Below are positions 1 through 64,000 of a stretch of DNA of 64,000 bases, piece after piece. The position numbers were made by a program, and so were the translations under genes. The notes under the pieces are model-generated. The model worked only from the letters and a program-made list of their open reading frames with translations. It was not told the DNA's origin and did no database searches. Each line of letters opens with the position of its first letter. Positions within the stretch are counted from its first letter, which is position 1. The stretch covers positions 124,001 through 188,000 of the forward strand of contig NIVC01000981.1 in NCBI GenBank assembly GCA_002269645.1. Reading direction: 5' to 3'. Source of the DNA: Macrostomum lignano. Its lineage: Eukaryota.

Positions 1-102
1 AGGAGGGGCGGGTTTGTACGCAGCTATTAAATGAATGTACGGTGGGGGTAGGAAGGAGACGCTCTAGTGGAGGGGTGGGGCAAGACGGGGCTGAGGAAGT
101 CT

Positions 103-2656
103 TTAGAATTTAAAAAGGGTCAGTGATAAGTGGGCAGATAAGTGGGACTGGGACTCTGGCTGTAAATCTAGACTCATTTCTCTTTAAGGCACAATTCACG
201 AATGCAAAAATTTGTTAAACCATTCTCTCCAAGCTTACAGTAAAGTTATTTTTGCAGTTATATCTAGAAAACTGCAACTGCAGCCAACTATTGACCGTTA
301 GTGGACGAACTATGCTGAAACTGCACACAATTAAATCGCGGCTTGACTGACCAATCCATTTTCGCATGCACTCGTGCAGTTTTTGGGACTCCTGATGCTT
401 CGGCGTCGAATATTGAACTCTCGATTGAACAGTAGTTACGCTGTTCTTGCAACCAAAATTTACCTGGAAATATAAGGTCTTTTTAATTAATGACTAAATG
501 TAAATCAGATAATAATCAAATAAGATCTGCTACTTTCAGTGAGGTTGAGCTTCTACTCACATTGAAATTGATGCGGAACAGACCACCCTGTTTGATGAGT
601 ATTTTGCTTCTTTGGCCGTTTTCGTCCTCTTCAATCTTGACCATCTTAATAGACGGGTCGATTGCGGCGAAGTTCACAGCTGAAGTTGGGGCATTAGCAG
701 GTGAGCAATCAATCTTTGTTTGGCTTAGCAGCGAGTTTGTACTGAAAATAGTTTGGCTTCAGTTGAAAAAGTTGCTTGTAGTTCCCGGCTGTCGGGCTTC
801 GTGTTTTGCAAAGTGCAATTGGGCATCTCATATTTTATACCTTCATTATATCTACCTCCGCCCTTAATTCTACGCTCGTAAGTCCACAATCTACCTCCGC
901 CCTCTACCTTCACCCTTCTAACTACACCCCCACTATCTCCGCCCCCTCCATCTCCGCTCTCTACCTCCGCCCTTTACTTCCGCCCTTCTAACTACACCCT
1001 CTCTATCTCCGCCCCTCTATACCTCTGTCCTCTACCCCGCCTTCTACATCTACCTTCACCCTCTATCTTCACTCCTCTACCTTCGCACTTCAAGTAAGTG
1101 TGCTATAAACAGTGAATTGAATGACTAAATATAATTTTTGTGCACGGGTATAATTCAGACTGGCAAAGCAGCGGCTTCATGTGTTTATATCAAACATTGA
1201 CGGTTGACGAAAGACCAGTTTCGTTAAACAATTTGCTGGCTAAATGTACGCCAGAAAATATGGAAGTTCAGGCCAAGAAAATAATTGTATACTATAGACG
1301 TAATTGCTGAGTAAGCAATTCATATGCCCGGCAAATGGACTTACAGCCAAGACCCGTGAGGCTTGGAGACTCGAATTTCGACGACAAGTTGATCCACTCT
1401 TGTGATACTCGTACCTGCGCCATGTTGGTGTGGGGGAGTTTTCTACTGAATAGTTAGCTAACTAATGAATCAGGAACAACACATGATTAGCTTTAGTTAA
1501 CTTCGTCTGTCTATATAATTATCCTAATTTTCGTCCACTAAATATTCCTTTCATTCTTCCCTGAATTTTTCAATTTTCCATGACGAATCTATCCCTTCAT
1601 TACTATGAATCTGCCGTAGACTAAATCGTAGTAAATTTTGCAGAATTTTCTGCCCAGAATCTACAGAATTTTCTGCCAAGAATCTACAGAATTTTCTGCC
1701 AAGAATCTACAGAATTTTCTGCCCAGAATCTACAGAATTTTCTGCCAAGAATCTAACAGAATTTTCTGCCAAGAATCTACAGAATTTTCTGCCCAGAATC
1801 TACAGAATTTTCTGCCAAGAATCTCAGAATTTATTATCTAGAATTTGCAGAATTTTTAGCTGAAAATATATTTTCTTTCGCCTAAAATCCCATTCTTTTT
1901 ACCATTTTCAGTGTCAGCTCACCAGTCCATTATCCTTTAACAGCCGCAGCGGGCCAAAAAGCACTACGGTCAATGTCAGACCACAGGCCAACAGCAAATG
2001 AAGAAAAAATGCAACCAAAGACCAGGCGCAATTTCTGCTTTTGAAGCAGTTGCAGAAACCTTTACAGACGTTACGCTTTGGATATGCTTGCCAATGTGGT
2101 TGTGCAGTAGGTGGTGGATGTTGTGGTCGAGGTTGTGGTTGAGGTTGTGGTCGAGGTTGTGGTCGAGGTTGTGGTTGAGGTTGTGGTTGAGGTTGTGGTG
2201 GAGTTTGTGGTCGAGGTTGTGGTCGAGGTTGTGGTCGAGGTTGTGGCTTAGGTGGAGGTTGTGGTATAGGTTTAGGTGGAGGTTGTGGTTTAGGTTTAGG
2301 TGGAGGTTGTGGTCTAGGTTTAGGTGGAGGTTGTGGTCTAGGTTTAGGTGGAGGTTGTGGTGGAGTTTGCGGAGGTGACGTTTTTCCGTGTCTCGGCGGT
2401 CGCGGCGGAGGTGAAGCTGGAGTAATTTTTTCAATCTCTACATATTCCGGCTCCGAAGTCACTGTAACGGGAGAGTTGAAAGAGGTTCGGACGGGAGTTA
2501 TCTACATGTAGTTCGTGACGGTATGAGAATATAGTTTTATGCAATAATAACTGGTTTCATACCAGGATCCACCATCATAATGCCGTCAATTGTAGGCACC
2601 AATGTGCAATACGCATGACCGCTACTGACACGACATTGAGAATGAGAACAAGCCAT
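103..2656 (-). CDS. Type II transmembrane protein, Pro-rich cytoplasmic tail plus putative TNF-homology ectodomain (FasL-like layout), 397 aa, 6 exons
   Basis: Exons 2563-2656, 1923-2461, 1345-1442, 561-741, 239-463, 103-159. All junctions are GT-AG and phase-compatible (1194 nt, no internal stop). There is no signal peptide. Features are QPPPKP/QPRP repeats, a Cys cluster, a TM segment (AWSLVAFFLHLLLACGLTLTVVLF), KILIKQGGLFRINFNVNF, CSFSIVRPLTVNSWLQLQF and C-terminal HLSLTLFKF*, which resemble TNF-family strands. Confidence 0.65.
1633..1835. repeat. ~22-23-bp minisatellite (CAGAATCTACAGAATTTTCTGCC), short version
   Basis: Tandem array in intron 2 of the TNF-like gene. Confidence 0.9.
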
Positions 2657-2977
2657 TGCGAGTGAAACAGCAGAAGTAGAGTCCAGGTGTTCCTATTAGT
2701 CCGGCAGCTTAGCATTAGCTTTGTAAGCGCAGTTAATTCTGGCTCCAGTTATACTTCATAGAATAAATAAATTTAATTGGCTCAGGTAGCTTATCCAAGT
2801 AAGATTCCAGAGTGACATTCTTTTCTTAAACTTCTACTAGATAAAAATAGAATAAAAATAGGTTTTCTAGCCGCTATTTTAGGCACCAGGTGGTTTCAAT
2901 TTCAAAAAGAATTAATAGAATTTCGAGTATGATAATATAAAATCATTAGTTACACTTGCGTGATCTCATTTTGAGTG

Positions 2978-3158
2978 AGGGTTTGTAGCCTAGTGGTGAG
3001 AGCATCGGACTCACGACTTGATGGTTGGGGGTTCGATTTCCGATCGCACTAGAACAACTTGTATTCTTGAGAAAGACACTTAACTCTTGCATTGCTTCAG
3101 TTCACCCAGCTGTAAAATGGGTGTCAGCATTAGCTGGGGTAATTGAGGGTGTGTGCCA
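2978..3158 (+). mobile_element. tRNA-derived SINE with CORE/MIR-like body
   Basis: A-box TAGCCTAGTGG (2986-2996) and B-box GGTTCGATTTCC (~3030-3041). The body TTGAGAAAGACACTTAAC...TCAGTT...CTGTAAAATGGG resembles the MIR core. A second copy lies at 55921. Confidence 0.75.
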
Positions 3159-3249
3159 CGCTTCATGTTTTACAGAGTGCAATTAGACTTCTCGGTTTTA
3201 TACCTTCATTATGTCTACCTCGGCCCTTACACTTTTAACCCCTCTATCT

Positions 3250-3493
3250 CCGGTCCAGCACCGACTGCAGACGATCGAGCAGAAGCCGGTTGAAGAGCTT
3301 CGGGGTGCAGGACATCAGCGAGATCCCGCGGTGGTCTTCTTTCCGCGTTGTCAATGCCTTCTTCGGGATCGGCACGATGTGCGCGACGGTCCACTCGGTG
3401 GTGGGCGCAGGAGCGCCGACGAGCACGCGGTTCATGACGCCTGTGACCCGGGAGGCCACACAGCGGAGCTGCAGCGCCTCGACCGTAACCAGT
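3250..3493 (-). mobile_element. Non-LTR retrotransposon (LINE) reverse-transcriptase fragment
   Basis: WTVAHIVPIPKK...HRGISLMSCTPKLFNRLLLDRL is the typical N-terminal RT motif of RTE/CR1/L2-type LINEs. It is truncated and adjoins a (TTG)n-like tract at ~3495-3580. Confidence 0.8.
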
Positions 3494-3748
3494 TGCTGTT
3501 GTTGCTGTTGTTGTTGCTGTTTTTGTTGTTTTTTGTTGTTGTCTTTGTTGCTTTTGTTGTTTTTGCTGTTGTACGTTGCAGTTATAACGCCGGACCAAGT
3601 GAGCGAGACAGAGAGGGGAAATTAGAGGGAGAGATGGAGGCAGATGTACACTGCCCCACACCTACTACAAGCTACCTCCAGCCCTCCATCTCTAACCTCT
3701 ATATCCGCCTCTACCCCCGCCCTCTGCATGTACCCTCTCTATCTCCGC

Positions 3749-4919
3749 TGTTACAGTTTAGACTTTCCGGGGTTTTTTTGTCTGGCCCGGATATCCGAAC
3801 GCACTTACGATATCCGCCCGGATACTGCCAAGCAAAAAGCCTGCTTTGTTTTCTCCTAACCGGATATCTTGAGCTGCTTTGCATTGTCCGGGCACTTTGA
3901 GATGTCTCTCCCGGACATCCTACGGCACTGACTCTGCTATCCGGCCCGGAGATCACAAGAAGGGGAAGTTGTCGTAGGACATCCGACTGTAGGTTGAAAG
4001 AGAGGGGTCAGTCTGCGGAGACAGAGGTTTGCTTTAGGACATCCGGCTACTGATATCCGGGGTTAGGAAAGGCAAAGTAAGAAAACATTTTTGCTACTTT
4101 TTCAATTGGCAAACATCTGCGTCATGCTTATTTAACCGAGTGTATTTTCAATCACTATCTTGCATTTCACACTCCAAACAGAAGCAAAATTAAAGCTATT
4201 GATACTATACATTGTCAGCCGAAAAACTGTTACTTGATTCACCAATCTATTCATACATGTAATTCGATCAATCAAAAACAGGCCATCCGCTGAATGAAGC
4301 GTGAAGTTTTTGCTCTTTTCTCTCATTTTTCTTTTTAGATTATCTCTCTCTTTCGTACTGGAATTTTCCGGAAGCTCAACATACTCGTTCAAAACATAAA
4401 GAACACTTGGTTCAGCGATACTTTAGCCATCGAGAGATAAATTTTCCTGAACTTAGAACTTCGACAAGAAATAAACTCTGTATATCTTAAAAGTTACGTG
4501 TAATATACTCGTAATTTGCGCAACACTTTCCCTTGTGTGCTATTAGCTCGTACACTCATCTTCATTGCACGTACGCTTGTAGTGCTAGCAATGTGACGCC
4601 AGTCCATTATCGATTTATTCTTAGACTGCACCTCATCTGCCCCTCCCCTGTCTAAGGTGCAGTCAGGGCCCTTCCCTGGCCTCTGAGTCAGCCCCATTCT
4701 CTCGAAATGATGTCCTGCCCCATTCACATGCGCTTTATCAGGTAAATAACTTGACCACCAATCTTTATTCACCCCGGACAATTTAAGACCCAGGATATTT
4801 CAAAGCCCGATTTTGTTGTGCCTTGAATTATCCAGGGTAGGTTATCGCAAAGCGACAATAATTTTGCTTTGCAGTGTCCCCCGGATAAATTAAGACCCCG
4901 GAGAACAGAAAGCCTAACA
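3749..4919. mobile_element. 1171-bp insertion with TGTTA...TAACA ends and 4-bp TSD CCGC (Ginger1-like non-autonomous transposon or solo LTR)
   Basis: CCGC at 3745-3748 and 4920-4923. Imperfect ~27-bp terminal inverted repeats share TGTTA and TCCGGGGT. Internal remnant EYVELPENSSTKERDNLKRKMREKSKNFTL resembles gypsy/GIN-type integrase N-terminal regions. Confidence 0.7.
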
Positions 4920-5289
4920 CCGCCCCTCTACCCCGCCCTCTACCTCAATTTCCTCTACTTCCACTCTCTACCTTCGCACTTTAATTAAGTAAGTGTGTTA
5001 TAAACAGTATGAAACAAATGACTAAATATAGATTTATGTGCATGTGTATATTCTAGATTAATAATTAGGAACCACATCGCGTACGCAGGCAGAGAGCCAC
5101 GGTTTCATGTTTACAACAATTACGCTCGTAGAATCGTCTTTCAAAAAAAAACATCTCGCAAAAATAACTAGCTGGCTATAAATAAATGTACGCCAGAAAA
5201 TATGGAAGTTCGGCTTCAGGCCAAGAAAATATCCTAATATAGACGTTAATTTCGAGTACATGTAAGCATTTCATTTGTCTAGCAAATGA

Positions 5290-7244
5290 ACTTACAGTCA
5301 CGAACCATGGGGTTGTAGACTCGAATTTCGACGACAAGTTGATCCACTCTTGTGATACTCGTACCTGTGCCATGTTGGTGTGGGAGGAGTTTTCTATAGT
5401 TACTGAATACACGTAGGCACGTAGGTAATTAGCTGATGAATCAGGAACAGCACATAATTAGCGTTGGTCTGCTATGTCTGTCCATAATTACCTTCATTTT
5501 TGCCCCTCCCCCATGAATCTTTCTTCCTCTCTTTCCTGAATTTTCAATTCTCAATCCCAAGTCTATCCCCCTCATTGCAATGAATCTGCCGAAGTTTCTG
5601 CTTTGAAACTACTTAAATTTTATACCAAGAATCTGCCGAATTTTCTTTCCAGAATCTGCAGTACTTCTGCCCAGAATCTGCCGAATTTTCTGCCCAGAAT
5701 CTGCCAAATTTTCTGCCCAGAATCTACAGAATTTTCTGCCCAGAAGCTGCCGATTTTCTGCCCAGAATCTGCCGAATTTTCTGCCCAGAATCTGCCGAAT
5801 TTTCTGCCCAGAATCTGCCGAATTTTCAGCCCAGAATCTGCCGAATTTTCTGCCCAGAATCTGCCGAATTTTCTGCCCAGAATCTGCCAAATTTTCTGCC
5901 CAGAATCTGCCAAATTTTCTGCCCAGAAGCTGCCGAATTTTCTGCCCAGAATCTGCCAAATTTTCTGCCCAGAATCTGCAGTACTTCTGCCCAGAATCTG
6001 CCAAATTTTCTGCCCAGAATCTGCAGTACTTCTGCCCAGAATCTGCCAAATTTTCTGCCCAGAATCTGCAGTACTTCTGCCCAGAATCTACAGAATTTTC
6101 TGCCCAGAATCTGACAAATTTTCTGCCCAGAAGCTGCCGAATTTTCTGCCCAGAATCTGCCGAATTTTCTGCCCAGAATCTGCCGAATTTTCTGCCCAGA
6201 ATCTGCCGAATTTTCTGCCCAGAATCTGCCGAATTTTCTGCCCAGAATCTGCAGTACTTCTGCCCAGAAGCTGCCAAATTTTCTGCCTAGAAGCTGCCGA
6301 ATTTTCTGCCCAGAATCTGCCAAATTTTCTGCCCAGAATCTGCAGTACTTCTGCCCAGAATCTGCCAAATTTTCTGCCCAGAATCTGCCGAATTTTCTGC
6401 ATAGAATCTGCCAAATTTTCTGCCCAGAATCTGCCAAATTTTCTGCCCAGAATCTGCAGTACTTCTGCCCAGAATCTGCCGAATTTTCTGCCCAGAAGCT
6501 GCCAAATTTTCTGCCCAGAATCTGCCGAATTTTCTGCATAGAATCTGCCAAATTTTCTGCCCAGAATCTACAGAATTTTCTGCCCAGAAGCTGCCAAATT
6601 TTCTGCCTAGAAGCTGCCGAATTTTCTGCCCAGAATCTACAGAATTTTCTGCCAAGAATCTCAGAATTTATTATCTAGAATTTGCAGAATTTTTAGCTGA
6701 AAATATATTTTCTTTCGCCTAAAATACCTTTCTTTTACCATTTTCAGTGTCAGCTCACCAGTCCATTATCCTTTAACAGCCGCAGCGGGCCAAAAAGCAC
6801 TACGGTCAATGTCAGACAACAGGCCAACAGCAAATGAAGAAGAAATGCAACCAAAGACCAGGCGCAATTTCTGCTTTTGAAGCAGTTGCAGAAACCTTTA
6901 CAGACGTTACGCTTTGGATATGCTTGCCAATGTGGTTGTGCAGTTGGTGGTTGAGGCTGAGGTTGTGGTCGAGGTTGTGGTTTAGGTGGAGGTGAGGTTG
7001 TGGTGGAGGTGAAACTAGAATATTTTCAATCTCACCATAGATCGGCTGAGAACTCACTGAAACAAGAATGTTGAAGGAAGGAGGTTCGCACGGGAGTAGG
7101 TCCAAATGATATGAGAATATTATCCGTAACAATATTTGACAAAAATAGTATAGCTTCACCAGGATCCAACCCTATACTTCCGTTGCTGGTAAGCATCAAT
7201 GTGCAATACTCATCGCCATTGACATGACATGGAGAACAAGTCAT
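5290..7244 (-). pseudogene. Disrupted tandem paralogue of the 103-2656 gene
   Basis: Exon 1 (7160-7244, MTCSPCHVNGDEYCTL...DP), exon 2 (from 7056) and an exon 3 equivalent (~5295-5392) align to copy 1. A 1-nt frameshift in the Pro-repeat leads to a stop near 6812. No exon 4-6 equivalents were seen downstream. Confidence 0.7.
5620..6665. repeat. Same 22-23-bp minisatellite family, expanded about five-fold
   Basis: CAGAATCTGCCGAATTTTCTGCC tandem array in the homologous intron of the duplicate. Confidence 0.95.
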
Positions 7245-7552
7245 TGCGCGTTGTTGGTTGCGTTGTTGTAACAGCCGGAACTAGAATTTTAGGTTCTGCA
7301 GCTGACACAGCTTCATTCTGGCTTTAATTATAATTCCTAGAATACGTAGATTCAGGTAAGTTTTGAACCAACCAACGTCCTTTTCGTAACTTTCAAGTGA
7401 ATACGAGCCGTTAAAATAGACCAGCAATATGTCTCTTGCCGTTATTTTAGACACACAATGGCGAACACAAGGATATTCCTGATTATATCTGAATCGCATA
7501 ACCCCACCAAAGAATGGTCGCTTGTGCCTAACTTCATATTTACATGTAGAGT

Positions 7553-10053
7553 GACTAATGAATATCCTAATTGAATTGGCTAATGAATCCCCTAATTGAA
7601 TTGGCTAATGAATATACTAATTGAATTGGCTAATGAATATCCTAATTGAATTGGCTAATGAATCCCCTAATTGAATTGGCTAATGAATATCCTAATTGAA
7701 TTGGCTAATGAATCCCCTAATTGAATTGGCTAATGAATATACTAATTGAATTGGCTAATGAATATCCTAATTGAATTGGCTAATGAATCCCCTAATTGAA
7801 TTGGCTAATGAATATACTAATTGAATTGGCTAATGAATATCCTAATTGAATTGGCTAATGAATATCCTAATTGAATTGGCTAATGAATATCCTAATTGAA
7901 TTGGCTAATGAATATACTAATTGAATTGGCTAATGAATATACTAATTAAATTGGCTAATGAATATCCTAATTGAATTGGCTAATGAATATCCTAATTGAA
8001 TTGGCTAATGAATCCCCTAATTGAATTGGCTAATGAATATACTAATTGAATTGGCTAATGAATATACTAATTGAATTGGCTAATGAATATACTAATTGAA
8101 TTGGCTAATGAATATACTAATTGAATTGGCTAATGAATATACTAATTGAATTGGCTAATGAATATACTAATTGAATTGGCTAATGAATATACTAATTGAA
8201 TTGGCTAATGAATATACTAATTGAATTGGCTAATGAATCCCCTAATTGAATTGGCTAATGAATATACTAATTGAATTGGCTAATGAATCCCCTAATTGAA
8301 TTGGCTAATGAATCCCCTAATTGAATTGGCTAATGAACCCCATTTGAATTGGCTAATGAATCCCCTAATTGAATTGGCTAATGAATCCCCTAATTGAATT
8401 GGCTAATGAATATCCTAATTGAATTGGCTAATGAATATACTAATTGAATTGGCTAATGAATATCCTAATTGAATTGGCTAATGAATATACTAATTGAATT
8501 GGCTAATGAATATACTAATTGAATTGGCTAATGAATCCCCTAATTTAATTGGCTAATGAATATACTAATTGAATTGGCTAATGAATCCCCTAATTGAATT
8601 GGCTAATGAATCCCCTAATTGAATTGGCTAATAAATCACCTAATTGAATTGGCTAATGAATCTCCTAATTGAATTGGCTAATGAATCCCCTAATTGAATT
8701 GGCTAATGAATCCCCTAATTTAATTGGCTAATGAATCCCCTAATTTAATTGGCTAATGAATCCCCTAATTTAATTGGCTAATAAATCCCCTAATTGAATT
8801 CGCTAATGAATCCCCTAATTGAATTGGCTAATAAATCACCTAATTGAATTGGCTAATGAATCTCCTAATTGAATTGGCTAATGAATCCCCTAATTTAATT
8901 GGCTAATAAATCCCCTAATTGAATTGGCTAATGAATCACCTAATTGAATTGGCTAATGAATCCCCTAATTTAATTGGCTAATGAATATACTAATTGAATT
9001 GGCTAATGAATCCCCTAATTGAATTGGCTAATGAATCCCCTAATTGAATTGGCTAATAAATCACCTAATTGAATTGGCTAATGAATATCCTAATTGAATT
9101 GGCTAATGAATATACTAATTGAATTGGCTAATGAATATACTAATTGAATTGGCTAATGAATATACTAATTGAATTGGCTAATGAATCCCCTAATTTAATT
9201 GGCTAATGAATATACTAATTGAATTGGCTAATGAATCCCCTAATTGAATTGGCTAATGAATCCCCTAATTGAATTGGCTAATAAATCACCTAATTGAATT
9301 GGCTAATGAATCTCCTAATTGAATTGGCTAATGAATCCCCTAATTGAATTGGCTAATGAATCCCCTAATTTAATTGGCTAATGAATCCCCTAATTTAATT
9401 GGCTAATGAATCCCCTAATTTAATTGGCTAATAAATCCCCTAATTGAATTCGCTAATGAATCCCCTAATTGAATTGGCTAATAAATCACCTAATTGAATT
9501 GGCTAATGAATCTCCTAATTGAATTGGCTAATGAATCCCCTAATTTAATTGGCTAATAAATCCCCTAATTGAATTGGCTAATGAATCACCTAATTGAATT
9601 GGCTAATGAATCCCCTAATTTAATTGGCTAATAAATCACCTGATTGAATTGGCTAATGAATCCCCTAATTGAATTGGCTAATGAATCCCCTAATTAAATT
9701 GGCTAATAAATCCCCTAATTAAATTGGCTAATGAATCTCCTAATTGAATTGGCAAATGAATCTCCTAATTGAATTGGCTAATGAATCTCCTAATTGAATT
9801 GGCTAATGAATCTCCTAATTAAATTGGCTAATAAATCCCCTAATTAAATTGGCTAATGAATTTCCTAATTGAATTGGCTAATGAATCTCCTAATTGAATT
9901 GGCTAATGAATCTCCTAATTGAATTGGCTAATGAATCTCCTAATTGAATTGGCTAATGAATCCCCTAATTGAATCGGCTAATGAATCCCCTAATTAAATT
10001 GGCTAATGAATCCCCTAATTAAATTGGCTAATGAATCCCCTAATTGAATTGGC
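7553..10053. repeat. 25-bp minisatellite (AATATCCTAATTGAATTGGCTAATG), about 100 copies
   Basis: Visible tandem periodicity. Confidence 0.95.
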
Positions 10054-10579
10054 TTGTCCAGCAAGGCGGCTGCAGTGATTTCAGTAGTGATGGAAGTCAG
10101 TAGTGAAATTTCAGTTTTGTACATTTTTAGTTGGCTTCTGCTTAAAAAATTAATAGTGCGCAGTTGACCAACTGACTGAATATTTTATTTGTTATACTTA
10201 GTCACTGTTAGGTTTGAAAACTAAAAAAATAATTTACGCGCATTTTTCTAGACTACTTAAAGTAGGAGTATTTAATTAAGTTTTTATAAAAAATAACCAT
10301 TGCGACTGTAGATGTGCATACACAGTGGAACAGGAACAAAATTAGAAACATTTTTCTGGATTAAACGATCCGGGCCAGTTTATTATTAGTTTAGAATGGA
10401 GTGCTGGATCCATCAAGCATGAACATGAAATTTGTGAATCAGTTTATTCACTGATGTATCCACGACTATTCATTATCGATGGTGAACGCTCTACAAAGTT
10501 AACGCCTGCTTACAGAGCAATGAGAAATGTAAAGAGGAAAATTAACAGAGGGACTCAGGACAACCAAGCAGACTGCTAA

Positions 10580-11100
10580 CAGAGAGCTGGAGAGTGGAGG
10601 GAGTGAGAGAGGGAGAGGGCGAAAAAGAGGGAGAAGGGGAGAGAGGAAAAGAGGGAGAGAAGAGTAGAGAGGGAGAGGAAGAGGGGGAGTGGGAGAGAGG
10701 GTGGGAGAGAGGGAGAGGGAGAGTGGGGGAGGGTGGGAGAGAGGGAGAGGGAGAGTGGGGGAGGGTGGGAGAGAGGGAGAGGGAGAGTGGGGGAGGGTGG
10801 GAGATAGGGAGAGAGGACTGGAAGAGAGGGAGAGTGCGGGAGGGAGGGAGTGGGAGAGAGAGCGGGAGTGGGAGAGAGGGAGAGGAGAGGGGGGAGGGGA
10901 GTGGAAGAGAGGGAGAGGAAGAAAGGGGAGAGGGAGAGAGGAGAGGGGGGAGGGGAGTGGAAGAGAAGGAGAGGAAGAAAGGGGAGAGGGAGAGAGGAGA
11001 GGGGGGAGGGGAGTGGAAGAGAGGGAGAGGAAGAAAGGGGAGAGGGAGAGAGGAGAGCGGGGAGGGGAGTGGAAGAGAGGGAGAGATCAAGAAGGAAGCA
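10580..11100. repeat. Purine-rich (GA/G) low-complexity tract
   Basis: Almost only A and G, downstream of the CHMP7 stop. Confidence 0.9.
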
Positions 11101-11188
11101 GTCAGTAAGCAGAGGCAGTGCAGCAGACGCAAAAGCCAAGCCAGAAGTGAGTGAGTGCTGAACACTCAATCAAACCCAACACGGCAGC

Positions 11189-14100
11189 TCAAAGCGCCTG
11201 CAGTCGCTTCTTCAACTCGTCAAGAGACACGTTGGGGCTGTGCGGCAGCGGCAGGTCGGACACGTCGGGCAGCTGCAGGCTGTCAACGTCGAGTTCAGAA
11301 AATTTGGCATCCAATTCGGCGTCGGCCGCTGCCGGCTTCTTCCGCTTAGTAGAATTGCCGGCTGCAGAGTCTGGCTGTTCCGCTTCTTCTAAAAGCAGCT
11401 TGTCCAGCTCGGACTCCAGCTCGCTATCGTCCAGGCCTTCAGCGCCAGGCGAGTAGGCGAGGGCGTCGGCCAATTCGCGCTGCTCGTCGAGGACGTCGCG
11501 AATTTCGCCCAGAGCTTCGTGAGCGGCCTCGTGAGAGTCGGCCTCGGCTGCTTGCGAGGTTTTGAACCAGTCTCTGGTGACCTTGAATGCGTCCAGCACC
11601 TGCGGGCAGGGTAATTTTACATGGGGGTCAGAGGCGATTCTTTTATTGGGTCAGAGGCGATTCTTATTTTGAAGTCAGAGGCGATTCTTTTATTGGGTCA
11701 GAGGCGATTCTTTTATTGGGTCAGAGGCGATTCTTTTATTGGGTCAGAGGCGATTCTTTTATTGGGTCAGAAGCGATTCTTTTATTGGGTCAGAGGCGAT
11801 TCTTTTATTAGTGTCAGAGGCGATTCTTTTATGGGGTCAGAGGCGATTCTTTTATTGGGATCAGAGGCGATTCTTTTATTGGGATCAGAGGCGATTCTTT
11901 ATTGGGGTCAGAGGCGATTCTTTTATTGGGATCAGAGGCGATTCTTTATTGGGGTCAGAGGCGATTCTTTTATTGGGATCACAGGCGATTCTTTTATTGG
12001 GTCAGAAACGATTCTTTTATTGGGTTAGAGGCGATTCTTTTATTGGGTCAGAGGCGATTCTTGGTGGATCAAAGGTGATTATTGGGGATGAGGGTCAGAG
12101 GCGATTCTTGGTGGATCAAAGGTGATTATTGGGGATGGGGGTCAGAGGCGATTCTTGGAGGATCAAAGGTGATTATTGGGGATGAGGGTCAGAGGCGATT
12201 CTTGGAGGACCAAAGAGTATTATTGGGGATGGGGATCAGAGGCGATTCTTGGGGGTCAGAGGCAATTCTTGGGGGTCAGAGGTGATTCTTGGAGGATCAA
12301 AGGTGATTATTGGGGATGAGGGTCAGAGGCGATTCTTGGTGGATCAAAGGTGATTATTGGGGATGAGGGTCAGAGGCGATTCTTGGTGGATCAAAGGTGA
12401 TTATTGGGGATGAGGGTCAGAGGCGATTCTTGGTGGATCAAAGGTGATTATTGGGGATGAGGGTCAGAGGCGATTCTTGGTGGATCAAAGGTGATTATTG
12501 GGTATGAGGGTCAGAGGCGATTCTTGGTGGATCAAAGGTGATTATTGGGTATGAGGGTTAGAGGCGATTCTTGGTGGATCAAAGGTGATTATTGGGGATG
12601 AGGGTCAGAGGCGATTCTTGGAGGATCAAAGGTGATTATTGGGGATGGGGATCAGAGGCGATTCTTGGAGGACCAAAGAGTATTATTGGGGATGGGGATC
12701 AGAGGCAATTCTTGGGGGTCAGAGGTGATTCTTAGAGGATCAAAACTGATTTTGAGCCGTTAGGAAAATTTTGGCGTTTGAGGGCAAACTCAGGCCACCG
12801 CTACTCACCTGCTTATTACTGTTAGCCATCTGAACCTGTATGAGCATCCGGTCCAGATTCATCAGCTGCTGTTTCCGCTCGTCCAGCAGAGTCTCAGTCG
12901 CTTTGGTCCGTCGCATAACAACAAGAGCTTTGTCTTTGCGACCGTCTCTGAGCAGGCGTTTGCACTCGTCTCGGCCGGCCGATATTCGCAGTTTCAACTG
13001 TTGCTCCTCGGATTCGAGAGTCTTGATGGTGTGCACCAGGTGCAGAATGCTGTTGGCGGTGGCCACGTCCGCAGAGATGGCCGACTCGTCTGTAAGGGGG
13101 CAGTCAGCAGACCGAGCCCACACCAGCAGCTCCTCGGAGCCCGCGCGACCCACCTTCGGGTGTGGGTTCAGGGTTGGTTCAGGGCTGGTTCAGGGTTAGT
13201 TCAGGGTTGGTTCAGGGTTGGTTTAGGGTTGATTCAGAGTTGATTCAGGGTTGGTTCAGAGTTGGTTCAGGGTTGATTTAGGGTTGTCTCAGTGTTGGTT
13301 CACGGTTGATTCAGAGTTGATTCAGGGTTGATTCAGAGTTGATTCAGGGTTGGTTCAGGGTTAGTTCAGGGTTTGTTCAGGGTTGGTTTAGGGTTGGTTC
13401 ACGGTTGATTCAGAGTTGATTCAGAGTTGATTCAGGGTTGGTTCAGAGTTGGTTCAGGGTTGATTTAGGGTTGTCTCAGTGTTGGTTCACGGTTGATTCA
13501 GAGTTGATTCAGGGTTGATTCAGAGTTGATTCAGGGTTGGTTCAGGGTTAGTTCAGGGTTGGTTCAGGGTTGGTTTAGGGTTGGTTCACGGTTGATTCAG
13601 AGTTGGTTCATGGTTGGTTCACGGTTGATTCAGAGTTAATTCAGAGTTGGTTCAGAGTTGGTTCAGGGTTGGTTCAGGATTGGTTCAGGGTTGGTTCAGA
13701 GTTGGTTCAGAGTTGGTTCAGGGTTGGTTCAGGATTGGTTCAGGGTTGGTTCAGAGTTGGTTCAGGGTTGGTTCAGGGCTGGTTCAGAGTTGGTTCAGAG
13801 TTGGTTCAGGGTTGGTTCAGAGTTGGTTCAGGGTTTGTTCAGAGTTGGTTCAGGGTTGGTTCAAAGTTGGTTCAGAGTTGGTTCAGGGTTGGTTCAGGGC
13901 TGTTTCAGGGTTGGTTCAGGGTTGGTTAAGAGTTGGTTCAGGGTTGGTTCAGAGTTGATTAAGAGTTGGTTCAGGGTTGGTTCAGGATTGGTTCAGGGTT
14001 GGTTCAGAGTTGGTTCAGGGTTGGTTCAGGGCTGGTTCAGAGTTGGTTCAGAGTTGGTTCAGGGTTTGTTCAGAGTTGGTTCAGGGTTGGTTCAAAGTTG

Positions 14101-16646
14101 GTTCAGGGTTGGTTCAGAGTTGGTTCAGAGTTGGTTCAGGGTTGGTTCAGGGCTGTTTCAGGGTTGGTTCAGGGTTGGTTAAGAGTTGGTTCAGGGTTGG
14201 TTCAGAGTTGATTAAGAGTTGGTTCAGGGTTGGTTCAGGATTGGTTCAGGGTTGGTTCAGAGTTGGTTCAGGGTTGGTTCAGAGTTGGTTCAGAGTTGGT
14301 TCAGGGTTTGTTCAGAGTTGGTTCAGGGTTGGTTCAAAGTTGGTTCAGGGTTGGTTCAGGGCTGGTTCAGAGTTGGTTCAGAGTTGGTTCAGGGTTGGTT
14401 CAGGGTTTGTTCAGAGTTGGTTCAGGGTTTGTTCAGAGTTGGTTCAGGGTTGGTTCAAAGTTGGTTCAGAGTTGGTTCAGGGTTGGTTCGGGTTTTTTAG
14501 GGCAGTTTATTTCAATTCTTCAGGGTATTTAATAAAACCCATAGTTAAAAAGTTGAGAGGCCCAAGGTTTATAGCAGGATTGCTTATTTATTGTATTAGT
14601 CATGTCTATTACAAAAGTTAAGAAACAAGAATATCACTTGAAGAAGAAATGCACAGCCGCACCTGCACAGTTCTGGAGTGCAGCAGCCTGTCAGACATCA
14701 ACCGCTGCACCAGAAGCCGCCTCGTAGGCTGATGAGGGCACAGGGACTCCAGATAGCGGTCGAAATCCCGCTTCCTGCACACGTTCAAACTCGGAGCGAA
14801 ACGATGAGGCGGAGATGCTGGGTCCTGGAATGAATTGTTTGGATTTAAGAAATTAACAAAATAATTTTTATAATACGCTCGTACATATAATATTAGGATG
14901 TCAGTAACGCGTCAATTCTGTCAGTTGGATGTCAGTAGAATGTGACTAATGTCATTAGGATGTGAGTAGAACGTCATTAGAATGTCATTATTATGTCAAT
15001 AGAATGTCAGAAGAATGTTGCTAGTATGTCAGTAGGATGTCAGTAGAATGTAATTAGAATGTCAGTAGGATGTCAGTAGAATGTAATTAGAATGTCACTA
15101 ATATGTCAGTGGAATGTGACTAATATGTCAGTAGAATGTCACTAATATGTCAGTAGAATGTCACTAATATGTCAATAGAATGTCACTAATATGTCAGTAG
15201 GATGTCAGTAGAATGTCATAATACGTCAGTAATAACGTGTCTAAAATCATTAGGATGCTGGCATGTGAGCAAACACATACGACAGGTCACTCACAGTCTC
15301 GTGGCCGGCAGAGTCGTGATCCGCAGCCTGCGCCTGTTGCAACCCGCTCAACACCTCCCCGATGAGGCTACGCAACACTCCGGCGTGAACCAGCTCGTGA
15401 CGGTCGGGCAGGCTGGCTGGCATTTCGGCAGCAGTCGAGCCAGAGACGAAGGTGCCCCAGGCGTACGCGATTGGTCGACGGAGCAGCCAATCATAGGCGG
15501 CGCCGGTCACCCTGCGATTGTTTGTTGGGCGATTCAGGTGAGTCAGTAGATGAGTAAGGCGTCATGGGCTGGTGAGTCAGTCATCTGAGTGTCAGGTGAG
15601 TCAGTCACTCAGGTGTCAGGTGAGTCAGCCATCCGGGTGTCAGGTGAGTCAGTCATCTGAGTGTCAGGTGAGTCAGCCATCCTAGTGTCAGGTGAGTCAG
15701 TCACTCAGGTGTCAGGTGAGTCAGCCATCCGGGTGTCAGGTGAGTCAGTCATCTGAGTGTCAGGTGAGTCAGTCATCTGAGTGTCAGGTGAGTCAGTCAT
15801 CCGGGTGTCAGGTGAGTCAGTCACTCAGGTGTCAGGTGAGTCAGTAATCTGAGTGTCAGGTGAGTCAGTCATCTGAGTGTCAGGTGAGTCAGTCATCTGA
15901 GTGTCAGGTGAGTCAGTCATCCGGGTGTCAGGTGAGTCAGTCACTCAGGTGTCAGGTGAGTCAGTAATCTGAGTGTCAGGTGAGTCAGTCATCCAGGTGT
16001 CAGGTGAGTCAGCCATCCAGGTGTCAGGTGAGTCAGTCATCCGGGTGTCAGGTGAGTCAGTCATCCGGGTGTCAGGTGAGTCAGTCATCCGGGCGTCAGG
16101 TGAGTCAGTCATCCGGGTGTCAGGAGAGTCAGTCACTCAGGTGTCAGGTGAGTCAATCATCCGGGTGTCAGGAGAGTCATCAGTATATCTTATCAGGAAT
16201 CAGGAATCAAGTACGCACTTCCCAGCCAGTCCCTGCTGCTTCTGCGTCTCATCAGCCGGGTCCAGCAGCCAGTCATTTTCGTCAGTGGATTTGAAATGCC
16301 GACCACGCTGATCCAGCAGCATCTGATACAGCACGGCGCCCAAGCACTCGGGCTCGTAGTCTCTACCGACGCTTGGAAACTTTCTACGAAACAATCGTCT
16401 CAGATCGTCTGCGGACAAAGCGGCAATGCGGTTCCGCCTGCAGAAGGCCAGCAATAGGCGAGACCAGAATTTCATTTTGCGATCGAAACTATCCGGATCC
16501 ACTGCTCGGGGCCGCTTGAAGGCATGGAACAGCGGGTAGACTGCCTCGTCGTCCGACCATTCCGGGGGAAGGCAGTCGTAGTTTAGCTCAGCAGCTGGTG
16601 GCTTCGGCGGCATGCTGTTGTATGCGCTTGGATTGATTAGTGGCAT
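11189..16646 (-). CDS. CHMP7: Charged multivesicular body protein 7 (ESCRT-III, winged-helix + Snf7 domain), ~520 aa, 5 exons
   Basis: Exons 16219-16646, 15295-15511, 14663-14824, 12809-13153 (acceptor less certain), 11189-11599. LFHAFKRPRAVDPDSFDRKMKFWSRLL matches the CHMP7 N-terminus. The Snf7-like C-terminal half contains GRKDKALVVMRR and DDSELESELDKLL. Confidence 0.9.
11620..12740. repeat. Intronic minisatellite, 23-24-bp unit grading into a 47-bp dimeric unit
   Basis: GGGTCAGAGGCGATTCTTTTATT up to ~12060, then a 47-bp period (e.g. 12301 to 12348). Confidence 0.9.
13165..14490. repeat. 11-bp minisatellite (TCAGGGTTGGT/TCAGAGTTGGT)
   Basis: Fills CHMP7 intron 3. Confidence 0.95.
14895..15225. 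repeat. Degenerate ~11/22-bp repeat (ATGTCAGTAGA/ATGTCACTAAT)
   Basis: CHMP7 intron 2. Confidence 0.85.
15535..16180. repeat. 24-bp minisatellite (GTGTCAGGTGAGTCAGTCATCTGA)
   Basis: CHMP7 intron 1. Confidence 0.95.
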
Positions 16647-19600
16647 GAAGTTTGGAGAACACACCGGAGATGAGTGTTGATGAGTTATGAGTGCATATGA
16701 TGAGAAATGAGTGTCTATGCTGAGTCTATGATGAGAAATGAGTGTCTATGCTGAGTCTATGATGAGAAATGAGTGTCTATGCTGAGTCTATGATGAGAGA
16801 TGAGTGTCTATGCTGAGTCTATGATGAGAAATGAGTGTCTATGCTGAGTCTATGATGAGAGATGAGTGTCTATGCTGAGTCTATGATGAGAAATGAGTGT
16901 CTATGCTGAGTCTATGATGAGAAATGAGTTTCTATGCTGAGTCTATGATGAGAGATGAGTTTCTATGCTGAGTTTATCCTGAGAGATGAGTTTCTATGCT
17001 GAGTCTATGATGAGAAATCAGTGTCTATGCTGAGTCTATGATGAGAAATGAGTGTCTATGCTGAGTCTATGATGAGAAATGAGTGTCTATGCTGAGTCTA
17101 TGATGAGAGATGAGTTTCTATGATGAGTCTATGATGAGAAATGAGTGTCTATGCTGAGTCTATGATGAGAGATGAGTGTCTATGCTGAGTCTATGATGAG
17201 AAATCAGTTTCTATGCTGAGTCTATGATGAGAGATGAGTTTCTATGATGAGTCTATGATGAGAAATGAGTGTCTATGCTGAGTCTATGATGAGAGATGAG
17301 TGTCTATGCTGAGTCTATGATGAGAGATGAGTTTCTATGATGAGTCTATGATGAGAAATGAGTGTCTATGCTGAGTCTATGATGAGAGATGAGTGTCTAT
17401 GCTGAGTCTATGATGAGAGATGAGTGTATATGCTGAGTCTATGACGAGAGATGAGTTTCTATGCTGAGTCTATGATGAGAGATGAGTGTCTATGATGAGT
17501 CTATGATGAGAGATGAGTTTCTATGATGAGTCTATGATGAGAAATGAGTGTCTATGATGAGTATATCCTGAGAGATGAGTGTCTATGCTGAGTCTATGAT
17601 GAGAGATGAGTGTCTATGCTGAGTCTATGATGAGAAATCAGTGTCTATGCTGAGTCTATGATGATCTATGACGAGGAGATGAGTGTCTATGCTGAGTCTA
17701 TGATGAGTCTATGATGAGGAGATGAGTGTCTATGCTGAGTCTATGATGAGTCTATGATGAGGAGATGAGTGTCTATGCTGAGTCTATGATGAGTCTATGA
17801 TGAGGAGATGAGTGTCTATGCTGAGTCTATGATGAGAAATGAGTGTCTATGATGAGTCTATGATGAGAGATGAGTTTCTATGATGAGTATATCCTGAGAG
17901 ATGAGTTTCTATGCTGAGTCTATGATGAGAGATGAGTTTCTATGATGAGTATATCCTGAGATGAGTTTCTATGCTGAGTCTATGATGAGAGATGAGTGTC
18001 TATGCTGAGTCTATGATGAGAGATGAGTGTCTATGCTGAGTCTATGATGAGAGATGAGTGTATATGCTGAGTCTATGACGAGAGATGAGTTTCTATGCTG
18101 AGTCTATGATGAGAAATGAGTGTCTATGATGAGTCTATGATGAGAGATGAGTTTCTATGATGAGTCTATGATGAGAAATGAGTGTCTATGATGAGTATAT
18201 CCTGAGAGATGAGTGTCTATGCTGAGTCTATGATGAGAAATCAGTGTCTATGCTGAGTCTATGATGATCTATGACGAGGAGATGAGTGTCTATGCTGAGT
18301 CTATGATGAGTCTATGATGAGAAATCAGTGTCTATGCTAAGTCTATGATGAGTCTATGATGAGGAGATGAGTGTCTATGCTGAGTCTATGATGAGTCTAT
18401 GATGAGGAGATGAGTGTCTATGCTGAGTCTATGATGAGAAATGAGTGTCTATGATGAGTCTATGATGAGGAGATGAGTGTCTATGCTGAGTCTATGATGA
18501 GGAGATGAGTATCTATGCTGAGTCTATGATGAGAAATGAGTGTCTATGATGAGTCTATGATGAGGAGATGAGTGTCTATGCTGAGTCTATGATGAGGAGA
18601 TGAGTATCTATGCTGAGTCTATGATGAGAGATGAGTTTCTATGATGAGTATATCCTGAGATGAGTTTCTATGCTGAGTCTATGATGAGAGATGAGTGTCT
18701 ATGCTGAGTCTATGATGAGAGATGAGTTTCTATGATGAGTATATCCTGAGAGATGAGTTTCTATGCTGAGTCTATGATGAGAGATGAGTTTCTATGATGA
18801 GTATATCCTGAGATGAGTTTCTATGCTGAGTCTATGATGAGAGATGAGTGTCTATGCTGAGTCTATGATGAGAGATGAGTTTCTATGATGAGTCTATGAT
18901 GAGAAATGAGTGTCTATGCTGAGTCTATGATGAGAGATGAGTGTCTATGCTGAGTCTATGATGAGTCTATGATGAGGAGATGAGTGTCTATGCTGAGTCT
19001 ATGATGAGAAATGAGTGTCTATGATGAGTCTATGATGAGGAGATGAGTGTCTATGCTGAGTCTATGATGAGGAGATGAGTATCTATGCTGAGTCTATGAT
19101 GAGAAATGAGTGTCTATGATGAGTCTATGATGAGGAGATGAGTGTCTATGCTGAGTCTATGATGAGGAGATGAGTATCTATGCTGAGTCTATGATGAGAG
19201 ATGAGTGTCTATGCTGAGTCTATGATGAGAGATGAGTTTCTATGATGAGTATATCCTGAGAGATGAGTTTCTATGCTGAGTCTATGATGAGAGATGAGTT
19301 TCTATGATGAGTATATCCTGAGATGAGTTTCTATGCTGAGTCTATGATGAGAGATGAGTGTCTATGCTGAGTCTATGATGAGAGATGAGTGTCTATGCTG
19401 AGTCTATGATGAGAGATGAGTGTATATGCTGAGTCTATGACGAGAGATGAGTTTCTATGCTGAGTCTATGATGAGAAATGAGTGTCTATGATGAGTCTAT
19501 GATGAGAGATGAGTTTCTATGATGAGTCTATGATGAGAAATGAGTGTCTATGATGAGTATATCCTGAGAGATGAGTGTCTATGCTGAGTCTATGATGAGA

Positions 19601-21977
19601 AATCAGTGTCTATGCTGAGTCTATGATGATCTATGACGAGGAGATGAGTGTCTATGCTGAGTCTATGATGAGTCTATGATGAGAAATCAGTGTCTATGCT
19701 GAGTCTATGATGAGTCTATGATGAGGAGATGAGTGTCTATGCTGAGTCTATGATGAGTCTATGATGAGAGATGAGTTTCTATGATGAGTATATCCTGAGA
19801 TGAGTTTCTATGCTGAGTCTATGATGAGAGATGAGTGTCTATGCTGAGTCTATGATGAGAGATGAGTGTCTATGCTGAGTCTATGATGAGAGATGAGTGT
19901 ATATGCTGAGTCTATGACGAGAGATGAGTTTCTATGCTGAGTCTATGATGAGAAATGAGTGTCTATGATGAGTCTATGATGAGAGATGAGTTTCTATGAT
20001 GAGTCTATGATGAGAAATGAGTGTCTATGATGAGTATATCCTGAGAGATGAGTGTCTATGCTGAGTCTATGATGAGAAATCAGTGTCTATGCTGAGTCTA
20101 TGATGATCTATGACGAGGAGATGAGTGTCTATGCTGAGTCTATGATGAGTCTATGATGAGAAATCAGTGTCTATGCTAAGTCTATGATGAGTCTATGATG
20201 AGGAGATGAGTGTCTATGCTGAGTCTATGATGAGTCTATGATGAGGAGATGAGTGTCTATGCTGAGTCTATGATGAGAAATGAGTGTCTATGATGAGTCT
20301 ATGATGAGGAGATGAGTGTCTATGCTGAGTCTATGATGAGGAGATGAGTATCTATGCTGAGTCTATGATGAGAAATGAGTGTCTATGATGAGTCTATGAT
20401 GAGGAGATGAGTGTCTATGCTGAGTCTATGATGAGGAGATGAGTATCTATGCTGAGTCTATGATGAGAGATGAGTTTCTATGATGAGTATATCCTGAGAT
20501 GAGTTTCTATGCTGAGTCTATGATGAGAGATGAGTGTCTATGCTGAGTCTATGATGAGAGATGAGTTTCTATGATGAGTATATCCTGAGAGATGAGTTTC
20601 TATGCTGAGTCTATGATGAGAGATGAGTTTCTATGATGAGTATATCCTGAGATGAGTTTCTATGCTGAGTCTATGATGAGAGATGAGTGTCTATGCTGAG
20701 TCTATGATGAGAGATGAGTTTCTATGATGAGTCTATGATGAGAAATGAGTGTCTATGCTGAGTCTATGATGAGAGATGAGTGTCTATGCTGAGTCTATGA
20801 TGAGTCTATGATGAGGAGATGAGTGTCTATGCTGAGTCTATGATGAGAAATGAGTGTCTATGATGAGTCTATGATGAGGAGATGAGTGTCTATGCTGAGT
20901 CTATGATGAGGAGATGAGTATCTATGCTGAGTCTATGATGAGAAATGAGTGTCTATGATGAGTCTATGATGAGGAGATGAGTGTCTATGCTGAGTCTATG
21001 ATGAGGAGATGAGTATCTATGCTGAGTCTATGATGAGAGATGAGTGTCTATGCTGAGTCTATGATGAGAGATGAGTTTCTATGATGAGTATATCCTGAGA
21101 GATGAGTTTCTATGCTGAGTCTATGATGAGAGATGAGTTTCTATGATGAGTATATCCTGAGATGAGTTTCTATGCTGAGTCTATGATGAGAGATGAGTGT
21201 CTATGCTGAGTCTATGATGAGAGATGAGTGTCTATGCTGAGTCTATGACGAGAGATGAGTTTCTATGCTGAGTCTATGATGAGAAATGAGTGTCTATGAT
21301 GAGTCTATGATGAGAGATGAGTTTCTATGATGAGTCTATGATGAGAAATGAGTGTCTATGATGAGTATATCCTGAGAGATGAGTGTCTATGCTGAGTCTA
21401 TGATGAGAAATCAGTGTCTATGCTGAGTCTATGATGATCTATGACGAGGAGATGAGTGTCTATGCTGAGTCTATGATGAGTCTATGATGAGAAATCAGTG
21501 TCTATGCTGAGTCTATGATGAGTCTATGATGAGGAGATGAGTGTCTATGCTGAGTCTATGATGAGTCTATGATGAGGAGATGAGTGTCTATGCTGAGTCT
21601 ATGATGAGAAATGAGTGTCTATGATGAGTCTATGATGAGGAGATGAGTGTCTATGCTGAGTCTATGATGAGGAGATGAGTATCTATGCTGAGTCTATGAT
21701 GAGAAATGAGTGTCTATGATGAGTCTATGATGAGGAGATGAGTGTCTATGCTGAGTCTATGATGAGGAGATGAGTATCTATGCTGAGTCTATGATGAGAG
21801 ATGAGTTTCTATGATGAGTATATCCTGAGATGAGTTTCTATGCTGAGTCTATGATGAGAGATGAGTGTCTATGCTGAGTCTATGATGAGAGATGAGTTTC
21901 TATGATGAGTATATCCTGAGAGATGAGTTTCTATGCTGAGTCTATGATGAGAGATGAGTTTCTATGATGAGTATATC

Positions 21978-22570
21978 CCCTATAGGAAAAAGTTGTAAAA
22001 CCGCGGACGGTGTCCGGCGCACTTTTGAAATTTTTCTAAAGCGCAGCGCGCGCACAGGCGCATCGCCTGCGCGCGCGCTGCCCTTTCTTACTGGCTGCTG
22101 CTCTAGCAAATACATATACATGGAAATGGGTATAATACCCCTGTTGAAGGGGCTTATACACTCGTAATTTATTAAGCTTTGAGATGTTCCGAGAATTCAA
22201 TTTCAATTTTCCAAAATTTGAAATTTTTTAGAGCGAATTTCAATTTAGAAAAAAATTTAGAAGTGAAAATTTTGGTAGTGTCTAAAGAGTCGCTAAAAAT
22301 AAACTACTTTCTACTACATATACATGTATTACTTTTTGCTTAAGCAGTAAATTAAAAGTAAAAAAGTGAGTGTTGATCGAACTAAACTTTGTTTTTCTGA
22401 ATTATGATTTCGGAAAATTTCAATTTTGATTTTGGAAAGTTAGCAAATTTTGATTTCGACGAAACTGCAGATCTTTCGGAACATCTCTAATAATCCTAAA
22501 GCGCGGTAAAATAGTTTGACTCTTTTCTAAAGCGCGCGTCCGCGGGTTTTTAACATTTATTCCAATAGGG
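21978..22570. mobile_element. 593-bp non-autonomous DNA transposon (MITE) with 8-bp TSD
   Basis: AGTATATC at 21970-21977 and 22571-22578. Imperfect TIRs CCCTATAGGAAAAAGTTGTAAAACCGCGGACG versus reverse complement CCCTATTGGAATAAATGTTAAAAACCCGCGGACG. Confidence 0.85.
22179..22489. mobile_element. Possible nested hAT-like MITE
   Basis: 14-bp inverted termini T(T/A)GAGATGTTCCGA (13/14 match). Flanks ATTAAGCT/ATAATCCT match 5/8. Confidence 0.5.
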
Positions 22571-24144
22571 AGTATATCCTGAGATGAGTTTCTATGCTGA
22601 GTCTATGATGAGAGATGAGTGTCTATGCTGAGTCTATGATGAGAGATGAGTTTCTATGATGAGTCTATGATGAGAAATGAGTGTCTATGCTGAGTCTATG
22701 ATGAGAGATGAGTGTCTATGCTGAGTCTATGATGAGAGATGAGTGTCTATGATGAGTCTATGATGAGAGATGAGTTTCTATGATGAGTCTATGATGAGAA
22801 ATGAGTGTCTATGATGAGTATATCCTGAGAGATGAGTGTCTATTCTGAGTCTATGATGAGAGATCAGTGTCTATGCTGAGTCTATGATGATCTATGACGA
22901 GGAGATGAGTGTCTATGCTGAGTCTATGATGAGTCTATGATGAGGAGATGAGTGTCTATGCTGAGTCTATGATGAGTCTATGATGAGGAGATGAGTGTCT
23001 ATGCTGAGTCTATGATGAGAAATGAGTGTCTATGCTGAGTCTATGATGAGGAGATGAGTGTCTATGATGAGTCTATGATGAGGAGATGAGTGTCTATGCT
23101 GAGTCTATGATGAGAAATGAGTGTCTATGATGAGTATATGATGAGAGATGAGTTTCTATGATGAGTATATCCTGAGAGATGAGTTTCTATGATGAGTATA
23201 TCCTGAGAGATGAGTTTCTATGATGAGTATATCCTGAGAGATGAGTTTCTATGCTGAGTCTATGATGAGAGATGAGTGTCTATGCTGAGTCTATGATGAG
23301 AGATGAGTTTCTATGCTGAGTCTATGATGAGAAATGAGTGTCTATGATGAGTATATCCTGAGAGATGAGTGTCTATGCTGAGTCTATGATGAGAGATGAG
23401 TGTCTATGCTGAGTATATCCTGAGAAATGAGTGTCTATGCTGAGTCTATGATGAGTCTATGATGAGGAGATGAGTGTCTATGCTGAGTCTATGATGAGTC
23501 TATGATGAGGAGATGAGTGTCTATGCTGAGTCTATGGTGAGAGATGAGTGTCTATGCTGAGTCTATGATGAGGAGATGAGTATCTATGCTGAGTCTATGA
23601 TGAGAAATAAGTGTCTAGGATGGGAAATGTGTCTTAGGAGACAAAGTGGGGATTTGCAACCTACATCTGTAAATCACAATAATAAGCCGCAACGACAGCT
23701 GAAAGATGCATGTACATGAGTTTACACAGCTGACGGGACAAAACAAAAATCTTCTAATTTATGAGTATATTAATATTATTATATTATCGAAAAACATCCT
23801 TACAAAAAGAGACCCTATAAAAATTGCAAGAACGTTCTGACAATGCAATGGAATTACACAATAATAGGCGTTGCAGTTGAAGAAGTGCAAAAATTGTAGC
23901 GAGTGACCCAAAGAAATTTGAATGAGCTATTGCGAATAAATATAGGTGGATTTGAGATCAAAAGCCGGTGACTTATTATTTACATCAATATGCATTTCTT
24001 ATATGCATTATTAGGCTAAAAAATTCAAAATCATTGTTCTCGTTGAAAATTTGATATTGCACACAAAACAGTGAAGCCACGGGGTATCGAAAGCTTATAA
24101 AAAATTTACGCTCGTAACTACAATTTAATATATTTTAGTACTTA

Positions 24145-25890
24145 CAGCATCAGCTCCAACATTCCAGCATCATCCCCAAAATTCCAGCATCATCTTCAAC
24201 ATTCCAGCATCCTCTCCAACATTTCAGCATCCTCTCCAACATTTCAGCATCATCTTCAACATTCCAGCATCACCTCCAACATTTCAGCATCATCTTCAAC
24301 ATTCCAGCATCCTCTCCAACATTCAAGCATCCTCTCCAAAATTCCAGCATCATCTCCAAAATTCCAGCATCATCTCCAACATTCCAGCATCATCTCAAAC
24401 ATTCCAGCATCCTCTCCAAAATTCCAGCATCATCTCCAAAATTCCAGCATCCTCTCCAACATTTCAGCATCACCTCCAACATTCCAGCATCATCTCCAAC
24501 ATTCCAGCATCCTCTCCAACATTCCAGCATCCTCTCCAACATTCCAGCATCATCTCCAAAATTCCAGCATCATCTCAAACATTCCAGCATCATCTCCAAA
24601 ATTCCAGCATCATCTCAAACATTCCAGCATCATCTCCAAAATTCCAGCATCATCTCCAACTTTCCAGCATCATCTCCAACATTCCAGCATCACCTCCAAC
24701 ATTCCAGCATCCTCGCCAACATTCCAGCATCATCTTCAACATTCCAGCATCCTCTCCAACATTCCAGCATCACCTCCAACATTCCAGCATCACCTCCAAC
24801 ATTTCAGCATCCTCTCCAACATTCCAGAATCATCTCCAACATTCCAGCATCCTCTCCAATATTCCAGAATCATCTCCAACATTCCAGCATCCTCTCCAAC
24901 ATTCCAGCATCATCTCCAACATTCCAGCATCATCTCAAACATTCCAGCATCCTCTCCAAAATTCCAGCATCATCTCCAAAATTCCAGCATCACCTCCAAC
25001 ATTCCAGCATCCTCTCCAACATTTCAGCATCACCTCCAACATTCCAGCATCATCTCCAACATTCCAGCATCCTCTCCAACATTCCAGCATCCTCTCCAAC
25101 ATTCCAGCATCATCTCAAACATTCCAGCATCATCTCCAAAATTCCAGCATCATCTCAAACATTCCAGCATCATCTCCAAAATTCCAGCATCATCTCAAAC
25201 ATTCCAGCATCATCTCCAAAATTCCAGCATCATCTCCAACTTTCCAGCATCATCTCCAACATTCCAGCATCACCTCCAACATTCCAGCATCCTCGCCAAC
25301 ATTCCAGCATCATCTTCAACATTCCAGCATCCTCTCCAACATTCCAGCATCACCTCCAACATTCCAGCATCACCTCCAACATTTCAGCATCCTCTCCAAC
25401 ATTCCAGAATCATCTCCAACATTCCAGCATCCTCTCCAATATTCCAGAATCATCTCCAACATTCCAGCATCCTCTCCAACATTCCAGCATCATCTCCAAC
25501 ATTCCAGCATCATCTCAAACATTCCAGCATCATCTCCAAAATTCCAGCATCATCTCAAACATTCCAGCATCATCTCCAAAATTCCAGCATCATCTCCAAC
25601 TTTCCAGCATCATCTCCAACATTCCAGCATCACCTCCAACATTCCAGCATCCTCGCCAACATTCCAGCATCATCTTCAACATTCCAGCATCCTCTCCAAC
25701 ATTCCAGCATCACCTCCAACATTCCAGCATCACCTCCAACATTTCAGCATCCTCTCCAACATTCCAGAATCATCTCCAACATTCCAGCATCCTCTCCAAT
25801 ATTCCAGAATCATCTCCAACATTCCAGCATCCTCTCCAACATTCCAGCATCATCTCCAACATTTCAGCATCCTCTCCAACATTCCAGCAC
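24145..25890. repeat. 20-bp minisatellite (ATTCCAGCATCATCTCCAAC)
   Basis: Exact 20-bp phase maintained over ~1.75 kb. Confidence 0.95.
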
Positions 25891-26437
25891 AACCAAGGAA
25901 AATGTTGCACATTTTGCAGACTTCTGAGCACTCTATACTATATGCACGCGTGTACACACGTTCACACGGTGTGTACACTGGCCCTTTGCGGCTCGAAGGA
26001 CAAAGCCTCACCCCACCACCGCTGCCAAAACTTCGTGCACACCAGCCCCAAATAAATGTGGTTCTACACGTGGAATTGAACCAAGGCTTTTGGTGTGGCA
26101 CAAGAATTAAGACGCGCTTACTCAACCTATCAAAACTTCTTCAGAATCTGACTATAAAATTTGATAAATACAACGTAAAAGAGGCCAGAATTTAGAATTT
26201 AAAACTATTAAACTTGACAACAGTTAATAAATATAACCAACTTTCCATTCCCAACAAACAATGAAGTACATGAAGTATATAGTGAAATTTTCAATAATCA
26301 AAACGCATTTATATATATAGGGGCCTAGGGCAATTTCTGAAAAGACAACTTCAAGCAAGACGCAAGCCACAGAAAAAGGCAATCATTTTGCTTTCAATCT
26401 GTCTGTCCAAACTGAGAGTCTGCACGTGATTGTTGAA

Positions 26438-26600
26438 TCACTGCGTTCTCAGTTGATATTCTCCATTCTGAGTGATATAGCGCACCCAGGGCAGCGCTTG
26501 GTAGCCGCTCTTCTCTATGATCTTCAGGTAGCGCACCTGGCGGGCAGGTTCGGGTTTGAACGAATGCTGAGATTAGGTGGTGAGATTTAAAGCTTCTTAG

Positions 26601-26653
<53 letters not shown>

Positions 26654-26673
26654 TTCTGCCTGTTTGTCTATCC

Positions 26674-26765
<92 letters not shown>

Positions 26766-26785
26766 TTCTGCCTGTTTGTCTATCC

Positions 26786-26836
<51 letters not shown>

Positions 26837-26837
26837 C

Positions 26838-26876
<39 letters not shown>

Positions 26877-26881
26877 AGTCA

Positions 26882-26920
<39 letters not shown>

Positions 26921-27002
26921 CGTCTGTCTGTCTGTCTGTCTGTCTGCCTGTCTTTCTGTCTGTCTATCCGTCTGTCTGTCTGTCTGTCTGCCTGTTTGTC
27001 TA

Positions 27003-27039
<37 letters not shown>

Positions 27040-30000
27040 GTGTGTGTGTGTGTCTGTCTGTCTGTCTGTCTGTCTATCTGTCTGTCTGTCTATCAGTCTG
27101 CCTGTCTGTCTGTCTGTCTGTCTGCCTTACATATAGCACACATCAGTGAAAAATATCTCACCTGAATGCCAGACACAGTAAAATATGGGATCTCGAATTT
27201 CACGGCAATCGGCGGCTTCCCATTGCTCTCATCGGTGTCAACCGTAGGCAGTCCAAAATGCGCCCTCATAATGAACTCCTTGCCGCCAGGGAATGCTTTG
27301 ATGCTCCACACCAGAGAGCTGCTCTCGGGCTGGTAGCGGCAGCTGCCCACCGTAGTCTGCGGGGATGGTTGAATTACGTCCATTTGTTCATTGTCTCACA
27401 TGTTCGACTTGACCTTCATTTGTCCCTTTTCGTTTTCAACTTGACTTTATTTTTCTTCCTTAGACTTGAATCCAATTAACTTTCATTTTTTCCTTAGATT
27501 TGATTCCAAATAACCTTCATTTGTTTATTACTTTCGCATTTAATATGAACCTCATTTGTTCCTTAGATTTGGAATCCAAATAACCTTAATTTCCTTTAGT
27601 TTCGTATTCAACTTGATCTTTATTTGCTTCTTAGCTTTGCATCTATAAATCAAAAACAAGAAACATACTAATGATTCTGTAGAAACTTCGAAATGCTTTT
27701 CTAAATACTTATAAACTTTAACAAACTACTGTTGAGTAGAAAGCCAAAAGCCAACCTTGAACTTTGGCGAGTCAACATCGGCAGGCACAGGAATGATGAT
27801 GTCCACATTGTTTGCCGTGCTGCGTCGCTTGAACTGGCTTTTAGCCTGCGAGAGTAGAATGGCGATGACTTAGACATAGATAAGCTTGGATTATTGTTTC
27901 GACAGATTGCAAGGCTGCTTTGTTGACTTTTATACGAGTAGTGGGTTCTATTGTCAGATTAGTAGTAAACTAACACTTCTTAAATTCAAACAAATACTAC
28001 GAGTTTAGTAGATTAGACTACCCTATTGCGGTATATTCTGCTAGCCCAATCAAAAGATTCTACTAACCCATCGGTAGATTCTACTAACCCATCGGTAGAG
28101 TCTACTAACGCATCGGTAGAGTCTACTAACGCATCGGTAGAGTCTACTAACGCATCATTAGAGTCTACTAACGCATCGGTAGAGTCTACTAACCCATCGG
28201 TAGATTCTACTAACCCATCGGTAGAGTCTACTAACGCATCGGTAGAGTCTACTAACGCATCATTAGAGTCTACTAACGCATCGGTAGAGTCTACTAACCC
28301 ATCGGTAGAGTCTACTAATGCATCATTAGAGTCTACTAACGCATCGGTAGAGTCTACTAACCCATCGGTAGATTCTACTAACCCATCGGTAGAGTCTACT
28401 AACCCATCGGTAGATTCTACTAGCCCATCGGTAGAGCCTACTAACCTATCGGTAGAGTCTACTAACGCATCGGTAGAGTCTACTAACCAATCGGTGGATT
28501 CTACTAACCCATCGGTAGATTCTACTAACCCATCGGTAGAGTCTACTAACCCATCGGTAGAGTCTACTAACCCATCGGTAGATTCTACTAGCCCATCGGT
28601 AGAGTCTACTAACCCATCGGTAGATTCTACTAACGCATCGGTAGAGTCTACTAACCCATCGGTAGAGTCTACTAACCCATCGGTAGAGTCTACTAACCCA
28701 TCGGTAGAGTCTACTAACCCAGCGGTAGAGTCTACTAACCCATCGGTGGATTCTACTAACCCATCGGTAGAGTCTACTAACCCATCGGTGGATTCTAATA
28801 ACCCATCGGTGGATTCTACTAACGCATCGGTAGAGTCTACTAACCCATCGGTGGATTCTAATAACCCATCGGTGGATTCTACTAACGCATCGGTAGAGTC
28901 TACTAACCAATCGGTGGATTCTACTCACCCATCGGTATAGTCAAACGCCAATAGATCAAACTCAGCTCACCTTGATCATGTACTCGACTCGACTATGCGC
29001 GTGACGTTCCGCGGCGCATTCAACCCAGATTAGCGGCTTAACCTGAGTATTAAGCCGGTAGGACATCAGCTCAAAGTCACCGTCGGGCGGTATAAAAGAG
29101 ATCGTACGGTCGTTTTCGAACCTTGACAGACGGACGCACTGATGGAATTTGACGTCCTCCAATTCGACAGATTTGCTCTTGCCTCCTGAAAAAATGAAGA
29201 AATGACGAGTATTTAGGATTGAATATGCGAATCCTGCTACTAAATTAATAAGTAAAATAAATAACATTCCATTTTTGCGAATTCAGCTACTTAGTAAGTA
29301 GTGTAATTAGACACTATTTTGTGGATTTAAAATTCGAATTCAGCTACTTAGTAAGTAGTGTAAATAGACACACTATTTTGTGGATATAGAATGCGAATTC
29401 ATCTACTAAGTTAAGTAGTGTCGCTGACATACAATTTTCTCAATTTTCAAAGATAATGAAAAAATCAAACAACTTACTTCCAGTAGCATCGAACAGAACT
29501 TTATCGTTGAGACCCAGCCTCAGTTCGGGCATTCCGCTCAGATAATCTCGCATACGAACGCTGCCAACAATTTCGCTGCGCAACACGTTGCCGCTAACGC
29601 TTACTAACAAATTGACGCTTTCGATAACGTCTAGGAAGACTTCGTTTTTGCGATATTTGATGCCCTCGGAGCGCCACGAGACAGCGTTAGTAACGGCTGG
29701 CGGCAGTTTCGGGGCCACCTCCAGCTTGTGGCTCTCCTGGGTGATGAACTCCTTGTTTTTGGGGAATTTAAAAAGTCAATTATGGGATTTCTATAATTAA
29801 AACGGAGATTCGGATATTAAAAGTAATTAGTAGGGATTAAACTATTCAATTCAAAATTAAATTGTAACTATTGGAAGATGTCAATAGTTAATGGGTAGCG
29901 AATAAGAGATTTTTGAAAACTCTTTTGAGATATCATACATTTGTAATTAATTAGCAGGGATTTGAAAATATCGATAAATGATTAGTAGGGTTAAGATACT

Positions 30001-31357
30001 GATAATTAATTTGTATGTTTGAGATAACGATAATTAAGTAGTAAGGTCAAGATACCGATAATTATCTAGTAGGAATTGGGACATCGATAATACATTAGTA
30101 GGGTTTGGATATCGATAATTAATTAGTAGGGTCGAGACATTGATAATTAATTAGTAAACTTGGGATATCAATAATTAATTGGTTGGGTTGAGATATCGAT
30201 AATTAATTAGTAAACTTTGGATATTAATAATTAATTAGTAGGGCCGGGATATCGATAATTAATTGGTAGGTTTGGGATATCGATAATTATTTGGTAGGGT
30301 CGGGATATCGATAATTATTTGGTAGGGTCGGGATATCGATAATTATATGGTAGGTTTGGGATATCGATAATTATTTGGTAGGGTCGGGATATCGATAATT
30401 ATATGGTAGGTTTGGGATATCGATAATTATTTGGTAGGTTTGGGATATCGATAATTAATTGGTAGGTTTGGGATATCGATAATTATTTGGTAGGGTCGGG
30501 ATATCGATAATTATTTGGTAGGGTCGGGATATCGATAATTATTTGGTAGGGTCGGGATATCGATAATTATATGGTAGGTTTGGGATATCGATAATTTTTT
30601 GGTAGGTTTGGGATATCGATAATTATTTGGTAGGTTTGGGATATCGATAATTATATGGTAGGTTTGGGATATCGATAATTATTTGGTAGGGTCGGGATAT
30701 CGATAATTATATGGTAGGTTTGGGATATCGATAATTATATGGTAGGTTTGGGATATCGATAATTATTTGGTAGGCTTGGGATATTGATAATTATTTGGTA
30801 GGTTTTAAGATATCGACAATCAATTAGTAGGGTTGAGATATCGATAATTAATTAGTAGGCTTGAAACATCGATAAATAATGGATATCGATAAATAATTTG
30901 TAGGGATTAAGATTTTAATAATTATTTAGCGACAAGGTAAATCTCCCAAGCTAATCGTTACCTGCAGAATTCTCGTATCTGTAGTCTGCGGAAATCCAAA
31001 GTCCATAACCTCGTCGAGCAGTTCATACACAATCACAAAATTATCCCGAATGCTCTCTTCTTCAAGGTCTTTGAAGTACTCAACAAACACATCGGCAATT
31101 TTGTGCAGAAAGGTGAACACGAGACCGGCATTGGCATTCTTCCTAGTGGTGGCAACCAGGTAGACATTGTTATGCGAGATGTACATAAAATAGGCATCGT
31201 CACATGGCAGCACAGGCTGTACTGTGCCCTCTTCTTCTCGCTCAACCAATAGAGGCATGAATTTTTCAATAGTAGACATTGGCACATCGCCGCGATAATT
31301 CCTGCTAATTAACACCTTGCCCTTGGTGTCCAGGATGTAAATTGCCGAAGCGGACAT
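26438..31357 (-). CDS. AP1M1: AP-1 complex subunit mu-1 (mu1-adaptin), 422 aa, 6 exons
   Basis: Exons 30962-31357, 29478-29751, 28971-29185, 27756-27845, 27162-27356, 26438-26536 (1269 nt, in frame). Motifs MSASAIYILDTKGKVLISRNYRGD, VSWRSEGIKYRKNEVFLDVIES, FHQCVRLSRFENDRTISFIPPDG and YQALPWVRYITQNGEYQLR. Confidence 0.97.
26600..27125. repeat. (TCTG)n tetranucleotide microsatellite
   Basis: AP1M1 intron 5. Confidence 0.95.
28055..28935. repeat. 21-bp minisatellite (CTACTAACCCATCGGTAGAGT)
   Basis: AP1M1 intron 3. It explains the STNPSVE-repeat ORF. Confidence 0.95.
29985..30900. repeat. 28-bp minisatellite (GGGATATCGATAATTATTTGGTAGGGTC) with degenerate edges
   Basis: AP1M1 intron 1. Confidence 0.9.
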
Positions 31358-34300
31358 TGCGTTTGATTGGCATGCAATTTTTTGGTAAATAGAAAATACA
31401 TTTCCTGCATTTGGCTTTTGTTCACAGTGCTAAAATTGGACAAATTTACTAGTAGCACTACTCACAAGTAGCGGCATGATATTGATACTTGTGTATATCT
31501 TAATCAGTGGTGAGCAAACTCCGGCCTACAGGTTACATGCAGCCCATAAAGCCTCTCTATCAGGCACTAGGGTCCTTTGAGATTTTACAATGTTAGTGTA
31601 AAGTTTGAAGTAAAACTTTTGCCAACCCCTGGTCTCTATCAACCCTTACTTCCCCTGTTTGTCTTTATCTTGCATCTTTCAATCCTGGTACCATAGGTAC
31701 ATACTCCATTGCCATAGTTCATGGACTTCTAAAGCCTCACCAAGACATTACACATTGGCTAAGAAGAGATCATCATTTCCTTAGGCAAAATCTAGTGTGG
31801 GTTATTAGGGACAGGGTCTCTTTCCCTCCCAATCTATTCTTGTATATTGGAACTAAGGTATATATCAGCATTCTGATTTCCTCATTTTTTATCTGTATAA
31901 AGTCTGTGATTACTTCTGTCCTAAATATCTCATAATATTATCCTTTATTAAATGGACCCTCATTTAGTGCATTGGCCTATTTAACCTGATTGTATACATA
32001 CACCTATAAGAACTTTTTGCTCTCTACAAATACAAACTCATTTGGCACACAGTAGCTGCTGCCCACTTTAATACCTATATTAAAATAAATCCTAAATCAA
32101 GACTCATAATTTTCCTTAAAACTATAATCAAATGTATTATATAATATAAAATCATATATACACTACTCATTTAATATAATTTATTAAGTATTATAGGCAA
32201 CTTTTTTCGCAAAAAAGAAGCAAAAATCAAAGCCAATACTCTTTATATAGGTAGCAGTGCCCAAGACCCCAGATAGACCTCATTATTTAAACCTTCTTAC
32301 CCACAATATTTGTCATACCTTTGGTGGTTTTTTAGTTCTATTGTATAGATATTGTTTTGTCTTTCCAATATAAAAAAAAATTCTTTGTTAATTTTTTTTG
32401 ACAAATGCATTGAATGACAAATTCATAGTGACAGATAAAAACAATTTTTTAACATTTAGTTTTTTTTATTTTTTGCTTGCATAGATTGTCAATTCATGAT
32501 TCTTTTTATTTCATCTTGGTAGAATAGAATTGCAATGCAAGGGTTGATAAAAAGTTGCAGCCTAACACAGAAGCAGTTATCTTATATACCTTATGTTAGT
32601 TAGTCAATTCACTATATATTGAGAGTTTATTAACTCAATTTGAAGCATATTGGCTATATGAAAGACTTAAAAAAGCGTTTATTTTAGAAAAACATTTTTA
32701 ACATTTGCCATAAAAAATCAAGCATCACAATATCATCTAATATTTGCCACAGGAAATTCATTTTAACATGATGGCTACCTTTAGAGATGATACACCATCT
32801 TACACTATAGTTAAGAAATATTATATTACCTGGTATATTAATGTTATAAGAAATAAGGTTCAAGCATGAGAGAGAAAGTCTAGAAGATGATTATTAGCAT
32901 AGCCTGCAAGTCACCATAACAGAAATGGCAAACAGAATTCAAGACTTGCTGACCACCCAAGTAACTGAGTGCAAAGTGCTACATTGCTAACACTCTTGAT
33001 ATGTTATAAAAAATGCATGCCATCATTATACAACAATTGCTAATAAAAAGGTGACTATTTGGTAAGTGCCATGACTTCATACAAGAACAAATGCAGATCT
33101 AGCACACAATGAGCAAGCAGAATCTTTAGCTATTCTAGGCTGATCCTAGGCCCCACAGCAACAATTTTTTTTACTTTCCCATACTAGGATCAAATTCCTG
33201 TTTTTAATATAGCAATTAAAATCAAGATAGGCCTAAACACAATAGCCAAGACTTATAGAGTTCAACCATAGAAACATACAACAAGGCATGAACCTATATG
33301 TTTCCACTTTAGAAAAGCTGCTCAAGGTGCTCCATAGTGATGCTATAGTCATTGACCAGCAGAAGTGACTTAGTAAGTGGGTCTTGCAGCATTGCTTGAA
33401 TTTGAGCTACATGGTCTATTTGACTAGCAAGCTCATCACAATGTTTGTTGAAGAAGGTTTTCAACAAATCAATCTAATCCAAGATTTGCCTCACAACTAC
33501 AAGCTGCAACAATCTAATCTTGACAGGCCATAGAAATTTCAACATTTTTACTTTTAACAAATTAGCTAACTGGTTATATTTTTTTTATATTGGGACACTA
33601 ACAAAGCAGGTTGAATAGAATATAACAAAAGCAAATCCTTTAAGGAAGGGAATCAATGGCCTTCCTCTAGGCATTGTAAGCATGATAAGGGCTATATCCT
33701 CCAATGTCCAGCTAAGCTGCACCTTGATCCTAGACCAATTTTATACTATTAGCCATTGAACCACACATAATTTTGGCATAACAGTTTGACATAAGAGAAA
33801 CACAGTTGCTCATCTTTCTATGTTTGTCTACATATTTATTGTTCCTATTTATATCTGCAATTGTATTTTTGCATTTGTTGCATGGATAGTAAGTATGCCT
33901 AGCAAAACTATTTGAATCTCCCAACCTTAAAAATAGTAGATAACTATTGCTAGGTGACTTTGCCCCTTGTTGGCTACAAACAAGCAACAAAAATTAGGTT
34001 TTACTCATGAGCTTGTGTAGCTAAGCCTTATTGGTTTAGATAGATATGAATACTGTTTGTCAAAAGGTATAAAACTTTTTAGGAGAAAGTTTCATGGTTT
34101 TTGGAATAAAAGTAGGGTGTCCAGCGAGCCTATTTTTAGCATGTGCAAAACCGAAAAATGGTAAAAAAGTGGTATTCTTTAAATGAATGTAACTTTTTAA
34201 ATATGACAATGTTCTTATATTCATTAAAAAGAAGGCGAACAGATCTTTCAAACGACATATAGTTTACATGTTTAGAACATACCATTACAAAGATACAGAC

Positions 34301-37300
34301 TGTCAAACATTGTGTACATTTTTGTACATTTTCAAAACTGTGCCGAATTTGCTTGAAAATATGGGATCGGGAGGATTCGTTTTTTAGTAAATGAGTGCAT
34401 AACTGCTAAGAATGCTTGCACACTGAGTGTAGGTAACTTCCTGGAGGTCATTTTAAGTGAACTTTTTTGTTCAAAAATATGTACATGTACATCTACATGT
34501 ACATGTAAAATTTAAAATGGCCATAACTTTTGAATGGAAAGAGCAGCCACCCTAATTCTTTTTGCTACTTACTTTTAATGACAAAATAAAACATTTAGGC
34601 TAGACAGGATGGGTATAACTCTTGCCGCAGTGTGCTTAATGGAAATCGCCAAAATACATGCAAATCCCCATAAGGAACATAAAAATTGGGAAATTTTTGA
34701 AGCTCGAAAGAATGGCCAGTTAGTTTCTTTGATAAAATGATAGCAAAAGAGGCCAAACTCTTTGTCCTAAAGGCACATCCTGATAGCTTTTGCTGCACCA
34801 AAGTTATTAAGCATAATTGGCACAGGTGTACATGCAAAATACACTACAGAGATAGGAAAAATGTACATTGAGGGGTTGCGCATTCGAAAAGAAGTCATAT
34901 ATGCAATTTTTTTTAAAACGATAGCAGGACTTAGGATATACTTTATCTTTTATGCATTTCTTACTAATCCATCCTTTACTTGCAGATCTTGCAGATGCCA
35001 GACACGCTGCACCTACATGTATACAGTATCTGCTATGAGTGCTTGACAATCTCATGGTGTAGCTTTCTACACAGTCGCCTCTGATCATTCCAGCTGGGCC
35101 CGAAGATTGCGCTTCAAAGCTTCTTGAAGGCCTGCATCGGCGCCCCTCTTCTCTAAAGGGGACGAGGCAACAGCAGCAGCAGAGAAATGTTGGCAAACTG
35201 GCGTGCTGGAAGTCGACTCTGGCGCAGTTGCAGCTGGGACCACTGCAGGAAAGACAAGTGCCTGGTCCATGTAGATGGCCCAGGGACTCTGCTTGCCAGC
35301 AGCTTTCTTGCGCACCTTTGACCTCAAGAGGTCCCGCATTTTTTCCTTCACTTTCATTACTGCCTGCCACAGCCACATGTTATAAAGTTATAAAGTATGT
35401 CTGGTTCAGTGTATACAGACAGACTGATACATTCTGCCAAGCTAATTAATACAGTATTAAAGCTGAGTAAAAGCTGAGCTGATTAAAAGGGTTCTCAGTC
35501 TCCCCCAGTCAATTCAGCTTCTGACAGACAAACTGACTGGGAATGAAAAAGGGAGCAGACAAATTGACTGTCATACTCTCATAATGTACATGTACATATA
35601 CAATGTAATCACGCTGTGTATTGTACTGCCCCAAGATTGTTAGATTAGCTACAAGCGAGTCACCAATGCGACACTTTATCGCCGAACTGGTGTCCGTCTT
35701 AGCAAATTGTTGTTGCGCAGTTGGCGACTCCAGTCTCCAGCTGCCAGGCCATGTCAACCAAGCCGATTCCTATTGCCCGCAGCTGGTGCTGATGCTGTAG
35801 GCACCTTAATACTGGAGATGAAAGGCACGCACTCACATTTTATTGACTGCCTGCCAGCTGATGCAGCTGACACCCTTGACACTGCCAATGATGCGACCTA
35901 TACATTTGTGTCAAAGCCCTGAAACCCACCCTGTAACATTGTCTCATGCCTGACTGGCTTGACTGTAGTAGCTACAGTTGTAGTACTGTAGTAGATTCAT
36001 AGTACAATGAGAAGACCAGCACAGTAGACAAAATGCTCATTCAGATATTTGCTGACAAGCTGACTTCAGATGAAGTGGTAGCAGACAAATTGACTGGATT
36101 ACAATGGAAAGCTATTGTGCTGAAAAGTGGACACAGTGAACAAGTAAATGAATCAAATAATGCAGGTAACCTGTAAAAGTAGATTCAATTACTGAATTCG
36201 GGCATGGCCTTTTCAAACATGAAAGTACATGATTTAGTAACATATTACTTAGTAAAGCATTGATTCATTACAATTGTCAGATGGACTACAAAAAAAGTTT
36301 TTAATGACTTCAGCATGAAGATAGAAGATTAAGATTGTCAGGAGCTACATCAATTTTTAGACAACCAGAGTGATACTTTAGAAGACCCATTTTCATGGAA
36401 ATAATGGTCAACTTTTTGCATACTTCTTACAGTAGAAAGTCAAAAATCTTACTAATTATAGTATTACTTCAACATGAAAGTAATACAAATTAAGGTTTAT
36501 AGAAAGAATACCATGATAAAGCCAAAAAGTGGTACTCTAGAAAAAATTTTCTTCCCCTTTTGTCTTAATCCCTAGATATCTGCTTATAAAGAATAGTATA
36601 TATGTACAAAATATTAGAAAATGTTATGGTAACAAAAATCTACAAACTAACACCTTAAACACTAAAATCGGTTATGAAGTAAAAAAGTTACAGACATTTT
36701 ACTGCAAAAAACAAGCTTTTCTGAGATAGGAAAAAACACCATTTTTTAAACAAAAAACTTTATAACTTTTTTATTACTAGATCAATTTTCAAAAGTCTAG
36801 TATCATTTCACTCATAACATCCAGGGCTACAACATGGCCTAGTTAAAAATTCAAGTTTCACAAAAAATTTTCTTACTGGACCCCCTAATATAATAGAATC
36901 AGGGAACATTCTTTTTAAAGTTATATAATATGGGACATACTTTCAAACACCTTGTTTCTCTCAACAATATAGAGAACCTATAAAACCTCAAGTTCAATTA
37001 TATAACAAAATAGGTAAACTTGATATTATTAGGTTTATTTTAAAATTCCTATAGACACTTTAAAAAAACTCTACTTTCCTGTTTCCTATACATAGAATTC
37101 CTGCAAATGTGGGAATTCCTGTAGCATGGTAGTCCCTGGCTAATCGCAATTGATTTCAACAGCATTTGGTAATAGTAGGCCTGTAGGGGCCTAGATAGGC
37201 CTAAACATGCACAACCTCCAAAATTTGGTCAGCTATGCAACTTAGTTTTAACAAAAAATGTGATGTAGTTTTAGGCCAAAAATATGACTTACATGTAAAA

Positions 37301-38457
37301 GAAACCCTAAAGCAAAATTAATGCAACTTTGGGTAAATGGCAGGAGTAACTATGATTGTCTTATTAAGGCAAAATGTCTCATTAGCTTACTACATCTACT
37401 TGGGTATTTATTTGGGTGGGCATTTTTGCGATTTACCTTGGTTGGCCACCAACCAAATTGGTCGGCTAGATCAGCCAACTCGGCTGACTGTTGCGCATGT
37501 ATGACAGTGGACAAAACATAGGCCCTAAGTTTATCAATTCTATCCAGAATCCAACCCCAAGCAGCAGTAAAAGCAATAGAAGGTACCATACGTCCATACC
37601 AAGGGAACTAATAGGGCCTTCCAAGGAAGGCAAAGGCTGGCCAGTCAGCAGGAAGGTGATCACCATAGAAGTAGGCTGCTATTGCAAGATAATACATAGA
37701 ACCTAGTAGAGTTCGACCGGGATCCCGATCCCGATCCCAACTTGGTTCTTGGTTGGGACCCGGTGTTTTTTCAGATTGCCGACCATGTCGGGAGTAAGTG
37801 TCAGGAGTCGGGAAAAGTTAGGCGGGATTATAAAAGGTTTTTTAATTTTAGGTATACCCGAAAAATCGCTTAGAAGCAATTTTGAAAGGACTAAATGAGG
37901 CAAGTATGGCAGTATGCCGAACTGATTCGTTTATTTAGTTCGAGCCTTCGGTTCGAGGTTATTTTTGATTTCCTAGAATATCTTCAGTTAAATGAATTAA
38001 TTAAGTTACTCAAACAAAAAGTAATTAAAAAGCCCAATTTTGTACTAAAAGTATTATTTGATAATCTTTAATTATTGGAAATACTAACAAAATGAAAATT
38101 ACGAAGTTTAGTGAAAAAATATGACAATAGTCAAATAGGTTGAGGTTTGAAAATCAAGAACTACCGAATTTTCTTTCTACTCGACTGCTCATGCAACAAA
38201 ACTTGACTTGAATACTCAGTTCGAACTCCCAAAGTTTGGTCACTTGACTTGACCAAAACCTGAGTTTGTCTGGCCTCTACGATCTAGTAGTAAGTAGGGC
38301 CTACTAACTTATACTAAGCTACAAACAAGTTAGGCTAGTATAGTAATATTAATAATAATATCGCTTGACTACTAATAGGCCTACTAATAAATACATGTGC
38401 CTATTTATTATAATAATAAATGGATCCTTACTTCCATACATGCTCAACCTTGGAAAT

Positions 38458-38580
38458 CACTCGGCCGTTTCTATTGGCAACACACACATGTAAGTCGCTA
38501 TTGGCTGAGAGCAGTCACGTGACTATTATTCCGTCCAATTGCGACTTACATGTGGTGTTGCCAATAGAAACGGCCGGGTG
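38458..38580. mobile_element. 123-bp foldback MITE with CAC...GTG ends and AAT TSD
   Basis: ~46-bp inverted arms (CACTCGGCCGTTTCTATTGGCAACAC... versus ...GTGTTGCCAATAGAAACGGCCGGGTG). AAT at 38455-38457 and 38581-38583. Confidence 0.75.
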
Positions 38581-40849
38581 AATCACTAGGCCGGGGTTGC
38601 GCCCAAGCATGTACTTAGCCATCGTATACCTAGAGGCTCTTCATATTGCTTGTTCTGGTTCTAGAACCAGAACCATTTTGTAAAGTATAACTTTTTGTCT
38701 CCTAAACTAGAGGGATATTAGTGCTTTAAAATTGTGATTATTGAATGGCAAAAGCCAAGAAGAAAGTGATAAATTGTGCAAAGTGAGGCTGTTACGGCAG
38801 TCAAACATTCAACAAAGTTAAATAGTTATACTGCTTTTTTTCTTGGAAATCCGAACCGATTCTGGTTCTGGAATCGATTGCTATGAAGAGGCTCCTTAAT
38901 AAGCCTAGATGCCAATGGTAAATCTTGATCCCAATCCCAACCAATCCCGAGTCCCGACTTTTATGAACTCAGTGCAATTTATGGGTATAATATAGCAGTA
39001 AACATTTTACTTTTTTTAACGGATGGTTGATAGGCCTATTGAGATTTTGTTCAAGATAAGATAGGCCCTAAGATCAAAACAAAATAATGAGATTCAAAAC
39101 AAAATACTTCTAATGTTCAAAAATTTCATTAGTAGATGAAAGATGAAAGTTACCTGCAGAAGACTCAACTGCCAGATCCATAGGGCCTAGGCCCTAGCCA
39201 TTAGAAAATGGGTTCTAGTACTAGAACTCTAGCCATGTCTTGGCTTAGGTTAGGCCTAGGCCTGGTTAGGCTTAAGTATTATTAGTGTATGTTAATGCAG
39301 TCTATAGGGCCTAGTATAGATCACACTGGGTATATATGCTTAAACAAAAATTGAATATTTATTAATTATGCCATAAAAATTGAGTATAGGTCAAACATTG
39401 ACCAATAAGCCTTGTGCAATAATGTGCTATTGTGCTTCATTTGAAATGACATTGTTGAATTGTTCAGCAAGCTTTCCAACATTGTCAAAAAGCTTACTAA
39501 TTGCAAAATTCAACTGCTAAATGCCAAGCTTATACTATTTGCACTTTGATATAATATTAAAAACTTATAGAAAAATTGTCTTTAACAAATCAATTGGCAT
39601 TCTTTAAGAATAGGCCTATTTGAAGATTCTATATTGAATAGGCCATTTGACTTTTTAATTTTAGCTACTTGACTTGCCACTTTGCAATAACAACTTTCAA
39701 GTTTATTGATTCACAATATTTAGGCCTTATTATCTAACCAATTCAACTTTAATAACATGGTATTGTGCATTTCCAATAAAGTATTGACCATAATTCTAAT
39801 AGTGATAAAAGACTCTTAAACTCTACTGTCTTTACTCTACTGCCAAGGCTAACTTGCTCTACTGTCTTTACTGTCTACTGTCTACTGTCTACTCTACTGT
39901 CTTTACTCTATTGCCAAGGCTAAGAAGCAGCCACAAAAAATTTGGTCAAGTCTATCTACTAATGACTAGGCCTACCCCTTGCTCTCTTAACTTTGATATG
40001 CAGCATGCTGCATTTTGTAAAAAAACGCTAACAGCCAGAAGGTCCTCAAGCCTGCCTCTCTTTCCTGATCCCAATCTGGGCCCAGATGTGTAAAAGGGGT
40101 TTCAAAATTACTAACTTTCAGCTGCCATAAGTTTGCTCCATGTAAAGCAATTAACTTCAAACTTGACACAATTCTTCATTGACTCATTCTCTGTCTAAAT
40201 GTAAAGTTTCAACTCTGTAACTCAATCAGAACAGAAACTGTAAACATGTGAAGTTTGTCTGCTTTTTCTGTTGTTTGTGCCACTCACTTATTCATTCCCC
40301 CAGAGCCAGACCAAGGGTCAGGCGATAGGACTGAATGTACATAGCAAATGTACAGTGTTTTGGAATAATTTTATTTATAGCCTTCTCTGCACCCCAAGAG
40401 TGGAGACTCTGGAGAGGCTATGTTTAGCCATAACAGTTTAGTAAGAAATTCTAACCACTGCCCTCCCCTCTGTATTGGCAAACTCTGTAGCAGTTTAACA
40501 GTGGATGGCAATTGGCAAATCGAGGGAATCTAGCATGGTTTGTAAAAGCGAAAGATTTATGAAAAGGCAATGCGATGCAATGCAATCTATACAACCCTAC
40601 TAAATTAGGCACACCATGGAAATTTTAGGTTTCTTTTAAAGGTACTGTGTAAATTTTAAATGGCCTAAGAAATGTGTTTTTCCTTGGTAGTTAGACTGAT
40701 TCAGACTGCAGTGGAGCTGAAGATACACAAATTCCTTTCAAGGCTGCAAATTGGCAAGAAAGATGACATGATCAAAGCATGAGAACAACCATGAGAGTAC
40801 TACGTCCTACAAACTGGCTTTCCAAGCAGGGATGGGCAGATTTTTACCT

Positions 40850-41563
40850 CAAAGACCAGATAAAGAATCCAGCTCATGGCTGAGGGGCAGATGAGAGTGG
40901 AAAGAAGAAGGAATAGACAATTCAAAGATAGGAGAGGCGACAGAGGGGATAAAAGAAAAGATAAAAGATAATAGGAGAGATGAGGGGTGAGGACAATGAG
41001 AGAGAGAGGGGGAGAAAAGGGGAGAGAGTAGAGATGAGAGAGCAGAGAGCTGCAGATAAGAGGAGAGAGAAGACAGCAGAGAGGAGAGCATAGAGGAAAG
41101 AGGTGAAAGAAGAGATGAGAGAGTAAAGGGAAGAGAGAAGAGATAAAGATACATCTCTACATCTCTAAGGTTGTAGAGATGAAAGGTGGAAGGAGAGATG
41201 AGAGATAAAGGAGAGTGGAGAGAGAGAAGAGAGGGAGACAGTATAGAAAAGAGAAGAGAAGAGAAAAGAAGAAAGGAGAAAGGAAAATGAGGAGTCAAAA
41301 GAGGGGAAAGAAAAGAGTACAGAGGAGAGAGGTGAGAGAACATATAAGACAGACATGCCAGATTAAAAAGGGGGATGAGAGAGCAGAGACGAGAGTGAAC
41401 AGATGAAAGATGGGAGAGTAGAGAGAACAGAGGAGAGATTACAAAGATGAGAGGAGAGAGGAGAGACAAAGGTAGAGAAGTGAGTGAGGAGAGAGGAGTG
41501 GTAAGAGGAGAATGGAGAGGGGAGAAAGTAGAGAGATAAGAGAGAAAAGAGAGAAAGACAGAG

Positions 41564-41621
<58 letters not shown>

Positions 41622-41900
41622 AAAGATGAGAGAGCAAAGATGAGAGAGAAAAGAGGGGAGAGAGGAGGGAGGAAAGAAGAGATGAGAGAGAGGAAAGAGG
41701 AGAGATGAGAGAGTAGAGGAGAGAGAAAAGGATAGAGAGGAGAAGGAAGAGAAGAGAGAAGAGGGGGAGAGAGGAGAGGAGAGAGAAAAGAAGAGACAAG
41801 AGATGAGATAAGAGAGATAAAAGAGAAGAGAGATGAGGGAAGATACAAGAGAAGAGGGGAGAGACGAGGGACAAGAGAGAAGAGAGGAAACAGAAAAGAC
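40850..41900. repeat. GA-rich low-complexity tract including a (GA)n microsatellite at ~41570-41618
   Basis: Purine-dominated sequence. Confidence 0.9.
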
Positions 41901-42771
41901 AATAGCAATTTTAAAGGATGCTAGGGATATCCTAAAGGATGTTTTAGAGTCAGATAAACATTGCCTGACATTCTGTGCAGTACCCCAGCCAACAATATCA
42001 AATTGATGTTTGCCTCAAATCCTAATTTTACACAAATGTGTCCATTTTATGTCTACCTCTATCCTACTAATACTATTAACAAGTTTTTGTTTGTGTATGG
42101 CCTTAGATTTCAGAATACATGCAAAAGTAGTTCCAGGGATTAGAATTCCCCAGGTTCAAAATCCGCCGGTTTCAACAGCTTGTTATCTATAAATTTAGAA
42201 TTATATTATATACGCTTCATTGTATATTTAATAATATTATTAGTAGGCCTATCAAATCAATAATATTTATTTTAACCAGTTTTTTCATTACTTATATCTT
42301 ATTAGAAGCACAAAAATTATTGCAAAAAAATCCTACTGAAATTTGCTTGCATGAGGCCATCAGCTTTTCCTGCAATGAGGATTTCTTGCTGAAGGTTTTC
42401 TTGTCAAGTTTTTCCTGCAACAAGGTTTTTCTTAATTTTGATAATTTAGATATTGAACTATTTCAATATTTTTTAATTATATGTTCTTATAATTTTTAGG
42501 CTTTGTATTTTTTGGGCAGAATGCTCTATATCTTACCAATTTTATTTGTATTTTTTTGCTAATCTTATTCAGTAAGCTTCAAAATTAAAACCCTAAATTG
42601 GCCCAAAAAAGATTTCAAAGTAATTAAAAATATCAGGGGACCAATGCATTTAAGCTGATTGCTTAAAACTTTCAAAGTTTCAAAAGCTATCTAAGTATGG
42701 CATTATAAACAAGACAGTTGATATACCATCCATTATTTTTTTGTTTTTCAGTGCTTTATTCAGTTTAAAAG

Positions 42772-45700
42772 ATGGAAAAGGACAAAGAAAGTCTTCAGAG
42801 TATGAATGATGAAGAGGTAAGTTATCATTTTTTACTTGCTACTTTTTTAATAAATAAATTGTTTAACATGTTAAGACACTAAGCTAACATAACTTAAAAT
42901 TTAGGCATTTGAAGATGCTGTTGAGTTTCTATCTGATGATGAAGCTGAAGATCAAGATGCAGTGTAAGTGATTAGGTTTTTATTTAAAATATCAATTCTG
43001 TATGCAGGCATGTCTCAGCACTAATTTAATTTTTCTTTTCACAGTGTAAATGGTGTTGATTCTGCAATGGCCTTGGAACGAGAGGAATCAGCCTCTCAGT
43101 TGCTAGGGGATGCCGCTCAACAGCCTCCTTTGCCGCCACCAGCTGACTTGCCAGACTTGCTCCAGTCGATTGGCGAAGCTCAAAATGCTCTAGACCTGTT
43201 CCTTAGTAACCAGTTTGAGAAGGCCAGGGCCGTAATAGAACCGCTGTGAATTGTTTTTTAAATCACTTGAAATGTACTTTAGGTTATAAATGGCGCCAAT
43301 ATTAGATATCGATGACGCCATTATTAAATACCGATGACGCCATTGTTAGATATCGATGGCGTTATTACTAAATATCGATGACGCCATTGTTAGATATCGA
43401 TGACGCTATTATTAGATATCGATGACGCCATTATTGGATATCGATGACGCCATTATTAAATATCGGTGACGCCATTGTTAGATATCGATGACGCTATTAT
43501 TAGATATCGATGACGCTATTATTAGATATCGATGGCGTTATTATTAAATATCGATGACGCTATTATTAGATATCGATGACGCCATTATTAGATATCGATG
43601 ACGCCATTACTAGATATCGATGACGCCATTATTAGATATCGATGACGCCATTATTAGATATCGATGACGCTATTATTAGATATCGATGACGCTATTATTA
43701 GATATCGATGGCGCCATTGTTAAATATCGATGACGCTATTATTAGATATCGATGACGCTATTATTAGATATCGATGACGTCATTATTAAATATCGATGAC
43801 ACTATTATTAGATATCGATGACGCAATTACTAGATATCGATGGCGCCATTGTTAGATATCGATGACGCTATTATGAGATATCGATGACGCTATTATGAGA
43901 TATCGATGGCGTAATTATTAAATATCGATGACGCTATTATTAGATATCGATGACGCTATTATTAGATATCGATGACGCTATCATTAGATATCGATGACGC
44001 TATTATGAGATATCGATGACGCTATTATGAGATATCAATGGCGTAATTATTAAATATCGATGACGCTATTATTAGATATCGATGACGCTATTATTAGATA
44101 TCGATGACGCCATTATTAGATATCGATGAGGTCATTATTAAATATCGATGACACTATTATTAGATATCGATGACGCAATTACTAGATATCGATGGCGCCA
44201 TTGTTAGATATCGATGACGCTATTATTAGATATCGATGACGCTATTATTAGATATCGATGAAGCTATTATTAGATATCGATGGTGTAATTATTAAATATC
44301 GATGACGCTATCATTAGATATCGATGACGCCATTATTAGATATCGATGACGCCATTATTAGATATCGATGACGTCATTATTAAATATCGATGACACTATT
44401 ATTAGATATCGATGACGCAATTATTAGATATCGATGACGCCATTAATAGATATCCAGTAGTCAGATAAGACACAGAAAATGTCACACATTTGATGACACC
44501 AACAATACCCAGGTCGGCCACATCCATGTACCACAGCCTGGGCTACGCCACCATCTGCTACCTGCAGGCCTCCATGACTATGGAGCGCCCTAACATACAG
44601 CAGGCTTTGGACGCCACTAAACAGGGCCTGCAAGTCTCTCAGCGGCTACGACGCCGAGGCTTCGTAGCGTCTCGTCAGCCGAACGATTTCACTGACGAGC
44701 AGTGCCACGCTGAGCTGTGCTACGCTGAGTTGTTATTAGAAAAAGCTGTGCTCACGTTTCTTCAGGACGAGAATTTTATTGCTTTTGTCAAGGTAAATTT
44801 GCCTGATGGTTTTGAATACACTCGTATAAAACAAATCTTTTAAAATGGACTCTAGATCGATTTCACTGTAAACAAAGACCACATTTCACTGTGAACAAAG
44901 ACCACATTTCACTGTGAACAAAGACCACATTTCACTGTGAACAAAGACCACATTTCTTTGTGAACAAAGACCACATTTCACTGTAAACAAAGACCACATT
45001 TCACTGTGAACAAAGACCACATTTCACTGTGAACAAAGACCACATTTCACTGTGAACAAAGACCTGATTTTACTGTGAAGAAAGACCACATTTCCTGTGA
45101 ACAAAGACCACTTTTCACTGTGAACAAAGAACTGATTTTACTGTGAAGAAAGACCACATTTCACTGTGAAAAAGACCACAATTCAGACCACAAAGACCAG
45201 AGTTCATCATAAAAACGTCCAATTAAATTTTTGTGCAAACAAAGACAAAAACTGTAAATCGACTGAGTTCGACGTTAACAAAGATCAGATTTGAGTTGAA
45301 AAATACCAATCAGACTGTTAACACGCTGAACAAAGACAGACAGAGTCTATATGTACAGAGACTGGATTAAGCTGAACAAAGACTGAGTTATCTGTACAGA
45401 GATTGGATTAGGCTAAACAGACTAAGTTATCTGTACAGACTAGATTAGGCTAAACAAAGACTGAGTTATCTGTACAGACTAGTTTAGGCTGAAAAAAAGA
45501 CTGAGTTATCTGTTCGGACTAGATTAGGCTGAACAAAGACTGAGTTATCTGTTCGGACTAGATTAGGCTGAACAAAGACTGAGTTATCTGTTCAGACTAG
45601 ATTAGGCTGAACAAAGACTGAGTTATCTGTACAGACTAGATTAGGCTGAACAAAGACTGAGTTATCTGTTCAGACTAGATTAGGCTGAACAAAGACTGAG

Positions 45701-48700
45701 TTATCTGTTCAGACTAGATTAGGCTAAACAGACTGAGTTTATCTGTACAGCGACTGGCTTAGACTGAACAAAGACCGCATCACAACAATCCAATCCAGGG
45801 CGGTATCAAGATTCGCGAGTGCTACAAAGCCTACAAAGAGTGCTGGCGCCTGTTGCACAAGCGCCGCTGGTTGAACGCCGAACTGCGCTTGCATTTCGAA
45901 AGCGGCGCTAGAATTGGAGAAGGCGCTTTCAATCTGCTGCTGAGTCTGCTGCCGCCCCGACTTCTCAGACTGTTGGAGTTCGTTGGATTCTCCGGCGACA
46001 GGCGATACGGACTCGAGCAGGTTCGGCTGGCCACCGAGTTGGACGGCAGTGTCCGGGCACCCCTGGGCAGGATTATACTGCTAGTCTATCACACTACCTT
46101 TGCTCATATCCTGGGTGCCGGAGGCTGCGATTTAGCCGCTGTCCACCAGCTGTTGGAGCCCTGCTTAGCTGCTCACCCTGATGGGGCTATGTTCCTGTAC
46201 TTTCAGGTGAGTATATAAGGGCATTTCTAGCGGTGGATTTGCTCTTTAGCTTCCACGGAGGGTCAATGACCCCTCCGGCATGAATCTAGGCGTAAGTCTT
46301 AGATTCTAATTGGCTCTTTATTTCTTGTGGGGGGGGGGTTCAATGACCCCCCTGATTCTAGGGGTAAGTGGTAGATTTTAATTGGCTCTTTATTTCTTGT
46401 TGGGGGGGGGGTCAATGACCCCTCTCCATGATTCTAGGTGTAAGTAGTAGATTCCAATTGGCTCTTAGTTTCTTTTAGGGGGTCAATGACCCCTCATGAT
46501 TCTACGTCTAAGTAGCAGATTTTAATTGGCTCTTTTTTTCTTTTTGGGGGGGTCAATGACCCCTCTCCATGATTCTAGGTGTAAGTAGTAGATTCCAATT
46601 GGCTCTTAGTTTCTTCTGGGGGGTCAATGACCCCTCATGATTCTAGGTCTAAGTAGCAGATTTTAATTGGCTCTTTATTTCTTGTGGGGGGTCAATGACC
46701 CCCTGATTCTAGGGGTAAGTGGTAGATTTTAATTGACTCTTTATTTCTTGTTGGGGGGGGGGGTCAATGACCCCTCTCCATGATTCTAGGTGTAAGTAGT
46801 AGATTCCAATTGGCTATTAGTTTCTTTTGGGGGTCAATGACCCCTCATGATTCTAGGTCTAAGTAGCAGATTTTAATTGGCTCTTTATTTTTGTGGGGTC
46901 AATGACCCCTCTCATGATTCTGAGGTTAAGGTATTATATTCTAATTAGCGCTTAGTTTTTTGTGGGGTCAATGACACCCGATGATTCTTAAACCCTTATT
47001 GGCTGATTGTTTTTAGAGGCTGGGAGTTAATGGCCTCTCCTGTCGCTATTTAATGTACCGCTTTCAAAAGTTCTGAATAGGGTGATTTGCTTTCATTTGG
47101 GGATGGGGTCAATGGCCCCATATATTGTTGGTTGGATAGGATTCTGATTTATCTTGCTTTTTCTCTATGGAGGTCAATGACCTCCTTATAAAAAACTCTC
47201 CTGAAGTTTCTGATTATTTATCAAACTCAAATTCAGGGCCGTCAGCAGCTGCTATCCGGCAACTCGCACCGAGCTATCCAAGCATTCGAGCGCAGCATTG
47301 AAAGCCAGACCGAATGGATCCAACTGCATCTGGTCTGCTACTGGGAGCTAATGTGGACTCAAGCTTACAAAGCCGATTGGCTATTGGCTATGAAATACGC
47401 CGAGATACTAGCCAAAGAGTCCCGATGGAGTAAGGCCACGCTGGTCTATCAGAAGGCGGCATTTCTTTACCAATACCAGAATGGCGCCGGGACAGGAGAT
47501 GAGGGCGCCAAGGCTGCGACTGGCGATGAAGAGCACGTTGCCGGTTTGATGGACAAGGTGTGAGCTTTTCATTCCTAGCACGTGTCTGTCATAACCTAAA
47601 CCCTGAGCATACTTTTCTCCATACCTGTCAGTCAATAGAGTCCTAAACATGCCATTCCCCACACCTGTCAATCAATAGGATCCTCAGCATGCCATTCCCC
47701 ACACCTGTCAATCAATAGGATCCTCAGCATGCCATTCCCCACACCTGTCAATCAATAGGACCCTCAGCATGCTATTCCCCACACCTGTCAATCAATAGGA
47801 CCCTCAGCATGCTATTCCCCACATCTGTCAATCAATAGGATCCTCAGCATGCCATTCCCCACACCTGTCAATCAATAGGACCCTCAGCATGCTATTCCCC
47901 ACACCTGTCAATCAATAGGACCCTCAGCATGCTATTCCCCACATCTGTCAATCAATAGGATCCTCAGCATGCCATTCCCCACACCTGTCAATCATTATGA
48001 TTCTCAGCATGCTATTCCCCACACCTGTCAATCAATAGGACCCTCAGCATGCTATTCCCCACACCTGTCAATCATTATGATTCTCAGCATGTCATTTCCC
48101 ACACCTGTCAATCATTATAATCTTCAGCATGCCATTCGCCACACCTGTTAGTCATTATGATTCTCAGCATGCCATTCTCCACACCTGTCAATCAATAGGA
48201 TCCTCAGCATGCCATTCCCCACACCTGTCAATTATTATAATCTTCAGCATGCCATTCCCCACACCTGTCAATTATTATAATCTTCAGCATGCCATTCTCC
48301 ACACCTGTCAATCAATAGGATCCTCAGCATGTCATTCCCCACACCTGTCAATCATTATAATCTTCAGCATGCCATTCCCCACACCTGTCAATCAAAAGGA
48401 TACTACTGTATACATGCCATTCCCCACACCTGTCAATCAATAGGACCCTCAGCATGCTATTCCCCACATCTGTCAATCAATAGGATCCTCAGCATGCCAT
48501 TCCCCACACCTGTCAATCAATAGGACCCTCAGCATGCTATTCCCCACACCTGTCAATCAATAGGACCCTCAGCATGCTATTCCCCACATCTGTCAATCAA
48601 TAGGATCCTCAGCATGCCATTCCCCACACCTGTCAATCATTATGATTCTCAGCATGCTATTCCCCACACCTGTCAATCAATAGGACCCTCAGCATGCTAT

Positions 48701-51123
48701 TCCCCACACCTGTCAATCATTATGATTCTCAGCATGTCATTTCCCACACCTGTCAATCATTATAATCTTCAGCATGCCATTCGCCACACCTGTTAGTCAT
48801 TATGATTCTCAGCATGCCATTCTCCACACCTGTCAATCAATAGGATCCTCAGCATGCCATTCCCCACACCTGTCAATTATTATAATCTTCAGCATGCCAT
48901 TCCCCACACCTGTCAATTATTATAATCTTCAGCATGCCATTCTCCACACCTGTCAATCAATAGGATCCTCAGCATGTCATTCCCCACACCTGTCAATCAT
49001 TATAATCTTCAGCATGCCATTCCCCACACCTGTCAATCAAAAGGATACTACTGTATACATGCCATTCTCCACACCTGTCAATCAAAAGGATCTACTGTAT
49101 ACATGCCATTCCCCACACCTGTCAATCATTATAATCTTCAGCATGTCATTCCCCACACCTGTCAATCATTATAATCTTCAGCATGCCATTCTCCACACCT
49201 GTCAATCAATAGGATCCTACTGTATGCATGCCATTCCCCACGCCTGTCAATCATAATCAAATATGCCAGTCACTCGCTACACCTGCCAATCATAATCCTA
49301 AAACTGTCATTCATTATACATTGTCATCAATACTCATTGCCTGTCAATCGCAACTGACACCAGTCACTCACCCCCACCACCGCTCAGGTGCCCCGCCTAT
49401 ACAAGCGCATCGCTGGCAAGAGTTTGCCAATAGAAAAGTTCGCCATGCGCCGGGCTCGCCGATTCGCCGAACAGGGCGGCCGGCTCACCCTGCCGGGCCT
49501 GGAGGTGGTCTACGTGTGGAACGGCTTCCCTTTAGTTGGTTGCGAAGGCCCTGACGTGGTTCGTTCGTTTTTAGCGGCCGTTGATTTGGCCTCCGACCAG
49601 CTGGACAGAGGCCGGGTCACCTCAGGTCAGGGCGACTCTGCGCAGGCTGGTGGCAGCTGACCCTATCCTGACGATGACGCCGCTCTGATTCTGCTGCTTC
49701 GAGGCGCCTGTTTAAAACAGTTGAATCAGACTGAGGCTGCCGACAAGTGCTTTCAGGTGTGTAGGTTGTACAGCTTCAATTTATGTTGAGTGTGATTGAT
49801 TGACAAGTGCGGGTAATTTTAAAGTTATGATTATGGTTGACTCTTGTAGGATTTCGCGTATAATTGACAGGTGTAGGGTTAGGGTTATGATTGACAGGTG
49901 TAGGGTTAGGGTTATGATTGACAGGTGTAGGGTTAGGGTTATGATTGACAGGTGTAGGGTTATGGTTATGATTGACAGGTGTAGGGTTAGGGTTATGATG
50001 GACAGATGTAGGGTTAGGGTAATGATTGACAGGTGTAGGGTAATGGTTATGATTGACAGGTGTAGGGTTAGGGTTATGATTGACAGGTGTAGGGTTAGAG
50101 TTATGATTGACAGGTGTAGGGTTAGGGTTATGATTGACAGGTGTAGGGCTAGGGTTAAGATTGAGAGGTGTAGGGTTAGGGTTATGATTGACAGGTGTAG
50201 GGTTAGGGCTAAGATTGAGAGGTGTAGGGTTAGGGTTATGATTGACAGGTGTAGGGTTAGGGTTATGATTGACAGATGTAGGGTTAGGGTTATGACTGAC
50301 AGGTGTAGGGTTAGGGTTATGATTGACAGGTGTAGGGTTAGGGTTATGATTGACAGATGTAGGGTTAGGGTTATGATTGACAGATGTAGGGTTAGGGTTA
50401 TGATTGACAGATGTAGGGTTAGGGTTATGATTGACAGATGTAGGGTTAGGGTTATGATTGACAGATGTAGGGTTAGGGTTATGATTGACAGATGTAGGGT
50501 TAGGGTTATGATTGACAGATGTAGGGTTAGGGTTATGATTGACAGATGTAGGGTTAGGGTTATGATTGACAGATGTAGGGTTAGGGTTATGATTGACAGA
50601 TGTAGGGTTAGGGTTATGATTGACAGATGTAGGGTTAGGGTTATGATTGACAGATGTAGGGTTAGGGTTATGATTGACAGATGTAGGGTTAGGGTTATGA
50701 TTGACAGATGTAGGGTTAGGGTTATGACTCACAGGTGTAGGGCTAGGGTTATGACTGACAGGTGTAGGGCTAGGGTTATGATTGACAGGTGTGGATAATG
50801 ATATGAATGACTTGTCCTGCATGTTAGCAGGTAAAGAGAAAACAGCCAGTTAACCCGCTGGTCACCTTGTTAATTGCCCAACCATCCATCAGGAAATCGT
50901 CGACGATCGCCTTGCCCGCCGTATCCGGCAAGATCGTCACGTGATCGCCTGGGCCTGGCTGGAGCTGGCCCACCTGCGCCTGGACGAGGGCCGCCGGCCG
51001 GAGGCCTCCGCCTGCATTGATGCCTGTCTGTCTTGCCGCGGGATCAGCTTGGAATCTCGAATTCACTTCCGGGCGCACGCCCTGGCGCTGTCTATGGCTG
51101 AGACCGCCTCGGCCGCTAAGTAG
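42772..51123 (+). CDS. TTC39B: Tetratricopeptide repeat protein 39 (TTC39A/B-like, IML2 family), 8 exons, with one in-frame TGA at 49658-49660
   Basis: Exons 42772-42816, 42905-42963, 43045-43245, 44513-44792, 45799-46206, 47237-47557, 49388-49756, 50893-51123, all phase-compatible. Motifs SMYHSLGYATI, HAELCYAELLL, DENFIAFVKGGIKIR, LLEFVGFSGDR, RIAGKSLPIEKFA and SLESRIHFR. The A versus B assignment is uncertain. Confidence 0.85.
43295..44450. repeat. 22-bp minisatellite (GATATCGATGACGCTATTATTA)
   Basis: TTC39 intron 3. Confidence 0.95.
44860..45770. repeat. Two adjacent minisatellites: 23-bp (AAAGACCACATTTCACTGTGAAC, ~44860-45200) and 39-bp (~45370-45770)
   Basis: TTC39 intron 4. Confidence 0.9.
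46255..47190. repeat. ~70-bp minisatellite, each unit carrying the palindrome GGGTCA-A-TGACCC
   Basis: TTC39 intron 5. About 13 motif copies, regular to ~46980 and degenerate after. Confidence 0.9.
47640..49260. repeat. 40-bp minisatellite (CATGCCATTCCCCACACCTGTCAATCAATAGGATCCTCAG) with an internal 645-bp duplication
   Basis: TTC39 intron 6. Identical ORF translations at 47969/48614 show the 645-bp offset, and near-identical pairs at 48129/48774 and 48329/48974 agree. Confidence 0.95.
49860..50790. repeat. 27-bp minisatellite (GTTATGATTGACAGRTGTAGGGTTAGG)
   Basis: TTC39 intron 7. Confidence 0.95.
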
Positions 51124-51399
51124 CTGCCTGTGTTTTTAAGCCTCAGAGTAACCGCGATCGAATTGATTTTTTTACGGCCGGGGCATTTTAACTTGAGGAT
51201 CATGCATCTCGGATTTGTCAGATTGTCTCTTTTTACCGATTTTTGAGATCGCCATCTCAGATGTTAATTCTTATTTATGTCTAATTCTTTATGTTTTTAA
51301 GGCCGTGACCCCAGATTTTCGGTAATGACCTTGGATTTCACGGTCGTTACCGCAGCTCTTTGAGGTTGTGACCTCAGCTTTCTTCGGGCAATGACCTCA

Positions 51400-51880
51400 G
51401 ATTATTAGGGTCGTGAACTCAGACATTTCTTAGGCTCGTGACCTTAGATTTCTTAGGGTCGTGACCTTAAATTTCTTAGGGTCGTGACCTTAGATTTCTT
51501 AGGGTCGTGACCTTAGATTTCTTAGGGTCGTGACCTTAGATTTCTTAGGGTCGTGACCTTAGATTTCTTAGGGTCGTGACCTTAGATTTCTTAGGGTCGT
51601 GACCTTAGATTTCTTAGGGTCATGACCTTAGATTTCTTAGGGTCGTGACCTTAGATTTCTTAGGGTCGTGACCTTAGATTTCTTAGGGTCGTGACCTTAG
51701 ATTTCTTAGGGTCGTGACCTTAAATTTCTTAGGGTCGTGACCTTAGATTTCTTAGGGTCGTGACCTTAGATTTCTTAGGGTCGTGACCTTAGATTTCTTA
51801 GGGTCGTGACCTCAGACTTCTTAGGGTCGTAAACTCAGATTTCTTATGTTCGTGACCTCAGATTTCTCAGGGTCGTGACC
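51400..51880. repeat. 23-bp minisatellite (GACCTTAGATTTCTTAGGGTCGT)
   Basis: Downstream of the TTC39 stop. Confidence 0.95.
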
Positions 51881-52414
51881 TTTAAATTCTTAAAAATTTT
51901 AGATTTCCTCACCGTCTGAATCACTACTGTTAGTAGAGCTGTCGGAAAATATAAATGTACTAAAATCGCATCTAATACCAAATCCAGCTTGTGTGATTGC
52001 TTATACTTTTTTTCAACAAAGAAAGCATTTCCAGTCGCCATACATATTGCTGGCACTGGTCACTCTCTTGATTGCGTTTTTTGTTGACATGGATACAATG
52101 AACAGTTTATATTATTTTTGTTTTACTCAAGCCATCATGCCTAGCGGTATCTAAAATCCTTTTTCTTCTTTTTTTTTCTTATTTTCGTTTCTGTCTGCCT
52201 ATATATTTGGAGCCCTGTTGATCTTGAATATCCCTGTTTATCAAAAATGATTCATTAAATGGATTTGTCTGTTGAAATCATTATTTAGTAATAATTTTCG
52301 TTGTCTGTTGTCCAGCGCCATTATATAGTTTTTGTTTAGTATGGAAATTTGATACTGACGATAATATTGATGGTTTAATTGTTAATCATTTGTTTGGTAT
52401 TCATTCTCTGGGGG

Positions 52415-53155
52415 TCTCAGTTGCTGGGTCACCAGCCTCCCAGATCCTCAGTTGCTGGGCCAGCCTCCCAGATCCTCAGTTGCTGGGCCACCAGCCTCCC
52501 AGATCCTCAGTTGCTGGGCCAGCCTCCCAGATCCTCAGTTGCTGGGCCAGCCTCCCAAATCCTCAGTTGCTGGACCAGCCTCCCAGATCCTCAGTTGCTG
52601 GGTCACCAGCCTCCCAGATCCTCAGTTGCTGGGTCACCAGCCTCCCAGATCCTCAGTTGCTGGACCAGCCTCCCAGATCCTCAGTTGCTGGGCCAGCCTC
52701 CCAGATCCTCAGTTGCTGGGCCACCAGCCTCCCAGATCCTCAGTTGCTGGGTCACCAGCCTCCCAGATCCTCAGTTGCTGGACCAGTCTCCCAGATCCTC
52801 AGTTGCTGGGCCAGCCTCCCAGATCCTCAGTTGCTGGGCCACCAGCCTCCCAGATCCTCAGTTGCTGGACCAGCCTCCCAGATCCTCAGTTGCTGGGTCA
52901 CCAGCCTCCCAGATCCTCAGTTGCTGGGCCAGCCTCCCAGATCCTCAGTTGCTGGGCCAGCCTCCCAGATCCTCAGTTGCTGGACCAGCCTCCCAGATCC
53001 TCAGTTGCTGGGCCAGCCTCCCAGATCCTCAGTTGCTGGGCCACCAGCCTCCCAGATCCTCAGTTGCTGGACCAGCCTCCCAGATCCTCAGTTGCTGGGC
53101 CAGCCTCCCAGATCCTCAGTTGCTGGGCCAGCCTCCCAGATCCTCAGTTGCTGGG
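52415..53155. repeat. 28/31-bp minisatellite (GGGCCAGCCTCCCAGATCCTCAGTTGCT)
   Basis: Tandem array open in all three + frames because the unit lacks stops. Confidence 0.95.
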
Positions 53156-53719
53156 CTAGCCCTTAGATTCCTAAGCAAGCAGCGATAGATCATCAAGGCG
53201 CATTCCTAATTAAAATTGTGTTGTTTATTTTCACTCACTGTTAGCAGTGAATTCCAAAGAAACTTGATATTTTTTCTAAGTGTTTGCAGTGATCTGCTTT
53301 CTCGCCACTGCAGCACATTTCAAATTTTCAAAGCCATGATATTTGCTCCGTTTTAACAAACTTTTTTCTCGTAGGCCCCCTTAGCATACTCGTAGTTTTT
53401 TTACTCTGTTGTTTTTACTTACAAACTATTTTAATGGTTTTGAGTCAACAAACTCTATTAATCTGAGAATAGATTTTTGCATTCGCAAACGTTTTATCAA
53501 GCGATACTAATTTATTTTGCTTCCTACTGATAGTAGGCTGTTGTTGTTTTTAATAAATAAGAGTTTCTTTTATTACAATATAATTTTGTGTTTTCAATTT
53601 GAAATTATTAAATTAATTGTGGATTAAATTTTGCTTTAATTTATTTCAAAGTGACGATAGATATTGAATAAAATACGTTGCACGATATGTATCGAGAAGG
53701 TGCAGTCTCTGAGACATTA

Positions 53720-54316
53720 AAATGTTGCTCATGGCTCATTGTGCTGTTGTCACTAACGGGTGCTAAAGAGTCATACTTTGAATTGGTTGGTAGCTCGGGA
53801 GGACATCTGGCTTCCATTGATCAACTTCCTATGTAGACTGCTGTATTGAGACATTGTGACAGCCTTTAAGCTCCGTTTGTCTGCATAATTGCATTGCTTT
53901 TTTGAGAATCTGACAGCTGTCTTAGAAGGAAATCCGTTGGTAAAATTAGGATTACATGCGATTAAACGCGTTCCTTCGGTGTTGGTAGGAGCGATCTGCG
54001 ACAGTCAATATAGAAACCTAGATGAACGGTGATTCACCAGCTTCACCTTACCGTCTTGAGTCGCATTCGCCATCCAATCAGCCAGTTTACGCCTGACGGT
54101 ACGGCACCCTTGGACTCTGTAGACTTTGTAGATCTGAGTCCAAAAATGTATTCTTACACTACGGTCCTTTTCGGATGCTTAAATCTCGCGCATTCAATTC
54201 CAATGCTGGCTCATGTCTGGAAGGCGACATGCTACATGTATTCTATGGATTCAGCGCGAAAGCCCTTTAGCCTGAGCGAGTTTCAATAGCTGCAGAAGCT
54301 CTGCGACCAAGCCTGA
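53720..54316 (+). pseudogene. Decayed paralogue of the PAN/LamG-like gene
   Basis: Across frameshifts it reads DGTAPLDSV...TTVLFGCLNL, CLEGDM...GFSAKAL and SLSEFQ*LQKLCD, versus NGTLAPVAT...TAVFQCLRL, CLNGEM...GLSAKLL and SLEDFDQLSQICN in the intact gene. Confidence 0.5.
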
Positions 54317-55485
54317 ATGCTTATCACAATCAAAAGTCAATATGTTTTCATAAAACCTCGGGGTTGTTGCTGACAGTTGAAAACTAATTAATTAGCTTGA
54401 GCCTACTAAATAATTTACTACCAGAAATGGCACTTCAAACACTACTGCGTACTGATGAATCTAATTGTTTATTCTAAGCTAAGAATGCTGAGTATACTAA
54501 ATCAACGAGTTTGGTTTTGTATTACATGTAATTAGTCGGACGCTATAGGGTGGGAACGCGTCCGATTCTGGCTCTAAAGTACCTGCATGTGCATGTACAT
54601 GTATACAATGTACATGTACCTCAGTTGGATGATCGTGAGCGACCATCGCTAATTTGAGACTTTTGGGAATTGTCGAGATCCATTTGGAACTCGTGAGAGC
54701 CAACCTCCAACAACATGCCTATCGATGAGAAAGTTAAAGAGATACCATCATCTCCACACATGGCTGATGTACGAAGGCATGACCAAAATGTATGTAAAAA
54801 GGTAGCTCGTAACATTAAACATAATTTGATCTAGTTGTTGGCGTTTACCAAACAATGAACCTGTAGTTCAGCTATACATGTACATGTGAAAATAGATTAG
54901 CGAGCTCAGATACACATGCATTATTAATTTTTTTATTAAACTGGGACTGTTTAGTTATGATCACGCTACTGCACTTTCTTTTATTACGTACAGCGATCGT
55001 TTGCCTTTAGTTTTACAGAATCCGAAGTCGGGACAGTAAAAAAAGACCAATGCATGTTTTATATATAGGCTACTAAGTACTGCATAGCGTCGTTCTTGAT
55101 TTTTAATTTATAGAAATTAATTGTTTTCCATTCCGAAACAGCTTTTCGACGGAAGAGGCACGATACGTTTTTGCGATATAAAAGCAAGAACCCAAAACCT
55201 TAATTAGTTGTGACGTGTGGCACTTGGCAGATGACAGGCAGCATTGTTACCTTTTTCAGTCATGTCAAATAAATTAAAGACAATTGAAGTTGTCACCTGC
55301 CAAAAGCTTTCAAGTTAAGCTTTCAAAAGCCAACAACACACTGCCGCCAATATAATTAAATTAAATACTCTGCATTGTGTTCCAAGTTGATATATAAATT
55401 TCATCTTTCGAATTGATTGAAGCCTGCATCTTCAGCGGTCTAAAGCTCCATTCAAAGCCAAGACTTCAGATTCGACACAGAACAT

Positions 55486-56940
55486 ATGGAACTAGCAACA
55501 CTTATATTAAGATGGTGGATTCTTGCCACACTGTTGAACATCTTGGCTTGCAAGACTGACTGGGAAGCTGAAACCAAGGTGCTGCCGAAATTCGCCGCGA
55601 CAAAGACCCGACGCTGCCCCACCGCGGCCGCCTCTCCGCTGCCGCACCGCCTGGCCAGCAAGCTGCAGTGTGCCGCCGCCTGCTCCCGACTGCCCACCTG
55701 CAACGCATTTCACTTCGACATCACCACCCGCCAGTGTTACCATGGAGACGCGTGTTCCCAACTCGAGCAATGGACTGACGGCGACTGCGACTCTTACAAG
55801 TACACCGATGTGCTGTGCGGAGACTGCGGTGAGCGGCTCAGTCCCTGCTGTCTTGACAATTCTGTACAAGGACCACTTCGTTCTTAGTCTATCATTTAGT
55901 TTGTAGGAAAATTTATTATAATTCCCGATCCCACTAGAACGACTTGTGTTCTTGAGCAAGACACTTAACTCTGCATTGCTTCAGTTCACCCAGCTGTAAA
56001 ATGGGTGCCTGCATTAGCTGGGGTAATTGAGGGTGTGTGTGGCGACCTTCCCCCCAGTCCTTGGACTGAACAGCCGTACACAGTCTTCAGATGCGCTGCG
56101 CAATAGCTGCGGCTGAGCTGTCGTTTGTACATCTGCCCATTGTAATCAATTGTTTTTTAATTCACTGCAGAGTCTACTGAGCCCCTGGTCAAACCGCTCA
56201 AGCTGAAGCTGTTCTACAAGTTCTCTCGGAGCGGTCTGAAGAATGAGGTCAACCCGAGACTGTCCTGTCTCAAGGCTCACGATGTGACAGTTGATGCAGC
56301 TGGTGCTCACTTCAATGGTAACACGGGCTCCTACCTGAGCACTAACACACCTGGATTTGAGAAGTTCCTTCAGGTTGGCACGGAGTATTCAGTGTTCACC
56401 AAAATATATCACGGCATGGACACGGGGTGAGTGAGCAGATTTTATGCAATCCAGTTTGCAGAGTCACAAATGCAGCAGCCTAATCGGAGTCCCACGCCTC
56501 CACCTGGAAATCCTGGTAGAACCCGGTACTACAGCCGGTTCCAAGAGTGCAACGGCTCGAATCCGGGCAGCTCATTCATCAAGTCGACAGGCCTGGTGTA
56601 CGGATTCAGCTGGGTGGCCAGCAGCGGCTATGGTGAGGGCACATTCGGCTTGTCTGCCAGCTTCCTGCCCAGCGATGGCCTGCCGCGTGGACTATCAGCC
56701 GGCATCACCTTCAACCAGACTGTTCACCAGAGAGTCTATCACAATGGAACTTTGGCGCCCGTAGCAACAATTAACACAGTCTCTGCTAATATCTCAACGG
56801 CCGTGTTTCAGTGCCTCAGGTTGGGCTATGGCGCAGTTGATGCCCAGTGCCTGAATGGAGAGATGGCCTGCTTTGGACTGAGTGCTAAGCTGCTCAGTCT
56901 TGAAGACTTTGACCAGCTGAGTCAAATCTGCAATGAGTGA
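55486..56940 (+). CDS. Secreted PAN/apple-domain + LamG/concanavalin-A-like protein, 339 aa, 3 exons
   Basis: Exons 55486-55828, 56171-56426, 56520-56940 (last acceptor chosen by phase). It has a hydrophobic signal peptide, the PAN motif CAAACSRLPTCNAFHF...QCY, and LamG-like AHFNGNTGSYL and LNGEMACFGLSAKLLSLEDF. Confidence 0.75.
55921..56075 (+). mobile_element. 5'-truncated copy of the CORE-type SINE
   Basis: Near-identical to 3040-3158. It lies in intron 1 of the PAN gene. Confidence 0.75.
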
Positions 56941-57034
56941 TTCTGAATCTCGAAAACTATTTTTTTTACTTTACAAGTGTATCTGCTAATCATCAATAAA
57001 ACAAAAACCAGAGACGAAAATATAAAATTCGTTT

Positions 57035-57700
57035 GGGATTATGGGATCAGAAACGGGGAGCTTGGGATTATGGGATCAGAAACGGGGAGGTTGGGATTAT
57101 GGGATCAGAAACGACGAGCTTGGGATTATGGGATCAAAATCGAGGATTTTGGGATAATGGAATCAGAATTGGGGAGCTTGGGATTATAGGATCAGAATTG
57201 GGGAGCTTGGGATTATAGGATCAGAATTGGGGAGCTTGGGATTATAGGATCAGAATTGGGGAGCTTGGGATTATAGGATCAGAATTGGGGAGCTTGGGAT
57301 TATGGTATCAGAATTGGGGAGCTTGGGATTATAGGATCAGAAACAGGGAGCTTGGGATTATGGGATCAGAAACAGGGAGCTGGGGATTATGGGATCAGAA
57401 ACGGGGAGCTTGGGACTATGGGATCAGAAACGGGGAGCTGGGGATTATGGGATCAAAATTGGGGGATCTTAGAATTATGGAATCAGAAACCAGGATTATG
57501 GGATCATAATTGGGGGATCTTAGAATTATGGAATCAGAAACCAGGATTATGGGATCAGAATCAAGTATTTAGGATTATGGGATGAGAATCGGGATTTCGA
57601 GATCATGAGATCAAAAACGTGGATTTTAAGATTAGGGGATCAGAATTGAGGATTTTAGGATTATGGAATCAGAATTATGGATTTTGGAATTGTGGGATTA
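57035..57700. repeat. ~29-bp minisatellite (TTGGGATTATAGGATCAGAATTGGGGAGC)
   Basis: Tandem array with degenerate edges. Confidence 0.9.
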
Positions 57701-58034
57701 GAAAGGATATTAGTAATTAGTATCATGGGATTAGAAAAAGGAATCCATTCAGACCAGCAAGGCAAGCGAGACGATTAAAACGATCATTCAGAAGACATTT
57801 TGCGCGGTGTATCCTAAGTGCGCTAAAAAGATAGTGCTTTAAATTTATATTTTTATTTAATTTAGGCGGAGACTTTCGCATGGCAACAAAGACGAGAACA
57901 ATTAGCATATTTATAACAATTTAAACACCGACTGAAGCAGCAATTTAAGTGCATTAATTTTTCTGCCTGATTTAATAGCATAACTGAGATACTGAAATCT
58001 GTTAGTGATACTCAAAATATAGTATCAGGAGAGG

Positions 58035-59085
58035 GTCATACGCAGGGTGAGGAGGGGAGAGGGAGATACGGAGGGTTAGAAGGGAAGAGGGTGATACGCA
58101 GGGTGAGGAGGGGAGGAAGAGGGAGATACGGAGGGTTAGGAGGGGAGAGGGTGATACGGAGGGTGAGGAGGGGAGAGGGTGATACGGAGGGTGAGGAGGG
58201 GAGAGGGAGATACGGAGGGTGAGGAGGGGAGAGGGTGATACGGAGGGTGAGGAGGGGAGAGGGTGATACGGAGGGTGAGGAGGGGAGAGGATGATATGGA
58301 GGGTGAGGAGGGGATAGGGTGATACGGAGGGTGAGGAGGGGAGAGGGAGATACGGAGGGTGAGGAGGGGAGAGGGAGATACGGAGGGTGAGGAGGGGAGA
58401 GGGAGATACGGAGGGTGAGGAGGGGAGAGGGTGATACGGAGGGTGAGGAGGGGAGAGGGAGATACGGAGGGTGAGGAGGGGAGAGGGTGATACGGAGGGT
58501 GAGGAGGGGAGAGGGTGATACGGAGGGTGAGGAGGGGAGAGGGTGATACGGAGGGTGAGGAGGGGAGAGGGAGATACGGAGGGTGAGGAGGGGAGAGGGT
58601 GATACGGAGGGTGAGGAGGGGAGAGGGTGATACGAAGGGTGAGGAGGGGAGAGGATGATATGGAGGGTGAGGAGGGGAGAGGGAGATACGGAGGGTGAGG
58701 AGGGGAGAGGGAGATACAAAGGGTGAGGAGGGGAGAGGATGATATGGAGGGTGAGGAGGGGAGAGGGTGATACGGAGGGTGAGGAGGGGAGAGGATGATA
58801 TGGAGGGTGAGGAGGGGAGAGGGTGATACGGAGGGTGAGGAGGGGAGAGGGTGATACGGAGGGTGAGGAGGGGAGAGGGAGATACAAAGGGTGAGGAGGG
58901 GAGAGGGAGATACGGAGGGTGAGGAGGGGAGAGGGTGATACGGAGGGTGAGGAGGGGAGAGGATGATATGGAGGGTGAGGAGGGGAGAGGGTGATACGGA
59001 GGGTGAGGAGGGGAGAGGGAGATACGCAGGGTGAGGAGGGGAGAGGGTGATAAGGATGGGTGAGGAGGGAATAGGGAGATACGGA
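58035..59085. repeat. 28-bp G-rich minisatellite (CGGAGGGTGAGGAGGGGAGAGGGWGATA)
   Basis: Tandem array. Confidence 0.95.
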
Positions 59086-59639
59086 GAAACCATTAGAAAT
59101 CGTAGTAGTACAATATAGAGGAATAAGCAGAGAACAGCTACGAACAGGATATGAAGTTCATTGTCACAATTGAGTTACAATTGTTACCCCCTTGCTGCGA
59201 TGAAAAACTCCAGAAAAAAAGGCTATGACTTTATTCCAATCAGAGCGTCACATATGGAAGAGAGCGAATGGACAATAATACCAACTACACTGCAGAGGTG
59301 TAACGTTTTTACAGCAACAAAAAAGTAAAAACAAGACCTTCTCTGTCAGAATATGCATATACATCTGCAAAAATAGGCCAAACAAACAACATCTTTAATA
59401 TACAATTGAGAAATTATGTTTGCTAGTTTTTTATAATAAGCGACGTTACAGTTTTGTAGATTTGGTATAGATTTAAATTTAACTTGCTTGATTGAAGCAA
59501 CAATTAAATTTTATCCGGTTTAATTACCTTTAGAGAGAGAAAATGTTTAATGAAATGATTCTAAGCACATGTCTACTTCACTTTTTAGGAACATAAAAAA
59601 TCCAACAAATTAATTTGGTACTACCAATAACGAGGGTGG

Positions 59640-60428
59640 GTTATGTCTGTCTCTGTCTGTCTCAGTGTCTGTCTCAGTGTATGCCTCAGTGTCTGTCTAT
59701 GTCTGCCTCAGTGTATGCCTCAGTGTCTGTCTATGTCTGCCTCAGTGTCTGTCTATGTCTGTCTCAGTGTCTGTCAGTGTCTGCCACAGTGTCTGTCTAT
59801 GTCTGTCTCAGTGTCTGCCTCAGTGTCTGTCTCAGTGTCTGTCTCAGTGTCTGTCTCAGTGTCTGTCCCAGTGTCTGTCCCAGTGTCTGTCTCAGTGTCT
59901 GTCAGTGTCTGCCTCAGTGTCTGCCTCAGTGTCTGTCTCAGTGTCTGTCTTAGTGTCTGTCTCAGTGTCTGTCTCAGTGTCTGTCTCAGTGTCTGTCTCA
60001 GTGTATGCCTCAGTGTCTGTCTATGTCTGCCTCAGTGTCTGTCTATGTCTGTCTCAGTGTCTGTCAGTGTCTGCCTCAGTGTCTGTCTATGTCTGTCTCA
60101 GTGTCTGTCAGTGTCTGTCTCAGTGTCTGTCTCAGTGCCTGAATCAGTGCCTGTCTCAGTGTCTGTCTCAGTGTCTGTCTCAGTGTCTGTCTCAGTGTCT
60201 GTCTCAGTGTCTGTCTATGTCTGTCCCAGTGTCTGCCTATGTCTGTCTCAGTATCTGTATCAGTGTCTGTCTCAGTGTCTGTATCAGTGTCTGTCTCAGT
60301 GTCTGTCTCAGTGCCTGTCTCAGTGCCTGTCTCAGTGCCTGTCTCAGTGCCTGTCTCAGTGCCTGTCTCAGTGTCTGTCTCAGTGCCTGTCTCAGTGCCT
60401 GTCTCAGTGCCTGTCTCAGTGCCTGTCT
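59640..60428. repeat. 12-bp minisatellite (GTCTCAGTGTCT)
   Basis: Directly downstream of the RSPRY1 stop. Confidence 0.95.
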
Positions 60429-60440
60429 ATCACACATACA

Positions 60441-63400
60441 TCACACCTCTTGATCGGCGAGTTTGCAGCGACACATCGCCGATCCGGTCTTCGCTTCGTT
60501 GCCCTCCTCGCCGCTGTCGCCGTCAACTAATTCGCAGCTCTCAATGCCAGCCCGACAGAACGGGCACTCGGCCAGCATTCCCGGACACCGGACGCACAGT
60601 CCAGAGTGGCCGCACGGCTTCAGCCGGGTCGTAGCCGGCAAATCGGCGCAGATGTGGCACAGGCCGCTGAAGTCCTGGCGCATCAGACGTTCCCGACGGT
60701 GCCGCACCGCCGCCGTCCAGGGCAGGATTCGGCGAGCCAGCGAGTCGGCGGGCAGCTGGCCGGCGCTGTCCATCGTGTCCGACACGCCTTCGGGCGGCGG
60801 ATAGCGAAACGGCCGGCTGCCGAAATTGAAACGGCACTGCTGATTGGACATGAGACTGGCGGCCGGGTAGATGGCCAGGTCGGACTGGGGCTCAGCATGC
60901 TGCCGCTGCTGCTGCTGAAGGAATGCTTTGTGAGTCTCGCCTGACCATTTGCCGTTCAGGCTGAACTTGGCGGAGCCGCTGGTGAAGTCCAGCAGACAGC
61001 CCACCGTGTCGCCTGGCTGCCAGCGTCGCCAGTTATAGCCGAGCTGGAGTTGGGTTGCATTGGGTTGGAATGGGATTGGAATCCAGCCGGAAAAGGATTG
61101 GAATCCAGCTGGAATGGGATTGGAATGCAACTGGAATGGGATTGGAATGGGATTGGAATGCAACTGGAATAGGATTGGAATCCAACAGGAATGGGATTGG
61201 AATACAACTGAAATGGGATTGGAATGCAACTGGAATAGGATGTGAATCCGACAGGAATGGGATTGGAATGCAACTGAAATGGGATTGGAATGCAACTGGA
61301 ATAGGATTGGAATTCAACCGGAATGGGATTGGAATGCAATCGGAATGAGATTGGAATCCAGCTGGAATAGGATTAGAATGCAACTGAAATGGGATTGGAA
61401 TGCAACTGAAATGGGATTGGAATGCAGCTGGAATAGGATTAGAATGCAACTGAAATGGGATTGGAATGCAACTAAAATGGGATTGGAATGCAGCTGGAAT
61501 GGGATTAGAATGCAACTGAAATGGGATTGGAATGCAACTAAAATGGGATTGGAATGCAGCTGGAATAGGATTAGAATGCAACTGAAATGGGATTGGAATG
61601 CAACTAAAATGGGATTGGAATGCAACTGGAATAGGATTAGAATGCAACTGAAATGGGATTGGAATGCAACTGGAATGGGATTGGAATATAGTTGGAATGG
61701 GATTGGAATCCAGCTGGAATGGGGTTGGAATGCAGCTGGAATGGGGTTACAATTCAGCAGAAATGGGATTGAAGAAGCGCCTCACCTGAGACGGCCTGCC
61801 ATTAGTCCAGATGCACATTCGGCAGCCGTCGATGCCCAGACTCAGTGCGTCATCGCCAACGCCGATACCCTCGTGGCTTAGGAACACGGTGGCGCCGGAG
61901 GCCCAGCCAATCTGCATGATGCCGCCAGTCACCAGCGTGACTTCGTAGTACCATTTGCCAGATTTTGCAGGAAACGTAGCCCGAACCGATTCGAAACTGG
62001 CCGCATCGGATCTGGCCTCCAAGCCATCCGGCAGGATGTGCATCGCCTCAGTGGAAGTCTCGGCGCTCAGCATAGCGTTCAATCGTTCACGCTGAGACGC
62101 GGCGGCGTCCCAAGCGGACACCCGGCCGGGCGGTAGGAAATAATTGTCCAGCAGCAACAGGCTCAGACTGGCCAGTTCGCGAAGAGGCCCGCTATCGGAC
62201 ATTGGCAGCCAGGACTCGGCGCGGATCAGGCAGTCTGTTAGGCTTATCTGCTCCGTGTCGCTGGTGAGACTGCAGATCTGCAATACCAGGCCTGGCCGAT
62301 CATCGCCTGGAGAAGTTTTGGTTTGCTTTGTTCTGTTCTACTTCAGAGTTGCCATGGGAGACGGCTGGTGTGCGAGAGGGATAGAAAGAAAGGGAGAGAC
62401 AGGTGGTGAGCAGGGAGAGACTGGCGGTGAGCAGGGAGAGACTGTCGGTGAGCAGGGAGACTGGCGGTGAGCAGGGAGAGACTGGCGGTGAGCAGGGAGA
62501 CTGTCGGTGAGCAGGGAGAGACTGGCGGTGAGCAGGGAGAGACTGTCGGTGAGCAGGGAGACTGGCAGTGAGCAGGGAGAGACTGGCGGTGAGCAGGGAG
62601 ACTGTCGGTGAGCAGGGGGAGTGGCGGTAAGCAGGGATACTGGCGGTGAGCAGGGAGAGACTGGCGGTGAGCAGGGAGAGACTGGAGGTGAGCAGGGAGA
62701 GACTGGCGGTGAGCAGGGAGAGACTGTCGGTGAGCAGGGAGACTGGCAGTGAGCAGGGAGAGACTGGCGGTGAGCAGGGAGAGACTGTCGGTGAGCAGGG
62801 AGACTGGCGCGGTGAGCAGGGAGACTGGCGGTGAGCAGGGAGAGACTGGCGGTGAGCAGGGAGAGACTGTCGGTGAGCAGGGAGACTGGTGGTGAGCAGG
62901 GAGACTGGCGGTGAGCAGGGAGAGACTGGCGGTGAGCAGGGAGACTGTCGGTGAGCAGGGAGAGACTGGCGGTGAGCAGGGAGAGACTGTCGGTGAGCAG
63001 GGAGACTGGCAGTGAGCAGGGAGAGACTGGCGGTGAGCAGGGAGAGACTGTCGGTGAGCAGGGGGAGTGGCGGTGAGCAGGGAGACTGGCGGTGAGCAGG
63101 GAGAGACTGGCGGTGAGCAGGGAGAGACTGGCGGTGAGCAGGGAGAGACTGGCGGTGAGCAGGAAGAGACTGTCGGTGAGCAGGGAGACTGGCAGTGAGC
63201 AGGGAGAGACTGGCGGTGAGCAGCGAGACTGTCGGTGAGCAAAGAGACTGTCGGTGAGCAGGGAGAGACTGGCGGTGAGCAGGGAGACTGTCAGTAAGCA
63301 GACTCACTGGTAATTAGGAAAGCTTGCAGCATTAGCAGAGCGGCGCAGGCCACCTCCAGTTCGGGCTTATTATCCAACAAATACTGCTTCAATTCCGAAT

Positions 63401-63629
63401 CGATAACGCTAGTATTACTACTAGCAGCAGTAGCAGGAGGAGCAGTCAAATTCGCTAAGCGGTTGTGTACAAACTGGAGCAGTTCAACTGTTAACAAGCT
63501 GTTGAACATTGCGCCAGCCAGTTTGGTGGCCAGAGCAGCCACCACGCAAAGGGAGTTCTTCTGTTTAATCTCGGGCAATGACGAGGCGTTAGCAAAATCT
63601 AACTGCTGCATCAGGTCTGAGACCAGCTC
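60441..63629 (-). CDS. RSPRY1: RING finger and SPRY domain-containing protein 1, 3' part (last three exons; 5' exons beyond the window)
   Basis: Exons 63308-63629, 61786-62306, 60441-61043, in frame. SPRY motifs ARSDAASFESVRAT, WYYEVTLVTGGIMQIGWA, GVGDD, PGDTVGCLLD and FNFGSRPFRYPP, then a C-terminal RING (CHIC...LKPCGHSGLCVRC...CPFCR). Confidence 0.92.
61060..61770. repeat. Minisatellite of 11-bp subunits (GGAATGGGATT/GGAATGCAACT)
   Basis: RSPRY1 last intron. Confidence 0.9.
62390..63300. repeat. ~20-22-bp minisatellite (GGCGGTGAGCAGGGAGAGACT)
   Basis: RSPRY1 intron. Confidence 0.95.
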
Positions 63630-63699
63630 CTGCGGTTGGGAGAGTTTGAAATTTTACGAGTATCCCACTTATCTACTATTTATCCCAAATTTTATTCCA

Positions 63700-64000
63700 G
63701 ATTTTCTTCTATTCATCCCTTATCCTGATTTTATTCCCCTATTCATCCCTGATCCTGACTTTCTTCCCCTATTCATCCCATATCCTGAATTTCTTCCCCT
63801 ATTCATCCCTTATCCTGATTTTCTTCCCCTATTCCTCCCATATCCTGACTTTCTTCCCCTATTCATCCCATATCCTGACTTTCTTCCCCTATTCATCCCT
63901 TATCCTGATTTTCTTCCCCTATTCATCCCATATCCTGACTTTCTTCCCCTATTCATCCCATATCCTGACTTTCTTCCCCTATTCATCCCATATTCTGACT
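63700..64000. repeat. 30-bp minisatellite (TATCCTGACTTTCTTCCCCTATTCATCCCA), runs off the window
   Basis: RSPRY1 intron. Confidence 0.9.

What the first reader, a model, noticed from the sequence alone, without database searches (positions are those of the whole stretch)
49388..49756. In-frame TGA in the middle of an otherwise intact TTC39 exon
Seen: exon 7 reads ...GDSAQAGGS-TGA(49658-60)-PYPDDDAALILLLRGACLKQL...KCFQ, and exon 8 continues in frame to SLESRIHFR. All 8 exons are otherwise undamaged. Known: DDxxLxxLLxGxCL and SLESRxHFR are conserved TTC39 C-terminal motifs, and UGA followed by C is the leakiest stop context. The stop sits in a non-conserved Gly/Ser/Ala linker, where an inserted residue would be tolerated. 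Inference: the options are programmed readthrough, A-to-I correction of UGA to UGI (read as Trp), a regulated truncation/NMD switch, a null allele, or an assembly error. A weak 78-nt GT-AG intron (49626-49703) could also remove the stop in frame, but it would delete the conserved DDDAALILLLR.
Basis: partly seen in the sequence, partly recalled or inferred. Interest (0 to 1): 0.8.

Follow-up and report, generated by a model that had tools for sequence, protein, structure and literature searches.

The report
Nonsense mutation in one TTC39 gene copy
One of the three near-identical copies of a TTC39 gene in the recently genome-duplicated flatworm Macrostomum lignano has a Trp codon (TGG) changed to a stop (TGA), which is an ordinary early step in losing a redundant duplicate and shows no sign of stop-codon recoding.

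Summary
TGA at 49658-49660 is in frame in exon 7 of an otherwise intact 8-exon, 637-codon TTC39 gene (Pfam PF10300, E=4e-127).

The window is 100% identical to Macrostomum lignano assembly Mlig_3_7, contig NIVC01000981.1. GenBank already annotates this gene (BOX15_Mlig029209g4, PAA74016.1) as ending at this stop.

Three other contigs of the same assembly carry the gene, and all read TGG (Trp) at this codon. They represent two distinct paralogues, one of which was assembled twice. This fits the published finding that the assembly holds three paralogous subgenomes differing by about 1.1% in coding sequence. The window copy differs from the others by 15-16 substitutions in 1914 nt, so the stop is one ordinary G-to-A difference.

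Nothing points to recoding:
- No SECIS element.
- No unusual RNA structure at or after the stop.
- No readthrough motif beyond the C that follows UGA.
- The flanking sequence is the same in the TGG copies.

An older gene model (UniProt A0A1I8IDU8) skips the stop with a 54-nt intron that removes a conserved motif.

Best reading: a real, recent nonsense substitution (W529*) in one redundant homeologue. An assembly error is unlikely but not excluded. Editing or readthrough cannot be tested without reads. Interest is low.

The parts
42772..42816 (+). TTC39 coding exon 1 (ATG at 42772)
   Evidence: tblastn of P0001 against the window, and splice-site reading
42905..42963 (+). TTC39 coding exon 2
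43045..43245 (+). TTC39 coding exon 3
44513..44792 (+). TTC39 coding exon 4. The GenBank partial CDS PAA74016.1 starts here.
45799..46206 (+). TTC39 coding exon 5
47237..47557 (+). TTC39 coding exon 6
49388..49756 (+). TTC39 coding exon 7 (369 nt, 123 codons, both ends at codon boundaries). It contains the premature stop.
49658..49660 (+). Premature TGA at codon 529. The three other genomic copies read TGG (Trp). It lies 96 nt upstream of the last exon-exon junction.
49714..49714 (+). Second difference specific to the window copy, also G to A and synonymous (TTA versus TTG). It lies 54 nt downstream of the stop, so a single short read can link the two sites and assign them to this copy.
49650..49703 (+). 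54-nt GT-AG interval used as an intron by the older gene model UniProt A0A1I8IDU8 to skip the stop. It deletes GS-W-PYPDDDAALILLLRG. Most likely a gene-prediction artefact.
49626..49703 (+). It is in frame and deletes the same conserved motif. The same sites are present in the TGG copies.
50893..51123 (+). TTC39 coding exon 8, containing SLESRIHFR and the normal TAG stop at 51121-51123

Best explanation
This is a real G-to-A substitution that turned Trp codon 529 (TGG) into TGA in one of the three paralogous (homeologous) copies of a TTC39 gene in the neopolyploid flatworm Macrostomum lignano (line DV1).

Inferred consequences:
- This copy encodes at most a 528-residue protein. It lacks the last 109 residues, which include the end of the Iml2/TTC39 domain, a TPR-like stretch (weak, sub-threshold Pfam matches) and the SLESRxHFR motif.
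- Its mRNA is a likely nonsense-mediated decay target, because the stop lies 96 nt before the last exon junction.
- The organism tolerates the loss because two intact homeologues remain.
- The rest of the gene looks undamaged because the mutation is young. This would be the first step of duplicate-gene loss after whole-genome duplication.

Shown here: the stop, its uniqueness to this copy, the intact paralogues and the identity of the locus. Inferred: loss of function, decay of the transcript and tolerance through redundancy.
For: 1. Locus identity. The window is 100% identical over 13 kb to NIVC01000981.1 of GCA_002269645.1. The GenBank protein PAA74016.1 (BOX15_Mlig029209g4) is 100% identical to the window model and ends exactly at ...AQAGGS.

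2. Other copies. Three other contigs (L001, L003, L004) carry all 8 exons with TGG at codon 529.

3. Number of distinct sequences. L001 and L004 show 0 substitutions over the exons and introns 1-6 (about 6.2 kb) and differ only by small indels. That leaves three distinct sequences. This matches the published picture: three paralogous subgenomes, 1.1% CDS SNP rate, and 4-copy blocks that mostly contain erroneously represented paralogues (PMC10733133).

4. Ordinary divergence. The window copy differs from L001 by 15 and from L003 by 16 substitutions in 1914 nt, with no indels. The stop is one of 9 differences specific to the window copy. Another lies only 54 nt away.

5. Reproducibility. The assembly was polished with Illumina DNA and RNA-seq reads (PMC5730564). 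The older ML2-based model A0A1I8IDU8 carries the window-type residues and skips 54 nt around the stop, which implies the same TGA in that assembly.

6. No recoding signals. No Rfam hit reached gathering score anywhere in the window, and there was no SECIS hit at E<=10 in 49300-53300. Folding z-scores are -0.14 and -0.15.

7. Functional family. pN/pS among the three paralogues is 0.16-0.31, so the family is under purifying selection and the intact copies are functional.
Against: - No raw genomic or RNA reads could be examined, so the base call rests on the published consensus.
- ML2 and Mlig_3_7 were built from the same PacBio data, so their agreement is not fully independent.
- The same assembly does contain uncorrected 1-nt indels in coding sequence (L004 versus L001), so it is not error-free.
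- The window copy shows no relaxed constraint relative to its paralogues. That fits a very recent mutation, but it would also fit a copy that is still functional by some other means.
- Expression, NMD and loss of function are inferred, not shown.
Confidence: 0.8

Rival explanations
1. Assembly or polishing error. The true sequence of this copy is TGG, and the A at 49660 is a consensus mistake in a hard-to-assemble triplicated genome.
For: The assembly has uncorrected errors in coding sequence: L004 carries two 1-nt deletions relative to the otherwise identical L001, which produces the spurious truncated protein PAA93012.1. The literature reports that 93% of read pairs map to multiple loci, which weakens short-read polishing (PMC10733133).
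Against: The visible errors are indels, as expected for PacBio data. L001 and L004 show 0 substitutions in about 6.2 kb, whereas real paralogue divergence in this CDS is about 0.8%. The TGA survived Pilon polishing with both DNA and RNA reads. The independently built ML2 gene model implies the same stop. A second window-specific SNP 54 nt away lets single reads be assigned to this copy.
Confidence: 0.08
2. Functional recoding. The UGA is decoded as an amino acid, either by A-to-I editing (UGA to UGI, read as Trp) or by programmed or near-cognate readthrough (UGA-C context). Either route would restore the Trp encoded by the sister copies.
For: Both editing and near-cognate decoding by Trp-tRNA would give the ancestral residue. 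The downstream ORF is still intact.
Against: The stop is unique to one of three copies, so it is not a conserved feature. Sequence around the stop is the same as in the TGG copies, apart from one synonymous site 54 nt downstream, so no dedicated element has evolved there. The known UGA-CUAG motif is absent; the sequence reads UGA CCC UAU. Local RNA folding is no more stable than shuffled sequence, with z = -0.14 and -0.15, so there is no readthrough stem-loop or ADAR-type duplex at the site. An intact downstream ORF is expected anyway for a young mutation.
Confidence: 0.04
3. Splicing rescue. Transcripts of this copy avoid the stop by using a cryptic 54- or 78-nt intron (49650 or 49626 to 49703), or by skipping exon 7 (369 nt, frame-preserving). 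This would yield an internally deleted protein.
For: Both cryptic intervals have GT-AG ends and keep the frame, and skipping exon 7 also keeps the frame. The gene's own shortest introns are 81 and 88 nt, so 78 nt is not far out of range. A published gene model uses the 54-nt interval.
Against: Each event removes strongly conserved residues. The two Asp, Leu, Leu-Leu, Lys/Arg and Gly columns are 84-99% conserved across 120 homologues. Exon 7 also holds RIAGKSxPIEKF and VWNGF. The same cryptic sites exist in the TGG copies, and GenBank models exon 7 of L001 and L003 as unspliced (P0001, P0121). The ML2 model is an automatic prediction and probably placed the intron only to avoid the stop.
Confidence: 0.03
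4. A functional truncated paralogue. The 528-residue product is stable and has a distinct or partial function, for example a regulatory or dominant-negative TTC39 lacking its C-terminal TPR helices.
For: The truncated product keeps residues 1-528, which is most of the PF10300 domain. The window copy shows no excess of missense changes. GenBank annotates a CDS that ends at this stop.
Against: The missing 109 residues include the most conserved C-terminal motifs of the family. The stop position predicts NMD under the exon-junction rule. No other TTC39 in the top 120 hits shows a comparable natural C-terminal truncation, apart from partial models.
Confidence: 0.05

Closest known systems
Homeologue-specific nonsense mutation (early pseudogenisation or fractionation) after whole-genome duplication
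   Same: There is one disabling point mutation in one of several near-identical duplicates, intact sister copies remain, and the rest of the gene is undamaged. The organism is a documented neopolyploid with three paralogous subgenomes (PMC10733133).
   Different: It has not been shown that this copy is silent or non-functional. The subgenome (S, L1 or L2) carrying it was not determined.
Programmed stop-codon readthrough genes of animals (e.g. the UGA-CUAG class)
   Same: An in-frame UGA is followed by C, with an open, conserved reading frame downstream.
   Different: The stop is not conserved even among paralogues of the same genome. There is no CUAG motif and no downstream structure. Here the downstream frame is the ancestral body of the protein, not an evolved extension.
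A-to-I recoding of stop codons by ADAR
   Same: Editing UGA to UGG would give Trp, which is the residue encoded by the sister copies.
   Different: No predicted duplex includes the site (z about -0.15). No RNA evidence is available. The simple genomic explanation suffices.
Selenocysteine (UGA) recoding
   Same: An in-frame UGA in an otherwise intact CDS.
   Different: No SECIS element was found. Homologues have Trp or Ser/Asn/Tyr at this column, never Cys or Sec. TTC39 is not a known selenoprotein family (own knowledge).

Membership tests
TTC39 / Iml2 (Pfam PF10300) | Full-length match to the Iml2-TPR_39 profile above the gathering score | tested here: met
   425 bits against a cut-off of 22.2, E=4e-127, profile positions 2-467 of 467. 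Identity to TTC39A/B of molluscs, brachiopods and vertebrates is 38-47%.
Nonsense allele or young pseudogene of a duplicated gene | A disabling mutation absent from paralogous copies | tested here: met
   TGA in the window versus TGG in L001, L003 and L004.
Nonsense allele or young pseudogene of a duplicated gene | Intact, constrained sister copies able to supply the function | tested here: met
   P0001 (637 aa) and P0121 (643 aa) are full length. pN/pS is 0.16-0.31.
Nonsense allele or young pseudogene of a duplicated gene | Relaxed constraint or further decay in the disabled copy | tested here: inconclusive
   The window branch has 5 synonymous, 3 conservative missense and 1 nonsense change, similar to the other branches. 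There are too few sites to decide.
Nonsense allele or young pseudogene of a duplicated gene | Reduced or absent expression, or NMD, of the disabled copy | not testable with these tools
   No read-level data were available. The stop lies 96 nt upstream of the last exon junction, which meets the 50-55 nt rule known from mammals.
Programmed stop-codon readthrough | The stop codon is conserved among relatives, with a conserved downstream frame | tested here: not met
   The stop is unique to one copy. The paralogues encode Trp and other species encode sense codons.
Programmed stop-codon readthrough | A stimulatory context (UGA-CUAG or a downstream stem-loop) | tested here: not met
   The context is UGA CCC UAU. 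The 96 nt downstream fold with z = -0.14.
Selenocysteine recoding | A SECIS element in the transcript | tested here: not met
   No Rfam hit at gathering score in the whole window. No SECIS family at E<=10 in 49300-53300.
ADAR A-to-I recoding site | The site is embedded in a stable RNA duplex | tested here: not met
   The 121 nt around the site fold with z = -0.15. The repeat arrays in the flanking introns share only about 15-nt complementary cores with different periods.
ADAR A-to-I recoding site | An RNA-DNA A/G difference at the site | not testable with these tools
   No reads or transcript contigs of this species were reachable.

The most novel reading that the evidence does not exclude
The TGA-bearing homeologue is transcribed, and its UGA is efficiently decoded as Trp, either by A-to-I editing or by near-cognate readthrough in the UGA-C context. 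A copy that looks null would then still supply wild-type TTC39 protein. This would be a case of RNA-level or translational rescue buffering early gene loss in a neopolyploid.
Probability: 0.03. Interest if true: 0.6.

Novelty: new member of a known kind. Interest (0 to 1): 0.1.

Why it matters
On its own it matters little. It is one premature stop in one of three redundant gene copies, and the public annotation already ends the CDS there.

Its modest value is as a clean, datable example of the first step of duplicate-gene loss in a very young polyploid animal: a single G-to-A change with everything else intact. The 2023 subgenome paper contains none of the search terms 'pseudogen', 'stop codon', 'nonsense' or 'gene loss'. 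A genome-wide census of such homeologue-specific stops, split by subgenome, could therefore show whether fractionation is biased.

It is also a practical warning for gene knockout and annotation work in this model. Copies differ in integrity, and gene predictors have produced three different wrong or partial models for this gene.

Tried and rejected
- First homologue search, with exon 7 alone (X at the stop), found nothing. Only the full-length query worked.
- Third homologue search, with the C-terminal 237 aa, aimed at transcript fragments from M. lignano or sister species. It returned only distant TTC39s at 35-38% identity and no Macrostomum fragments.
- Exact-pattern scan of metagenome contigs around the stop, with R at the variable base: 0 matches.
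- Supplement and full-text searches for the scaffold and gene identifiers, to assign the copy to subgenome S, L1 or L2: nothing found.
- Selenocysteine was rejected: no SECIS element and no Cys or Sec in homologues.
- A 31-nt GT-AG interval (49626-49656) was considered by eye and rejected. It is too short, and it shifts into a frame that has stops (frame 1).
- Reassignment of UGA to Trp was rejected. This is a nuclear, intron-containing gene, the annotated paralogues use the standard code, and all the other exons lack in-frame TGA.

Full report
**Observation**

Exon 7 (49388-49756, + strand) translates in frame 0 to ...GDSAQAGGS*PYPDDDAALILLLRGACLKQL...KCFQ. The only stop is TGA at 49658-49660, followed by C.

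I rebuilt the gene from the sequence and from a tblastn of the best homologue. It has eight coding exons: 42772-42816, 42905-42963, 43045-43245, 44513-44792, 45799-46206, 47237-47557, 49388-49756 and 50893-51123. All are bounded by AG/GT. They give a 1914-nt CDS of 637 codons plus TAG, in frame throughout, with one internal stop at codon 529.

The protein is a clear TTC39/Iml2 family member (PF10300, 425 bits, E=4e-127). It is 38-47% identical to TTC39A/B of many animals.

**Where the window comes from**

The best database hit is 99% identical: Macrostomum lignano BOX15_Mlig002017g3 (P0001). Its 90% cluster holds six M. lignano proteins.

One of them, PAA74016.1 (BOX15_Mlig029209g4, a partial CDS of 426 aa), is 100% identical to the window model and ends exactly at ...AQAGGS, that is, at the TGA. 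Its contig, NIVC01000981.1 of assembly GCA_002269645.1 (Mlig_3_7), is 100% identical to the window over the 13 kb compared. Window position equals record position minus 124000. The stop is therefore already in the public annotation as the end of a CDS.

**The other copies**

Three further contigs of the same assembly carry all eight exons: L001 (NIVC01001914.1), L003 (NIVC01002619.1) and L004 (NIVC01000035.1). At codon 529 all three read TGG (Trp). The window alone reads TGA.

L001 and L004 show no substitutions across the exons and introns 1-6 (about 6.2 kb) and differ only by small indels. They are therefore the same paralogue assembled twice. That leaves three distinct sequences:
- The window copy differs from L001 by 15 substitutions and from L003 by 16, in 1914 nt, with no indels.
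- Singleton differences split 9: 6: 7 among the three sequences, a star-like pattern.
- The long introns differ mainly in the length of their tandem arrays.

This matches the literature. The Mlig_3_7 assembly of the inbred DV1 line consists of three paralogous subgenomes (S, L1, L2). Their SNP rate is 2.2% overall and 1.1% in CDS, all three have similar divergence, and most 4-copy blocks contain erroneously represented paralogues (PMC10733133). The assembly is described as substantially redundant (PMC5730564). The TGA is thus one ordinary G-to-A difference between homeologues. A second window-specific G-to-A change, synonymous (TTA versus TTG), lies only 54 nt downstream at 49714.

**Is it an assembly error?**

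This cannot be excluded without reads, but several points argue against it:
- The errors visible in this assembly are 1-nt deletions. L004 has two of them in exons 7 and 8, which explains the odd truncated protein PAA93012.1 ending ...DDDAL.
- The duplicated pair L001/L004 shows zero substitution discrepancies in about 6.2 kb, against about 0.8% real divergence in this CDS.
- The assembly was polished with Pilon using Illumina DNA and RNA-seq reads.
- The nearby linked SNP allows copy-specific read placement.
- The older ML2-based UniProt model A0A1I8IDU8 has every window-type residue but lacks 18 codons, corresponding to a 54-nt GT-AG interval at 49650-49703. That is what a gene predictor does to avoid a stop, so the TGA was evidently present in that assembly too.

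One caveat applies. Both assemblies used the same PacBio data, so their agreement is not fully independent.

**Tests of the recoding ideas**

- Selenocysteine: no Rfam family reached its gathering score anywhere in the window. No SECIS hit appeared even at E<=10 in 49300-53300. Homologues never have Cys at this column.
- Readthrough: the context is UGA CCC UAU, so only the +4 C is favourable. The 96 nt downstream fold no better than shuffled sequence (z = -0.14).
- Editing: the 121 nt around the site fold with z = -0.15.
- No dedicated element: apart from the stop base and the synonymous SNP 54 nt downstream, the window's sequence around the stop matches that of the TGG copies. No element dedicated to decoding a stop can have evolved here.
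- Splicing: the 54-nt and 78-nt cryptic GT-AG intervals and whole-exon-7 skipping all preserve the frame. Each removes residues that are 84-99% conserved across 120 homologues, namely DD, L, LL, K/R and G. The same cryptic sites are present in the copies that do not need them.

Residual leaky decoding of UGA-C by Trp-tRNA would happen to restore the ancestral residue. Nothing suggests this is more than background.

**Selection**

Pairwise pN/pS among the three paralogues is 0.16-0.31, so the family is constrained. The window branch carries 5 synonymous, 3 conservative missense (I/M, V/I, E/D) and 1 nonsense change. That is indistinguishable from the other branches, as expected if the nonsense mutation is recent.

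**Likely consequence (inferred)**

- The product would be 528 aa and would lack the last 109 residues. Those include the end of the PF10300 domain, a TPR-like stretch (weak, sub-threshold Pfam matches) and SLESRxHFR.
- The stop lies 96 nt before the last exon junction, so the mRNA is a plausible NMD substrate.
- Two intact homeologues remain, which would explain why the loss is tolerated.

**Verdict**

The best explanation is a real, young, homeologue-specific nonsense substitution (W529*) in a neopolyploid genome, with confidence about 0.8. It is an ordinary example of incipient duplicate-gene loss.

The remaining probability is spread as follows:
- Assembly error: about 0.08.
- A functional truncated form: about 0.05.
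- Recoding: about 0.04.
- Splicing rescue: about 0.03.

Interest is low (0.1). The decisive test is copy-resolved inspection of the public DV1 DNA and RNA reads at 49660, phased with 49714.

Noticed in passing
L004:13896-14263 and L004:15321-15550 (NIVC01000035.1, BOX15_Mlig029209g1): This contig is substitution-identical to L001 over about 6.2 kb, but it has 1-nt deletions in exon 7 (GACGCCGCT to GACG-CGCT) and exon 8. These produce the truncated GenBank protein PAA93012.1, which ends ...DDDAL. They are most likely uncorrected long-read indel errors in a paralogue that was assembled twice.
   Followed up: partly
window 49650-49703: UniProt A0A1I8IDU8 (from the older ML2 annotation) removes this 54-nt GT-AG interval as an intron. 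This deletes 18 codons, including the stop and the conserved DDxxLxxLL(K/R)G motif. It is probably a prediction artefact that hides the premature stop.
   Followed up: yes
window 43300-44454, 44860-45185, 45338-45775, 46260-46988, 47615-49253, 49859-50792; also 51364-51882 and 52416-53161 downstream: Every long intron of the gene is largely filled by a different tandem array, with periods of 22, 23, 39, 68, 40 and 27 nt. Two further arrays lie just downstream of the gene. Array lengths differ between the homeologues and account for most of the intron length differences.
   Followed up: partly
window 47615-49253 (intron 6) and 49859-50792 (intron 7): The two arrays flanking exon 7 share a core of about 15 nt in opposite orientation (CACACCTGTCAATCA versus TGATTGACAGGTGTG). 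This gives 131 short inverted-repeat pairs (the longest 25 span 27-40 nt at 70-89% complementarity). The periods differ (40 versus 27 nt), so no long duplex is expected. Any effect on exon 7 splicing, back-splicing or editing is unknown.
   Followed up: partly
window 50863-51153 versus 43246-44512: Similarity to the paralogues looks mosaic. Exon 8 plus its flanks is 100% identical to L003 and has 5 mismatches to L001. Introns 3-4 are far closer to L001 (99.8% and 97.1%) than to L003 (89% and 76%, though those alignments are weakened by repeat arrays). This could reflect exchange or gene conversion between homeologues, or a chimeric assembly.
   Followed up: no
window 27096-29775 (- strand): Three open stretches match the adaptor-complex medium (mu) subunit family PF00928 (E = 2e-17 to 1.5e-24, consecutive parts of the profile). 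This is an AP mu-adaptin gene on the opposite strand, upstream of TTC39.
   Followed up: partly
window 55444-55884 (+) and 56431-56937 (+): Long open stretches downstream of TTC39. The first has a weak, sub-threshold PAN-domain match (E = 0.0013, 18.9 bits against a cut-off of 21.4). The second has no Pfam match. Possibly an unannotated gene.
   Followed up: partly
window 10001-24000, 24001-26000 and 58001-60000: Blocks with extreme GC skew (+0.3 to +0.57, and -0.69 at 24-26 kb). In the one block whose translations were listed (from about 59.6 kb), the frames are low-complexity repeats.
   Followed up: no
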